This document shows positions 1 to 64,000 of a stretch of DNA of 64,000 bases, in pieces. The number at the start of each line of letters is the position of its first letter. The first letter of the stretch is position 1. The notes under the pieces were generated by a model that saw only the letters and a program-made list of their open reading frames with translations, was not told the DNA's origin and did not search any database. Source of the DNA: Penicillus capitatus (Eukaryota; Plantae; Chlorophyta); NCBI GenBank assembly GCA_965649825.1, contig OZ287697.1, positions 2,032,351-2,096,350 on the forward strand, given 5' to 3'. The position numbers were made by a program, and so were the translations under genes.

Positions 1-2019
1 CGAATACGTTCGGGTTCCACTCTTTGTATATGACCATTATATCTTCTTCTTTCGAATCCTATGTTCATATTTTGTTGAGTATACTATGATCTTTAAAAGT
101 CCTTCAATTGGCGGGCCCAAAACAAGTCTCGTCGAAGCACAAAGCGTCAAATCGCACGTACAAAGCGGAGAGAAATTGTAACGAAGTGCTTAACGCTCCG
201 AAACCATGCACTGTTAAAACGGAAACAGACTTAAACAAAGAACTTCGCAATAATGGCAATGTCGCTAATGTTTCTATGTTCTTAAGGACCGCAGTCGCGT
301 CATCTGTCAAAATAACACACAACATGCAGAAGCGTGTAAACGAAGGACTCGTCAATCACCAAGAACGGCGACGCGCACAAAGCGTTTTGTCACCGCGTCA
401 CAAGACGGAGTGTCAGACAAAGGTGCGAAGAAAAACCCCGCAGAGTCAGTGTACGTCGATACTGGGGGCAACTTCGGGTGTTCGGGTGGCGAGCTACGCG
501 GAGAAATTCACAGCAATGGCCAAACATAGTTAAAGGCGAAAACTACAAGACTGTTCTCGCTTAAATACCCAGAAAACCATGTGTCGCGTCATTCGGTAAT
601 CAATCCTCTCGGCATGATGCGACCTGTCCAGGAAGATGAGTCAGCTGGTTTCCACAGCCAGAGATTTAGTACCCCTTGGACGCCCATGAGAGATCCATTA
701 CGAGGCAGTCCTTGGCAGTCCTTCGACCAAGAGTTTTTTGTAACAGTTGCCTTACTTTCTTCGGAAGTAGCACAAACCCTTCTCTGAGCCTGACCTTCGT
801 CGGAAGATCGGTCATGGGAAAAAATGGAGGAGCTTTGTTCGGTTCCGGTTTGACTAATCTTACAAACTCAGCGGAAGTCTTAAGGCGAGATGAAAACATA
901 CGGTAGACGGTACCGAAAACAAAACTAAAGATGCAGCCAATGGACAGCTCGTTACGACAACAATAAACAACAGATGTTTTTGATAACAGATTGTACGCAA
1001 GAAACAAACACGTGGAACCACCAATAAGAGTCGAAAGATGTTTATATCTTAATCCCTCTCTTTATACTCTTCCAGTGTTGGGACCAATAAGACAAGATAG
1101 GAAACCTTAGGAAGTTTAAGAGTGGCTTCCCCAGTAAGCTTGCTCATCATAAGAATGAAGAGTTTGCCACGAAATTCTAGAAGCTTTCGAGGAACATCAA
1201 CATGAAACACGCTAAGTGGCCAGAGTCCTCGTCATTGCAACTTTGGCCAGTGGGCGGCAAACAGTGTGCCTGGGTGGTATTCGGGTGCGGCAGAATAATC
1301 ACTCGGTCGTCGAAAACGAACAAAGTTGGAGCTCCGATAGTCGTTTGTGCACTAGCTAGATCAACAACGCGACCACAACCTCGAGACGTGAACTCATCTC
1401 TGCGCAATCTCCCCACAACGCATCCTCCTCTTCTGTTCGCGATCGCGTCATATCTGTCAAATCACATCACATCATTACAACAACGGCGAGGCCGATTTGC
1501 ATGTTACATCGGTTCTCGGTTCCCAATTGAGAAATACACCGTTGCTATCGGCGAATCGCATCCCTCTCACTTAACACTAGCGCTTCAGCTGCACTGAGAT
1601 TCTGCAAAGGGGACGATTGCTCACAAGAAAAAAAGACAGGCCCATTTCGTCACACTCCAATCGCTGCACACGAGTGTGATTAAAACTGTGGTCCCCCCAA
1701 CAACAGGCATTTTCCGGAACTAAACATTGGGTTTCTGAAATAGGACGAATATTCAATTTTTCACACGCATTTAAGGATAATTTGGGACTCGGGCAGACAG
1801 CCATACGCAAATGGTGTCTTCCCGTCACTTACAGTGACGACATGATAAAAAAAGATGTGAGACTGAATACACTTCTGTTATCGAAACGGAAAGGGCAAAT
1901 CTGTCGTTTGTCACCGACTGTGACAGTTCAACTATCTTCAAAACACCCATAGCGAGCGTCTTATGATCCCTTACTGACGCAATCCAATCACCGATCTGCC
2001 TACGCTGGTGTTCGTTTGT

Positions 2020-3533
2020 CTACTGCGACATGATAGTGGAGAGCACATGGGTGTCCATTCCGTTTGTTCCTGTGCCGACGCCTGCTTCTTCTGGTCTTCC
2101 GTGGATTGATGCATTCAAACCGTTGATCTCCTCTTCCTTGGCTACTCGCAGTTTGTCGAAACGGTGCAATGTCCCGAAAAGAATGAAATTGATGGTACAC
2201 GTCCATGCGGCTATAATGATGGCTCCTAGAATCTGGATGACGAGCTGACGACCGTCACCTCCGTAAAAGATCCCGTAATCCGTGTTGCCTACAGAATTCA
2301 AACAATCGATAAAGAGCGAGCGATACGTGTTAGGCACTTACCAGACGAAAAGAGACTGTATGCTCTCTTCACGTTGGTTTCCGTGGCAAAGAATCCAACG
2401 GCAATGGTTCCAAAGACGCCTGGGACGAAGTGCACGGCGGACGCTTCGAGCGGGTCATCGATCTTGGCTTGAAGTAGCAGATTTGCGAATCCATAGTACA
2501 GAGCCCCACTGGCAATACCGATGAGCACGGCAGCATATGGCTGGACAACAGCACATCCAGCAGTGACTCCGACGAGACCAGCAATGAGGCCATTCAGCCC
2601 ACGGGATACTTGCATACGATGTCCTTGCAGGAAACGGATCAAAATAACAGTCACTGAACCAGATGCGGCGCTCAGTGTCGTGTTTACTGCTGCTAAGGAT
2701 GAGGTTACCATACAGCGATATACGCAATCGGTCGAGGCAGTGTTAAAGGCATACCATCCAAACCAGAGGATGAAAGACCCAAGCATGATTAAGGATTTGC
2801 TGTTCGAACGGATCTCGACTGGCTTGCCAGTTTCTTCAAAGCGTCCAATGCGAGGCCCCAGAAACCAGGCGGCAAAGAAAGCAGCACCGCCGCCTGTCAC
2901 GTGGACCACGCTTGAACCAGCGAAGTCCAGCAATCCCAAAGATCCTTTGAACGTTCGATCATCGTTGTAGGCAGACAACCATCCATGGTCGGACCACACC
3001 CAATGCACGACGACTGGATACACGATGCCGGTAATGGCCAGAGTGTAGATCACATATGCTTGATATCGGCATCTTTCTGCAGCGGCACCGGAGACAATGG
3101 TGGCTGACGTCGCTGCAAAGGCCCATTGAAAGATCCATTTTGCGTAGAACTCAGGATCGTCGCTCGTTTCGATGGCAGCCATGAAGAAATGCGAACCTCC
3201 AACGAAGCTACTGATTGGTTCAATGCCTTCGCCGAAGGCGAGTGGATAGCCGATTGCCCACCATACCAAAGCCCCAACGCAGGAGTCCAACAGATTCTGT
3301 GAAGAGATTCAAGCTGCAGAACGCAGGCTCTCTATCTACAAGCTGTGGCTTACCTTCAGTAGGATGTTCACAGTGTTTTGTCTCCTTACTGTTCCGGCTT
3401 CTAGCATAGCAAAACCGCATTGCATGAAAAATACGAGATAAGCGCCGACGAGTGTCCAAAGAATCGACAAATCTCGCGAAAGCTCAGCCAGCGTTTCCTC
3501 AGGGCTGGTGATGATACGTTCTTGTCTGGGCAT
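2020..3533 (-). CDS. AMT: Ammonium transporter (Amt/Rh family), 3 exons
   Basis: LVFFMQCGFAMLEAG, FQWAFAATSATIVSGAAAER, LDFAGSSVVHVTGG, LWFGWYAFN and AVHFVPG motifs; GT-AG introns join ORFs 3336-3626, 2298-3290 and 2020-2337. Confidence 0.95.
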
Positions 3534-3720
3534 TTGTTCTGGCAGCACGAGAAACAGGGGACACAGTGGCCAATCGAGAAACCAGGACAGTCCGAGATGC
3601 CGTAGGGACGGTGATGCGTGACGCACGCGGCGTTTAGGTTACACCGAGCGTGCGCGGTTGTGTGGTTCTTTTGCCAACGTCAATGTAGGTTCTAAGGTTT
3701 TGCATGCTTGATGCAGATGA

Positions 3721-4392
3721 TCAAGGACCAATCACTACGGAGTCTCCGAAAATAACCAACCGCCCAGTCAAAACACTGTTCGCTGCTGCGCCAACGAAGC
3801 TTCCCACCAGAGAACAGCCGTTCAGAATGGTCTTTAAGGCGAAACATGGAACCAAACGAACACCGTTGCCGACTCCGAGCTTTATTGGAGGAGGCGTGAT
3901 CATCAGATCCGTGCGATTCGAATAACCGCTGAACTGCTTGCTGATGATGAAGCTCGTCCTCGCTGTCCACCTCCTGTGGCGATCATTCTAGAGCTGCCGT
4001 CAGAATACCGAGGTCTGGAGGTTTACTCTTTGATCCGTTTCCAGTTCTTGTCGCTATACTGCTGAAAGGATGTCACGGAGTCCCTTGCATTGACCGGATC
4101 GGATTCGAAGATCTGGTTATTCACTCTTCTTTCTTCCGATCGCCTCTCATTGCTACATACCTACCTGCCTTGATGGACGCTGAATAACATTTCAAATCTC
4201 GGAGCTGCGATCAGTAATGGGAAAGGCCTGTTTGCGAACGGGCCAGGGACTCGGATTTAGAGAGCGAAGGGTCGTTAAATATGGGTCTTGGATATGGAAG
4301 ACAATATCTGTGCAACCTCCGGGCCAAATCCATAAAAGTACTGTGCAAGTACTCATGAAATACAGAAGTCCCGGAAGGAGCGCTACTAACAC
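3721..4392 (-). CDS. Possible small multi-exon gene of unknown function
   Basis: A plausible GT-AG splice near 3970-4025 joins coding-like segments (IFESDPVNARDSV...KRIKE/RWTARTSF...VIGP*); no family recognised. Confidence 0.3.
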
Positions 4393-4670
4393 CGAGGAAC
4401 GGGGTAAATGATTTTCGAAACCGATTGGCTCACGGGAAACCTTTCTGTTATGTCATGGACACAGATCGACAGGGAAAACTCTGTTGCGAACAGAGAGGGT
4501 CTAATATCGTCTCATAGAAAAAACGGACGAATGCTGACATGGTGTCAACCTTACGAAGAATAGTCAAGAACCACGGGGATGACGGGCTTGAGTCTCAGCT
4601 TTCGTTCAGCCGTCATCGAAAGCGGCATCGAAAGCTGATTGCCAAGACTGAAAAAACGGTAGTTGCGGGC

Positions 4671-5855
4671 TCATGCTGGAAATTTCCTGCCGAGCTCTTT
4701 GTTAATAGCTGCCCGCATCTCGTCGTAGCTGTCGAAGCCCACTGTGGACTTGGCCATCTCGATCCACTTCTTGTCAATCTTCTGCAGAGTTTCGGGCGAA
4801 AAGGCTTCCTTAGATTCATTCACTCTGCCATTGCGCACTCTGCAGCCATCATTCGTCTCATCGATGACGGCGTCCTTGTCTCTCCCGACGAGTTCATTCA
4901 TGGCACGGAAACTCTTCTCCAAGATAAACTTAGAACGATGCTTCAACATGAATTCCAACGTCGACTGCAAGAAACCATCGCATCAAACTCTGAGCGCGTT
5001 TAGCTGAGGGAGTGCTTGACCTGTTGCTCGGTGCGATTCAGCAGTTCCTCGTTTTCGACTCCGACGCCGATGAAGTCGGCGATCAGTTTGATGCACTTTC
5101 CCAGATCGGCCTTCAGATCCTCGTAGTGTAACCACAGAATCCTCTCTTCCTTTCTGTGCGGATACCAGCTCACTGAGCACACAGTCCGTTGGCTGGAACG
5201 ATCACATGAGATGGAGGGCTCTCACTGAGGTGACGTATGGCGGTGGCGTTGAGGATCATTGCATGGTCTTCGTGATCGTGCAGAACGAAAAGGTTGGCAA
5301 AACGATCCAAGCTCAGCTCTTCCGGCATGAAGAGCCAGTTCACATAGAAATGGTACAAGGAGAGCGCAGCATCGGCAGGATTCCTAGTGACAATTTTTTT
5401 GTGCAGTACAAAGGAGAGAATGCCTAGTGTACCTGGTAATGACGATGACCTTGTGGTTCTTGCTGCTTTCGCCGTACTCTCCATGCGTCTTGAAAATTCG
5501 AGGACGGAATTCTTTGGCGCCGTCGGCACTCTGCAATCCCATAGCAACGTACTCGAGAAAAGGCACGACGTCAAGAATATCTTCAAAGTCCATGTTTCCG
5601 TCCGAACGCAGTTGGTGGAGAATCTACGAACACCATCGTTCTTGTTGTTCCCAAGGCAGTCCACAAGGCAAGGGGTGCTGCTTCATGCTGTCGCACCTGC
5701 TGCATCCAGGTTGTTCCGGTTTTCGCTCCTCCTGACATCAATATGTCGTCTTCCTTGAGCTCGAACTTCGCGACGCTGTCATACACGTTCTGAGGCATTA
5801 TGCGACGGCATCGCGCATATATCTCGTGTTCGATAGGCGTAAGTTCGTCCGCCAT
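4671..5855 (-). CDS. Cytosolic-type sulfotransferase (Sulfotransfer_1), multi-exon
   Basis: 5'-PSB loop GGAKTGTTWMQQ, PRIFKTH, 3'-PB RNPADAALSLYHF, LWLHYEDLKAD, RNGRVNE. Confidence 0.9.
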
Positions 5856-6850
5856 AAGGTTCAATCGAAGCTGTTTGTTTTTCTGACGTTGGCGCGACCT
5901 TTGCAACGCCGTAAAAACGATCGCCTTTTCAAAACCAACGTTTGTAGCAGCCCCGCGTTCCAAGACTAGACAGACAATTAAGAATGGCGCCAAATTTGTT
6001 GAATGGATCATTCATTATCACTGTGTAACTGATTGGCTAAGGGCGGAGATTGTTGCCCCGTTGAAAACGTAAGGTTCAATAGGTGATGATATTGATGACG
6101 ATGCAGATTTTGGTAGCCATGGATTGGCTACTGTCAAGTTAAACCATCGGCAATTCAACTTCGCTGGATGAACTTTCGCTCTCGGCAAAATCGTTTGTTT
6201 TATCCACGTTAGACAACGCTGGCTTCTAAATCGTTGTGGCTACGCAATCGGCTGCAATGTTCATACGATTCATCAAAGGGCTATCCACATCGTTTGTAAG
6301 TCACTCTCACTCTTATCGTTATTGTGGACGTCATTCAACACAAAGCCCCACCAGATTCCTATTCGGCCTGAAGAAGGTGTCGCACATTGGAGACGGCAAT
6401 CAGTTGTTGGAGATTTGGAAAGGACTTGTTTGAGTGGGACTGACTGGATTAGGTTGCAGATGAGTGAGAGTTCTTTATCCTTGACCTCAAGCGACGGACA
6501 CATATGTTATATTTACATGGTAGCAACACACAACGGCATGTTCGATCGCCTATGAAACAAAAAACGTTGTTGACTGTGAAACGTCTTTGACGATACCATC
6601 CGTAGAGACGTGATTGGACAACCTAGGAAAACCACGTCTGCACAGCGAAGCGACGTGTCGGAAAACCGCAGGTTCTCCTCGTTACGCAGCTTTCCCTCGG
6701 CGCCTCTCGTTTTCCGTGTTCCTTGAATCCTCGGACTTTCCGAACATTCGTCTCGACACGACGGCGTCCGGCAACCCTCCTGTACGAGAGACGGAATCAT
6801 CACTGCACTGTGTGCGTTTCTGGATCGCCCGCTCCCGACAGAACGCCCAT

Positions 6851-8110
6851 ATGGACCAAGCTGTGGTCGTCCTGGACAATGGATCCGGTTTCGTCAAAGC
6901 AGGACTCCATACAGCAATGGAACCGACCTGCGTCGTTCCTCAAGTCGTCGGCCGACCGCACTACCGACGCATATCCACCAACATACGAGAGATATTCGTT
7001 GGAAAGAGTGCCCTAAAGATGAGCGGCGTCTGTGCCCTCTCGTCCCCTTCCGAACGGGGTTTCATCCGAAGTTTCGACGATCAGGTGAAGCAATTCGCAT
7101 CCCCCAGAGCTCCGCATGTATCATGCCTCTACAGAATCTGATCTTCGAGGAGCTGTTCACAAATGAACTCGACATCGATCCGCACGAACACGCTGTTCTA
7201 CTCTCTCAGTTGCCTTGCGCTGAGAAGCGTCAAGAAGAGCATCTAACGGCTGAGTTTTTTGAGCGATTCTGCATTCCGGCATTGGTGAAGAAATCCGATT
7301 GTGTTCTCAGTCTCATGGACGCTGGACAGCTCAGTGGCGTCGTTGTCGATTGCGGCGATTCCCTCTGCCACAGTTCCTCGATCTATGACGGAGATATTCT
7401 TCTCAACAGCGTACGTCTCCTCAGACTCGGAGGAAAAGACGTATCAGATTTCCTATCCAGAATCCTCAGACGCGAAACAGGCTTCTTTGCATCGAGCAAG
7501 AGTGCCATGAACCACGTCACCCGTATCAAGGAAGCCCTGCAGGTTTGCGTGCTCGCCGTGGATGCTTCGCGATTCGTGGATGGATAGGAATTGAGCGATA
7601 TGCGATTTCCACGACGGCGGTGTTCCCATCGCGATGTCTCTGTGCATTACAACCTGCCTGACGGCCAGAAGATTCATATCAAATCCGAATCGGTCCCGGA
7701 GCTCTACAGGGCAGGAGAGATCCTCTTTGAGCCAGATCTGCAAGGACTCAGGACGGAAGGTCTCTCCGATATGCTCCTGGCGTCTGTTGCTAACGCGCCG
7801 TCCTCGCTCCGACAGAGTCTCACACAAAATGTTCGCTGTCTCACTCTTTCTGGGCGAGACCGTGCGTCTGGCATAGGTGGTGCTGTGTGGAGGCTCTTCA
7901 CTCCTTAGCGGTCTGCGAGATCGTTTTGAGCATGAAGCTTATGTGAATCTGGGTTCCGATATTGAGATCTACTCTCCTGCACGGCCTCAGTTCGCTACAT
8001 GGCGAGGAGGTGCGATTCTGTCGCATCTATCGACCTTTTCGGCCATGAGTGTCACACGCGATGAGTATTTCGAATATGGTCCTGGCAGAATAGAACGCAA
8101 ATTCAGTTGA
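6851..8110 (+). CDS. Divergent actin-related protein, multi-exon
   Basis: VVLDNGSGFVKAG, VVDCGD, YNLPDGQKI, VLCGGSSLLSGLRDRF, ATWRGGAILSHLSTF, EYFEYGPGRIERKF. Confidence 0.9.
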
Positions 8111-8200
8111 CGGACGCTCTGTTTTTTTTTCTGATCTCAACGGTGGTATCACACAAAGCATGTAAACATAGGCGAACACTGGCTGATCTCTGTATGCAAC

Positions 8201-8521
8201 TTAGTCTGCGTGTGGGTGCGCTTCTTCTGTCTCCTGTCTTCTCTCAACTTCGGCCACGATATTCTCCCATCGCTGTTCACGGCCACACGTATTGCACAGA
8301 GATTTCAAAAATGAGAGGACCTTGAAGGGACGGAGTTCGTGAAAGATGAGTCCCAGGACGGAGAGGGTGAGAATGGCCCACGTCAGTTGGCTGTTTGTCA
8401 TGACGTCGTTATCGTAGCCAAAGGCAACCAAGAGTATGACGCCAAGAATACACAACGCGCCAAAGTATTGACGAAAGTAGTAGACGGGACCGGAGTCCGG
8501 CTGCGGTAGAAACAGAGGCAT
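8201..8521 (-). CDS. Small two-TM membrane protein, unknown family
   Basis: Two hydrophobic segments (YFGALCILGVILLVAFG; LTWAILTLSVLGLIF) and a charged tail; possible 48-nt in-frame intron. Confidence 0.45.
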   Translation of the reverse strand: MPLFLPQPDSGPVYYFRQYFGALCILGVILLVAFGYDNDVMTNSQLTWAILTLSVLGLIFHELRPFKVLSFLKSLCNTCGREQRWENIVAEVERRQETEEAHPHAD

Positions 8522-8643
8522 CGGCAACGAAACCAGAGTCACATACACGGAATGCAAGCAAAGGGCCGACCGTCATGTCACCGAAGAGGCCTGCATTCGA
8601 CAGAGGCCATTCCGTCCAAGGCCACGAGCACAAGGGACCCCCT

Positions 8644-9687
8644 TTACAGACGATGGGAACCGACAGCACGTTCGTCTGTATTTAAGGAGATGATTTTTTC
8701 GAACTCTTCTTCGGTGAAAGAAAGGAGCTTTGCTGCTTCCATGTGCGCCTTCTGTCGTTTGAGCACGTCGATGAGCTTCATCTGTTTGCGCAGCGCGACA
8801 ATCAGTTCGGCTTTCTGTCGTTCGAATTTTCGATTCTCCGTCGCGAGTTTTTCGTAATCCTTCTTCGCCGTCTCACGCGACTCGCGTTCGTGTGTCTTCA
8901 GTGATTCCATCGCCGATTTGCAGCGCTCGAGTTCTTCGGCAATCCTTTTCTGTCGCAGCTCTTTTGTTTTCGTCAGGGAAGCGATCTGTTTCCTAAAACC
9001 ATGGTCTCTCTGACCTCCACCATCAGAACCGACCCCTACCTCTCTTTCTCGTACTCAGTGATGCGACCTTTGAGCTCACGGATCTCGCACTTGGCCGATT
9101 CCAAACGCGCTTCTGCCTGGTTTCGTGCCTTTGTCACGTTTTCCATTTCATTCACGTGTCTCCTGTTCTTTTCCTTTTCCTTTTCGAGTGCTGTCGACGC
9201 TTCCTGAGCTTTTCTCTTAAGCTCCTGCTTTTCTTTCTCGCACTCTGGAGCCGCCGCTGACGATGTGTGAACAGAAGTTGCGGAATACCGAGAAGCGTTG
9301 ACCGACTGCGCTGCAGTTCTTCTTCGAGGTCGTGGATCTTGACGCGCTGAAGACGGACGGTCGCGTTCGCATTGTCCGTGACCTCACAGTCCGTCGGCAC
9401 CTCCGCCTTCCTCTCCCTTTCCAAACACACCTCCTCCTCCTTTTCTGCCTTTGCCAACACCTCTTTCACATTCTCCTCGACGAAATCTGCTGCCAACGTC
9501 CGTCCTTTATGACCGAGGACGCCGTCCTATCATACACAGTCTCCGTTCCATACTCCACCCAATCCCGATCTCCGACGCATGCCTGAGAGACGGCTGCTGC
9601 GTCGGCGATTGTTCGATGCGCTTTCTCTTGCAGCGCCCGATGGCGTTTGAGAATCTCTTCCTCGAAGGCGACAATCGACGACGGCAT
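8644..9687 (-). CDS. TEX9: TEX9-like coiled-coil (basal body/cilia) protein, multi-exon
   Basis: C-terminus RKQMKLIDVLKRQKAHMEAAKLLSFTEEEF matches the TEX9 signature as recalled; coiled-coil exons upstream. Confidence 0.8.
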
Positions 9688-9764
9688 GATCGTGTGTCAA
9701 AAGCTGACGTGGCAAATCCCTTCGCGTTGCGTGACTTTCCGACCCGTCCCTCAGGTGTGCGCCG

Positions 9765-10599
9765 ATGCACTCTTTTGACGTCCCTCTTTTCATCCAGTAC
9801 CCAACGGGCTACACGCTTGTGGATATTTTACCCGTCCTCTCACTCTTCCCTTGCTGTACAACGCTGAACATCTTTCGCAAGACACGGCGATACACCGACC
9901 TCGTAGACCTCTTCGTTTTCTCCCGCATCGACTCAGACGTCACTTCAGGTCTTGTTCACAGTGGGCTTTCTCTTGGCTCTGGTCTACCACTGCTGTCAAG
10001 CTCACCCCCAAGGACTCGCCTTTTCGCGTTTTCTCGGAATCTCTGGCGACCGTTGGCGTACATATGATGTCCTGTCCTGTCTGATCCTCCTCACTCGAAC
10101 GGTCGGTCACATTTTCGGCGCCACACATTTCCCCTATTCAAGTACAGACGGACATTTCTCCCTGGGCATCGCCCCACGAGTCGATCGATGTCTGTAGCTC
10201 TGCCGAACGTCCTCTTTCCATTTCTCCTCCTTCTCATGTGGCTGACGCCGACACCGTAATGCCATTCGCTTCCTTCTCTTGTCTCAGCACATCTGCCTTA
10301 GAGGAGCGATGTCGACACTTGTCCTTCTGACCCTCATGACGATGCTGACGACGGGGCTGACGGTGGTCTTGGTAAAGGCGAAACCGATGGCGGTGATCCA
10401 TCGACCTGTCCAGGGACGATGCGTTTTCTTCTGTCTGTATATGGGAGCCTTCTGTTTCTTTTTGCCCAATCTCTTCGGGCAGTACTGGCTGTTCCATTCC
10501 CTCTGGCATCTCCTGTTGGCGGCGGGATACCATCTTCTGTACAGTGAACTCGAGAGATCTGTTCTGTCGACCGTGCGAAGGAACGGCAAACTTGTTTGA
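9765..10599 (+). CDS. CREST-superfamily membrane protein (TMEM8/myomaker, DUF3522-like)
   Basis: LALVYHCCQ...WRTYDVLS and YWLFHSLWHLL motifs in hydrophobic exons; start uncertain. Confidence 0.6.
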
Positions 10600-10702
10600 T
10601 TGGTGTTATCGGATACGAAGGCCGTCAACGGTCACATCGTCGTATCTTGGTCAGCCGATTGTCTGTCATCCACGCTGCGTTTGTTTGTTCGTTTGTGCGG
10701 AA

Positions 10703-12059
10703 ATGGCAGTGCGCTGTTCAGATAGCGATTCAGATGCGGGTTCTTTAGAGGAGTTTCCACCGCCGGCTGAGCACGCCGAAGATACCTCTGCTGAGCAATA
10801 CGCTGCTGGGCGTGACCTCCAAGGTGTTCCGTGGGAACGACTCGGGTATCCCACTCTCTGCTCTGTTCCTCCCTCTGCCTCTCCTCACATGCGTTTCTAG
10901 GCGAGCTCGATCAGACTATCGCGAAAATCGCCTGGCGGTTTACCGCAACTACACTAACGTCATGGAGAGTGATGGTCCCGGTTTCAAGAAGTACTTGCAG
11001 GAGTTATCTCGGGAGGCTGTTACGCCACAACGGGCGACGTTCTTCGATTTCTTCGTCAATGCCAGAGGCATTCATTCCTCCATTGTACATTTCCAGCTGC
11101 GGAATCTCCTCCGCTCCACATCGAAACATGACCTCTACATCATGAGACAGAATTGTGTGAATCACTGGGATCTGATGTCAGGCCGCTGCACGCAGGTGCT
11201 CAATCTTCAAGGCGGCGCGACGGGACCAAGGACCAGTACGATTGGTGCTATCAGCATCTCGACGCTCTGTACGGGAGGCGGATTGCTGATCACGGGCGGC
11301 TTTGCTGGACAGATGGTGGTGCAGAGACTCAGTGATTTAGAGATTGTGCACCAATCCTTCATCACACAGAATGATAACGGCATCACCAATGCCATCGAAG
11401 TCTTCAGCCCTGGAAAACAGAACGGCGGTGATGTCGACAGCAACGGCAGCAGCGATCTCAAAATCTTGACATCTAATAACGATGCCTGTCTTCGGGTATT
11501 TGATGCGACATGTTTCAAACCGGAGTTCAAATATGAGTGCGAATGGCCTGTGAATTACGCCACTGTCGCTCCCGTGGATTCCAAGATCGTGGCCGTCGTG
11601 GGAGATGATTTAGAAAGTCTGTTGGTGGATCGTTCGGCCAACCGAGTGATCACGAGGCTCAGAGGACATAAAGACTTCTCCTTTGCTGCCGCCTGGAATC
11701 CACGTCAGTCTTTTCAGTTAGCCACAGGAAATCAAGACATCACGACACGTTTGTGGGACATCCGTTCCCCTCAGAAAGAATATAAGATACTCAAAGGACA
11801 CATGGGAGCCATCCGTTCTTTGCGGTATTCAAACGACGGATCCTATTTGATGATGGCAGAGCCAACAGATTTTGTTCACGTGTTCGATGTCCAGAGCGAC
11901 TACCAGCAGAGTCAGGAGGTCGATCTCTTTGGGGAAATCTCGGGAATGGCTTTCTCACCGGATGCCGATATGTTTTTCGTTTCTGTGTTCGACGAAACGT
12001 ACGGAAGCGTCATGCAATTCAGAAAAAAGGACCCAGCGCATCATGAGCCATTGTATTAA
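10703..12059 (+). CDS. WD40-repeat protein with DUF2415-type C-terminus
   Basis: DTSAEQYAAGRDLQGVPWERL, SSIVHFQLRNLL, GHKDFSFAAAWNP, ATGNQDITTRLWDIR, QEVDLFGEISGMAFSPD. Confidence 0.85.
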
Positions 12060-12101
12060 AGACGCAAAACGAGAGAGATACACGATAATGTAATTACACG
12101 C

Positions 12102-13568
12102 ATGTCTCATCGCGGAGGGCGTTCTATGGGTGTACGACAGTCCGACCGACACATGGAGAAATGGAAGGACAGCTGCTGCCTGTCGACCCCGCCGACACTC
12201 TATCCCGTCTGTGACCCGCTGCCGACGGCAACGACTTACGAATTGATCAATCTCCTCTCGTCGGATTCGGACGAAGACGCGTCCAATGTGCTCTATCAGT
12301 CGATAACGAGATTCGCGAGGCAGTGCGCGATAACGTGTCGCGAGGCGCAGGCGGTCGAGTCGCTGCGGTCCCGTATTGAAGATGAGGCGAGGGAAGTGCT
12401 TCATGGCTGTCGTGCGGCGTTGTTTGGTTCGAAAGCGACGGGACTGTCGCTTCCCACCAGCGATATCGATGTCGTCATCCTCGACACGCCTTACGACATC
12501 TTTGCCCCACGAGAGTCCTTCTCGGCCGCACAGAGACACGAGATATGCACACACCTGTCTGTTCTGCAACGCGGGCTGATGTCGCGAATGCGAACGTGTG
12601 GTGGGAAATTGATTCGGGCAAGGGTTCCCATTCTGCGCCTCGAGATGCCGTCGGACGACATGATCTTTCACGTGGACATCTCCATCGGTGTCCGAAACGC
12701 AATCGATGCGGTCGGCATGATTCGAAGCTATCTGACAGCAAATCCAGCAATTCTGCCACTGTTTGTGGTGCTAAAGGCCCTGCTGAAAGAGAGGGCGCTG
12801 AATGAAGTCTACAGTGGAGGGATGTCGAGTTATGTCCTGTTTACGACGGCATGTGACGATTTCTCTCGCCATTGGATGTTGAACATCGTCGTAGGTCGTG
12901 GCCCACCTCATGATGGAGAACGTCTTTCGCCCACCAGAAGAACACCATCGTAACGAAGAAGAATTCGCCATGGAGACACAGAGCGCTTTCCTCATGAAGC
13001 TCATCTCAAAGATCGACTTACCATTGGACACACTACTGAAGACGTTTCTGTCACGGTAGAGGTATTGGATGCTGGACGTCCGTGATGAGGGTGTGCGTGG
13101 ATGCAGCTTTGGTAACTGGGACGCGCGATTTGCCGTCAGTTTACAAGGTCAGGGGAAGATACCTGTGGACAAGCTGCCGTCTGTGATCGAGGGACGGGTG
13201 TTGCAAGTGGAAGATCCGCAGGTGTGATGGCGTCGTTGTTAGAGAAGCGCTCGTTGGTGTTGCTGTAGGCAGCTGGGATGGATGCATCGAAAGGCTCTTT
13301 TGCTATGGCTCAGATCGTGGAGGTCTTCAAAGAAACGGGCGAGAAACTGGAATCCTGCGTCGAAACGGCAGAGACATCGGCGGCCAAAGAATCCTTCCCC
13401 ATCCTCAACCGCATCATGGACTGCAAGGCTTTTCTGAAAGGACCAGAAACGGTGCAGAAGAAGAAGCGAAGCCGAAGCTCGGTCGATCACAAGGGCAACC
13501 GAAAAAAGAGACGAATGCGATGGTGGCGATCAGGTAAGTCAAACGGAAAGAACGATAGCCATACATAA
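12102..13568 (+). CDS. TRF4/PAPD5-like non-canonical poly(A) polymerase, multi-exon
   Basis: Pol-beta NTase motif FGSKATGLSLPTSDIDVVI, RARVPILRL, LNEVYSGGMSSY, LQVEDPQ. Confidence 0.85.
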
Positions 13569-13605
13569 AGACCCTTTCTGTGAAGTCTGGACGACCATCC
13601 ATCCA

Positions 13606-14946
13606 TTATTTAAGAAGTCTCAGGCAACTGTGGTCGATCGCGATGATGTCTTTGATGTTCTTTCTGAGTTTTGTGCAGAGCACCTCCAGGGGTAAGATGC
13701 CAAAAGGCTCTTCAATTTGCACGCCGATCTCTTCGATGCCCACAAGGAGCGCCGCCACGAGCGGTATGATAACGACGATCCCCCAGTTACACGTCTGCCA
13801 AAAAGCAAAGGGCAGCCAAGTCAACCAGATCATCAGAAATCGCGTCGTGTGCCTAGACACAGACGATGCAGCAGGGAGACGATGACAGGTGCCTTGCCTG
13901 GTGTAGGAAAGAGGAATAGGTGTTGTGTAGATACGTTCACAGCCGCCGATAATATCTTCAAAGATGGTCAAATTATTCTGCAGCTGTAGCTGCTCCACTT
14001 CGTCCATGTTGCTCCTCGCCAACAAACGGGAGAGCATTTGGAGACAGAACATAGGTTTGTGTGGACTCTCCATCTGCACAGTCACATCATCCGTCTCTAG
14101 AATCCGTTGGATCCACAGACAGTGATCACACCAGGAAATGCATCTCGGATGACGTGAGATCATTCGAGAGTAGATCTGGAAGCTGATGCTCCGTACGCAA
14201 TGTCCACATGAGGGAATAGCTCAAAGCCATGAGCCATTTGGCAACGAGCTCCGTATCCTCCGCATCCGGAGCAAAGATCAAGAACTGCACCATGACCATC
14301 CATACAGTACTCGACTCGCATGCGATCGACTTAAGGATGGATGCTGCACTTGACGCAAGAGATCTCTCGAGCGGTTCAGTAATGTCCCCCACAGTTCCCG
14401 CGCCTCTTGCCATCGACGGTAGCTGTTGGTGGTGCGGTAAGCCAAGAGGAGGGACAGAGCAAACGAAGCCAGTCCTGTGATGTCTGGATCTGGAATGGTT
14501 AATGTTGGTAGGAAGGATGGCAGGAGTCCATCGACCAAAGCCGTCTCATAGCATCCCACCACGGCGGACACACTGGCCACCCAGATGACAGGAGGCACCA
14601 CAGACGATGCAATTCTCGATCTGGCATCTCACACATATGTCACACATCCAGATGCGTCACATCATGACGTCACGATGGAATATTGAAGATGTTTCTTGTG
14701 TAGCGCTCTGAGCTGCGATATCTGGGCCAGTCGGCTGGAGAGAACGTCTAGGACAGTCAAGCAAACGTCACATCAGAGTTTGAGGTGTCTGACCCCAACC
14801 TGTCGGCGAAATCGTCGTCCTTCTTCTCTGTCCCGGTCGAATGGACTCAGTTCCTGAAGACCGTCATGCCGGACGTCGGTTGGGGTGGCGGCGACAACAG
14901 ACAGACGCCGTGAATGGTGAAGCGCGGTCGTCGTAATCGACGTCAT
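13606..14946 (-). CDS. Chloroplast bestrophin-like anion channel (UPF0187, VCCN/BST type), multi-exon
   Basis: Ser/Thr/Arg-rich N-terminus, TFSPADWPRYRSSERY, YRTTNSYRRWQEARELWG, IYTTPIPLSYTR, GIEEIGVQIEEPFGILPL. Confidence 0.9.
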
Positions 14947-14976
14947 TTCTTCGCATGTCCATCCCCATCCACTATC

Positions 14977-17900
14977 ATGAATGAAGGCTTACTCGAGGCC
15001 CTCTCCACTCTCTACCACCATCCAGACCAACAGGAGAAGAAACGCGCCTCGCTGTGGCTGGAGGAATGGCGATTGACAACGGACGCTTGGAAAACGGCAG
15101 ATGGGATGCTGCACAGCGCCACGCGCAATGTCGAGGTGCTCTTCTTCTGCGCGCAGACACTCGTATTTAAAGTAGGCTAACACGAGAACCGACGTCCATG
15201 TCTCCCTCATCGCTGTATGCGCCGTGGCAGATTCAACAAGATTTTGAAGAATTGCCCTTCGATGAGGTGCCGCAGTTGAGGGACAGTCTCGTGACGCTCT
15301 TGGTGAAATTTAGTCGAGAGGAGGGGATGGAAGTTGTGCGGAAGCAGTTGGCATTAGCTATCGCTGCTTTCTGTGCTCATGTGCCTTCTTCTTTCTGGGC
15401 ACCCTCCAGATGCGTCTCCTGGATGGCTGAGCGTTTCTGGCATGAAAACGACGTCGCGTCTGTTGTCAGTCTGATGGAACTGCTCGTGGTTTTCCCCGAG
15501 GAGGCGAGGAACGATCGCATTGGACTGCATCCCAAGCGGCGCACACAGTATAGGCAAGAACTGGAGGAGAGCCTTCCACAAGTGATGGAGATTTTGGAAA
15601 AGTGAGAAAAGAGTGAGAATTGATGTTTTGCTGATGTGACGTCCTGTTCAGATGCCGTTCCATGGCCTCCATCGAACAACTCTTAAACGCCATGGGCAGT
15701 TGGTTAAGCCTCTGTGAAATGTGTGCGTTGCAAGGAAGCGAGGCAACCATGGAGGTCTTTGTGCAGTTAGCCACAGAGGCATTGGAGAATCCAGTCACTT
15801 TTTCTGCAGCGGTGGATTTCTTGTCGGAGCTGCTCTACGTCACGGGCAATGCGCCGTATCTCCCGGAGATGAAGGAAGCGACAGAAAGGGTGGCATCTGC
15901 TCTCATTCATCGCCACGCTCCGCAGCTCACGCAGGGAACAGTGGATGAGGATAGGAAGCCAGGACTGGCGCGACTGTTCTGTGATCTCGGATTCTTTCAT
16001 GAAGAGCTTGTCCTGACACAAGACGAAATGTCCTCCGCCCTTATCGGGGCGATTCTTGCTGTCACATCCGATCCCGATGAAGATGTTCACCAACATGTCT
16101 TTGATTTCTGGGAACGGTAAGATCCTCTCCGTTTCCGCCGCCGTTGCATAAGAAATGTCATACCGGGCGGCTAGACTGGCATATAGGGTGGCCCATTTGA
16201 TCAAAACAGAATCCCTAGCGTCGCAACGTGTGGATTACTATCGATCGATTTTTGAACGATTTACGACGGCACTTGTGGAGCTCGCAAAGTGAAGACGATG
16301 ATCATTTCATGGCTGCTGTTGGCTGACGTGTGCCCAAAGGTTGCCCGAGGACTATTTGGAGATGTCCTCAGAGGAGAGACGTGAAGTGAATCGTCGAAAT
16401 ATTTGTGTGGCAATGACGGATGCCGTCGATGTCCTTGGCGATCAACGATCGTTGCAGTCCCTCATCTCTGCCCTCTCCAATGCCTGCCAAGGAGGAACAG
16501 AGAACTGGCGACAGATCGAGGCATTGCTCGTCGCCATCGAGGCCATCTACAGCGGCTGCAGGAAGTGCAAGACAGAGATGGTGGGGCCACTGTTCCAAAC
16601 ACTTGGCGCCGTTCCCGATACTCCCGTCACCCAAGCCGCCATGTGTGAGTGTCTCGCCACTTATGCTTCCTGGCTGCCAGATTTGGCCGAGCAAACGGGA
16701 TCCGATCCCCTCGTCATGCTCCTTCCTGTGATCTTCAAAAATATGGCGCGGGCAGAATGGGCTGCTTCGGCGGTCGATGCCTTCGTGGGTCTCTGTAAAC
16801 ACTGCCGTCCGCATCTCCCTGCTCACATCCCAGAGCTGCTGGATCTACATCAACAAGTGCTGCAAGCTGCAAATGCTTTTCATCAGTGGATCCCTGCTGA
16901 CTCTTCTGAATTCTTGATGAAAGAATCCGATGCGCTTGAAGTGATGACGGCGCTCATTCACGGAATGTCGCGTACAGAGAACAAAGAAGTCGCCCGTCAG
17001 TTTCTCTGGACATTGTCCGAAGGCATCCTACAAGATCTCAACGGAGCTCTCGAATCTCTTCACTCTCCCACGCAACATCTCGAAGCCAAGCTGCAAGTCT
17101 TTGTGGCGAGATTGAAGATCGTTTTCAAAGGAAACACCATGAGCGTTATGTCCGCTCAGCTGCTTAGTAACTTCTCTGCCTCACGATTCTGGGCAGCTTC
17201 TGAGAAATGCATTTCTAGGTCAAATCTGTCCGAGTCTGCTCCAACTAGCCGACAGAGCTGCCAATCACTGCACTCTGGTCGAAGAAATCTCTACATGTCT
17301 CAGATATGCCGTCAAAGGCGCTGGACTCTTCGGATTCGAGACGCTGCCAACATTAGCCACTGCTTTGCCTCAGCTTTTCTCTGCCACACATTATTGTGGA
17401 TATCTTTACGTGGCGAGTGAGATCACAAAGATCTATGGACAGGAATCCGCCCATGCTTCTATTCTTCATCGCATGGTGACGGATCAGTTCTCCGTTGTCT
17501 GCAATGTCTTCCGAATGCCTTCCGATTTTACGGAGCATCCCGATCTGGCAGACGATGCGTTTCTCATGGCAGGTCGTGTGCTTAGCTATTGTCCCGAGGC
17601 TATGCTCAGTCACATCACACTTCTCACGGAGACGTTGGATACGGCAACCAAAGGTGGGCACATGTTTCGCACGTCACATCATCACATGCATGGCATGGTG
17701 GTGTACTAGGCGTGCTTGTTCAGCATGAAGATGCATGTCGTTCGATTTTGAGATTTCTGTCGCATTTGATGGAATACTATTGGCATCGAGATACTCTCCG
17801 AGAAGTAGTGGCCCCTCGAGGCGCCTTCCTTACACAGTATCTCACACCTGTCTTTTCATTTCTCACTCTTTTTTGAAGGGTTCTTATGGCGGGTGTGGTC

Positions 17901-18194
17901 GGAGGCTTGCCTCTAAGGGTACTTGATGATGTCGGCCGAACACTTCGTTCTATCCTCGTCGCTGCTAAAGATTCGGCTGTGGCCTGGATTTCACAAATTT
18001 TGGCTAAATTGCCCAATGCTGTTCTCAGTTCTCAGGAGAAGGCGACATTTGTCGAGAACGTCCGTTCGGATGAGGTTCATAAATCCGAGCGGACGTTTCA
18101 GCGTTTGATTGACGACTTTGCTGACATCTGTCGTCGCAGTCGCGTCGTCCGACAGGCGGCACAGTCGGCTCTGATACCTGAAGGCTATGTTTGA
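14977..18194 (+). CDS. TNPO3: Transportin-SR / importin-beta (TNPO3, MOS14-like), multi-exon
   Basis: EALSTLYHHPD...DAWKTAD, FFCAQTL, QQDFEELP, HPDLADDAFLMAGR, C-terminal FADICRR. Confidence 0.9.
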
Positions 18195-18232
18195 TGTGAC
18201 GTTTGTAGCAATAGCGTTTGTCACTCCCGACG

Positions 18233-19816
18233 ATGGCAACCATCGCCAAATGGTATTACCTCGACGCGAACAACGTTCCGACCGGTCCCCTCTCAACGAC
18301 GGGACTCGTGGGTGATGGCCAACCACTCCCTGTTCGCACGTTTACCCCGAACGAACACACAGGAAAGCTCGATAGTGGTGAAATGACGCGGGAAACGCTC
18401 TGCTGGTGTGATGGACGTGAAACGTGGCAATGTGCTGAAGACATCGCCGAGATTCAAGCAGCGTTGGGAGCGCTGCAGTCACATCCAGCCAAGTACACTA
18501 TTAGGCCCACCCACCCATAACTGATGTGACGTCTCTACTTTGTACTTTAGACGAAAGGAGGCCGATAAGCCAACCGTCTTCGATAAAGTACTGACAGAAA
18601 TGGAGGAGACAAAAGAGGAGCGGTTCGTGGATGACGATGGGACGTTGTATGTCTGGAACAAAGATATGCAGAAGTATGAGCCCCAAGACAAGACGTACGA
18701 TGTCGAATCGATGACCTTTCGTGGAAACGATGAGACAGTTCCGTCCCTGACGGAGACTTTGAAGAAAGCATCGGCGAAAGTAGGACGATGGATGAGGTCA
18801 GACAGACGATGCAGTGCACAGTAGGCAGAAACCAAACGCAAGGATGCCCCATCGGATTGGTCGGATCCCAAGAAAACGACATCGGTCTACGTCACAGGTC
18901 AACCCAGAGAAGAGGCAGATATGTGTGACAAAGGTATGGCATAGGATTGCCCGTCAATGCGACGGTTGAAGAGGTCGCGGTGCTCTTTTCGAAGTGTGGC
19001 ATCCTGAAAGAGGATGACGACGGTGTCCGTATCAAACTCTACAAGTCCAGCTTCTCGATAGCTTCCTTCTTGAGTGATCGGAAAAGTGTGACCGTGTGGA
19101 AGGGATAGGGAGAGTGGTAAGCCGAAGGGGGATGGACTGGTGACGTACATGAAAAGGCCGTCAGTCGAATTGGCCATCACCATTTTGAACGGAACACGAT
19201 TTCGCGAGAACGTGCGACAGACAATGACGATCCAAGAGGCAGAATTCGAAATGAAGGGCGAAACCAAAGCCAAGAAAAAACAGAAGACGAAGAAATCCAA
19301 AAAGGCATGTCCTTGGCCAATCGACGCCGTCTGTTGAGACAGTTCCAGGGAGGACGACAAGACAAGTTGCTGGGATGGGCTGGATTTGATGATCACATTT
19401 CCTCACACAAAGTTACGGTTATCCTTAAACAGATGTTTCGCCCGGAGGAGATTCGAAACGGAATCGTGACGAAGGAGGAGCTCAAAGAGGATGTCGAGAA
19501 TGAGTGTGCGAAGCTGGGCGAAGTGGATCGCGTCGTTGTCTATGGAGAGAATGCAGAGGGCGTCATCTCCGTCCGTTTTCGGCACGAGGAGGCAGCAGAC
19601 GTCTGCATCCAGCGCATGGACGGACGCTTCTTCTCCAAACGTCGCATCACAGCGCACAAATGGGGTAGACACAACCGTGCGACCAACGACACCACGTGCC
19701 GTGCCGTGCTGCCTCTAGATGGGTTCACGAAGTATCACAGAGCTCCAGAACCTGATGTGGTGCAAGACGAGGAAACTCGATTGGAGAAGTTTGCTCGAGA
19801 TCTGGAACAGAACTGA
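18233..19816 (+). CDS. Tat-SF1/CUS2-like splicing factor with N-terminal GYF_2 domain
   Basis: WYYLD...GP and LCWCDGRETW (GYF_2); RRM with FSKCGILKEDD, KGDGLVTYMKRPSVELAI; UHM with ECAKLGEVDRV...GRFF. Confidence 0.85.
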
Positions 19817-20192
19817 ATGTCGTGTCAGTCATCCCGTCGTGTCTGTTGTGGATCAGTTCGAGTAAGAGGATTCGTTCTTTGCATCAGCATCGACTCAGTT
19901 GTCACACAACTCATCCTTTCCACCACACTGCTCACTCTTTGTGCGTTTGGATCGGCCGATCGATCAGACGTGCGTGAAATCGTCATCGGAGTGGATACGT
20001 GCGCATCCACATCAGCGTTGGACTTCTGAGAGGTATCATCATCATATCGAAGCGATTGAACGTTGGCGTCATTGAAAAGCCGTCAGTACCACAGCCAGAT
20101 ATTTAAGATCATTATCACAATGCTGTGATTCGCCAAAAGCAGAGATGCATCACACGGCATAAAAGAATCCAGATGTGACAGGGACGAGGAGA

Positions 20193-21596
20193 TCAGGCGA
20201 GTTTTGCAACATCGATGAGTCTCTGTACAACACGTTGTGTGCCGACATCCATCGTGCATTCTTCGTACGGCAAGCCATGTTTGGCACAGAGCGCCTTGAC
20301 TGCCACTTGTGCTTTTCTGAGATTGTGCCGCGGCATGGTTGGGAATAGATGGTGCTCGATTTGATAATTGAGACCGCCCATGAAGAAATCAACAAAGGCA
20401 GAATGAACAATGTCGCGTGTGGAGATCACCTGCGCCGTCACAAAGTCCTTTGCCTCTCCATAGATCTCCATTCCGTTATGGCTCTGCACAAATGCCAGAC
20501 CCAGCATGAAACCTGACAGTGCTTGACTGAGGAGAAGAAAGAGCATGGCTTTGGTCCACGGCAGAGCCAAGAGAGCCATACCAATATGTATGCCGTAATG
20601 CAAACAGATTAAGAGGAATTCTGTCACTCCATGTCCCACACGGTATCTGTGTAGGGCATGACTGAATGATTGCTGTGCCCAGCTGAAACGCGCTAACAGA
20701 AGGATAGGGATAAAGAAGTGGTGTTGATAACGTATAAGTGTCCTCTCTGTCGGAGAGGACAATGTTCCCAGCATCTCAGCGCTCCATGCAAGCAAGGGCA
20801 ACGTATCGATGTCTGGATCCACAGCTGCATGATCTCCACTGATTTCGTTGGTGGCAGCATGGTGTGTATTGTGTTTCGATTTCCACCAGTTGACGCTAAA
20901 TCCTTGACAGATATTGCCAAAGAGATAGCCGCAGAGGTTGTTCCATCGACGGTTCTGGAAGACTTGGTGGTGGCAGAAGTCATGGGCCAGCCATCCCATC
21001 TGCTGCCAGAAGAGAGCCAGCAGAAATGCTGCCATGAGAAGGGCACCCCAGCCATCGGATGCAAAGAGGAGTGCCGCCATGGAAACGAAGATTGCGAAAT
21101 TGAGACAGGTCTTCCAGGCATAGAACAGAGGATCAGCTCGAAACATCCCCTTCTGCATCAGCTTCGTCCTTAGAGCGCGAAAATCGGTCAATAGCGTCGC
21201 CGTTTCGTCACTCAGCTGCATCGGCTCGGGCGCCAAATCGGCGATGTAGTACTTCTTGAGCGTCGTCCATGTCGTGGCGGCGTGAAAGGACGTAAAGATC
21301 TCAGTGGCGTCGCGACCTGCCTGCGTCAACAGCACCTCTCCGCCGGGGTGGATAGGTAGAAAGGATGTGACGTCATAGACTTTGCCCTTGATGATCATCC
21401 AGCAGTCGTGACGCCGATTGTGATGGGCCACGTCGTGCTTGGAGAGACGATCGTGGCGGCATGTTGGTTCGTGCAGAGCGCTGTCAGAGAGAGAACGACG
21501 CGGGTCGCCACCTGAGACCTTCCGTTGACTCTTGGACACGGAACACTTGACGAATTCGAGGCAGGCAAGCCAGACACAGCGAAAGAGGACGAGCAT
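20193..21596 (-). CDS. Cytochrome b5-fused front-end (delta5/6/8-type) fatty acid desaturase, intronless
   Basis: HPGG heme motif; His boxes HDFCH, HNTHH, QIEHH; start codon could be slightly different. Confidence 0.95.
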   Translation of the reverse strand: MLVLFRCVWLACLEFVKCSVSKSQRKVSGGDPRRSLSDSALHEPTCRHDRLSKHDVAHHNRRHDCWMIIKGKVYDVTSFLPIHPGGEVLLTQAGRDATEIFTSFHAATTWTTLKKYYIADLAPEPMQLSDETATLLTDFRALRTKLMQKGMFRADPLFYAWKTCLNFAIFVSMAALLFASDGWGALLMAAFLLALFWQQMGWLAHDFCHHQVFQNRRWNNLCGYLFGNICQGFSVNWWKSKHNTHHAATNEISGDHAAVDPDIDTLPLLAWSAEMLGTLSSPTERTLIRYQHHFFIPILLLARFSWAQQSFSHALHRYRVGHGVTEFLLICLHYGIHIGMALLALPWTKAMLFLLLSQALSGFMLGLAFVQSHNGMEIYGEAKDFVTAQVISTRDIVHSAFVDFFMGGLNYQIEHHLFPTMPRHNLRKAQVAVKALCAKHGLPYEECTMDVGTQRVVQRLIDVAKLA

Positions 21597-21664
21597 GGCT
21601 CTATAAAAGGTGTGCTCTACAGCAAATGACGGGAACGTGAGGTTCGGTGCAATGATGTGACGTT

Positions 21665-23206
<1,542 letters not shown>

Positions 23207-23522
23207 GCGCTCAAGTGCTTTCGGTGTTCACGGATTCGTACGTGCGTTTGTGCGCGAGGGGGGACAACGTCCAAGAGACACCACCACGTCACATCACACC
23301 CACCATCTATCACAACAGCTGCCATGCCAACGTCCGACACAGCAACGCCAAATAGATTTCGCTAGAATTGTCAAAACGTCACGTCACAATCTTTTCAAAA
23401 AACGCCAAACGGCCACAAAAAAGGCGACGATGCTCGTCATCTAGTTTCGTCTCCACAAAAAATCGCAATCGTTGATGCTGATGAAAAAAGCTCTTCAGTG
23501 ATCAGGAAAGGGAGGCACGCAC

Positions 23523-24553
23523 TCAACCATGTGCCACTTTCACGATAGCAGGCGCTTTCAAAACAAGACAGAACGGAATCTTCTTCACGGGGCAACAATC
23601 CGGATTGCATTTCTCGCCCCAAGCGCAGAGCTTGTCATAACATTTCACTGGCTCTTTGCACACCTTCACTTTCTTCGGCGTACAGACCTTCTCGTGCACG
23701 ACATCGCAGGACTCTTCGTTCTTGCAGACATCCTTGTATGCATCTCTGCACTTCCACACGGGTACTTTCTTGCAGACTCTTCGACGGATAGGCTTGCAGA
23801 CATGATCCTTCTTGCACTCTTCCTTCTCATCGCACACCTTCACCGGATGACAGCCACCCGATCTCGCCGTGGTGTCAACATTGGCTCTCGAGAAGGAACC
23901 CCTAGCCAATGCATGGCCGCTCGCTTTTGCCGCTTGGTTTCCGGCGAAGGCCGAGCCACGTGCGATGGATGTTGAATGGCCTCCTTTGGCAACGGCAGAG
24001 GCTGCTGTTTTGGCAACGCTTCCACCCGTGCACTGCTGTTTCGTATAACACTTCGGTACTTTGTGGCAGTTCACAACATCTTTGCACTCCTTGTCGTGGA
24101 CATATTCACATTTCTCTTCTTTGACCCAGTCGCAGACTTCGTGCTTGACGGGATGGCAAACCGGTTTGACGGCGCACACTTTCTTAGGCACCGTATCGCA
24201 GACGTCTTGCACGTGATACACGCAAAACTCGGGGTCTTTCACACAGTAGCCAGGATGTTGTGGACAATAAGGAAGGCACGTGGAACCGTAGGAGACGCAG
24301 CAACGGCCTTTTGGCCAAACACACGATGCGTCGCACCCTGCACGACATGACTTCGCCTGTGTCCTCCCAAAAAACAATGCACCTACCGTTATCGCCATGC
24401 CAGTCCTTGCAGTTTTCTGCGGTGATCTTTGAGATATCGCTACCGGCATGGACGCGCTGCCAAGAAAATTCAGCAAAGGGAAGAGTCAGCAATGTCCCTG
24501 ACCTGGGTCACGAGGCAGAGCACCAGGAGAGACAATGCGGTCAGGAACTTCAT
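23523..24553 (-). CDS. Secreted Cys-rich protein A (34 Cys in mature chain, mirror-symmetric Cys ladder), 3 exons
   Basis: Signal peptide MKFLTALSLLVLCLVTQ/RVHA; 46- and 49-nt GT-AG introns; Cys gaps 7,7,5,7,7,7,5,5,5 - 59-aa loop - 5,5,5,7,7,7,5,7,7. Confidence 0.85.
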
Positions 24554-25140
24554 CGTCGTCAAGGGAGCTCGCACGGCTTGAGGTGGAAGAGAAGAGGGCG
24601 TAGGATAAACGAGGATCGACAGTGGCCTTTTATGGCCATTCGCACGTTCGACGGATCGGTTGACAAGGACAGCAAAGACTCGTGACCGTACGAGGACGCT
24701 GACGCAGAGATGACTGACTGTGTCGACGAGGCGACAGCACCCGCCAGCTGTGTAGCACGTGCGGTCATATGACCTCGTTACAACCGTCGCCTCTTCACCT
24801 TCCTTTGCGACGGTAATCTTGAGCAAATGCCTAACGTTGCTGGCCGATCGTTCAGCTGCCAGAAGACAACGAATGATATGCAAGCACTCCCAAGGGGTAT
24901 CACCTCAAGGAGCCAATCCACTGACAAAGAGCAACGGAATGTATGCATCCTGATATGTCAGGCAGTCAGCAATGGTGTCTTCGACGGCCACGATCGATTT
25001 TTGACAAATGCTTAATGCCTGGCACGTGCATGACAACAAAGAATCGTTTTTCATAGGTTGGTATGTCATACAACTAATGAACACAGTGATTCTATCATGA
25101 GAAGCAGCGTCTTCATTTTGTGGATATGCATTTCGAATGC

Positions 25141-26040
25141 CTAGCGAACACAATGCGGCGTCTTTTCCTTGGAACAGCATTCCTTCATGCTGCATCTCTC
25201 TCCCGAGGCACACCATTTCCCACCACACATGACTGGAGGTTGACAAACCGTCTTCTCGGTCGTTTTGCATTCTTCTCTTTCAACGATTCTGCAAATGTTA
25301 GAAATTCCGCACGTTTGTATAGGAACGGTTTCGCAATGTTCTTCTGGGACAGCTTTGCACACTTCTACTGGTGTGCCCTCGCAGACATTCTCTATCTTAC
25401 ATGTCTGCACATCTTCACACGTGTAGATTCCGTCACACGGAGGAGGAGTATCCCCCGGCACTGTGCTGTTGTGATTTGCTGGCCACGAGCGGTCTCTTGA
25501 AGAAGAATCGCTACTGGAATGTGGAGAGTCAGTAGGGCAATCGTTTTTCCAGTGGCAACTCGGTGTTGGTTCGCATTTCTCAACTTGATAGCATTCCTGC
25601 TGCTCGACAGTTTCACACTTCTCGACGTACTTCGTTTCGCAGGTCTCTCCTCTTGAGGATTGGCAGTTCTCATCTTGCGTACACACTTCTCCGCTCACTG
25701 GGATACAGACCGTTTCGGGCACAACGCTGCAGAGACTGGCATCCTTGACGCAGGTCGGACAAGGGTTACACACGCGGGTGTGCTCGACGCAGCAACGTCT
25801 GCACGGTCCATGGCATCCTAGATCGCATGCGTTACCCGAGACTGTACGAGACAGGCAGACGCACCGCCTGGACCACGCCACTCTTCGCAGCGTTGTTCGC
25901 GCTCTCGTCTGTCTCGAATGCGGTCGGCAAGTGCACTCTGTCATCACCGTTGCGTCCGAACAAGAATAGCGAGGTGCGCGTCTTACTTGCACGAAGAGGC
26001 AAAGGACAACAGTAGATAACGCGTATCGGTGAATGTCCAT
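25141..26040 (-). CDS. Secreted Cys-rich protein B, tandem paralog of A, 3 exons
   Basis: Signal peptide MDIHRYALSTVVLCLFVQ/SALA; introns at homologous positions and phases to A; same ladder spacing and Cys count with a 33-aa loop. Confidence 0.85.
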   Translation of the reverse strand: MDIHRYALSTVVLCLFVQVRRAPRYSCSDATVMTECTCRPHSRQTRARTTLRRVAWSRRCVCLSRTVSGNACDLGCHGPCRRCCVEHTRVCNPCPTCVKDASLCSVVPETVCIPVSGEVCTQDENCQSSRGETCETKYVEKCETVEQQECYQVEKCEPTPSCHWKNDCPTDSPHSSSDSSSRDRSWPANHNSTVPGDTPPPCDGIYTCEDVQTCKIENVCEGTPVEVCKAVPEEHCETVPIQTCGISNICRIVEREECKTTEKTVCQPPVMCGGKWCASGERCSMKECCSKEKTPHCVR

Positions 26041-26331
26041 CAGAGTATTACGTGTGTTACTCGGTCTTGGCAGAGATAACAGAATCCGTGACCACAGCGC
26101 CAAAAACCCGCCATTTATCCTTGCGCCTACCTCGGACAGATCTGTCGAAAAGGACAGGGTCAGATCTCGAAGAGACAGATAGACATCCAGGTTGTCCGAA
26201 GACGACGTCGACGATCCGTAACGTGTGGATTGACTGATTGGGTATCACGTGGGTTCACACGATGGTATGTCCCATGGTGTTTTGAACGGCATACGGGGTT
26301 TGTTCACTTCATTGGAAACGTCTATGTGTGC

Positions 26332-26950
26332 TCAATCTTTGTGGCAAGCCATTTGCTCAGACGAGAGTTGAAAACTTTGCAGGAGGTGTTCGAGCGAGGA
26401 CAGTTTGTTTAGCGTCATGTTTCCCCTAGTGAGTTGAGAAAGAGTGGCGGCATGAGCGTCCTTGTTCATTAAAGGGCAGTTAAGCAGATGATCTCTTGTT
26501 TCTGGAGTCTCCTTGCAATACATGCATTTGTTCGTCTGTTCTGCCGGCTGTTTGTTTGAATCATCCGGGATAAGTTCAAGTAGGTAAATGGCCACAGAAG
26601 AATCGGCCGAGATCTCTGTCTGTTCGTCTAGGGAAGTGCTTGATTCAGGATTTTAACATCGGGAAGCTCGAGTCTATTCTCCTTCGCTTGAGAGCTTCTC
26701 CTTTTATCGTGTTTGGCCAGTTTTGAGGGTTTCTTCTTCTGATCTCCATCTGGGTCGGGAGGAGCCCTGCCAGGGCGAAGATTGCTTCGTACGGTGTAGT
26801 CCAGAATTAAAGTCCCCGGCGATTATCCATTCTTGCTGCTTGTGGTTCGTGCAGTATCAGTTTGTCAGCTCTCTGAGATCTTCGAAACTTACTCCGGTGT
26901 TAGGTCGAATGTATACCGAAATGATGTGCCTTTCCAATGTGTCGGCGACG
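26332..26950 (-). mobile_element. Degenerate, internally deleted non-LTR (LINE) retrotransposon remnant
   Basis: APE endonuclease piece IISVYIRP...WIIAGDFN with an in-frame TGA; post-RT thumb-like TPYEAIFALAGLLPTQMEIRRR; CCHC knuckle CMYCKETPETRDHLLNC; RT core absent. Confidence 0.75.
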
Positions 26951-27234
26951 GGAGAGAGTTCGGAGCGTTAGGCACTTTGGCGCTTTCGCGCTATGCGAAG
27001 TGTCGCGGCTTTGTCGCTCAGACGCGCAGAAACACGGACGATGACTAAGGCATATCGCTTACAAAGACTGTCTGTAGCATTACTAGTTCGGAATTTATAT
27101 CATTCCATGGATGGCTGTTCAAAGGTGGACAGCTAGCTGTCCATGACACGAAGGGGGTTACCCTCCGACATGCGCATAATCGTACAAACTAGAGATAACA
27201 ATAATGACTGTCTTTATTCGTCTTTTCTCGGAGG

Positions 27235-28457
27235 ATGTATGCTATGCGTTATCGACTGCCGATGAAACCGACTCGGACATTGTTCCGTCCTGTCCGGGCT
27301 CTACCGAGCGCACCTCAGCGTCATTCACATTTCGCACGCTACGACCCAGATGTCGATATCTTCACACACGACCTCGTCGCAGAGGAGACCGTTTCCACAG
27401 TCCCATGCAATGCCGGAACGCAGCTGTCAGAATCCCGACGAGTCCTGCGCACCATCGGAAGCGACATCGTCGCACTGATTGACACGGGCGACCTGGTGAC
27501 AAAGGAACGGTAAGACCATGGCCATCCATCCGTCCATCCACAGAACAGATGGTCACCTGTCTGCCTCGTAGGGAGCACAGTGCAGAAGAGCTCGAATTGC
27601 AGCGGCTGCCGCACAAGCGACTGGCGTGTATCTGTCAGAGCTACGGCGTGAGCCCAGCTGGACGCAAGAGAGAACTCGTTGAGCGGATTCTGAAGCACGA
27701 GGAGATGCATGAGAGTAGTAGTTGCTGGAGGGAAGGCGTCCCTTCGATGGACTTTCTCTTTCTGCGGTAGAGTCGCCGAGAGATACTCGTGACGGTGTGC
27801 ACATCACGGCCATTCTTGACGATTCTTTCATTCGATTCTTAGACAGACGAGCCCCTCTGCCCGCCCTGTCACCTGTGGGATTAGTGTAATCTCCTTCGAG
27901 GTCGGGCCGTTGCGTCACGTCGCATCACATCCAGTGCAGACCATCGCTCGCACATGCGCTGCAGCGCCGCTATGAAGTTCCAGATCGTCGCCTCACAGGG
28001 ACGGGCGCGATGCGGTGCTTTGCATCGGTTCAATGCCAGCTCTTGTGCAGCAGATGCGTTTTACTGACGCGTGGAGAAATGGTGGTCGCCATCGAAGACA
28101 GTCGCCGTTCCACCGAGAAGCACCGCTTTAAGAATCTCTTGAATCTAGAGGAGCTAAAGGAGCAGATGAGGAGTGTCCGCGACAAGAAGGTGCTAGTCAT
28201 ACTGCTGGCCGATCTCCTGGATCTGCCCGGGTCGTTGTTAAACTCTATTCGCCCGCTGATCGGCATGAATCCTATCGTGTTGGTCGGCACCAAAGCCGAC
28301 CCTCCTGCCCAAACACACCCCTCTGCCAGAGGTAAAGGCGTGGCTGAGAGACTGCGCGGTTTCCAAGAGACTCAACGTCGTGGACGTCTTTGTCACCGAT
28401 CGCAACACAACGTGTAAGAACGCAGACGGCGTTGATACATGCGTTGTGTTCATATGA
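27235..28457 (+). pseudogene. NOA1: Truncated NOA1/YqeH-like circularly permuted GTPase fragment with upstream SAP-like exon
   Basis: LCSRCVLL...VLVILLADLLDLPGS...NPIVLVGTKAD; frameshift at ~28300 restores DLLPK...KRLNVVDV; stops before the G1 motif; SAP-like LACICQSYGVSPAGRKRELVERI. Confidence 0.65.
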
Positions 28458-28549
28458 CGTCGCTTTCTCTCAGCCAGTTGTACGCGCATGGGCTATCGTT
28501 ATACCCGTCACAGCTTCGCCGTAGTTACGACCGTATCTCTGACGCAAAG

Positions 28550-30429
28550 ATGCGCGCGATTCGCACTACGACTGTCGAAGGATGGCGTCGATCGATCCTC
28601 GGCAGCGGCATTCCGCGTCGTCAGATGTCTCACAAGATATCTCACCGCAATGTCTGCCCCGTGCAAGCCAACTCCTCTCTGTCGTTTGAGAAGGTCCTGG
28701 TGGCAAATCGAGGAGAGATCGCTGTCCGTGTGATCCGAGCCTGTAAAGAACTGGGACTCAATACGGTCGCCGTCTACTCGACAGCCGACACAGAATCTCT
28801 CCACGTTAAAGTACTGCGACTCACCCTACCGTGCAGAAACGATGTGACGTCTGGGTGCTCCAGATGGCAGATGAGGCGGTCTGTATTGGAGATGCACCGA
28901 GCAGCGCATCCTATCTTTACATTCCTTCGATTCTGACGGCGGCGTTGAGTCGAGGAGCCGAAGCCATTCATCCAGTAATGAACAACTAGGTGATCATAGG
29001 GACAGCAATGCGCGCTTAGGGCTATGGATTTCTCTCAGAGAATGCAGGATTCGTGGACATGTGTGTGGATCATGGACTGAATTTCATCGGCCCGACATCA
29101 AAACAGATTCAGACGATGGGCGACAAGGCAACGGCCCGTGAGACGATGAGGGTCACACAAACAACAGAGGAACAGCAAAATTGAATGATGACTGACCACT
29201 AGGCAGCAGGTGTACCAACCGTACCTGGCAGTGATGGTCTTGTCAAATCCGAAGCCGAAGCGCTCGAAGTTGCTGCACAAGTTGGCTATCCTCTTATGGT
29301 CAAGGCCACGGCAGGTTATGATCTCACTCTTTTGTATGAGAAAAGAGTAATGGTGTGTTAGGGGGTGGTGGCCGAGGGATGAGACTCGTTCAAGAAGAAT
29401 CACAGTTTCTGAATCTCTTGCGACAGGCAAAGCAAGAAGCGGAAGCTGCTTTCGGCAACGGAGATGTCTACATCGAACGCTTCGTCCAGAATCCACATCA
29501 CATTGAATTCCAGATTCTGGCTGATAAACATGGCAACGTTGTGCATCTCTTCGAGCGTGACTGTTCGATCCAGCGACGCAATCAGAAGCTTCTGGAAGAA
29601 GCACCCAGTCCAGTCATCACACCCGAGGTACCAACCATCTCACTCTTTTTTCCCTTAGCTGTGGACTGCGTATCAGGTCCGTGACAAAATGGGCGAAGCA
29701 GCTGTGAATGCTGCAAAATCGATCAACTACGTTGGTGTGGGTACCATTGAGTTTCTCTGGGAGAAGAAGGGATTCTATTTTATGGAGATGAATACGCGCA
29801 TCCAGGTCGAGCATCCAGTGACGGAGATGATCACCGGGATTGATTTGATAAAGGAACAGATCAAAGTTGCCAGCGGGGAGCACTTGCCTTTCACTCAGGA
29901 GGATATCAAGTTGAAAGGGCATTCCATCGAATGTCGCATCAACGCTGAAGACGCTTTCAAGAATTTCCGACCCAGTCCAGGACGCATCAAGGAGTACCTG
30001 CCTCCTGGAGGGCCCTGCGTGCGCATGGACAGTCATCTCTACCCATCTTATCTCGTCCCCTCACACTACGATTCCCTCCTGGGAAAACTCATTGTCTGGG
30101 CAGAGAATCGAGATCAGGTCACTCTTCTTCACGTGTGAAAGATCGATGTTCTGGAGGCTGTCTGTTGATATTCTTAGGCCATCGTTCGAATGAAGAGGGC
30201 ATTGCAGGAGTGTGTGATTGAGGGTGTGCCGACGACAGCTCCCTACCACAAGCTCATCTTAGAAACAGAAGATTTTCAACAGGGCAACATCGACACTGGA
30301 TTTGTCCTTTCGCACGAAGAGGAGCTAGGAACGCCGCCGGACGAGAACTGGAGGGTGAGACTGGAGACAACGAAGTCAAGGAGCGCGAAAAGACACGAGG
30401 AGAAGTCCGTGGTCCATGTCATGGGCTGA
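28550..30429 (+). CDS. accC: Biotin carboxylase subunit of plastid heteromeric acetyl-CoA carboxylase, multi-exon
   Basis: Transit peptide then [73 protein letters not shown]. Confidence 0.95.
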
Positions 30430-30484
30430 GATTTTGAGGAGGGATGGCGTTTTTGAAGAACGACGGTCACATCAGCGCAGATCG

Positions 30485-32256
30485 ATGGCGCGACTCGAAC
30501 TCGTGCGGGCGGTGCGGTGCGGCTGGCAGCGTCCCTCACTCTTCCTTCGCGCGTCTCTCTCTCCCTGGACGCGGCGCGCGGCAGACGTCACGTCAGGCGA
30601 GGCCGCCCCCTTCGGAAATCCTTTCATGAAGCTGACGCGAAGCGACGGCTGCGCAGACATCCTCTGTCGCCGTCTCAAGTACAGCCAGTCTCCTCCTCTT
30701 CAGACGATCATGCGGATCTGAAGCGTGACTGCGGGAGCCCTGTCTTCAAGCTCCCAGACAGATGGGCATTCAGCGGAGAGGGAAGCGGGAGATCTCCTGT
30801 CGCACTTGGAGCAGAGGGGTCTCATCGAATCCTGTTCCGGTCTTGGCGATCTGCGAGAGATGACGCAGAGACGTCCCATCAAACTCTACTGCGGTTTTGA
30901 TCCGACCGCGGACTGTCTGCACCTGGGCAATCTGCTGGGCCTCATTGTGCTCATGTGGTTTCACCGGGATGGCCATGTGCCGGTCGCGCTCATCGGCGGA
31001 GCTACTGGCCGAGTGGGGGATCCATCCGGAAAGCAGACAGAGCGGCCACTGCTCACGGAAGAGCAGCTGCAGACGAACAGTGCCGGTAAAGCGGGTTTCG
31101 AGGTCGAACTGCCGTGACGGTGTGTGGAACAGGTATCCAGTCACTGCTCGAAGAGATCTTCGCAAAAAACGCGACAGCCGGGGGCACGCCTCTGCAGTTC
31201 GTGAACAACCTGGACTGGTTCGGGGAGATGCGGCTGCTGGACTTCTTGAGGGACGTCGGCAAACACGCCAGGCTCGGAACCATGATGAGCAAGGACTCGG
31301 TCAAATCGCGACTGGCGACGGAGGACGACGGCAGCGGCCTGAGCTTCACCGAATTCTCCTACCAGCTCCTGCAGGGATACGACTTCTATCACCTGTGTCG
31401 ACGAGGCGGCATCGAGCTGCAGATCGGAGGCTCCGATCAGTGGGGCAACATCACGGCAGGATTGGATCTCGTGAAACGGCTGTGGCCACCGAACGAGGCC
31501 GCTCCGACGGCACAGGGCCTCACTTTTCCGTTGCTGGTGTCTCCCGGCCTTTCCGAAGGGTGACGATGGCAGTGTCTGTTTTTGGAACAGGTGGACAGCG
31601 AAGGGAAGAAGTTCGGCAAGTCCGAGGGCGGCGTTGTGTGGCTGTCCGCGGACAGATTGTCGCCGTACAAGTTCTACCAGTACCTCTTCTCGACCAGGGA
31701 CGTCGACGTCATCCGCTTCTTGAAGATGCTGACGTTCTTGCCGCTCTCCGAGATCGAGACCATCGAATCGGCCATGGCCGGCGCTCCGGAATCGGGATAC
31801 CGCCCGAATGCCGCGCAGAGACGTCTGGCAGAGGAGGTGACGCGGATGGTTCATGGAGAGGATGGACTGCAACAGGCCATCGCCGCCACAGAAGTCAACC
31901 GACCCACTCGTTCTCGTCACGCGCGAGATGGCGTTCTGTCTCAGGCACTCCGACCAGGCTCCGAGACGAAGCTTGACGGGACATCCTTGGCAGAGGCGGC
32001 AGGAGAGGCGCCGACCGCCACGCTGCAGAGATCCGAGGTGCTGGATGCCTACCTGACAGACGTCTTTGTCAAAGTCAAGATGCAAGGGAGCAAGGGAGCC
32101 GTGCGCAGGATGATCCGCAACGGCGGCATCCGAGTGAACAATCAGAAGGTTCAAGACGTGGCGATGAAACTGACGGAGGACGATTTGATCGACGGACAGA
32201 TGCTTTTGCTGGCAGCAGGAAAAAAGAACAAGCTTTTGCTGAAGGTCACGTCGTGA
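30485..32256 (+). CDS. tyrS: Bacterial-type (organellar) tyrosyl-tRNA synthetase, multi-exon
   Basis: [59 protein letters not shown]-terminal S4 domain; start uncertain (30444 or 30485). Confidence 0.95.
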
Positions 32257-33098
32257 TGTGCGATGTCACTCTGTCTGACCGTCGCGTTGACGTCTGATCG
32301 GCTCCGGCTCTCTTCCATTTCGTCCGTGGCCACGTCCAAGGGACACAGATCCTGTCGTCCCCGAGATATTCTTCTTCCGCGTTGACGGCTGTCCTACAAT
32401 TCAGTGATGCAGCGAGGCTCCGTCTGCGACGTGCAGCACACCGCTGTGGGCACGAACGAGCGATCGAGTGGCGAACTGCAGGAGTGGAGTCGATGAAGGA
32501 TAGTGTCTGCATGTGACGTCGACGCCGTCATGTGGACATCCCGTTCCGAAAAGGCACTTCCCTTTCTGTTCTGTTTCGTGCAGTAGCGTGCCATTGACTG
32601 GAGGAAGCAGGACGCATCTCACATACGAGACATCCCGACGTCCCCTCTAACGACTGCAGACGAAACTGTACAGCCACCTAAGGCTTGACCGGTCGCTGTC
32701 TGACATCAGGGGCGTTGCCCTTGGCTAAATATCCCATTCTCATCGACAGCCACGTCGATTCCTTCGGCCAGCCGGCGCATAAGCCGTTTTGAAACCCACC
32801 CATGTGCAGCCGCTCCGTTCGGTATCCGCATGGTGACAATGACAGCCAAAATGACGTGTGTTGTCATCCTGAGAAGCGGCGCGGCAGGTATTTCCGCTCC
32901 GCGGAACTGATCTGTCAACACATTTGACGACGAACGTCGCTTCTCCTTCTTCACATTTTCTAGGTCAGACTACCGAGTCCGCCTATAAAAACGACATCCT
33001 CTCTTTTTTCCTCGCTTGACTGTTATCTTTACAACCATATCTTCTGCTGTCTTCACCATGCAACGTATGTTTGTCTCTCGCGGAGCAGCAACACGCTT

Positions 33099-36000
33099 AT
33101 GTCTGTTCGTGCAGTTCTAGGGATTGCTTCCTATGCGGAGCCTGCGTTTCACAGAGCCTTTGGGAGCATCGGCATCTCCGTCTCCCGCCGTCCGCGTCTC
33201 ATCATCGCTCTGTTCGTCGCCGTTCTCGTCGCTTTCTGCGGTGGACTCTGGACGTTCGATACGGAGATAAGAGTCAACGAACTTCTCGTCGCCCGTCGCG
33301 GTCGAATCGACGGGGAGAAGAACTACTTCATCGACAACTTCGATCTCATCTCTCCCGTCCTGAACTCCGTCATCGTCACGCCAAAGCCCGGCGTCGACAT
33401 CTTCAGCACCGACGCCCTGGACGAGGTCTATGCCCTGCAGGAGCAGATTCGAACGTTTGCGTTCGACTACAAGGGCCGCCAAGTGTCGCTGGAGCAGTTT
33501 TGCTTCAAGACGGTCGATGGCGATCCCGCCGAGCCGTGCTGGCAGACTTCGTTGCTCGAGAGCTTCCGCGAAGGGGCCGTGTTCAACGTGGGCGGCGAGA
33601 ACAATACTGACTACGCGGTGCTCTTCCAGGCAAAGCCGTCGTACCGAGACTTCAACTTCAGCCGAGATCTCACGCGATCGTTCATCGCGCAGACGAACCT
33701 GAATCCAGATTCGCTCATGCTGGGCGGATTCGAAGTGGACCCCGAAGATCAGGATACGATCACGCACGTCGGCGCTCTGCAGATTCTTTTTGGTTCCTCG
33801 TCTCCCAAGAAGCTGCGGCAGAGAGGACTGCAGTATTACGAGTGGCGAGAGAAGGAGGTGAACGAGGACGCGTGTTCCAATCCCTCGACGTGCGTGGAGT
33901 GTGCCACCAATCTCCAGGCGACGGCCTTTGTGGCAGCCGGATGCACGATCGACGGCGCCGCATCTCAACCTCAGAGCTGTTGCGATGTGGCGGCCCCTGT
34001 CCGTCAGAGTCCTTGCGTCGAAACGATCTTTGAACTGCGCCCGGAAGTGGCGCCAATTGCCAACCAGATCTTCACGGCATGCGGTTTGACGGCTGTCGAA
34101 GTCCAGCCTCGGTGCCAGAATCTTGAGCGCATTGTCGGCGAGAGAGCGGCTGCGACGACACCGGAAGTGTGCGTCTGCCTTGCGGGTGCCAGCGATGCGT
34201 GCACGACGGCAGCCACAGCCTTTGTAGCAGAGAATCAAGAGTATCAAGAAACATTCTTAGCCGCAGGAGGAGGCGACGAGGATGCCATCGCCGAAATGGG
34301 ACGCTTGCTGGTCGAAGAGGTCGGGTGTCCGCTGCCAGCCGAAGCCGATGCCGATGCCGAAGAGGAACCCATCTGCTCGTGCCTTGCGGATGCCACTTCC
34401 ACAACGTGCACAGATGCCGCCCTCGCATACGGCCAAGAGAATCCGGATCAAGTCGGTCTCTTCGCGGCGGCTCTGGAAGGCGACACCGATGCTCAGACAG
34501 AGTTGGGTGCCTTGCTGGTTTCGGAGTTCGGCTGCGAGGTCCCCGAATCGACTGCCGATCCAACTTCCACTGAAGCTCAGCCGCAAGTGGCCGACGCGGA
34601 CACCCCGATCCAGTACGAAGCCATCGTCACCGAAGTCCGAGATCTCACCGACACCATCGACAAAGCCAGAGATCTGGTGCACGAGTGGGAGAAGGCGTGG
34701 AGAGACGGCATGGACGATGTCGCCGCTCGGTTCCAGTACATCAACGTCGTCTGGCTGACAGACAGTTCAATCGACGACGAAGTGGAAGCGGCGGCCCAGG
34801 CGGAATTCGGTCTCTTCTTCTTGGGCTTTGCCCTCGTTCTGGTGTACATAATGATTTTTGTCACCCTAGACTGGAAGCCGACCGGTGTACGTCTGGCATA
34901 CAATCCACCAGGACCTGGCATCTCTGCCCTGTGCTTCTTCATCATACTGCTTTCGGTGGGGGCAACTCTGGGCGTGGCCGGATACATGTCGTCCCTCACC
35001 AGTTTCAAAATCTCTTCTACCACAGTCCAGATGGTGCCGTTGCTGATGTTGGGTCTGGGCGTGAATGATTTCTTTGTCCTGTGTTCGGCTTTCAAGTCCG
35101 TCTTGTTGCGCCCAGACCGTCCTGCAGGCTTAGAAGGAGTCATGTACGAGGCCATGGCGATCGGAGGCACGTCCATAACTCTCTCATCCGCCACCAACGC
35201 CGTTGCTTTCGCTCTCGGCACCCTCAGTCCTGTGCCCATTGTCCTTTGGTTCAGTGTCCAAATGACAGTCGGCATTGCCATTGCCTACATCGTCTCGATC
35301 TTTGCCGTTCCCAGTCTACTCTCCTTCGCCGTCCGTCGTCACCTCGATGGCGAACCAGATTTTTTGCTGGCGCTCTTTGGCGTCCGTCTGCCAGAGCCAT
35401 CCGTCCAGGAGGAAAATGCGCAGGAAGAGAAAGAAGGTGTCTTTTCTCAGACGATTCGCAGTTTCCGCTGGCCGCTGACCTTTTCCACCTTCGCCGTCTT
35501 CGCCGTCTGGATGGCGTTTGGCATCTACTACACGATTTCGTTCGAACAGGGGCTCGATTTGAGTGAGTCTGTGTCCCCGAAGAGTTACACTTACGATTAC
35601 CTCACAACCTCGGAAGACTACTTCGACACGTCGCAGATCAACATCGTGTTCCGAGACTCCGTCGACTACACAGACCCTCAAGAGTTTGAAGCGGCCAGGC
35701 AGTCGGAGTACGAATACGTTGATGGAGGATACCGAACAGAGGAGCGGCTGATGTCGCAGTCGTGGATGGATTTCTACACGCAGTATGTCGAAGCGAAGTT
35801 CTGCTCGAACGAGATCTGCATGGACGAAGTGCACTGGTACTACGATGGCTTCTCCTCTGCCGATTTTGCGCATCCGTCGAAGAACATCTGCGCCGGCGTC
35901 GCGTCAGCCGAAGAGTGTGAGCAGAGGTGCGAGACGCATTGTCCGCAGGCGGCAGTCGGAATGAGAGAACGGTGCCAGTACAAAAAGGACTCGATGGAAT

Positions 36001-36881
36001 GCTACTGCCCTTATCGACCAATGCTGACACAGCGCAACTTCTACGAGAACCCCGAAGGCTTTGACAGCAAGATCGAGAGCTACTGGGTGGATTTCCTGAA
36101 CAACACGGCGACCGGACGTGCATCCAGAGTCTTCATCAACCTGGACGAGGAGACGACGACGGAGAGAAACACCTTCGGCACGCCAAAGGGCACGCGGTCG
36201 TACGTCTATGCCAGAGGCCTCACGAGCGTGCCCAGTCAACTGGACCACCTCCAGGAGGGACGCGACATCCTCGATCGACAGACGATCGAGGTCTATCCGT
36301 TCGACTACGTGGTGTATGCCATCGGCGAGCAGTACGAAGACCTGGCGTTGAAGACGGTAGAGGCGATAGGCATCTCCATGGCTGTCGCGACGGTCGTCAT
36401 GCTGCCCCTCATCGTCAACGTCTTTGCCGCGCTCATCGTGTCTGTCTGCGTGCTGCTCTCTGTTTTGCTGACGGTTGGAATGACCAGTTGGACTGTTATC
36501 GATCTGGATTACTCTGCCTACGTTGCTTTCATTGTGACGGTTGGGTTGTCCGTGGAGTTCTGTGCGCACATTGCTCGAGATTTCATGTTGGCCGAGGGGG
36601 ATCGTCTCACACGTTCTATACACGCGCTCCAGACTATGGGCATTGCAGTATTCAATGGCGGCGTGACGACTTTTCTCGGAATTCTGCCCTCTGCTCTTTC
36701 AGATTACCCAGCCATTAGCAATCGTTTGTTCGTTCAGTATTCCATTTCCACTATCGCCGGCATGTTTACGGGCCTGCTCCTCCTACCGACCATCCTGTCC
36801 CTGATTGGACCTCCGTCCTCCTCCCCCGAGGAACCGAATAAAGATGCCAAGGATCCGCAGAAAGGAGCAGCACAGCCCTGA
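33099..36881 (+). CDS. Patched/NPC1-like RND sterol-sensing-domain membrane protein, intronless, 1260 aa
   Basis: Uninterrupted ORF; SSD with LMLGLGVNDFFVL and ITLSSATNAVAFALG; second half VGLSVEFCAHIAR and GIAVFNGGVTT; two large Cys-rich lumenal loops. Confidence 0.9.
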   Translation: MSVRAVLGIASYAEPAFHRAFGSIGISVSRRPRLIIALFVAVLVAFCGGLWTFDTEIRVNELLVARRGRIDGEKNYFIDNFDLISPVLNSVIVTPKPGVDIFSTDALDEVYALQEQIRTFAFDYKGRQVSLEQFCFKTVDGDPAEPCWQTSLLESFREGAVFNVGGENNTDYAVLFQAKPSYRDFNFSRDLTRSFIAQTNLNPDSLMLGGFEVDPEDQDTITHVGALQILFGSSSPKKLRQRGLQYYEWREKEVNEDACSNPSTCVECATNLQATAFVAAGCTIDGAASQPQSCCDVAAPVRQSPCVETIFELRPEVAPIANQIFTACGLTAVEVQPRCQNLERIVGERAAATTPEVCVCLAGASDACTTAATAFVAENQEYQETFLAAGGGDEDAIAEMGRLLVEEVGCPLPAEADADAEEEPICSCLADATSTTCTDAALAYGQENPDQVGLFAAALEGDTDAQTELGALLVSEFGCEVPESTADPTSTEAQPQVADADTPIQYEAIVTEVRDLTDTIDKARDLVHEWEKAWRDGMDDVAARFQYINVVWLTDSSIDDEVEAAAQAEFGLFFLGFALVLVYIMIFVTLDWKPTGVRLAYNPPGPGISALCFFIILLSVGATLGVAGYMSSLTSFKISSTTVQMVPLLMLGLGVNDFFVLCSAFKSVLLRPDRPAGLEGVMYEAMAIGGTSITLSSATNAVAFALGTLSPVPIVLWFSVQMTVGIAIAYIVSIFAVPSLLSFAVRRHLDGEPDFLLALFGVRLPEPSVQEENAQEEKEGVFSQTIRSFRWPLTFSTFAVFAVWMAFGIYYTISFEQGLDLSESVSPKSYTYDYLTTSEDYFDTSQINIVFRDSVDYTDPQEFEAARQSEYEYVDGGYRTEERLMSQSWMDFYTQYVEAKFCSNEICMDEVHWYYDGFSSADFAHPSKNICAGVASAEECEQRCETHCPQAAVGMRERCQYKKDSMECYCPYRPMLTQRNFYENPEGFDSKIESYWVDFLNNTATGRASRVFINLDEETTTERNTFGTPKGTRSYVYARGLTSVPSQLDHLQEGRDILDRQTIEVYPFDYVVYAIGEQYEDLALKTVEAIGISMAVATVVMLPLIVNVFAALIVSVCVLLSVLLTVGMTSWTVIDLDYSAYVAFIVTVGLSVEFCAHIARDFMLAEGDRLTRSIHALQTMGIAVFNGGVTTFLGILPSALSDYPAISNRLFVQYSISTIAGMFTGLLLLPTILSLIGPPSSSPEEPNKDAKDPQKGAAQP

Positions 36882-37459
36882 TGAATGTACAGATATCATT
36901 GGGGCGCATCTTGTTATTCTTTGTTGTTGTGTTCCTTTTGCGAGTCAGTGCGTTCGCTCTGATGTGTTTTGCCATGAGTGTTTTTTTATTGCATGTGGTA
37001 TGGGAGACATAAACAATGATGAATGATAAACGATAACGACCGACGTGAGTTACGTTCGTTGATCCATGTGTCGACGTTCGTTAGAACACGCGACATCGTC
37101 GTGCCAAGAACAAGCCGCCGTACATATTCAACATTCAATCTGTCATATCTGAACTCTGCCATTGTAATGACTTTGTGTGTTATGATATTCCTTTAACCGA
37201 ACAATCATGTCTCATCGTCTCGGCAGAAATTCAACAGGTACTGACGATGGAGAATTCACAACACGCAGCCGATACGTAATGTCGAACATAGATGTTGCAC
37301 TCAATATGTCCGACGGAGCCTGCTGTGCTTACAGCTGTGCTCACTATCACTCTTTCACTGACAGCTATGCTCACTCTGTCACTCTCTCACTCGCAGCCAG
37401 AAACAACACTTCTGTCGCGGAACTGTGGTCATAGCCGGAGTTAATATGGTGTCACACTT

Positions 37460-39120
37460 TCAGTAACTTCTATTACAAGTTAAAAACTGTACATATGACA
37501 ATGCACAAGATTTATTGAAAGTCTGAATGGAGTCTAGCAATTTCCGGCGGATTTCTTCTGTCACTCCAGGTATGTCTCTAAACGCAAGTCACACACCAGA
37601 AGGTGATCAACTTGGACAGATAGACAGAAAAAGGCTTACGTGGTGATGTCTATGGTTCTCCAGCTATCCGCATCTCCATCTTTCTCCCTTAGTTTGCAGC
37701 GTTCCTTGATCTCTGCAAAATCCGGCTCGGGAGAATTTTTCCTTAGATTTCCAAAGACATGACAGGCTGCCTCTGGAGATGATGACCAAATCAACCTGCA
37801 GAACACAAAACAAACTCTGTCATGTTATTTAAGAAGCATCATTGTAGATTACCCGTAGGTTGGAAAATGATGCATCAATAAGAAAAGACGGGAAACAATA
37901 CTTTTAGATGAGATCGGCACAATGAGATCATCATCTAACAGGGGCATCCGCCTCCCATTCAACTCGATGTGCAGCATCGGGGTCTTGAATCTCTTCTTCA
38001 TGGCGGCCATTTGCTTGAAGATTCTCTTCGAGTTGAATGACCCGTGAAAATCTGTCACCGTTTTCCTCTCGATGACGATGTCCGGGGTCAATACATAGTC
38101 CCCCACCTACCGTATTTCTTTTTATGTTTTTGTGATGTTTATTACTCATTGTCTTACCTTCAGAGTCGATGCTCGGAGCCTAAAGTTTGCATAATCTAGT
38201 GCGGCTGGGAGTATGGCTCTAAACTCGCGGATGTCAATGACAACCTCCCCTCGCCTCACAACGTCCTATCATGGCAGATTCTCTTTTCTAGCACATATTT
38301 TGATATGTGAGTGATGCATTACCAAGTGCAGATCGAATCGTCTTTTGATGTCTAGAGAGAGGAGAATGTACTCCTTGTTGTCCTCTATGTCCTTAAAGAC
38401 ATTCTCCTCTCTCTCTGCTGCATCCGTCATCATCATCTCAATGTCGATGTCGGCCACCACCGATGCCCGAGAACGTAGCCAAAGGGAGAGCTGCCGAAGA
38501 TGCAACAACTCCATGACCCCCTTTGCCTAAATCTCACACATTTAACAAAATTTTTCACACTGCTAAACAAAACCTTGGTGAATCCTGCTTCATTTGAAGC
38601 AGGATTGTTGCTAATCAGATGAACAAACCCTTGAGGGTTGCCTCGATGGAAGAGGCGCAAAGAAAATTCGATGCCGGAGTGTCGGAACACCTCTACTGGA
38701 TCGAAAAATAAGATCCCAGCAAACGCGCCAGGATTGATCTCGTGCTCCAAGAAGTCGATTAGCAGAATGAGTGTGGTCACGAAACACACACTCCCTTTTT
38801 GGTAATGCTCATGTCGCTTCTTCTGCGACATTTTGTCCTTGCTGAGATCGACCGGTTTTGATCCCGAGGGATCTTGGCGGCCGATCTCATTGCTCAGAGC
38901 TTCTTTCGTTGACTCTGAGCAACCAACGAGAAGCACAGCCCCTCGTTTCCTTGATGGCATGGGTGCGGAGAAAGGCCTTGACGGGTTTTGTCCACCCGAT
39001 GCCGGAGCCAACAACGAAAGGATAGCTCGGAAAAACTGCTCCTGCGGGATTTGCCGCCAATGACACCGCACACAACTCCTTCGCACAACTGAACCGAAAC
39101 TCACGGAATTCTTCTGCCAT
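37460..39120 (-). pseudogene. XPF: XPF/ERCC4 (Rad1/UVH1)-like endonuclease, internally deleted, with a frameshift
   Basis: N-terminal helicase-like piece (VTTLILLIDFL, FSLRLFHRGNPQGFV, LRQLSLWLRS), nuclease VIDIREFR...VGDYVLTPDIVIERKTVTD, HhH DIPGVT; +1 frameshift in a G run at 38939-38942. Confidence 0.8.
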
Positions 39121-41103
39121 GTGTTTTTACCTTTACGAATGCATAGAGGAGTAGTGTGAGGACGGCGCAGATGAGGAGATCGGGAGATCGTTAAAGATCT
39201 GCGCTTATTTTATCGCGTCCAATGACAAAGGCTCCAGAGATCAGATCCAAGGCGTCTTGTTTTCTGCCGTCCTCAAAGTTGTTGAGGTAGTAACGTGTGA
39301 CACTCTTGATACCGTCGTCGATCAGTCCCCCTACGGAACGCTTTCCTGTGCGAGTGAAACCACTCTCTAGCGCTCCCGTTCCACTATATTGAAGGGAGAT
39401 TTCGTCTCCGTGATCTGCCCAGATCACTTTGAACTGGGCCTCGACCTGCATAAACACAAAGCTATGGACGACATGACAGCAGATGGCGCTGTATCTGACA
39501 CGAGGGAAAGATGCTGGCAGAGATGCTTGGACCCCAAGTAGATGCGCTTTCTCGAGAAAGGACTCCAAGGCATAACGGCCAAACACAGTTTGCACGACGT
39601 TGGTGCGATCAAGGCAATCGACACAATTGGTGCGAACGATGCCGTCTTGAACAGATGTTGCTCGGCCCTCCTCCTGTCATGCACTTGTGTTCGCACACGA
39701 AATCGGACGAGGATAGAGATACCATAACGAACAGGCCAAAGCGATCCGGATCTGCTCGGATTCTGTCGAAGAGGATGTAGATACGATGATATCGAGTCGT
39801 TCCACATTCTTCACTGAAATCAGAATTGTTGAGACGGAAGCCGTCTTTCGTCCTTGAGAAACGCCGAGCGGAATTTTCGGATGCACTTGTCAAGGAACCC
39901 TCAGATCCGGTGGCGCGTGCCAAATTCGCCGCAACGCATTCCTGTCCAACAACATCTCTGCATCCCATCCCCCACGACACAGGCCTTGTTGCTCACTGTG
40001 TGCGTATGGAGAAGGTCATCGACGTGAACGTCGAAGGCATGTGTGTAGTCCATCTCTCTCCCGAGACGCGTGGGTGGCTCGTGCTTGAGTTCGGAATGCT
40101 CGTCCAAAACGCGGGGATCGATCCTCGCAGCTGAATGAACGAACACACATGTCCATTCGACAGACACAGAAGCTGTTCTGTCTCGACGGAATCTGCCACG
40201 GATCCCTGACATCAACACATACAGGTTCGTGAGGCGTAGACGCGAAGAAGCACTTGGAGATCGGCGCCCCTTCTCCAGCTGCGCGTGCCCAGGCGTCTCA
40301 CCGAACGACGTGCCACAATCGTCAACTTCCCGGTTACTCGGTGCGAGAATTCCGAATCCGTCAGCTCCTGTACGAAGCGTTGAATGACAGGTAACACAAA
40401 TCCATGTGCTCTCGGCTCTACACCGCCGACATCTGGACATCCTCGCGGAAAGGGATGTGCATTACGTGTGACGGGTTCCATCACATGGCGATTCCAGGAG
40501 AAGCGGGTGTCTTCCAGTCCCCACGACCCTCCTCCTCTTTCGTTGCCGACGGCCGCCTGTCGCTCAGTGCTCGGCGTCAGTCGGATTCAGCTGCTGAAGC
40601 ACAGTCCTCTTCCGGCTTGTTTGGGATCCACTGCCGATCTCGCCAATTCGATGTGGCTACGCACAGGGGCTCGCACAAATCACGCGTCCACACATCTACG
40701 CACGCACTTGGCATCTTCTGGTGGAAAACGTCCCCTGGGAAGATGCAGTTCTGTCTGAACCACTCGGTAAACTGGGGAGCCATGCACCGTTGCGACCTGC
40801 AGGACAAACAAAGGCTGTCGCCGTCCGGTCTGCGTGAGCAGGCGAGTGCACTTGTTTCGCTTCCTTGATGGTGACGAGGACCGTTGCTTTGGCAAGGAGA
40901 AGCATTCCCAGAAGTCCAGGGAACGCGATGCAGCTACGAAGGAAACGCGGCCGCGTCGACGCTTCGGCTGTGCCGGTTCGGAGGTCGATCTCCAGCGTCT
41001 CGACGCATTCCCCTGTCGAGCGGAAAGGCTGAAGGACGACGACGTCGCCCGTTCTCCTGAGGGCGACGCCAACGAAGGCGTTCGTTATTGCGGTCTCAGT
41101 CAT
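39101..41103 (-). pseudogene. SAC1: SAC1 phosphoinositide phosphatase pseudogene
   Basis: RRSVRRLGTR, VETEQ, QLRGSIPAFW, catalytic RTNCVDCLDRTNV; premature TGA 40587-40589, -1 frameshift ~40088, TAA 39191-39193 just before the TM tail. Confidence 0.85.
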
Positions 41104-43837
41104 GGCGCTTCTTCGCGTCTTCGACTCGACGCTGCGACACCTGTGGTCTCGCGCGCCGCAGCGTCGAGCTGTGCTGTCGAAGGTGTTGGCGGCGAGACCG
41201 GTCGCGCCGAGAGAGATTCCGAGCGCGGCCTACAGAAAGAAGTGTCTGCTGGGGTGTGGGAAACGGTCGTCGACTGCAAACCTGAAGGCGAAATTGACGA
41301 GACGCTGGTTGCAAAGATGGCGTGCATTTACAATGATGGAAAACTGACGACGCCGACGAATCCTAGACTCTGGACGGGACGGATGTGACATTGCAGAAGA
41401 CGGTGGACACTGAGAAGCATTGTCTTTGTGCTCTTTCATCTTGGGAGCGCGCGTCTCGCTAAAAACTGTCCCGCATTCACTAGAGAAGCCGAATTGAGTA
41501 TGGCGGACGGGAACGCTGACTGGTGATGTGACCAACGGCCAAATGACGCACGGTGAGAGGTTGTCCACGTAAAGCAATTCGAGGCGCAATGACCTCCGAC
41601 TTTTCCGTTTTAGTGTTTCGGTGCGGAATGTGCTCGAAAGAGACATCATGGCAGTCGTGACGCGTCTGCTGAGGCGAATTCCGACAGTTGTCGCCCGTTC
41701 CAGTGACAGCGACAATCACAGACGGGCAGACGACGAGCGGTTTTCGTTACCTGAGCGATCAACGCAGTCGCTGTCTTCTGACACTCGCTTGCCCTTATGA
41801 CGCGACGCATCCCTTGATGTTCCGAACAGGCAAGCGCCTATCAGATCGATGAAAGTAAGCAACATATTTCGTCTCTCATCGAGACTCCGTTGTCTGTTGG
41901 GGACATGGAGCCGACGACAGACCAGACAGGCACCAGGTTTCGCCGCTATCTTCGTAAGATGCTTCTTCTTGCCGACACGTGTTGCTGAGAGCCGTTTCTT
42001 GTCGGCGGATGCACCGCCGACCGATCTCCGTATTGCCAAACACAGTCGGAAATGGCCAATCTCCGAATGCTGTTCTGTGTTGCAGATCAAGGGCATGGTA
42101 TCGGGCGGTGGACCGGAGAGATTCCTTCGGAGCAGGCCAGTCATCCGTCTGCATGGCATTGTATGAAGCTCTGCCGCGAAGGATACGGTGAGTCATTCTC
42201 GCCTTTTGTTGGGCGAACCCGCAACTTTCAGGGTGCATGCCGTGTAAGAAGTACTATGGTCGACTGTTGCGTTTTGTCTGACCACTCCTGAGGATTCCCA
42301 TATCGATAACAAATTTACCTCTCGCTGCATAGAGCATCCGTCCAGTGGTTGTTGTTCAAGGTGCGCATTTTTGCTGTTCGGCGCGCTGAATTGTTCTGAC
42401 GAGTTGTCAAACACTCTCAACGTTGTCGTCTCATAATCTGAATTTTAGAGAACATGTTGGCTGCAATAGTAGACTCCGTTTGGCAGGACACCGCCATGGA
42501 TCTAACCACCTGCATATCGCACAGAGAGAGGTAATGGATAGACTCTACAGAAGCAGATTTCGCATTCTTGCGTCTTAAAGGGATCGATGTAGCACATTTT
42601 AATTTAGCTCTGCATATCGCGCTGCTCTCTTTCGTCAGTGTCCGCTTGTGTGCGGGAGAGACTATCGTCGGGCGCGAGCATGCGTGGTACCTTTACGCTT
42701 CGCGAGCAAAGTTGACTCAACTTTTGAGCAACGCGTCCGAATAAATGCATCTGTCAAAAAGCGTCAACCACATCGCCTTTTGTAAATGTATGCCGCCCAT
42801 TATCGGCATGTAGAATATCACAACAACGTGTTCTGAAAAAAGAGTCCGACTTCGTCGGTCTATAGGAAACCTCTTCTTACGTGGTATTTGCTATAAACTG
42901 GTTTTCTAGATTTACAAAAAAGCAGGCCATTCATTCATCGTTCTATCATCCAACTAATGTGTTGAATAGAAACGGTAGGCTGCACCTGTTCTGTCGTTTT
43001 GATTGTACAGAGGGAGTTGGGAAAAAGAGGCAAGAAATCAACAGGGCACTTCAACTTTGGACGGCGCCAATGCTAGGCGTTCAAAGCTCTCGTTGTTCGC
43101 CCCGGAGTTCACTCGGAGGTAATAACTCCGGCATCATCTACAAGCAATATGTTGTGACAACGTCTCCGCAATGCACCGCTTTGCGTTGAGAGAAGAGCCA
43201 GAATCATTATTCCCACATCCAGCACTTCAAGGGCACGCTTTGACGCTTTCGCTTTCACAAATAGGCTACTTTGTGCCGCGATAACGCACTCTTCTCTCTC
43301 GAAACTCGAACGATCGTCATCATTTACACCTCTCGTCTCTGTAACCGAGCAGATTCTTTCCGGGATGACGAATTGCATAGAGAGGATGTTGGCAATGAGC
43401 TGACTGTCGCGTGTATGACGTGCGGGATCGAGAGGAGCCTGTGGCATCATGCCCGAAACATTGGCCTACTGCCGAGATCTTTTTTACACTTGACCGAAGT
43501 TTGGTCGCGGTGCTGTGGAGCATATGAATTCCTGCTTTCTGTAAAAGAGATTCTAAATCGGCAGATAGGAACGTTTCATAAGTCAACAAAAATTTGGAAT
43601 GAAATTGCACTTGTCACAGGAAACCGCATATCTTCCAAGAACTTCAGGACTGAGAGTTGAACATTGGAATAACTGCAAAATACTTGCACCATCTGGAGTT
43701 CCGGCACAGAGTTAAGCACGGTATCGATGTGGACTTGGTCATTCTTGATGAAAACACACGTCAAGAACGGAAACGATAGCTTGGATAATGAAATAATAAA
43801 AGGGCTTCTATCACCACGGTTTAGGACAACGTGATGT

Positions 43838-44964
43838 TCACGTCTTGGTCACTCTGGCACGATCTCTGCTATAGATGACAAGGATAATGGAACAGATCAG
43901 CAGAGATCCTCCAACTGCAAGCTGGAGGCTGATCTCTTCTGCAAAGAAAATGACGCCGCCGCACACAATCATCATAACACTTGATGATGAGGCCATGGCA
44001 GCCTTGATAGAAGGACCAATCTGAAACGCACGGACGATGAAGACATGATTCACGCTACCACAGGCCGTCAAGATGTACAGACCGATGTGTTTGAGAGAAG
44101 GTGTCCAATCAATCTTCTCTGGATAGCCGATGGTGAGGAAAGGAACTGCAAAAAGAGCGAGAAGAACTGTCGAGTGATTCGCAATCACGACGGATGGAAT
44201 GCTTCTGTCGATTTTCCTGCAAAAGACAAAAGATGCAGTCTGTTTTGGATAATGGTTGCTTTACCCGACAAGGAGGAAGCTTGTGGCTATAAAAAGGACA
44301 GATAAGAAAGCACAGACCAGGCCACCGATGCGCTCGATGTCCCATACGAGAGAATCTTCATCCTCAACAAGAAACGGTGGACGTGCGATGAGTACATTTG
44401 CACCAATCGATCCAACAATGCCAATCCAGGAGTACAAGTCGATGGATTCAGTTCGGAACATCCACGCCATAAAAGCGAGCATTGCTGTACAAACACGCAT
44501 TCGTTCGCACACATAAGTACTTGTGAATGACCTGGATAGGTCCCGTTCAGAAGAGCGGCCTCCGACAGTGTAATGAGAACAGAGGAGACCAAAGCAAAGA
44601 ACAATCCCAGTGCAGCAAACATTCCACGTAGCACGATCCATTTCATATTGCGATCCAACTGACCGATGATGAAGCCTGTTTGGTAGTATCCAAGTGGCAC
44701 CAAGACTGGCAATGCCAAAGTTCCACGAGCGAAGATGGCTTGGAAGACAGACGCGTCGTCATTAGAGAGCTCCTTCGTGGCGACGACGTCCGCCGATAAA
44801 AACAAAGCGCCCAGTACGGCACAGCCGATGCAGCTGTCCCATATCAAACTGCATCACGTCGTCTCTCTAGTGCGTTGCATTCGTCGAAGGACGGAACATA
44901 CCTGACAGCCCTGGAAATAATAGAGGGTGGCTCAGGTAGTGACGCCTCCTGTAAAGATGGTAAG
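43838..44964 (-). pseudogene. EamA/DMT transporter, 3' portion (gene split by LTR element)
   Basis: Multi-TM exons with WIVLRG, LSEAALLN and RAFQIGPSIKAA; frame joins 49708-49837 once the element and one TSD are removed. Confidence 0.85.
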
Positions 44965-45103
44965 TTTCGCTTTTTGTTTGGTGTAAACAGAAGCTTAAAA
45001 GGGAACGTCAGATACAAATAACCTAATGCTGTTTCTTTAATTTATATCGATGATGTGACCCTTATTAGTCACCGTCCATGTCGTTCAGCACTCTATCCCG
45101 ACA
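44965..45103 (-). repeat. 3' LTR (139 bp), overlapped by the last 12 pol codons and the stop
   Basis: Exact direct repeat of 49569-49707. Confidence 0.95.
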
Positions 45104-48022
45104 CGCTTCCAGCTGCGCTGTAGTCATATGAGGGACTTGTCTCAGTTGATCGTCGTGAACCTTATAGACTTTCCCAAAAAGTAAACCCTCTACTAGCCAT
45201 AGGCTGTTTCCCAGGGCCTCCTTTACCACGCATGGCTCTTCATCCCATGGTGGGCGAAATGTGCCCGCATCAGCTTTTATTCTTGGCCTCAGCACATGAT
45301 CTCCCAATTTAACTCGTTTCCTACTTCCAAACTTTTTCCTTCTCAGTTCATTCGTGTATTCCTGCCGCTTCAATGTCTTCTCCATTGCTTCTTGAATCCA
45401 CCTCTTCTGGACTTCATTATTTACCTTTCTTCCATTCCTCATCTCTCCATTCTTCAACTCCGCGGCACTATATCCAGTGGTCTCATTTACCGAGCGGTTC
45501 ATAATGCGAGTCGCCGTGGGTAGAACCTTCCTCCACTCCCAAGGATTCTTTGCCATCCTCTTTAGTCTCCCCTTGAGCACCCCTATCTGTCTCTCACACA
45601 TCCCATTTGACTGAGGCATGTAACTGGCCGTCAGTCGCTGCACAGTCTTGTTCCTTTCACACCAACTCCTCACTTCCTTGGATCGCCATGTTTGAGCATT
45701 GTCTGACACGAGCATTTTGATCTTGCCATTTTTCTGTCTCCACTTTCCTAATGCTCTTACTGCCACTTCGCTGCTTGGGGCAGTACAAGCCCATGCTTCG
45801 ACCCATCGTGAGAGGTAGTCCACCATCACAAGGATATATCTTGGCTCCTCTCTATCCTTAATCGGTAACGGACCAGCAAAGTCAATACCCACAGCGTCTC
45901 CAATTCCAGTTGCCGTTGTGATTCCCAAATCCACTCTGTGTTGTACCTGTCCCCACATCTGACAAGTCCAACAATTCGCCACATATTCTTGAACATCTCT
46001 TTCCATCCCTCTCCACTTCGGGCCCCCATCTCTTTTTAAATTTAGTACTGTTTTCTTTACTCCCCAGTGGCCTTCATGCGCCGCTTGCAATCTTTTCCTT
46101 TGCCCTTTATACTCTCCGCCTTGTATAACATTTAGGTCCACTTCCTTCCGCTGTGCTAAAGTGGGCCAACGGGAAAGACAGTCAGCGAGAAAGTTATCCG
46201 AAGACGGCAAGAAATGCAAGAACAGTCGGGTGTGTAGAGGAAAATTAGACCACAGCCATCCCAGGCGGCGACCCACACGTAGATCAGAACGTGATTTGTA
46301 CCAAACATCCCGAGCCTGGAGTTTTTGTAACGCGCTGAGTGAGTCTGTATATAAATGAACAGGGCAGCCGACAGTAAGGGGAAGAGTGTCTTGCAGACAC
46401 CAAATAATAGCGTCAAGCTCACCAAGAAAAGAGCTGACAGGATAGCCATGAAGACTACGCGAGTTAGTAGCAATGATGCGGCGTTGTGAACGATGACCCG
46501 CATAGAGAAGATAGCCAGCTCCGGCTCCCGACCAATCAACTTCAAGATGAAAACTTGGGGATGCGACACAACGGAGGAAATTCAGCGAATTGCGAATTAA
46601 CCGGGCAGCTACAGCACGGATGAGATTTTGAACTTCTGACCAATCAATGAAGTGGACTTGTTTATGAAGAAGGGAGTAAAGAGGTGCAAGAGCAATTCCC
46701 AAGCCAGGGCAATTGCCGCGACAAGCAGTAAAAATTCCCAATACACGCTGTAATTCCTTACGAGATCGAACCAGCGGCAACTGTGCAAGTTGTTGTGAGA
46801 TAAAATTGCGCTGATGATATTGATCACCCGAGAGAGAAAATCCAAGAAACTGAACCGATGGGCGGCAGAATTGGACCTTGCGCGGATTCACATGCAGACC
46901 GGCGGATTGGAGAGCGGTCAGAACAGCTTCTAAATTGCGATCATGTGAAACGCGATCCTGGCCACCAACAATAATGTCATCGAAATAAGCTAATCCAGGT
47001 AAATGGCCAAGAATTCGGCGGATACGGTCGTTGAAGAAACCGACACTTGAGGCCCAGCCCTGAGGAAGAGTGACAAAACGGAAACGACGGCCAAAACAGG
47101 AAAAACAAAACAGGCGACTGAGGGCAGTGTCCACTGGAATATGAAAATACCCATCGCGAAGATCAAGGATGGTAAAGAAACGCCACGAAGGCTCAACAGC
47201 GCGAATAGCTGTTCGTGTGTCTAGAGTGTGCGAATTCCAGACTTCGGAATAGTGGTTCAATTTTTGAAAATTAACCACCACGCGTACACGGCCGTCAGGT
47301 TTACGAAGAAAAATGACAGGAGAGAAAAACCCACGGTCAAAACGAGGAACTTCTTGTATAATGCCACGGGAAAGTAAGGATTCAATCTCGTGCCGCGCAT
47401 GCTGGGCAGAACAATCAGTAAAGCAAGGAGGAGCACCCGAGTCTGCAAACGGGACCGGGGACTTCCAGATCAAATCGTCAGCTCTTACTACAAGCGCACG
47501 GAGTGTAGAAGACGTCGCATAACTAGAATCATTGTCGGCAAAAAAGTACGGAAAACGAGATTGCCAAACAGAAAACGAAGGTGACGATTCCAAACCAACA
47601 TCCGGGCGCTCGGATGTGGGGGAATCCTGAGAAGTAAGTCGTAAAACGAGTTGTGGGTCATTAAGAATCCGCCCACTTCCGGAAAAGGTTCCTCGAACGA
47701 CTTTCAACTTAGGGGAAAGTGTAGTGAGGCGGTCGGAGAAATTGTGAATACGGACAGAAACACGACCGTTCTTTCCGAGAATAGGATTGACCGAAACGTC
47801 TCGCAGAAAACAACACGAAAACAGGCCAGTAAGGCCTCCACCAAGCACACTAACCGGAAGGACTGATAAGCGACTTTCAAAAGGTGTCAGGAAAAGAGTT
47901 CGGCCGAGTTTGAGAATAAAAGATGTTTGAGAGATACTTGGTTCAGCACCCTTAAGAAGGGCACGGTCTACTCGAAGCGTCACGCCAGGCGAAGCGCCAT
48001 GACCTGGCGGAGCTAGTTTGAA
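45065..48022 (-). CDS. pol: Pol (dUTPase-like, RT, RNase H, integrase) in the -1 frame
   Basis: LDLRDGYFHIP, LPQGW, YFDDII; RNase H VDWS/ELDA/TDS/ADCLSR; integrase HHCC, GIDFAGP, VSDNA, SNGMCER; frame open from 48070. Confidence 0.92.
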   Translation of the reverse strand, partial: FKLAPPGHGASPGVTLRVDRALLKGAEPSISQTSFILKLGRTLFLTPFESRLSVLPVSVLGGGLTGLFSCCFLRDVSVNPILGKNGRVSVRIHNFSDRLTTLSPKLKVVRGTFSGSGRILNDPQLVLRLTSQDSPTSERPDVGLESSPSFSVWQSRFPYFFADNDSSYATSSTLRALVVRADDLIWKSPVPFADSGAPPCFTDCSAQHARHEIESLLSRGIIQEVPRFDRGFFSPVIFLRKPDGRVRVVVNFQKLNHYSEVWNSHTLDTRTAIRAVEPSWRFFTILDLRDGYFHIPVDTALSRLFCFSCFGRRFRFVTLPQGWASSVGFFNDRIRRILGHLPGLAYFDDIIVGGQDRVSHDRNLEAVLTALQSAGLHVNPRKVQFCRPSVQFLGFSLSGDQYHQRNFISQQLAQLPLVRSRKELQRVLGIFTACRGNCPGLGIALAPLYSLLHKQVHFIDWSEVQNLIRAVAARLIRNSLNFLRCVASPSFHLEVDWSGAGAGYLLYAGHRSQRRIIATNSRSLHGYPVSSFLGELDAIIWCLQDTLPLTVGCPVHLYTDSLSALQKLQARDVWYKSRSDLRVGRRLGWLWSNFPLHTRLFLHFLPSSDNFLADCLSRWPTLAQRKEVDLNVIQGGEYKGQRKRLQAAHEGHWGVKKTVLNLKRDGGPKWRGMERDVQEYVANCWTCQMWGQVQHRVDLGITTATGIGDAVGIDFAGPLPIKDREEPRYILVMVDYLSRWVEAWACTAPSSEVAVRALGKWRQKNGKIKMLVSDNAQTWRSKEVRSWCERNKTVQRLTASYMPQSNGMCERQIGVLKGRLKRMAKNPWEWRKVLPTATRIMNRSVNETTGYSAAELKNGEMRNGRKVNNEVQKRWIQEAMEKTLKRQEYTNELRRKKFGSRKRVKLGDHVLRPRIKADAGTFRPPWDEEPCVVKEALGNSLWLVEGLLFGKVYKVHDDQLRQVPHMTTAQLEACRDRVLNDMDGD
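47983..48022 (-). promoter_or_regulatory. Putative -1 ribosomal frameshift signal
   Basis: U_UCA_AAC just before the gag UAG, 6-nt spacer, 7-bp stem CGCCAGG/CCTGGCG. Confidence 0.65.
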
Positions 48023-49569
48023 GAGACCGAGTGACAGAATACCACATGACCGTCTGTCCCAAGGAGGCAGTCATTGGAGCAGTCCACCGAGATACCAAAA
48101 GTTTTCAAAGCCGAATACCCGAGGATCACCTTATTAGTCGCATCGGTCACATAGTAGGGAATTGCTTGATTCCAGCCGCCAATGCGCGTCGGCAGAATGA
48201 CCTCGCCGGTGACTTGACTGGTTGAATTATTGAACCCACGTAGTTGAGTGTTTTCCACTCGCTTTACTCGAAGACCCCAGCGCTGGCAATACTGAAGCGG
48301 CAATAACGATACCTCTGCCCCAGTGTCAATGAGAGCTTGTTCCTTCTCCGGCCGGTTGGCTAGGTAAGTTGCCACTTTCAATGAAGCCCGACCCCTTTGA
48401 GGTCTGCTAGACGACGACTGGTCAACTCGAGGATAATCGATATATTTGACTGTGTCCTTTCCCGAGTCTTCCTCCTTCAAAACCATCAGTCTTGTCTCTT
48501 TGGGCTTGCCCTTCTTCGCAGAGATGTCGCGTTGTGTTGCCGGGGATAGGCCAACGGAGAGTACAGATGCTGAGTCGTCCTCCCTCTCTTCCTCTTCAAA
48601 CGCAGCCAACGGTGCGAAGTGATTCTGTGTTGGTATTGGGTGCGATTCCCGCACGTGGTGTGATCGTTGGCGACAGAATTTGGCTGAGTGGCCATACTCT
48701 CCACATTGATAGCAGTTTCCCTGAAACTGCCTTGCTGGCCGTCTTTGACCAGAACGTTTATTTCCTCTTAGATTCTGGAACTGGCCTTGCGATCCCTTCT
48801 GGCGCCACTGTCCGACAATGTCCTCAGCAATGCTTGCAAAACGAGGATTTCTGGCAAGTTCACTCCTCATTGCATCACAGAGCTCTCGTAATGATAATGT
48901 CTGGCCAAAACTGTCCACGTTATGGGAAATGTTCCCTCCTCCATTTGCATCTATCGCATCCACTTCCATGGCATCCTTATCCACCTCGGCGGCAGACGAT
49001 GACCCCGTCCAAAAAGTCACGTTTCTAATGACCAGAATCATCTCATTTATCGTAGCCGTAACGGGCAGACTAGCGATTGCCCTCTTTAGTGCTGGCGGGA
49101 GTTTTCCATATAACAGCTTTATTTGCATTTCCCTCGCTAGACCAGACTGAGTTGCCATGACTCCGAACCTCTCCGCGAACTGTAGCCAAGATTCCGCCTT
49201 TTTCTTGCTCGCAGATGCCAGCCTCTCTCCTGAAGTGGCTCCTGCAGTGGAGCATTGGGCCAGAAGCATTGCTTTAAAAACGTGCCACTTGTCCTCATCG
49301 CTTATCGCCGCCTTTGCTGCAGGGAAACAATTCTTGATGGCCGCGGCCCTTGTCGCGAATGCAGTGTTAAACGCGGCGAGTTCTGCAAAATGTGGCTCAG
49401 CGGTCCCCGTCACCTGGCGGAAGAGCTCGAACAAGGGCGAGCCGACTTCGACCCTTTCCATGACTTTGGCCATCCGCGGTCGATAACCGTCAGCGACCAT
49501 AGCGGCCGCGTTGAGAGCGGTCTCAACCTCATGACGTTCAGTGGATAGATATTGTCGCTCCGAAACCAT
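48013..49569 (-). CDS. gag: Gag-protease ORF
   Basis: 518 aa; CCHC knuckle CYQCGEYGHSAKFC; aspartic protease ALIDTGAEVSLL. Confidence 0.9.
   Translation of the reverse strand: MVSERQYLSTERHEVETALNAAAMVADGYRPRMAKVMERVEVGSPLFELFRQVTGTAEPHFAELAAFNTAFATRAAAIKNCFPAAKAAISDEDKWHVFKAMLLAQCSTAGATSGERLASASKKKAESWLQFAERFGVMATQSGLAREMQIKLLYGKLPPALKRAIASLPVTATINEMILVIRNVTFWTGSSSAAEVDKDAMEVDAIDANGGGNISHNVDSFGQTLSLRELCDAMRSELARNPRFASIAEDIVGQWRQKGSQGQFQNLRGNKRSGQRRPARQFQGNCYQCGEYGHSAKFCRQRSHHVRESHPIPTQNHFAPLAAFEEEEREDDSASVLSVGLSPATQRDISAKKGKPKETRLMVLKEEDSGKDTVKYIDYPRVDQSSSSRPQRGRASLKVATYLANRPEKEQALIDTGAEVSLLPLQYCQRWGLRVKRVENTQLRGFNNSTSQVTGEVILPTRIGGWNQAIPYYVTDATNKVILGYSALKTFGISVDCSNDCLLGTDGHVVFCHSVSSN
49557..49568 (-). 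promoter_or_regulatory. Primer-binding site, tRNA-iMet-like
   Basis: TGGTTTCGGAGC directly after the LTR; 10/12 match to the plant/algal iMet PBS TGGTATCAGAGC. Confidence 0.65.
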
Positions 49570-49707
49570 TTCGCTTTTTGTTTGGTGTAAACAGAAGCTT
49601 AAAAGGGAACGTCAGATACAAATAACCTAATGCTGTTTCTTTAATTTATATCGATGATGTGACCCTTATTAGTCACCGTCCATGTCGTTCAGCACTCTAT
49701 CCCGACA
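49569..49707 (-). repeat. 5' LTR (139 bp, TG...AA)
   Basis: Exact direct repeat of 44965-45103; contains TATAAATTAAA. Confidence 0.95.
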
Positions 49708-49837
49708 GTAAGCGAACATCAATTCTATCATCGCGTTCATGCAGCTCGGAGTCGGTTGGGTCAGGTGCCCGTGGAGGTCGGGGTATGTCAATTCTTTGCT
49801 CCGGAATAGGCGAAGAAGGTTGTGCTGCTAGCTTCAT
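49708..49837 (-). pseudogene. EamA/DMT transporter, 5' part of exon 1
   Basis: ATG at 49837 (MKLAAQPSSP...DVRL) continues in frame as PSLQEASLPEP at 44959 across the TSD. Confidence 0.75.
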
Positions 49838-50395
49838 TCTGAGATTTACACGACGGCGACACTTTGCAGTGGCCGCTTGGCCGATAGCTATACTTATAGT
49901 TCATATTTAGGTCACATGGCCGATGGCTGTAGTTGTAGTTCATATTTAGGATAACGTGCCGCACGAAGTTGACGAAAATAGGAGCAGACAAGTGCTGCTG
50001 ACGCAGCATCCTGCCGGGAAAAACTACTACGCGTGCATCAATCACCTCTGCCGTTTTGAACCTGAAATGGCGGGGCGTTTCCGCAGGGGCACTGACAGAC
50101 AACGCCATCTTCAAAGACAAATCATCTTTTTGAAGAACACAAAATCTGACGGTACTTCTTTCACCATCCATTGCTTTGGCAAAGTACTTGCTAGATGAGA
50201 AGAGCGGACATGGATGTTATATCGACGGCTTCATTTTAGGTTCTAGGCCGGATGGACACTGAATCGACACCTACGCTCTTGATGTGCTTGTTGAACTGAT
50301 CCCTACAAGGAACGTCGGTACATCCAAAACGTGCTTCACGACAGGGACTTCGAATCCGTACCCCGAAGAGTTACACTTACGATTACCTCACAACC

Positions 50396-51667
50396 ATGGA
50401 AGACTACTTCGACACGTCGCAGATCAACATCGTGTTCCGAGACTCCGTCGACTACACAGACCCTCAAGACTTTGAAGCGGCCAGGCAGTCGGAGTACGAA
50501 TACGTTGATGGAGGATACCGAACAGAGGAGCGGCTGATGTCGCAGTCGTGGATGGATTTCTACACGCAGTATGTCGAAGCGAAGTTCTGCTCGAACGAGA
50601 TCTGCATGGACGAAGTGCACTGGTACTACGATGGCTTCTCCTCTGCCGATTTTGCGCATCCGTCGAAGAACATCTGCGCCGGCGTCGCGTCAGCCGAAGA
50701 GTGTGAGCAGAGGTGCGAGACGCATTGTCCGCAGGAGGCAGTCGGAATGAGAGAACGGTGCCAGTACAAAAAGGACTCGATGGAATGCTACTGCCCTTAT
50801 CGGCCAATGCTGACACAGCGCAACTTCTACGAGAACCCCGAAGGCTTTGACAGCAAGATCGAGAGCTACTGGGTGGATTTCCTGAACAACACGGCGACCG
50901 GACGTGCATCCAGAGTCTTCATCAACCTGGACGAGGAGACGACGACGGAGAGAAACACCTTCGGCACGCCAAAGGGCACGCGGTCGTACGTCTATGCCAG
51001 AGGCCTCACGAGCGTGCCCAGTCAACTGGACCACCTCCAGGAGGGACGCGACATCCTCGATCGACAGTCGATCGAGGTCTATCCGTTCGACTACGTGGTG
51101 TATGCCATCGGCGAGCAGTACGAAGACCTGGCGTTGAAGACGGTAGAGGCGATAGGCATCTCCATGGCTGTCGCGACGGTCGTCATGCTGCCCCTCATCG
51201 TCAACGTCTTTGCCGCGCTCATCGTGTCTGTCTGCGTGCTGCTCTCTGTTCTGCTGACGGTTGGAATGACCAGTTGGACTGTTATCGATCTGGAATACTC
51301 TGCCTACGTTGCTTTCATTGTGACGGTTGGGTTGTCCGTGGAGTTCTGTGCGCACATTGCTCGAGATTTCATGTTGGCCGAGGGGGATCGTCTCACACGT
51401 TCTATACACGCGCTCCAGACTATGGGCATTGCAGTATTCAATGGCGGCGTTACGACTTTTCTCGGAATTCTGCCCTCTGCTCTTTCAGATTATCCAGCCA
51501 TTAGAAATCGTTTGTTCGTTCAGTATTCCATTTCCACTATCGCCGGCATGTTTACGGGCCTGCTCCTCCTGCCGACCATCCTGTCCCTGATTGGACCTCC
51601 GTCCTCCTCCCCCGAGGAACCGAATAAAGATGCCAAGGATCCGCAGAAAGGAGCGGCACAGCCCTGA
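50396..51667 (+). CDS. Duplicated C-terminal third of the NPC1/Patched-like gene (423-aa ORF with its own ATG)
   Basis: 12 codon differences from copy 1; TCG->ATG supplies the start; expression unknown. Confidence 0.5.
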   Translation: MEDYFDTSQINIVFRDSVDYTDPQDFEAARQSEYEYVDGGYRTEERLMSQSWMDFYTQYVEAKFCSNEICMDEVHWYYDGFSSADFAHPSKNICAGVASAEECEQRCETHCPQEAVGMRERCQYKKDSMECYCPYRPMLTQRNFYENPEGFDSKIESYWVDFLNNTATGRASRVFINLDEETTTERNTFGTPKGTRSYVYARGLTSVPSQLDHLQEGRDILDRQSIEVYPFDYVVYAIGEQYEDLALKTVEAIGISMAVATVVMLPLIVNVFAALIVSVCVLLSVLLTVGMTSWTVIDLEYSAYVAFIVTVGLSVEFCAHIARDFMLAEGDRLTRSIHALQTMGIAVFNGGVTTFLGILPSALSDYPAIRNRLFVQYSISTIAGMFTGLLLLPTILSLIGPPSSSPEEPNKDAKDPQKGAAQP

Positions 51668-52245
51668 TGAATGTACAGATATCATTGGGGCGCATCTTGT
51701 TATTCTTTGTTGTTGTGTTCCTTTTGCGAGTCAGTGCGTTCGCTCTGATGTGTTTTGCCATGAGTGTTTTTTTATTGCATGTGGTATGGGAGACATAAAC
51801 AATGATGAATGATAAACGATAACGACCGACGTGAGTTACGTTCGTTGATCCATGTGTCGACGTTCGTTAGAACACGCGACATCGTCGTGCCAAGAACAAG
51901 CCGCCGTACATATTCAACATTCAATCTGTCATATCTGAACTCTGCCATTGTAATGACTTTGTGTGTTATGATATTCCTTTAACCGAACAATCATGTCTCA
52001 TCGTCTCGGCAGAAATTCAACAGGTACTGACGATGGAGAATTCACAACACGCAGCCGATACGTAATGTCGAACATAGATGTTGCACTCAATATGTCCGAC
52101 GGAGCCTGCTGTGCTTACAGCTGTGCTCACTATCACTCTTTCACTGACAGCTATGCTCACTCTGTCACTCTCTCACTCGCAGCCAGAAACAACACTTCTG
52201 TCGCGGAACTGTGGTCATAGCCGGAGTTAATATGGTGTCACACTT

Positions 52246-53906
52246 TCAGTAACTTCTATTACAAGTTAAAAACTGTACATATGACAATGCACAAGATTTA
52301 TTGAAAGTCTGAATGGAGTCTAGCAATTTCCGGCGGATTTCTTCTGTCACTCCAGGTATGTCTCTAAACGCAAGTCACACACCAGAAGGTGATCAACTTG
52401 GACAGATAGACAGAAAAAGGCTTACGTGGTGATGTCTATGGTTCTCCAGCTATCCGCATCTCCATCTTTCTCCCTTAGTTTGCAGCGTTCCTTGATCTCT
52501 GCAAAATCCGGCTCGGGAGAATTTTTCCTTAGATTTCCAAAGACATGACAGGCTGCCTCTGGAGATGATGACCAAATCAACCTGCAGAACACAAAACAAA
52601 CTCTGTCATGTTATTTAAGAAGCATCATTGTAGATTACCCGTAGGTTGGAAAATGATGCATCAATAAGAAAAGACGGGAAACAATACTTTTAGATGAGAT
52701 CGGCACAATGAGATCATCATCTAACAGGGGCATCCGCCTCCCATTCAACTCGATGTGCAGCATCGGGGTCTTGAATCTCTTCTTCATGGCGGCCATTTGC
52801 TTGAAGATTCTCTTCGAGTTGAATGACCCGTGAAAATCTGTCACCGTTTTCCTCTCGATGACGATGTCCGGGGTCAATACATAGTCCCCCACCTACCGTA
52901 TTTCTTTTTATGTTTTTGTGATGTTTATTACTCATTGTCTTACCTTCAGAGTCGATGCTCGGAGCCTAAAGTTTGCATAATCTAGTGCGGCTGGGAGTAT
53001 GGCTCTAAACTCGCGGATGTCAATGACAACCTCCCCTCGCCTCACAACGTCCTATCATGGCAGATTCTCTTTTCTAGCACATATTTTGATATGTGAGTGA
53101 TGCATTACCAAGTGCAGATCGAATCGTCTTTTGATGTCTAGAGAGAGGAGAATGTACTCCTTGTTGTCCTCTATGTCCTTAAAGACATTCTCCTCTCTCT
53201 CTGCTGCATCCGTCATCATCATCTCAATGTCGATGTCGGCCACCACCGATGCCCGAGAACGTAGCCAAAGGGAGAGCTGCCGAAGATGCAACAACTCCAT
53301 GACCCCCTTTGCCTAAATCTCACACATTTAACAAAATTTTTCACACTGCTAAACAAAACCTTGGTGAATCCTGCTTCATTTGAAGCAGGATTGTTGCTAA
53401 TCAGATGAACAAACCCTTGAGGGTTGCCTCGATGGAAGAGGCGCAAAGAAAATTCGATGCCGGAGTGTCGGAACACCTCTACTGGATCGAAAAATAAGAT
53501 CCCAGCAAACGCGCCAGGATTGATCTCGTGCTCCAAGAAGTCGATTAGCAGAATGAGTGTGGTCACGAAACACACACTCCCTTTTTGGTAATGCTCATGT
53601 CGCTTCTTCTGCGACATTTTGTCCTTGCTGAGATCGACCGGTTTTGATCCCGAGGGATCTTGGCGGCCGATCTCATTGCTCAGAGCTTCTTTCGTTGACT
53701 CTGAGCAACCAACGAGAAGCACAGCCCCTCGTTTCCTTGATGGCATGGGTGCGGAGAAAGGCCTTGACGGGTTTTGTCCACCCGATGCCGGAGCCAACAA
53801 CGAAAGGATAGCTCGGAAAAACTGCTCCTGCGGGATTTGCCGCCAATGACACCGCACACAACTCCTTCGCACAACTGAACCGAAACTCACGGAATTCTTC
53901 TGCCAT
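52246..53906 (-). pseudogene. XPF: XPF-like, copy 2
   Basis: Same as 37460-39120, shifted by 14,786. Confidence 0.8.
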
Positions 53907-55889
53907 GTGTTTTTACCTTTACGAATGCATAGAGGAGTAGTGTGAGGACGGCGCAGATGAGGAGATCGGGAGATCGTTAAAGATCTGCGCTTATTTTATC
54001 GCGTCCAATGACAAAGGCTCCAGAGATCAGATCCAAGGCGTCTTGTTTTCTGCCGTCCTCAAAGTTGTTGAGGTAGTAACGTGTGACACTCTTGATACCG
54101 TCGTCGATCAGTCCCCCTACGGAACGCTTTCCTGTGCGAGTGAAACCACTCTCTAGCGCTCCCGTTCCACTATATTGAAGGGAGATTTCGTCTCCGTGAT
54201 CTGCCCAGATCACTTTGAACTGGGCCTCGACCTGCATAAACACAAAGCTATGGACGACATGACAGCAGATGGCGCTGTATCTGACACGAGGGAAAGATGC
54301 TGGCAGAGATGCTTGGACCCCAAGTAGATGCGCTTTCTCGAGAAAGGACTCCAAGGCATAACGGCCAAACACAGTTTGCACGACGTTGGTGCGATCAAGG
54401 CAATCGACACAATTGGTGCGAACGATGCCGTCTTGAACAGATGTTGCTCGGCCCTCCTCCTGTCATGCACTTGTGTTCGCACACGAAATCGGACGAGGAT
54501 AGAGATACCATAACGAACAGGCCAAAGCGATCCGGATCTGCTCGGATTCTGTCGAAGAGGATGTAGATACGATGATATCGAGTCGTTCCACATTCTTCAC
54601 TGAAATCAGAATTGTTGAGACGGAAGCCGTCTTTCGTCCTTGAGAAACGCCGAGCGGAATTTTCGGATGCACTTGTCAAGGAACCCTCAGATCCGGTGGC
54701 GCGTGCCAAATTCGCCGCAACGCATTCCTGTCCAACAACATCTCTGCATCCCATCCCCCACGACACAGGCCTTGTTGCTCACTGTGTGCGTATGGAGAAG
54801 GTCATCGACGTGAACGTCGAAGGCATGTGTGTAGTCCATCTCTCTCCCGAGACGCGTGGGTGGCTCGTGCTTGAGTTCGGAATGCTCGTCCAAAACGCGG
54901 GGATCGATCCTCGCAGCTGAATGAACGAACACACATGTCCATTCGACAGACACAGAAGCTGTTCTGTCTCGACGGAATCTGCCACGGATCCCTGACATCA
55001 ACACATACAGGTTCGTGAGGCGTAGACGCGAAGAAGCACTTGGAGATCGGCGCCCCTTCTCCAGCTGCGCGTGCCCAGGCGTCTCACCGAACGACGTGCC
55101 ACAATCGTCAACTTCCCGGTTACTCGGTGCGAGAATTCCGAATCCGTCAGCTCCTGTACGAAGCGTTGAATGACAGGTAACACAAATCCATGTGCTCTCG
55201 GCTCTACACCGCCGACATCTGGACATCCTCGCGGAAAGGGATGTGCATTACGTGTGACGGGTTCCATCACATGGCGATTCCAGGAGAAGCGGGTGTCTTC
55301 CAGTCCCCACGACCCTCCTCCTCTTTCGTTGCCGACGGCCGCCTGTCGCTCAGTGCTCGGCGTCAGTCGGATTCAGCTGCTGAAGCACAGTCCTCTTCCG
55401 GCTTGTTTGGGATCCACTGCCGATCTCGCCAATTCGATGTGGCTACGCACAGGGGCTCGCACAAATCACGCGTCCACACATCTACGCACGCACTTGGCAT
55501 CTTCTGGTGGAAAACGTCCCCTGGGAAGATGCAGTTCTGTCTGAACCACTCGGTAAACTGGGGAGCCATGCACCGTTGCGACCTGCAGGACAAACAAAGG
55601 CTGTCGCCGTCCGGTCTGCGTGAGCAGGCGAGTGCACTTGTTTCGCTTCCTTGATGGTGACGAGGACCGTTGCTTTGGCAAGGAGAAGCATTCCCAGAAG
55701 TCCAGGGAACGCGATGCAGCTACGAAGGAAACGCGGCCGCGTCGACGCTTCGGCTGTGCCGGTTCGGAGGTCGATCTCCAGCGTCTCGACGCATTCCCCT
55801 GTCGAGCGGAAAGGCTGAAGGACGACGACGTCGCCCGTTCTCCTGAGGGCGACGCCAACGAAGGCGTTCGTTATTGCGGTCTCAGTCAT
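53887..55889 (-). pseudogene. SAC1: SAC1 pseudogene, copy 2
   Basis: Same lesions as copy 1. Confidence 0.85.
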
Positions 55890-58623
55890 GGCGCTTCTTC
55901 GCGTCTTCGACTCGACGCTGCGACACCTGTGGTCTCGCGCGCCGCAGCGTCGAGCTGTGCTGTCGAAGGTGTTGGCGGCGAGACCGGTCGCGCCGAGAGA
56001 GATTCCGAGCGCGGCCTACAGAAAGAAGTGTCTGCTGGGGTGTGGGAAACGGTCGTCGACTGCAAACCTGAAGGCGAAATTGACGAGACGCTGGTTGCAA
56101 AGATGGCGTGCATTTACAATGATGGAAAACTGACGACGCCGACGAATCCTAGACTCTGGACGGGACGGATGTGACATTGCAGAAGACGGTGGACACTGAG
56201 AAGCATTGTCTTTGTGCTCTTTCATCTTGGGAGCGCGCGTCTCGCTAAAAACTGTCCCGCATTCACTAGAGAAGCCGAATTGAGTATGGCGGACGGGAAC
56301 GCTGACTGGTGATGTGACCAACGGCCAAATGACGCACGGTGAGAGGTTGTCCACGTAAAGCAATTCGAGGCGCAATGACCTCCGACTTTTCCGTTTTAGT
56401 GTTTCGGTGCGGAATGTGCTCGAAAGAGACATCATGGCAGTCGTGACGCGTCTGCTGAGGCGAATTCCGACAGTTGTCGCCCGTTCCAGTGACAGCGACA
56501 ATCACAGACGGGCAGACGACGAGCGGTTTTCGTTACCTGAGCGATCAACGCAGTCGCTGTCTTCTGACACTCGCTTGCCCTTATGACGCGACGCATCCCT
56601 TGATGTTCCGAACAGGCAAGCGCCTATCAGATCGATGAAAGTAAGCAACATATTTCGTCTCTCATCGAGACTCCGTTGTCTGTTGGGGACATGGAGCCGA
56701 CGACAGACCAGACAGGCACCAGGTTTCGCCGCTATCTTCGTAAGATGCTTCTTCTTGCCGACACGTGTTGCTGAGAGCCGTTTCTTGTCGGCGGATGCAC
56801 CGCCGACCGATCTCCGTATTGCCAAACACAGTCGGAAATGGCCAATCTCCGAATGCTGTTCTGTGTTGCAGATCAAGGGCATGGTATCGGGCGGTGGACC
56901 GGAGAGATTCCTTCGGAGCAGGCCAGTCATCCGTCTGCATGGCATTGTATGAAGCTCTGCCGCGAAGGATACGGTGAGTCATTCTCGCCTTTTGTTGGGC
57001 GAACCCGCAACTTTCAGGGTGCATGCCGTGTAAGAAGTACTATGGTCGACTGTTGCGTTTTGTCTGACCACTCCTGAGGATTCCCATATCGATAACAAAT
57101 TTACCTCTCGCTGCATAGAGCATCCGTCCAGTGGTTGTTGTTCAAGGTGCGCATTTTTGCTGTTCGGCGCGCTGAATTGTTCTGACGAGTTGTCAAACAC
57201 TCTCAACGTTGTCGTCTCATAATCTGAATTTTAGAGAACATGTTGGCTGCAATAGTAGACTCCGTTTGGCAGGACACCGCCATGGATCTAACCACCTGCA
57301 TATCGCACAGAGAGAGGTAATGGATAGACTCTACAGAAGCAGATTTCGCATTCTTGCGTCTTAAAGGGATCGATGTAGCACATTTTAATTTAGCTCTGCA
57401 TATCGCGCTGCTCTCTTTCGTCAGTGTCCGCTTGTGTGCGGGAGAGACTATCGTCGGGCGCGAGCATGCGTGGTACCTTTACGCTTCGCGAGCAAAGTTG
57501 ACTCAACTTTTGAGCAACGCGTCCGAATAAATGCATCTGTCAAAAAGCGTCAACCACATCGCCTTTTGTAAATGTATGCCGCCCATTATCGGCATGTAGA
57601 ATATCACAACAACGTGTTCTGAAAAAAGAGTCCGACTTCGTCGGTCTATAGGAAACCTCTTCTTACGTGGTATTTGCTATAAACTGGTTTTCTAGATTTA
57701 CAAAAAAGCAGGCCATTCATTCATCGTTCTATCATCCAACTAATGTGTTGAATAGAAACGGTAGGCTGCACCTGTTCTGTCGTTTTGATTGTACAGAGGG
57801 AGTTGGGAAAAAGAGGCAAGAAATCAACAGGGCACTTCAACTTTGGACGGCGCCAATGCTAGGCGTTCAAAGCTCTCGTTGTTCGCCCCGGAGTTCACTC
57901 GGAGGTAATAACTCCGGCATCATCTACAAGCAATATGTTGTGACAACGTCTCCGCAATGCACCGCTTTGCGTTGAGAGAAGAGCCAGAATCATTATTCCC
58001 ACATCCAGCACTTCAAGGGCACGCTTTGACGCTTTCGCTTTCACAAATAGGCTACTTTGTGCCGCGATAACGCACTCTTCTCTCTCGAAACTCGAACGAT
58101 CGTCATCATTTACACCTCTCGTCTCTGTAACCGAGCAGATTCTTTCCGGGATGACGAATTGCATAGAGAGGATGTTGGCAATGAGCTGACTGTCGCGTGT
58201 ATGACGTGCGGGATCGAGAGGAGCCTGTGGCATCATGCCCGAAACATTGGCCTACTGCCGAGATCTTTTTTACACTTGACCGAAGTTTGGTCGCGGTGCT
58301 GTGGAGCATATGAATTCCTGCTTTCTGTAAAAGAGATTCTAAATCGGCAGATAGGAACGTTTCATAAGTCAACAAAAATTTGGAATGAAATTGCACTTGT
58401 CACAGGAAACCGCATATCTTCCAAGAACTTCAGGACTGAGAGTTGAACATTGGAATAACTGCAAAATACTTGCACCATCTGGAGTTCCGGCACAGAGTTA
58501 AGCACGGTATCGATGTGGACTTGGTCATTCTTGATGAAAACACACGTCAAGAACGGAAACGATAGCTTGGATAATGAAATAATAAAAGGGCTTCTATCAC
58601 CACGGTTTAGGACAACGTGATGT

Positions 58624-59750
58624 TCACGTCTTGGTCACTCTGGCACGATCTCTGCTATAGATGACAAGGATAATGGAACAGATCAGCAGAGATCCTCCAA
58701 CTGCAAGCTGGAGGCTGATCTCTTCTGCAAAGAAAATGACGCCGCCGCACACAATCATCATAACACTTGATGATGAGGCCATGGCAGCCTTGATAGAAGG
58801 ACCAATCTGAAACGCACGGACGATGAAGACATGATTCACGCTACCACAGGCCGTCAAGATGTACAGACCGATGTGTTTGAGAGAAGGTGTCCAATCAATC
58901 TTCTCTGGATAGCCGATGGTGAGGAAAGGAACTGCAAAAAGAGCGAGAAGAACTGTCGAGTGATTCGCAATCACGACGGATGGAATGCTTCTGTCGATTT
59001 TCCTGCAAAAGACAAAAGATGCAGTCTGTTTTGGATAATGGTTGCTTTACCCGACAAGGAGGAAGCTTGTGGCTATAAAAAGGACAGATAAGAAAGCACA
59101 GACCAGGCCACCGATGCGCTCGATGTCCCATACGAGAGAATCTTCATCCTCAACAAGAAACGGTGGACGTGCGATGAGTACATTTGCACCAATCGATCCA
59201 ACAATGCCAATCCAGGAGTACAAGTCGATGGATTCAGTTCGGAACATCCACGCCATAAAAGCGAGCATTGCTGTACAAACACGCATTCGTTCGCACACAT
59301 AAGTACTTGTGAATGACCTGGATAGGTCCCGTTCAGAAGAGCGGCCTCCGACAGTGTAATGAGAACAGAGGAGACCAAAGCAAAGAACAATCCCAGTGCA
59401 GCAAACATTCCACGTAGCACGATCCATTTCATATTGCGATCCAACTGACCGATGATGAAGCCTGTTTGGTAGTATCCAAGTGGCACCAAGACTGGCAATG
59501 CCAAAGTTCCACGAGCGAAGATGGCTTGGAAGACAGACGCGTCGTCATTAGAGAGCTCCTTCGTGGCGACGACGTCCGCCGATAAAAACAAAGCGCCCAG
59601 TACGGCACAGCCGATGCAGCTGTCCCATATCAAACTGCATCACGTCGTCTCTCTAGTGCGTTGCATTCGTCGAAGGACGGAACATACCTGACAGCCCTGG
59701 AAATAATAGAGGGTGGCTCAGGTAGTGACGCCTCCTGTAAAGATGGTAAG
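58624..59750 (-). pseudogene. EamA/DMT transporter 3' portion, copy 2
   Basis: Same as 43838-44964. Confidence 0.8.
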
Positions 59751-62700
59751 TTTCGCTTTTTGTTTGGTGTAAACAGAAGCTTAAAAGGGAACGTCAGATA
59801 CAAATAACCTAATGCTGTTTCTTTAATTTATATCGATGATGTGACCCTTATTAGTCACCGTCCATGTCGTTCAGCACTCTATCCCGACACGCTTCCAGCT
59901 GCGCTGTAGTCATATGAGGGACTTGTCTCAGTTGATCGTCGTGAACCTTATAGACTTTCCCAAAAAGTAAACCCTCTACTAGCCATAGGCTGTTTCCCAG
60001 GGCCTCCTTTACCACGCATGGCTCTTCATCCCATGGTGGGCGAAATGTGCCCGCATCAGCTTTTATTCTTGGCCTCAGCACATGATCTCCCAATTTAACT
60101 CGTTTCCTACTTCCAAACTTTTTCCTTCTCAGTTCATTCGTGTATTCCTGCCGCTTCAATGTCTTCTCCATTGCTTCTTGAATCCACCTCTTCTGGACTT
60201 CATTATTTACCTTTCTTCCATTCCTCATCTCTCCATTCTTCAACTCCGCGGCACTATATCCAGTGGTCTCATTTACCGAGCGGTTCATAATGCGAGTCGC
60301 CGTGGGTAGAACCTTCCTCCACTCCCAAGGATTCTTTGCCATCCTCTTTAGTCTCCCCTTGAGCACCCCTATCTGTCTCTCACACATCCCATTTGACTGA
60401 GGCATGTAACTGGCCGTCAGTCGCTGCACAGTCTTGTTCCTTTCACACCAACTCCTCACTTCCTTGGATCGCCATGTTTGAGCATTGTCTGACACGAGCA
60501 TTTTGATCTTGCCATTTTTCTGTCTCCACTTTCCTAATGCTCTTACTGCCACTTCGCTGCTTGGGGCAGTACAAGCCCATGCTTCGACCCATCGTGAGAG
60601 GTAGTCCACCATCACAAGGATATATCTTGGCTCCTCTCTATCCTTAATCGGTAACGGACCAGCAAAGTCAATACCCACAGCGTCTCCAATTCCAGTTGCC
60701 GTTGTGATTCCCAAATCCACTCTGTGTTGTACCTGTCCCCACATCTGACAAGTCCAACAATTCGCCACATATTCTTGAACATCTCTTTCCATCCCTCTCC
60801 ACTTCGGGCCCCCATCTCTTTTTAAATTTAGTACTGTTTTCTTTACTCCCCAGTGGCCTTCATGCGCCGCTTGCAATCTTTTCCTTTGCCCTTTATACTC
60901 TCCGCCTTGTATAACATTTAGGTCCACTTCCTTCCGCTGTGCTAAAGTGGGCCAACGGGAAAGACAGTCAGCGAGAAAGTTATCCGAAGACGGCAAGAAA
61001 TGCAAGAACAGTCGGGTGTGTAGAGGAAAATTAGACCACAGCCATCCCAGGCGGCGACCCACACGTAGATCAGAACGTGATTTGTACCAAACATCCCGAG
61101 CCTGGAGTTTTTGTAACGCGCTGAGTGAGTCTGTATATAAATGAACAGGGCAGCCGACAGTAAGGGGAAGAGTGTCTTGCAGACACCAAATAATAGCGTC
61201 AAGCTCACCAAGAAAAGAGCTGACAGGATAGCCATGAAGACTACGCGAGTTAGTAGCAATGATGCGGCGTTGTGAACGATGACCCGCATAGAGAAGATAG
61301 CCAGCTCCGGCTCCCGACCAATCAACTTCAAGATGAAAACTTGGGGATGCGACACAACGGAGGAAATTCAGCGAATTGCGAATTAACCGGGCAGCTACAG
61401 CACGGATGAGATTTTGAACTTCTGACCAATCAATGAAGTGGACTTGTTTATGAAGAAGGGAGTAAAGAGGTGCAAGAGCAATTCCCAAGCCAGGGCAATT
61501 GCCGCGACAAGCAGTAAAAATTCCCAATACACGCTGTAATTCCTTACGAGATCGAACCAGCGGCAACTGTGCAAGTTGTTGTGAGATAAAATTGCGCTGA
61601 TGATATTGATCACCCGAGAGAGAAAATCCAAGAAACTGAACCGATGGGCGGCAGAATTGGACCTTGCGCGGATTCACATGCAGACCGGCGGATTGGAGAG
61701 CGGTCAGAACAGCTTCTAAATTGCGATCATGTGAAACGCGATCCTGGCCACCAACAATAATGTCATCGAAATAAGCTAATCCAGGTAAATGGCCAAGAAT
61801 TCGGCGGATACGGTCGTTGAAGAAACCGACACTTGAGGCCCAGCCCTGAGGAAGAGTGACAAAACGGAAACGACGGCCAAAACAGGAAAAACAAAACAGG
61901 CGACTGAGGGCAGTGTCCACTGGAATATGAAAATACCCATCGCGAAGATCAAGGATGGTAAAGAAACGCCACGAAGGCTCAACAGCGCGAATAGCTGTTC
62001 GTGTGTCTAGAGTGTGCGAATTCCAGACTTCGGAATAGTGGTTCAATTTTTGAAAATTAACCACCACGCGTACACGGCCGTCAGGTTTACGAAGAAAAAT
62101 GACAGGAGAGAAAAACCCACGGTCAAAACGAGGAACTTCTTGTATAATGCCACGGGAAAGTAAGGATTCAATCTCGTGCCGCGCATGCTGGGCAGAACAA
62201 TCAGTAAAGCAAGGAGGAGCACCCGAGTCTGCAAACGGGACCGGGGACTTCCAGATCAAATCGTCAGCTCTTACTACAAGCGCACGGAGTGTAGAAGACG
62301 TCGCATAACTAGAATCATTGTCGGCAAAAAAGTACGGAAAACGAGATTGCCAAACAGAAAACGAAGGTGACGATTCCAAACCAACATCCGGGCGCTCGGA
62401 TGTGGGGGAATCCTGAGAAGTAAGTCGTAAAACGAGTTGTGGGTCATTAAGAATCCGCCCACTTCCGGAAAAGGTTCCTCGAACGACTTTCAACTTAGGG
62501 GAAAGTGTAGTGAGGCGGTCGGAGAAATTGTGAATACGGACAGAAACACGACCGTTCTTTCCGAGAATAGGATTGACCGAAACGTCTCGCAGAAAACAAC
62601 ACGAAAACAGGCCAGTAAGGCCTCCACCAAGCACACTAACCGGAAGGACTGATAAGCGACTTTCAAAAGGTGTCAGGAAAAGAGTTCGGCCGAGTTTGAG

Positions 62701-64000
62701 AATAAAAGATGTTTGAGAGATACTTGGTTCAGCACCCTTAAGAAGGGCACGGTCTACTCGAAGCGTCACGCCAGGCGAAGCGCCATGACCTGGCGGAGCT
62801 AGTTTGAAGAGACCGAGTGACAGAATACCACATGACCGTCTGTCCCAAGGAGGCAGTCATTGGAGCAGTCCACCGAGATACCAAAAGTTTTCAAAGCCGA
62901 ATACCCGAGGATCACCTTATTAGTCGCATCGGTCACATAGTAGGGAATTGCTTGATTCCAGCCGCCAATGCGCGTCGGCAGAATGACCTCGCCGGTGACT
63001 TGACTGGTTGAATTATTGAACCCACGTAGTTGAGTGTTTTCCACTCGCTTTACTCGAAGACCCCAGCGCTGGCAATACTGAAGCGGCAATAACGATACCT
63101 CTGCCCCAGTGTCAATGAGAGCTTGTTCCTTCTCCGGCCGGTTGGCTAGGTAAGTTGCCACTTTCAATGAAGCCCGACCCCTTTGAGGTCTGCTAGACGA
63201 CGACTGGTCAACTCGAGGATAATCGATATATTTGACTGTGTCCTTTCCCGAGTCTTCCTCCTTCAAAACCATCAGTCTTGTCTCTTTGGGCTTGCCCTTC
63301 TTCGCAGAGATGTCGCGTTGTGTTGCCGGGGATAGGCCAACGGAGAGTACAGATGCTGAGTCGTCCTCCCTCTCTTCCTCTTCAAACGCAGCCAACGGTG
63401 CGAAGTGATTCTGTGTTGGTATTGGGTGCGATTCCCGCACGTGGTGTGATCGTTGGCGACAGAATTTGGCTGAGTGGCCATACTCTCCACATTGATAGCA
63501 GTTTCCCTGAAACTGCCTTGCTGGCCGTCTTTGACCAGAACGTTTATTTCCTCTTAGATTCTGGAACTGGCCTTGCGATCCCTTCTGGCGCCACTGTCCG
63601 ACAATGTCCTCAGCAATGCTTGCAAAACGAGGATTTCTGGCAAGTTCACTCCTCATTGCATCACAGAGCTCTCGTAATGATAATGTCTGGCCAAAACTGT
63701 CCACGTTATGGGAAATGTTCCCTCCTCCATTTGCATCTATCGCATCCACTTCCATGGCATCCTTATCCACCTCGGCGGCAGACGATGACCCCGTCCAAAA
63801 AGTCACGTTTCTAATGACCAGAATCATCTCATTTATCGTAGCCGTAACGGGCAGACTAGCGATTGCCCTCTTTAGTGCTGGCGGGAGTTTTCCATATAAC
63901 AGCTTTATTTGCATTTCCCTCGCTAGACCAGACTGAGTTGCCATGACTCCGAACCTCTCCGCGAACTGTAGCCAAGATTCCGCCTTTTTCTTGCTCGCAG
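59751..64000 (-). mobile_element. Ty3/gypsy element, copy 2 (5' end beyond the window)
   Basis: 3' LTR 59751-59889, pol to 59851, gag-PR stop at 62799; same insertion site, so it was copied with the duplication rather than transposed again. Confidence 0.92.

Follow-up and report, generated by a model that had tools for sequence, protein, structure and literature searches.

What kind of secreted protein arranges its cysteines in an order that reads the same from either end? This question is raised by two neighboring genes, here called A and B, in a 64,000-nucleotide stretch of the Penicillus capitatus genome (the window; contig OZ287697.1, positions 2,032,351 to 2,096,350), in which all positions below are counted. 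The earlier note on this DNA had described tandem, spliced paralogues encoding secreted proteins at 23523-26040, and these coordinates proved exact. Both genes lie on the minus strand, with position 23523 being the final base of the gene A stop codon and position 26040 the A of the gene B ATG.

Two tandem genes with mirrored cysteine spacing

The two genes and the parts of their products are laid out as follows.

23523..24553, minus strand: gene A, 311 aa, basic paralogue (mature pI ~8.8), three exons
24553-24503, 24456-24387 and 24337-23523, minus strand: exons of gene A, stop codon included
24502-24457 (46 nt) and 24386-24338 (49 nt, phase 1), minus strand: introns of gene A
24445..24553, minus strand: A signal peptide, residues 1-21, across intron 1; likely cut after VHA, as read from the sequence
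24225..24444, minus strand: A N-terminal half of the base, residues 22-78, 8 Cys, across intron 2
24030..24224, minus strand: A ascending arm, residues 79-143, 10 Cys, spacing 8,8,6,8,8,8,6,6,6
23853..24029, minus strand: A tip loop, residues 144-202, 59 aa, Ala/Gly/Ser-rich, Cys-free, net charge +6, low pLDDT
23658..23852, minus strand: A descending arm, residues 203-267, 10 Cys, mirrored spacing 6,6,6,8,8,8,6,8,8
23526..23657, minus strand: A C-terminal half of the base, residues 268-311, 6 Cys and a non-conserved tail
25141..26040, minus strand: gene B, 267 aa, acidic paralogue (mature pI ~5.2), three exons
26040-25987, 25937-25865 and 25817-25141, minus strand: exons of gene B, stop codon included
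25986-25938 (49 nt) and 25864-25818 (47 nt, phase 1), minus strand: introns of gene B
25926..26040, minus strand: B signal peptide, residues 1-22, across intron 1; likely cut after ALA, as read from the sequence
25732..25925, minus strand: B N-terminal half of the base, residues 23-71, 8 Cys, across intron 2
25537..25731, minus strand: B ascending arm, residues 72-136, 10 Cys, net charge -8
25438..25536, minus strand: B tip loop, residues 137-169, 33 aa, Ser/Pro-rich, one N-x-T sequon (NST)
25243..25437, minus strand: B descending arm, residues 170-234, 10 Cys, mirrored spacing, net charge -7
25144..25242, minus strand: B C-terminal half of the base, residues 235-267, 6 Cys

A signal peptide followed by 34 mature cysteines (8 + 20 + 6) had been claimed for each protein, and both hold, the count of 34 only when intron 2 is 49 nt long in gene A and 47 nt long in gene B. 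The phase of intron 2 and its position (between G and G-C) are identical in the two genes, introns of neighboring genes span 47-59 nt in agreement with these lengths, and the same model is backed by P0003, a homologue lacking introns, whose sequence runs through the intron 2 junction as ...CEEWIGDGGCHVDC... with no break. An intron 2 of 19 nt in gene A and 23 nt in gene B was rejected, since the other introns here measure 46-59 nt, the phases would differ, and the mature chains would carry an odd number of cysteines (35). A two-exon model lacking exon 2 was also rejected, as it leaves poor signal-peptide cleavage sites and as the exon-2 SNPs between alleles of both genes are synonymous in the exon-2 frame only. 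On L001, exon 1 of the gene A allele differs by a 3-nt indel that keeps the reading frame, and exon 2 by a synonymous change. Gene B has one allelic change, at the third codon position at 25893, which was worked out by hand to be synonymous in the exon-2 frame. In addition, the P0003 protein used as a tblastn query gave matches in all three exons of gene A.

Exon 1 codes for a signal-type N-terminus (MKFLTALSLLVLCLVTQ in gene A and MDIHRYALSTVVLCLFVQ in gene B), and cleavage was judged by reading to fall between VHA and G in A and between ALA and D in B, at the start of exon 2. These N-termini are conserved among the aligned homologues, and no transmembrane segment is evident in the A or B sequences. 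Each half of the Cys-rich base contains a single CC doublet, and the eight N-terminal base cysteines are kept in all family members.

The ladder cysteines of both proteins are separated by 8,8,6,8,8,8,6,6,6 positions, then by 60 (A) or 34 (B), then by 6,6,6,8,8,8,6,8,8, where differences of 8 and 6 correspond to 7 and 5 intervening residues. The exact mirror image reported by the earlier note was thus recovered in both paralogues, with i+j constant for all ten mirrored pairs at 346 in A and 306 in B. With the gap set held constant, a mirrored order has a chance of 1/126. The mirrored spacing in A and B is real and not the product of chance. A tandem duplication would instead leave a direct repeat. 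Between the cysteines, the arms of A and B are identical at 20 of 110 residues, and the description of these residues as heavily diverged was therefore correct.

A rare family with varying rung number

The profile search that had been suggested was run with HMMER, exhaustively across 1.84 billion representatives, and returned only two other family clusters, both mirrored and with other rung numbers. P0003 has 11 rungs with an altered distal pattern (8,8,6,8,8,8,6,8,4,6 on one arm and 6,4,8,6,8,8,8,6,8,8 on the other), and P0004 has 7 rungs, its ladder being closed by a CKKGVC turn. All four proteins possess a signal peptide, 8 N-terminal and 6 C-terminal cysteines, and arms with mirrored 6/8 spacing. 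Mature chains range from 177 to 299 aa, arms from 47 to 71 aa, and tip loops from 4 to 70 aa. The homologues lie on contigs that lack introns and include UTRs, so these contigs, as distinct from A and B, may well represent transcripts. In the search for further members, a word index returned the allele alone, an additional profile search gave nothing new, and a scan of JGI metagenome contigs gave none. In the related genome L007, the contig stops at a desaturase gene, short of the position expected for a ladder gene.

Alignment of the family places the indels exclusively at the distal end of both arms. Since the mirror is kept at 11 and 7 rungs, rungs appear to have been gained or lost symmetrically on the two arms. 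The mature cysteine totals of A, B, P0003, and P0004 (34, 34, 36, and 28) are all even, and the number per arm is odd in P0003 (11) and P0004 (7), which excludes purely intra-arm pairing.

The arms follow a parity rule as well. Across the four proteins, every arm proline (23/23) occupies the parity of the cysteines (naive p ~2e-9), and Val or Ile occupies the opposite parity at 82 of 97 occurrences, though neither set of counts is independent because all four are homologues of one another. With cysteines at the non-hydrogen-bonded sites of a two-stranded ribbon, only those positions have an NH free of inter-strand hydrogen bonds. Both ribbon faces bear many Lys, Glu, or Asp residues, with the non-Cys face being rich in Thr, Glu, and Val in B and in Lys in A. 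Overall charge varies through the family (pI 8.8 for A, 5.2 for B, 6.0 for P0003, and 5.2 for P0004). In A, Val alternates with Lys and the arms carry net charges of +1 and +7 and the loop +6, and P0004 is near neutral. Given that A is basic and B acidic, no one charge-based mechanism serves both. Charge complementarity in an A/B heterodimer was unsupported, as equivalent arm positions form 9 opposite-sign and 13 same-sign pairs.

The predicted ribbon and competing readings

The two-stranded antiparallel hairpin proposed in the earlier note agrees with the AlphaFold2 models, in which strands coincide with the arms of A (residues 79-143, pLDDT 83-90, and 203-267, pLDDT 75-91) and span residues 69-116 and 119-166 of P0004 around a two-residue K117-G118 turn (pLDDT 83-87); the input alignments contained only 7 sequences, pTM was 0.25 and 0.37, and the base of A was poorly modeled. 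The mirror, the proline parity, and the turn of the 7-rung member all agree with such a hairpin, and each check able to overturn this structural reading favored it. An α-helical coiled-coil hairpin, suggested by the mean spacing of ~7, was rejected because steps of 6 and 8 fall off one helical face, prolines recur regularly in the arms, and AlphaFold2 predicts strands. Thus, A and B very probably form one long two-stranded ribbon, laddered by predicted cross-strand disulfides, on a Cys-rich base.

After removal of the signal peptide, the chain would consist of three parts. The base would be a small Cys-rich unit built from both termini, with 8 + 6 cysteines presumably forming 7 disulfides. The shaft would be a single antiparallel β-ribbon of 65 residues per arm in A and B, with its cysteines joined in pairs whose positions i and j add up to one constant sum, giving 10 cross-strand disulfide rungs, one for every 6 or 8 residues, all on the same face and at non-hydrogen-bonded positions. 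The tip would be a variable, low-complexity loop. Prolines, all on the disulfide face, would spare the inter-strand hydrogen bonds while stopping edge-to-edge growth of the sheet, and the opposite face would present a stripe of Val plus Lys/Glu. The product may be a covalently stapled, protease-resistant rod with estimated dimensions of ~1 nm in width and ~20 nm in length, which would evolve in length by symmetric gain or loss of rungs adjoining the tip. It could act as a spacer, strut, or cross-linker, the base anchoring or oligomerizing the protein and the charged shaft and tip touching partners. This function as an extracellular or cell-wall structural rod or scaffold is a guess, the likeliest one, put forward as somewhat short of an even chance. 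The scaffold, adhesive, and wound-sealing roles raised in the earlier note are speculative as well.

Searches for a known family agree with the earlier statement that none could be named. Neither A nor B matched Pfam (E <= 10; also E <= 1), NCBIfam, or the PDB by sequence, and Foldseek returned only non-significant matches (E > 0.001, TM ~0.1-0.19) to proteins with very long hairpins. Searching the literature for palindromic cysteine spacing and for long disulfide ladders yielded only short β-hairpin peptides. No neighboring gene is informative as to function, and no domain of known activity is present.

Three of the competing readings concern how the cysteines pair and how the strands assemble. 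Disulfides might join arm 1 of one chain to arm 2 of a second, so that domain-swapped dimers or covalent polymers arise, as a cross-linked fiber or network; mirrored spacing is equally compatible with antiparallel pairing between chains, and the loops of A, B, and P0003, which are flexible and 33-70 aa long, would permit a swap. However, the innermost cysteines of P0004 lie only four residues apart (CKKGVC), which forces an intramolecular hairpin, and AlphaFold2 closes the hairpin inside one chain for both A and P0004, making intermolecular pairing improbable. Local pairing within each arm, as a string of small disulfide loops, or metal binding would render the mirror structurally meaningless and is very improbable. 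It suits the even number of cysteines per arm in A and B (10), but purely intra-arm pairing, which the earlier note had named in the form of consecutive pairs as one outcome that would overturn its hairpin, is impossible in the relatives with 11 and 7 cysteines per arm. Preservation of the mirror through symmetric indels, a Pro/Val parity rule suited to a two-stranded ribbon, and the agreement of both AlphaFold2 models on a hairpin also stand against local pairing, and, with respect to metals, the proteins are secreted and their C-x5/7-C spacing is unlike metal-binding CxxC. The hairpins could also be staves of an oligomeric β-barrel, as in pore- or tube-forming proteins, given that the sole Foldseek neighbors, all non-significant, are very long two-stranded hairpins of pore-forming proteins (aerolysin/lysenin-type stems) and of phage tail or collar proteins (phi29-like tail knob). 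Those hairpins have no disulfide staples and are stable only as barrel staves, whereas in the present family prolines at the outward edge positions of both strands would block lateral hydrogen bonding; these prolines and the charges borne by either face favor a ribbon that stands free. With aerolysin-type matches at E >= 6e-3 and TM ~0.1, and with many charged residues where a lipid-facing hydrophobic face would be expected, this is the least probable of the readings.

The remaining readings keep the stapled ribbon and assign it another role. In one, it is a giant analogue of the cationic β-hairpin antimicrobial peptides, with the Lys/Val shaft of A disrupting microbial envelopes or binding anionic epibiont surfaces. 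The known peptides are cationic hairpins of 16-25 residues with 1-4 cross-strand disulfides (PMC13001179), the arms and loop of A are strongly cationic, and tandem duplication with fast divergence is common among defense genes. However, the architecture is kept although B is acidic and P0004 near neutral, neither face is uniformly hydrophobic, and 177-299 mature residues with a conserved base far exceed any known β-hairpin antimicrobial peptide, so that a defensive role is unlikely. It is likewise unlikely that the flat periodic face binds ice, a mineral such as carbonate, or a wall polysaccharide of sulfated or acidic type, with the paralogues charge-tuned to separate ligands. The regular 6/8-residue repeat, the differing composition of the non-Cys faces (Thr/Glu/Val in B and Lys in A), and the opposite net charges of the paralogues would suit surface binding, but a Thr-x-Thr type ice-binding array is absent, and the Pfam, NCBIfam/PDB, and Foldseek searches gave no similarity to ice-binding or biomineralization families. 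Taken as a whole, including the rod role, the best explanation, which is moderately favored, makes A and B tandem paralogues in a family of secreted proteins that is very rare and confined to one lineage, their source being a chlorophyte-like eukaryote. One marker gene supports the algal assignment.

Known systems resemble the predicted ribbon in part. Protegrin, tachyplesin, gomesin, arenicin, the theta-defensins (3 rungs), and hepcidin (4 disulfides) have, like the structure predicted for A and B, a single antiparallel hairpin with cysteines on one face and parallel rungs, and some of them are cationic. The antimicrobial hairpins lack sequence homology to A and B, and the present family differs by its 47-71 residues per arm and predicted 7-11 rungs, as well as by its signal peptide, variable loop, and conserved base of 14 Cys. 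Theta-defensins have a head-to-tail cyclized backbone of 18 residues with 3 parallel disulfides, in contrast to the linear A and B, which have 267-311 aa, 10 rungs, and separate termini forming a base. Granulin/epithelin modules, with ~55 residues, a 12-Cys motif, and four CC doublets, are stacks of short hairpins that share a roughly symmetric cysteine pattern, a disulfide "rod," and β-hairpins with A and B. However, A and B each have one continuous hairpin, one CC doublet per base half, and no Pfam granulin match. The rod-and-knob hydroxyproline-rich glycoproteins (HRGPs) of green algae combine a rigid, glycosylated polyproline-II shaft of (Ser/Thr)-Pro repeats with a globular end, a secreted shaft-plus-end design to which the Ser/Pro-rich tip loop of B adds a further likeness. 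Unlike HRGPs and pherophorins, A and B have a shaft rich in Cys, Val, Lys, and Glu with isolated prolines, and no pherophorin or HRGP domain was matched in Pfam.

Wider palindromic proteins and meaning for algal biology

The family search also gave weak matches (E ~1e-6) to unannotated C-x7-C repeat proteins, P0006-P0008, which are bacterial, and P0009, which match through the repeat only. Palindromic cysteines occur within this set, with 17 and 11 mirrored pairs around CRG(A/T)PPNQTC and a further pattern of 8,12,16,8 followed by 8,16,12,8. These proteins share with the A/B family the 8-residue grammar C-x-x-V-P-x-x-V-C and the palindromic spacing, but lack the algal base and have another domain context (a C-terminal non-Cys domain of ~250 aa). 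P0008, on a bacterial contig, carries a lipoprotein signal, and the four are likewise unnamed. These palindromic matches of 5-17 rungs, including a bacterial lipoprotein family, hint at a wider unnamed architecture, whether by homology or convergence. Tentatively, and with the probability lying on the lower side, cystine-ladder β-ribbon rods may be a general, unnamed design for rigid nanometer-scale extracellular struts of 7-17 rungs in green algae, bacteria, and perhaps animals, of which A and B would be the first to be recognized. If so, the design, with a staple at every 6-8 residues and the same C-x-x-V-P-x-x-V-C unit in each group, would be a natural length-programmable scaffold whose length is set by rung number and altered by symmetric rung indels. 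As the palindromic signature occurs in unannotated bacterial proteins, a scan for cysteine-spacing palindromes could reveal a wider hidden class.

To our knowledge, cross-strand disulfide ladders are known only from peptides of ~20 residues with at most four disulfides. A natural, free-standing ten-rung ribbon with 65 residues per arm would be a new route to a thin, stiff, protease-resistant rod of ~20 nm in which coiled coils, collagen, and polyproline play no part. Within the family, length is tuned by addition or deletion of rungs on both arms near the tip, and the sequence follows a simple grammar with Cys and Pro at one parity and Val at the other, which would make it attractive for the design of molecular rulers, spacers, and display stalks. 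For algal biology, it would add an unrecognized class of secreted or wall proteins.

Gene models and genomic setting of A and B

The minus strand of the interval carries two tandem genes, A and B, which very probably encode proteins composed of a signal peptide, a base formed from both termini, one long hairpin with a putative disulfide ladder, and a variable tip. Exon 1 is short in both genes, carries a typical signal-peptide core (MKFLTALSLLVLCLVTQ; MDIHRYALSTVVLCLFVQ), and has a GT donor at its 3′ end. Introns of 19 nt (A) and 23 nt (B) linking exon 2 to the long ORF were replaced after all frame-restoring GT/GC...AG pairs had been enumerated, giving:

24386-24338, minus strand: intron 2 of A, 49 nt, GTAGGT...GCAG, phase 1
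25864-25818, minus strand: intron 2 of B, 47 nt, GTGCGT...CTAG, phase 1

The G|G-C position and phase of intron 2 are identical in A and B, and the neighbouring biotin-carboxylase and tyrosyl-tRNA-synthetase genes have introns of 47-59 nt. The intronless homologue P0003 spans both junctions as ...DKCEEWIGDGGCHVDCKFPDKCCV..., with residues 1-17, 28-38, and 37-317 mapping onto the three exons of A (tblastn). The spliced proteins comprise 311 aa (A) and 267 aa (B), and each retains the 34 Cys past the signal peptide counted in the earlier note. A shared motif like (A)TCTCACTCTT occurs a few bases past the donor in several neighbouring-gene introns (window 29310-29330, 29635-29655, and 30118-30130), and a similar CTGACTCTTCC is present in intron 1 of A.

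ENA metagenome assembly ERZ25074695, to which the window contig (ctg340117_38x_l, 249,770 bp) belongs, includes a further contig, L001, with 98.9% identity to window 13518-34403 across 20.9 kb, probably representing the other haplotype or a strain that co-occurs (coverage per contig names, 21x vs 38x for the window contig). The two differ by an in-frame 3-nt indel in the A signal peptide, one SNP per gene in exon 2 (synonymous in the exon-2 frame, worked out by hand), and two SNPs in the revised intron 2 of A, while Cys is unchanged at every position of both genes. The neighbourhood contains the following:

2298-3290, minus strand: ammonium transporter
20193-21668, minus strand: cytochrome-b5 front-end desaturase
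21932-22552, minus strand: SIR2-family deacetylase
33099-36881, plus strand: Patched/NPC1-like sterol-sensing protein
35575-49214 and 50361-64000: 13.6-kb direct duplication, 99.9% identity
45065-47983, copy 59851-62769: reverse transcriptase, RNase H, and integrase of a Ty3/gypsy-type retrotransposon
48013-49569, copy 62799-63944: gag-type aspartyl protease of a Ty3/gypsy-type retrotransposon

Among the first four genes, no functional link to the ladder genes is evident. The best named matches of the desaturase are from Bryopsis sp. (54%), [Myrmecia] bisecta and Lobosphaera incisa (55-56%), and Ulva, with streptophytes ranking after the chlorophyte green algae. Judged by this one gene, a green-algal source is a reasonable assignment. 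On another contig, L007 (run SRR33785045), the order desaturase, importin/TNPO3-like, bestrophin, MTPAP-like nucleotidyltransferase, and WD40 of window about 10800-21700 is conserved, with a desaturase 62% identical to that of the window; L007 stops short of the expected ladder-gene position.

Mirrored cysteine spacing and its covariation

The mirror-image Cys spacing described in the earlier note was confirmed, as the sum i+j is constant over all ten Cys pairs (346 in A, 306 in B) around a Cys-free loop of 59 aa (A) or 33 aa (B). For a fixed multiset of gaps, a mirrored order has a chance of 1/126. Internal duplication would instead produce a direct repeat. Between the Cys, the heavy divergence reported previously also holds, with only 20 of 110 arm residues common to A and B.

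No match to the family was found in Pfam, NCBIfam, or PDB sequence searches; the earlier note likewise could not assign it to a named family. An exhaustive HMMER profile search over 1.84 billion cluster representatives recovered only four real members: two are the alleles of A and B, and the others are P0003 (320 aa, E 1e-38) and P0004 (198 aa, E 2e-14). The family is unnamed and very rare. The contigs that carry P0003, P0004, and close variants measure 0.9-1.4 kb and come from run assemblies ERR9592231 and SRR28002496 and JGI samples 3300008030 and 3300008031; two of them, L003 and L004, have 5′ and 3′ UTRs and lack introns, and such contigs look like transcripts. Both relatives, recovered by a profile search of the kind proposed in the earlier note, have mirrored Cys.

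Position differences between successive ladder Cys; in P0003 and P0004, the figure between the slashes is the difference between the two innermost Cys

A, B (10 rungs): 8,8,6,8,8,8,6,6,6 / loop / 6,6,6,8,8,8,6,8,8
P0003 (11 rungs): 8,8,6,8,8,8,6,8,4,6 / 71 / 6,4,8,6,8,8,8,6,8,8
P0004 (7 rungs): 8,8,6,8,8,8 / 5 / 8,8,8,6,8,8

Across the family alignment, the proximal six gaps and the termini with 8 and 6 Cys are conserved, and arm length changes only at the distal end and in both arms simultaneously. Such symmetric change is the protein counterpart of the compensatory changes seen in RNA stems. The mature Cys total is even in both relatives (28 in P0004, 36 in P0003).

Strand geometry and predicted structure

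All Cys-Cys distances inside an arm are even, which places the Cys on one face in a strand and, in an antiparallel ribbon of two strands, would put them all in one pair type. Established beta-sheet geometry makes non-H-bonded pairs the favoured sites for cross-strand disulfides, and at these the backbone NH is directed away from the partner strand. Because this NH faces outward, proline is tolerated at such sites without loss of inter-strand H-bonds, and it also caps the free edge, blocking further sheet growth. In the four proteins, 23/23 arm prolines occur at Cys parity (naive p about 2e-9, overstated since the sequences are related), and 82/97 arm Val/Ile at non-Cys parity. The CKKGVC linking the innermost Cys of P0004 fits this geometry, with a two-residue K-G turn, an H-bonded K:V pair, and a first non-H-bonded C:C pair. 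In the mirrored register of the A arms (24030-24224 and 23658-23852), Trp111 (CDWVKEEKC) lies opposite Trp235 (CKKVPVWKC) at Cys parity, and the two would form a cross-strand Trp-Trp pair. Pairs of this kind stabilise designed hairpins.

AlphaFold2, with a 7-sequence alignment, places the strands of A at residues 79-143 and 203-267 (pLDDT 83-91), spanning each arm from its first ladder Cys to its last, with low confidence for loop and base. In P0004, strands 69-116 and 119-166 (pLDDT 83-87) are separated only by K117-G118, and the base reaches pLDDT around 80. Structure prediction, together with independent sequence covariation, supports the long hairpin with a predicted disulfide ladder and a two-terminus base proposed previously. 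At about 3.3 Å per residue, arithmetic gives shafts of about 15, 21, and 23 nm for 7, 10, and 11 rungs. Foldseek against PDB and BFVD found no meaningful structural neighbour (TM-scores 0.06-0.19 throughout); E 0.001 was reached by no PDB match and just reached by two BFVD matches, and the top rows were proteins with very long hairpins, staves of pores or phage tails.

Other arrangements of the same Cys are disfavoured, namely local pairing, intermolecular laddering between swapped chains, and barrel formation by several hairpins. They are argued against by the tight turn of P0004, prolines at the strand edges, and odd Cys numbers; with 7 (P0004) and 11 (P0003) Cys per arm, exclusively intra-arm pairing is impossible.

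Possible role and wider occurrence

A is basic (pI 8.8; arms +1 and +7, Ala/Gly/Ser-rich loop +6) and B acidic (pI 5.2; arms -8 and -7, Ser/Pro-rich loop with one NST sequon); P0003 has a Lys-rich shaft and an Asp/Ala/Ser-rich loop, and P0004 lacks the loop. That geometry is kept while paralogue charge flips and the tip is dispensable would point to the rod itself as the part that functions, which favours a structural strut or cross-linker. Tentatively, a rigid rod of this kind, extracellular or in the wall, may be the likeliest role, with defence or surface binding less probable still. The tip loops of A (window 23853-24029) and P0003 (residues 145-214) both start with GGSVA and are Ala/Ser/Gly-rich, with every second residue Ala or Ser in stretches (e.g., ASATADASATG). 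In this they resemble silk-like, beta-forming sequence of low complexity, and they could act in tip-to-tip association.

The closest known principle occurs in beta-hairpin antimicrobial peptides, whose cross-strand cystine ladder comprises one to four disulfides in 16-25 aa (three for theta-defensins, four for hepcidin; PMC13001179). The A/B family falls outside their definition by size and partly by charge, and shares no sequence similarity with them. Searches of the literature yielded no report of long disulfide ladders or of palindromic Cys spacing.

Among weak profile-search matches, all without annotation, P0006 has the spacing 8x14,6,8,[9],8,6,8x14 (17 mirrored pairs), P0008 has 8x8,6,8,[9],8,6,8x8 (11 mirrored pairs), and P0009 has 8,12,16,8 / 8,16,12,8. 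P0006-P0008 share the centre CRG(A/T)PPNQTC and use the C-x-x-V-P-x-x-V-C unit of the A/B family. P0008 (L009 6001-7068), which carries a lipoprotein-type signal, is a probable bacterial lipoprotein. Its gene sits on a bacterial contig of 438 kb, with methylmalonyl-CoA mutase on one side and gidA/gidB/parA on the other. P0006-P0009 are unrelated to the A/B family or very distant from it, and the common pattern may reflect either homology or convergence. In both cases, the palindromic-Cys architecture may be commoner than one algal family.
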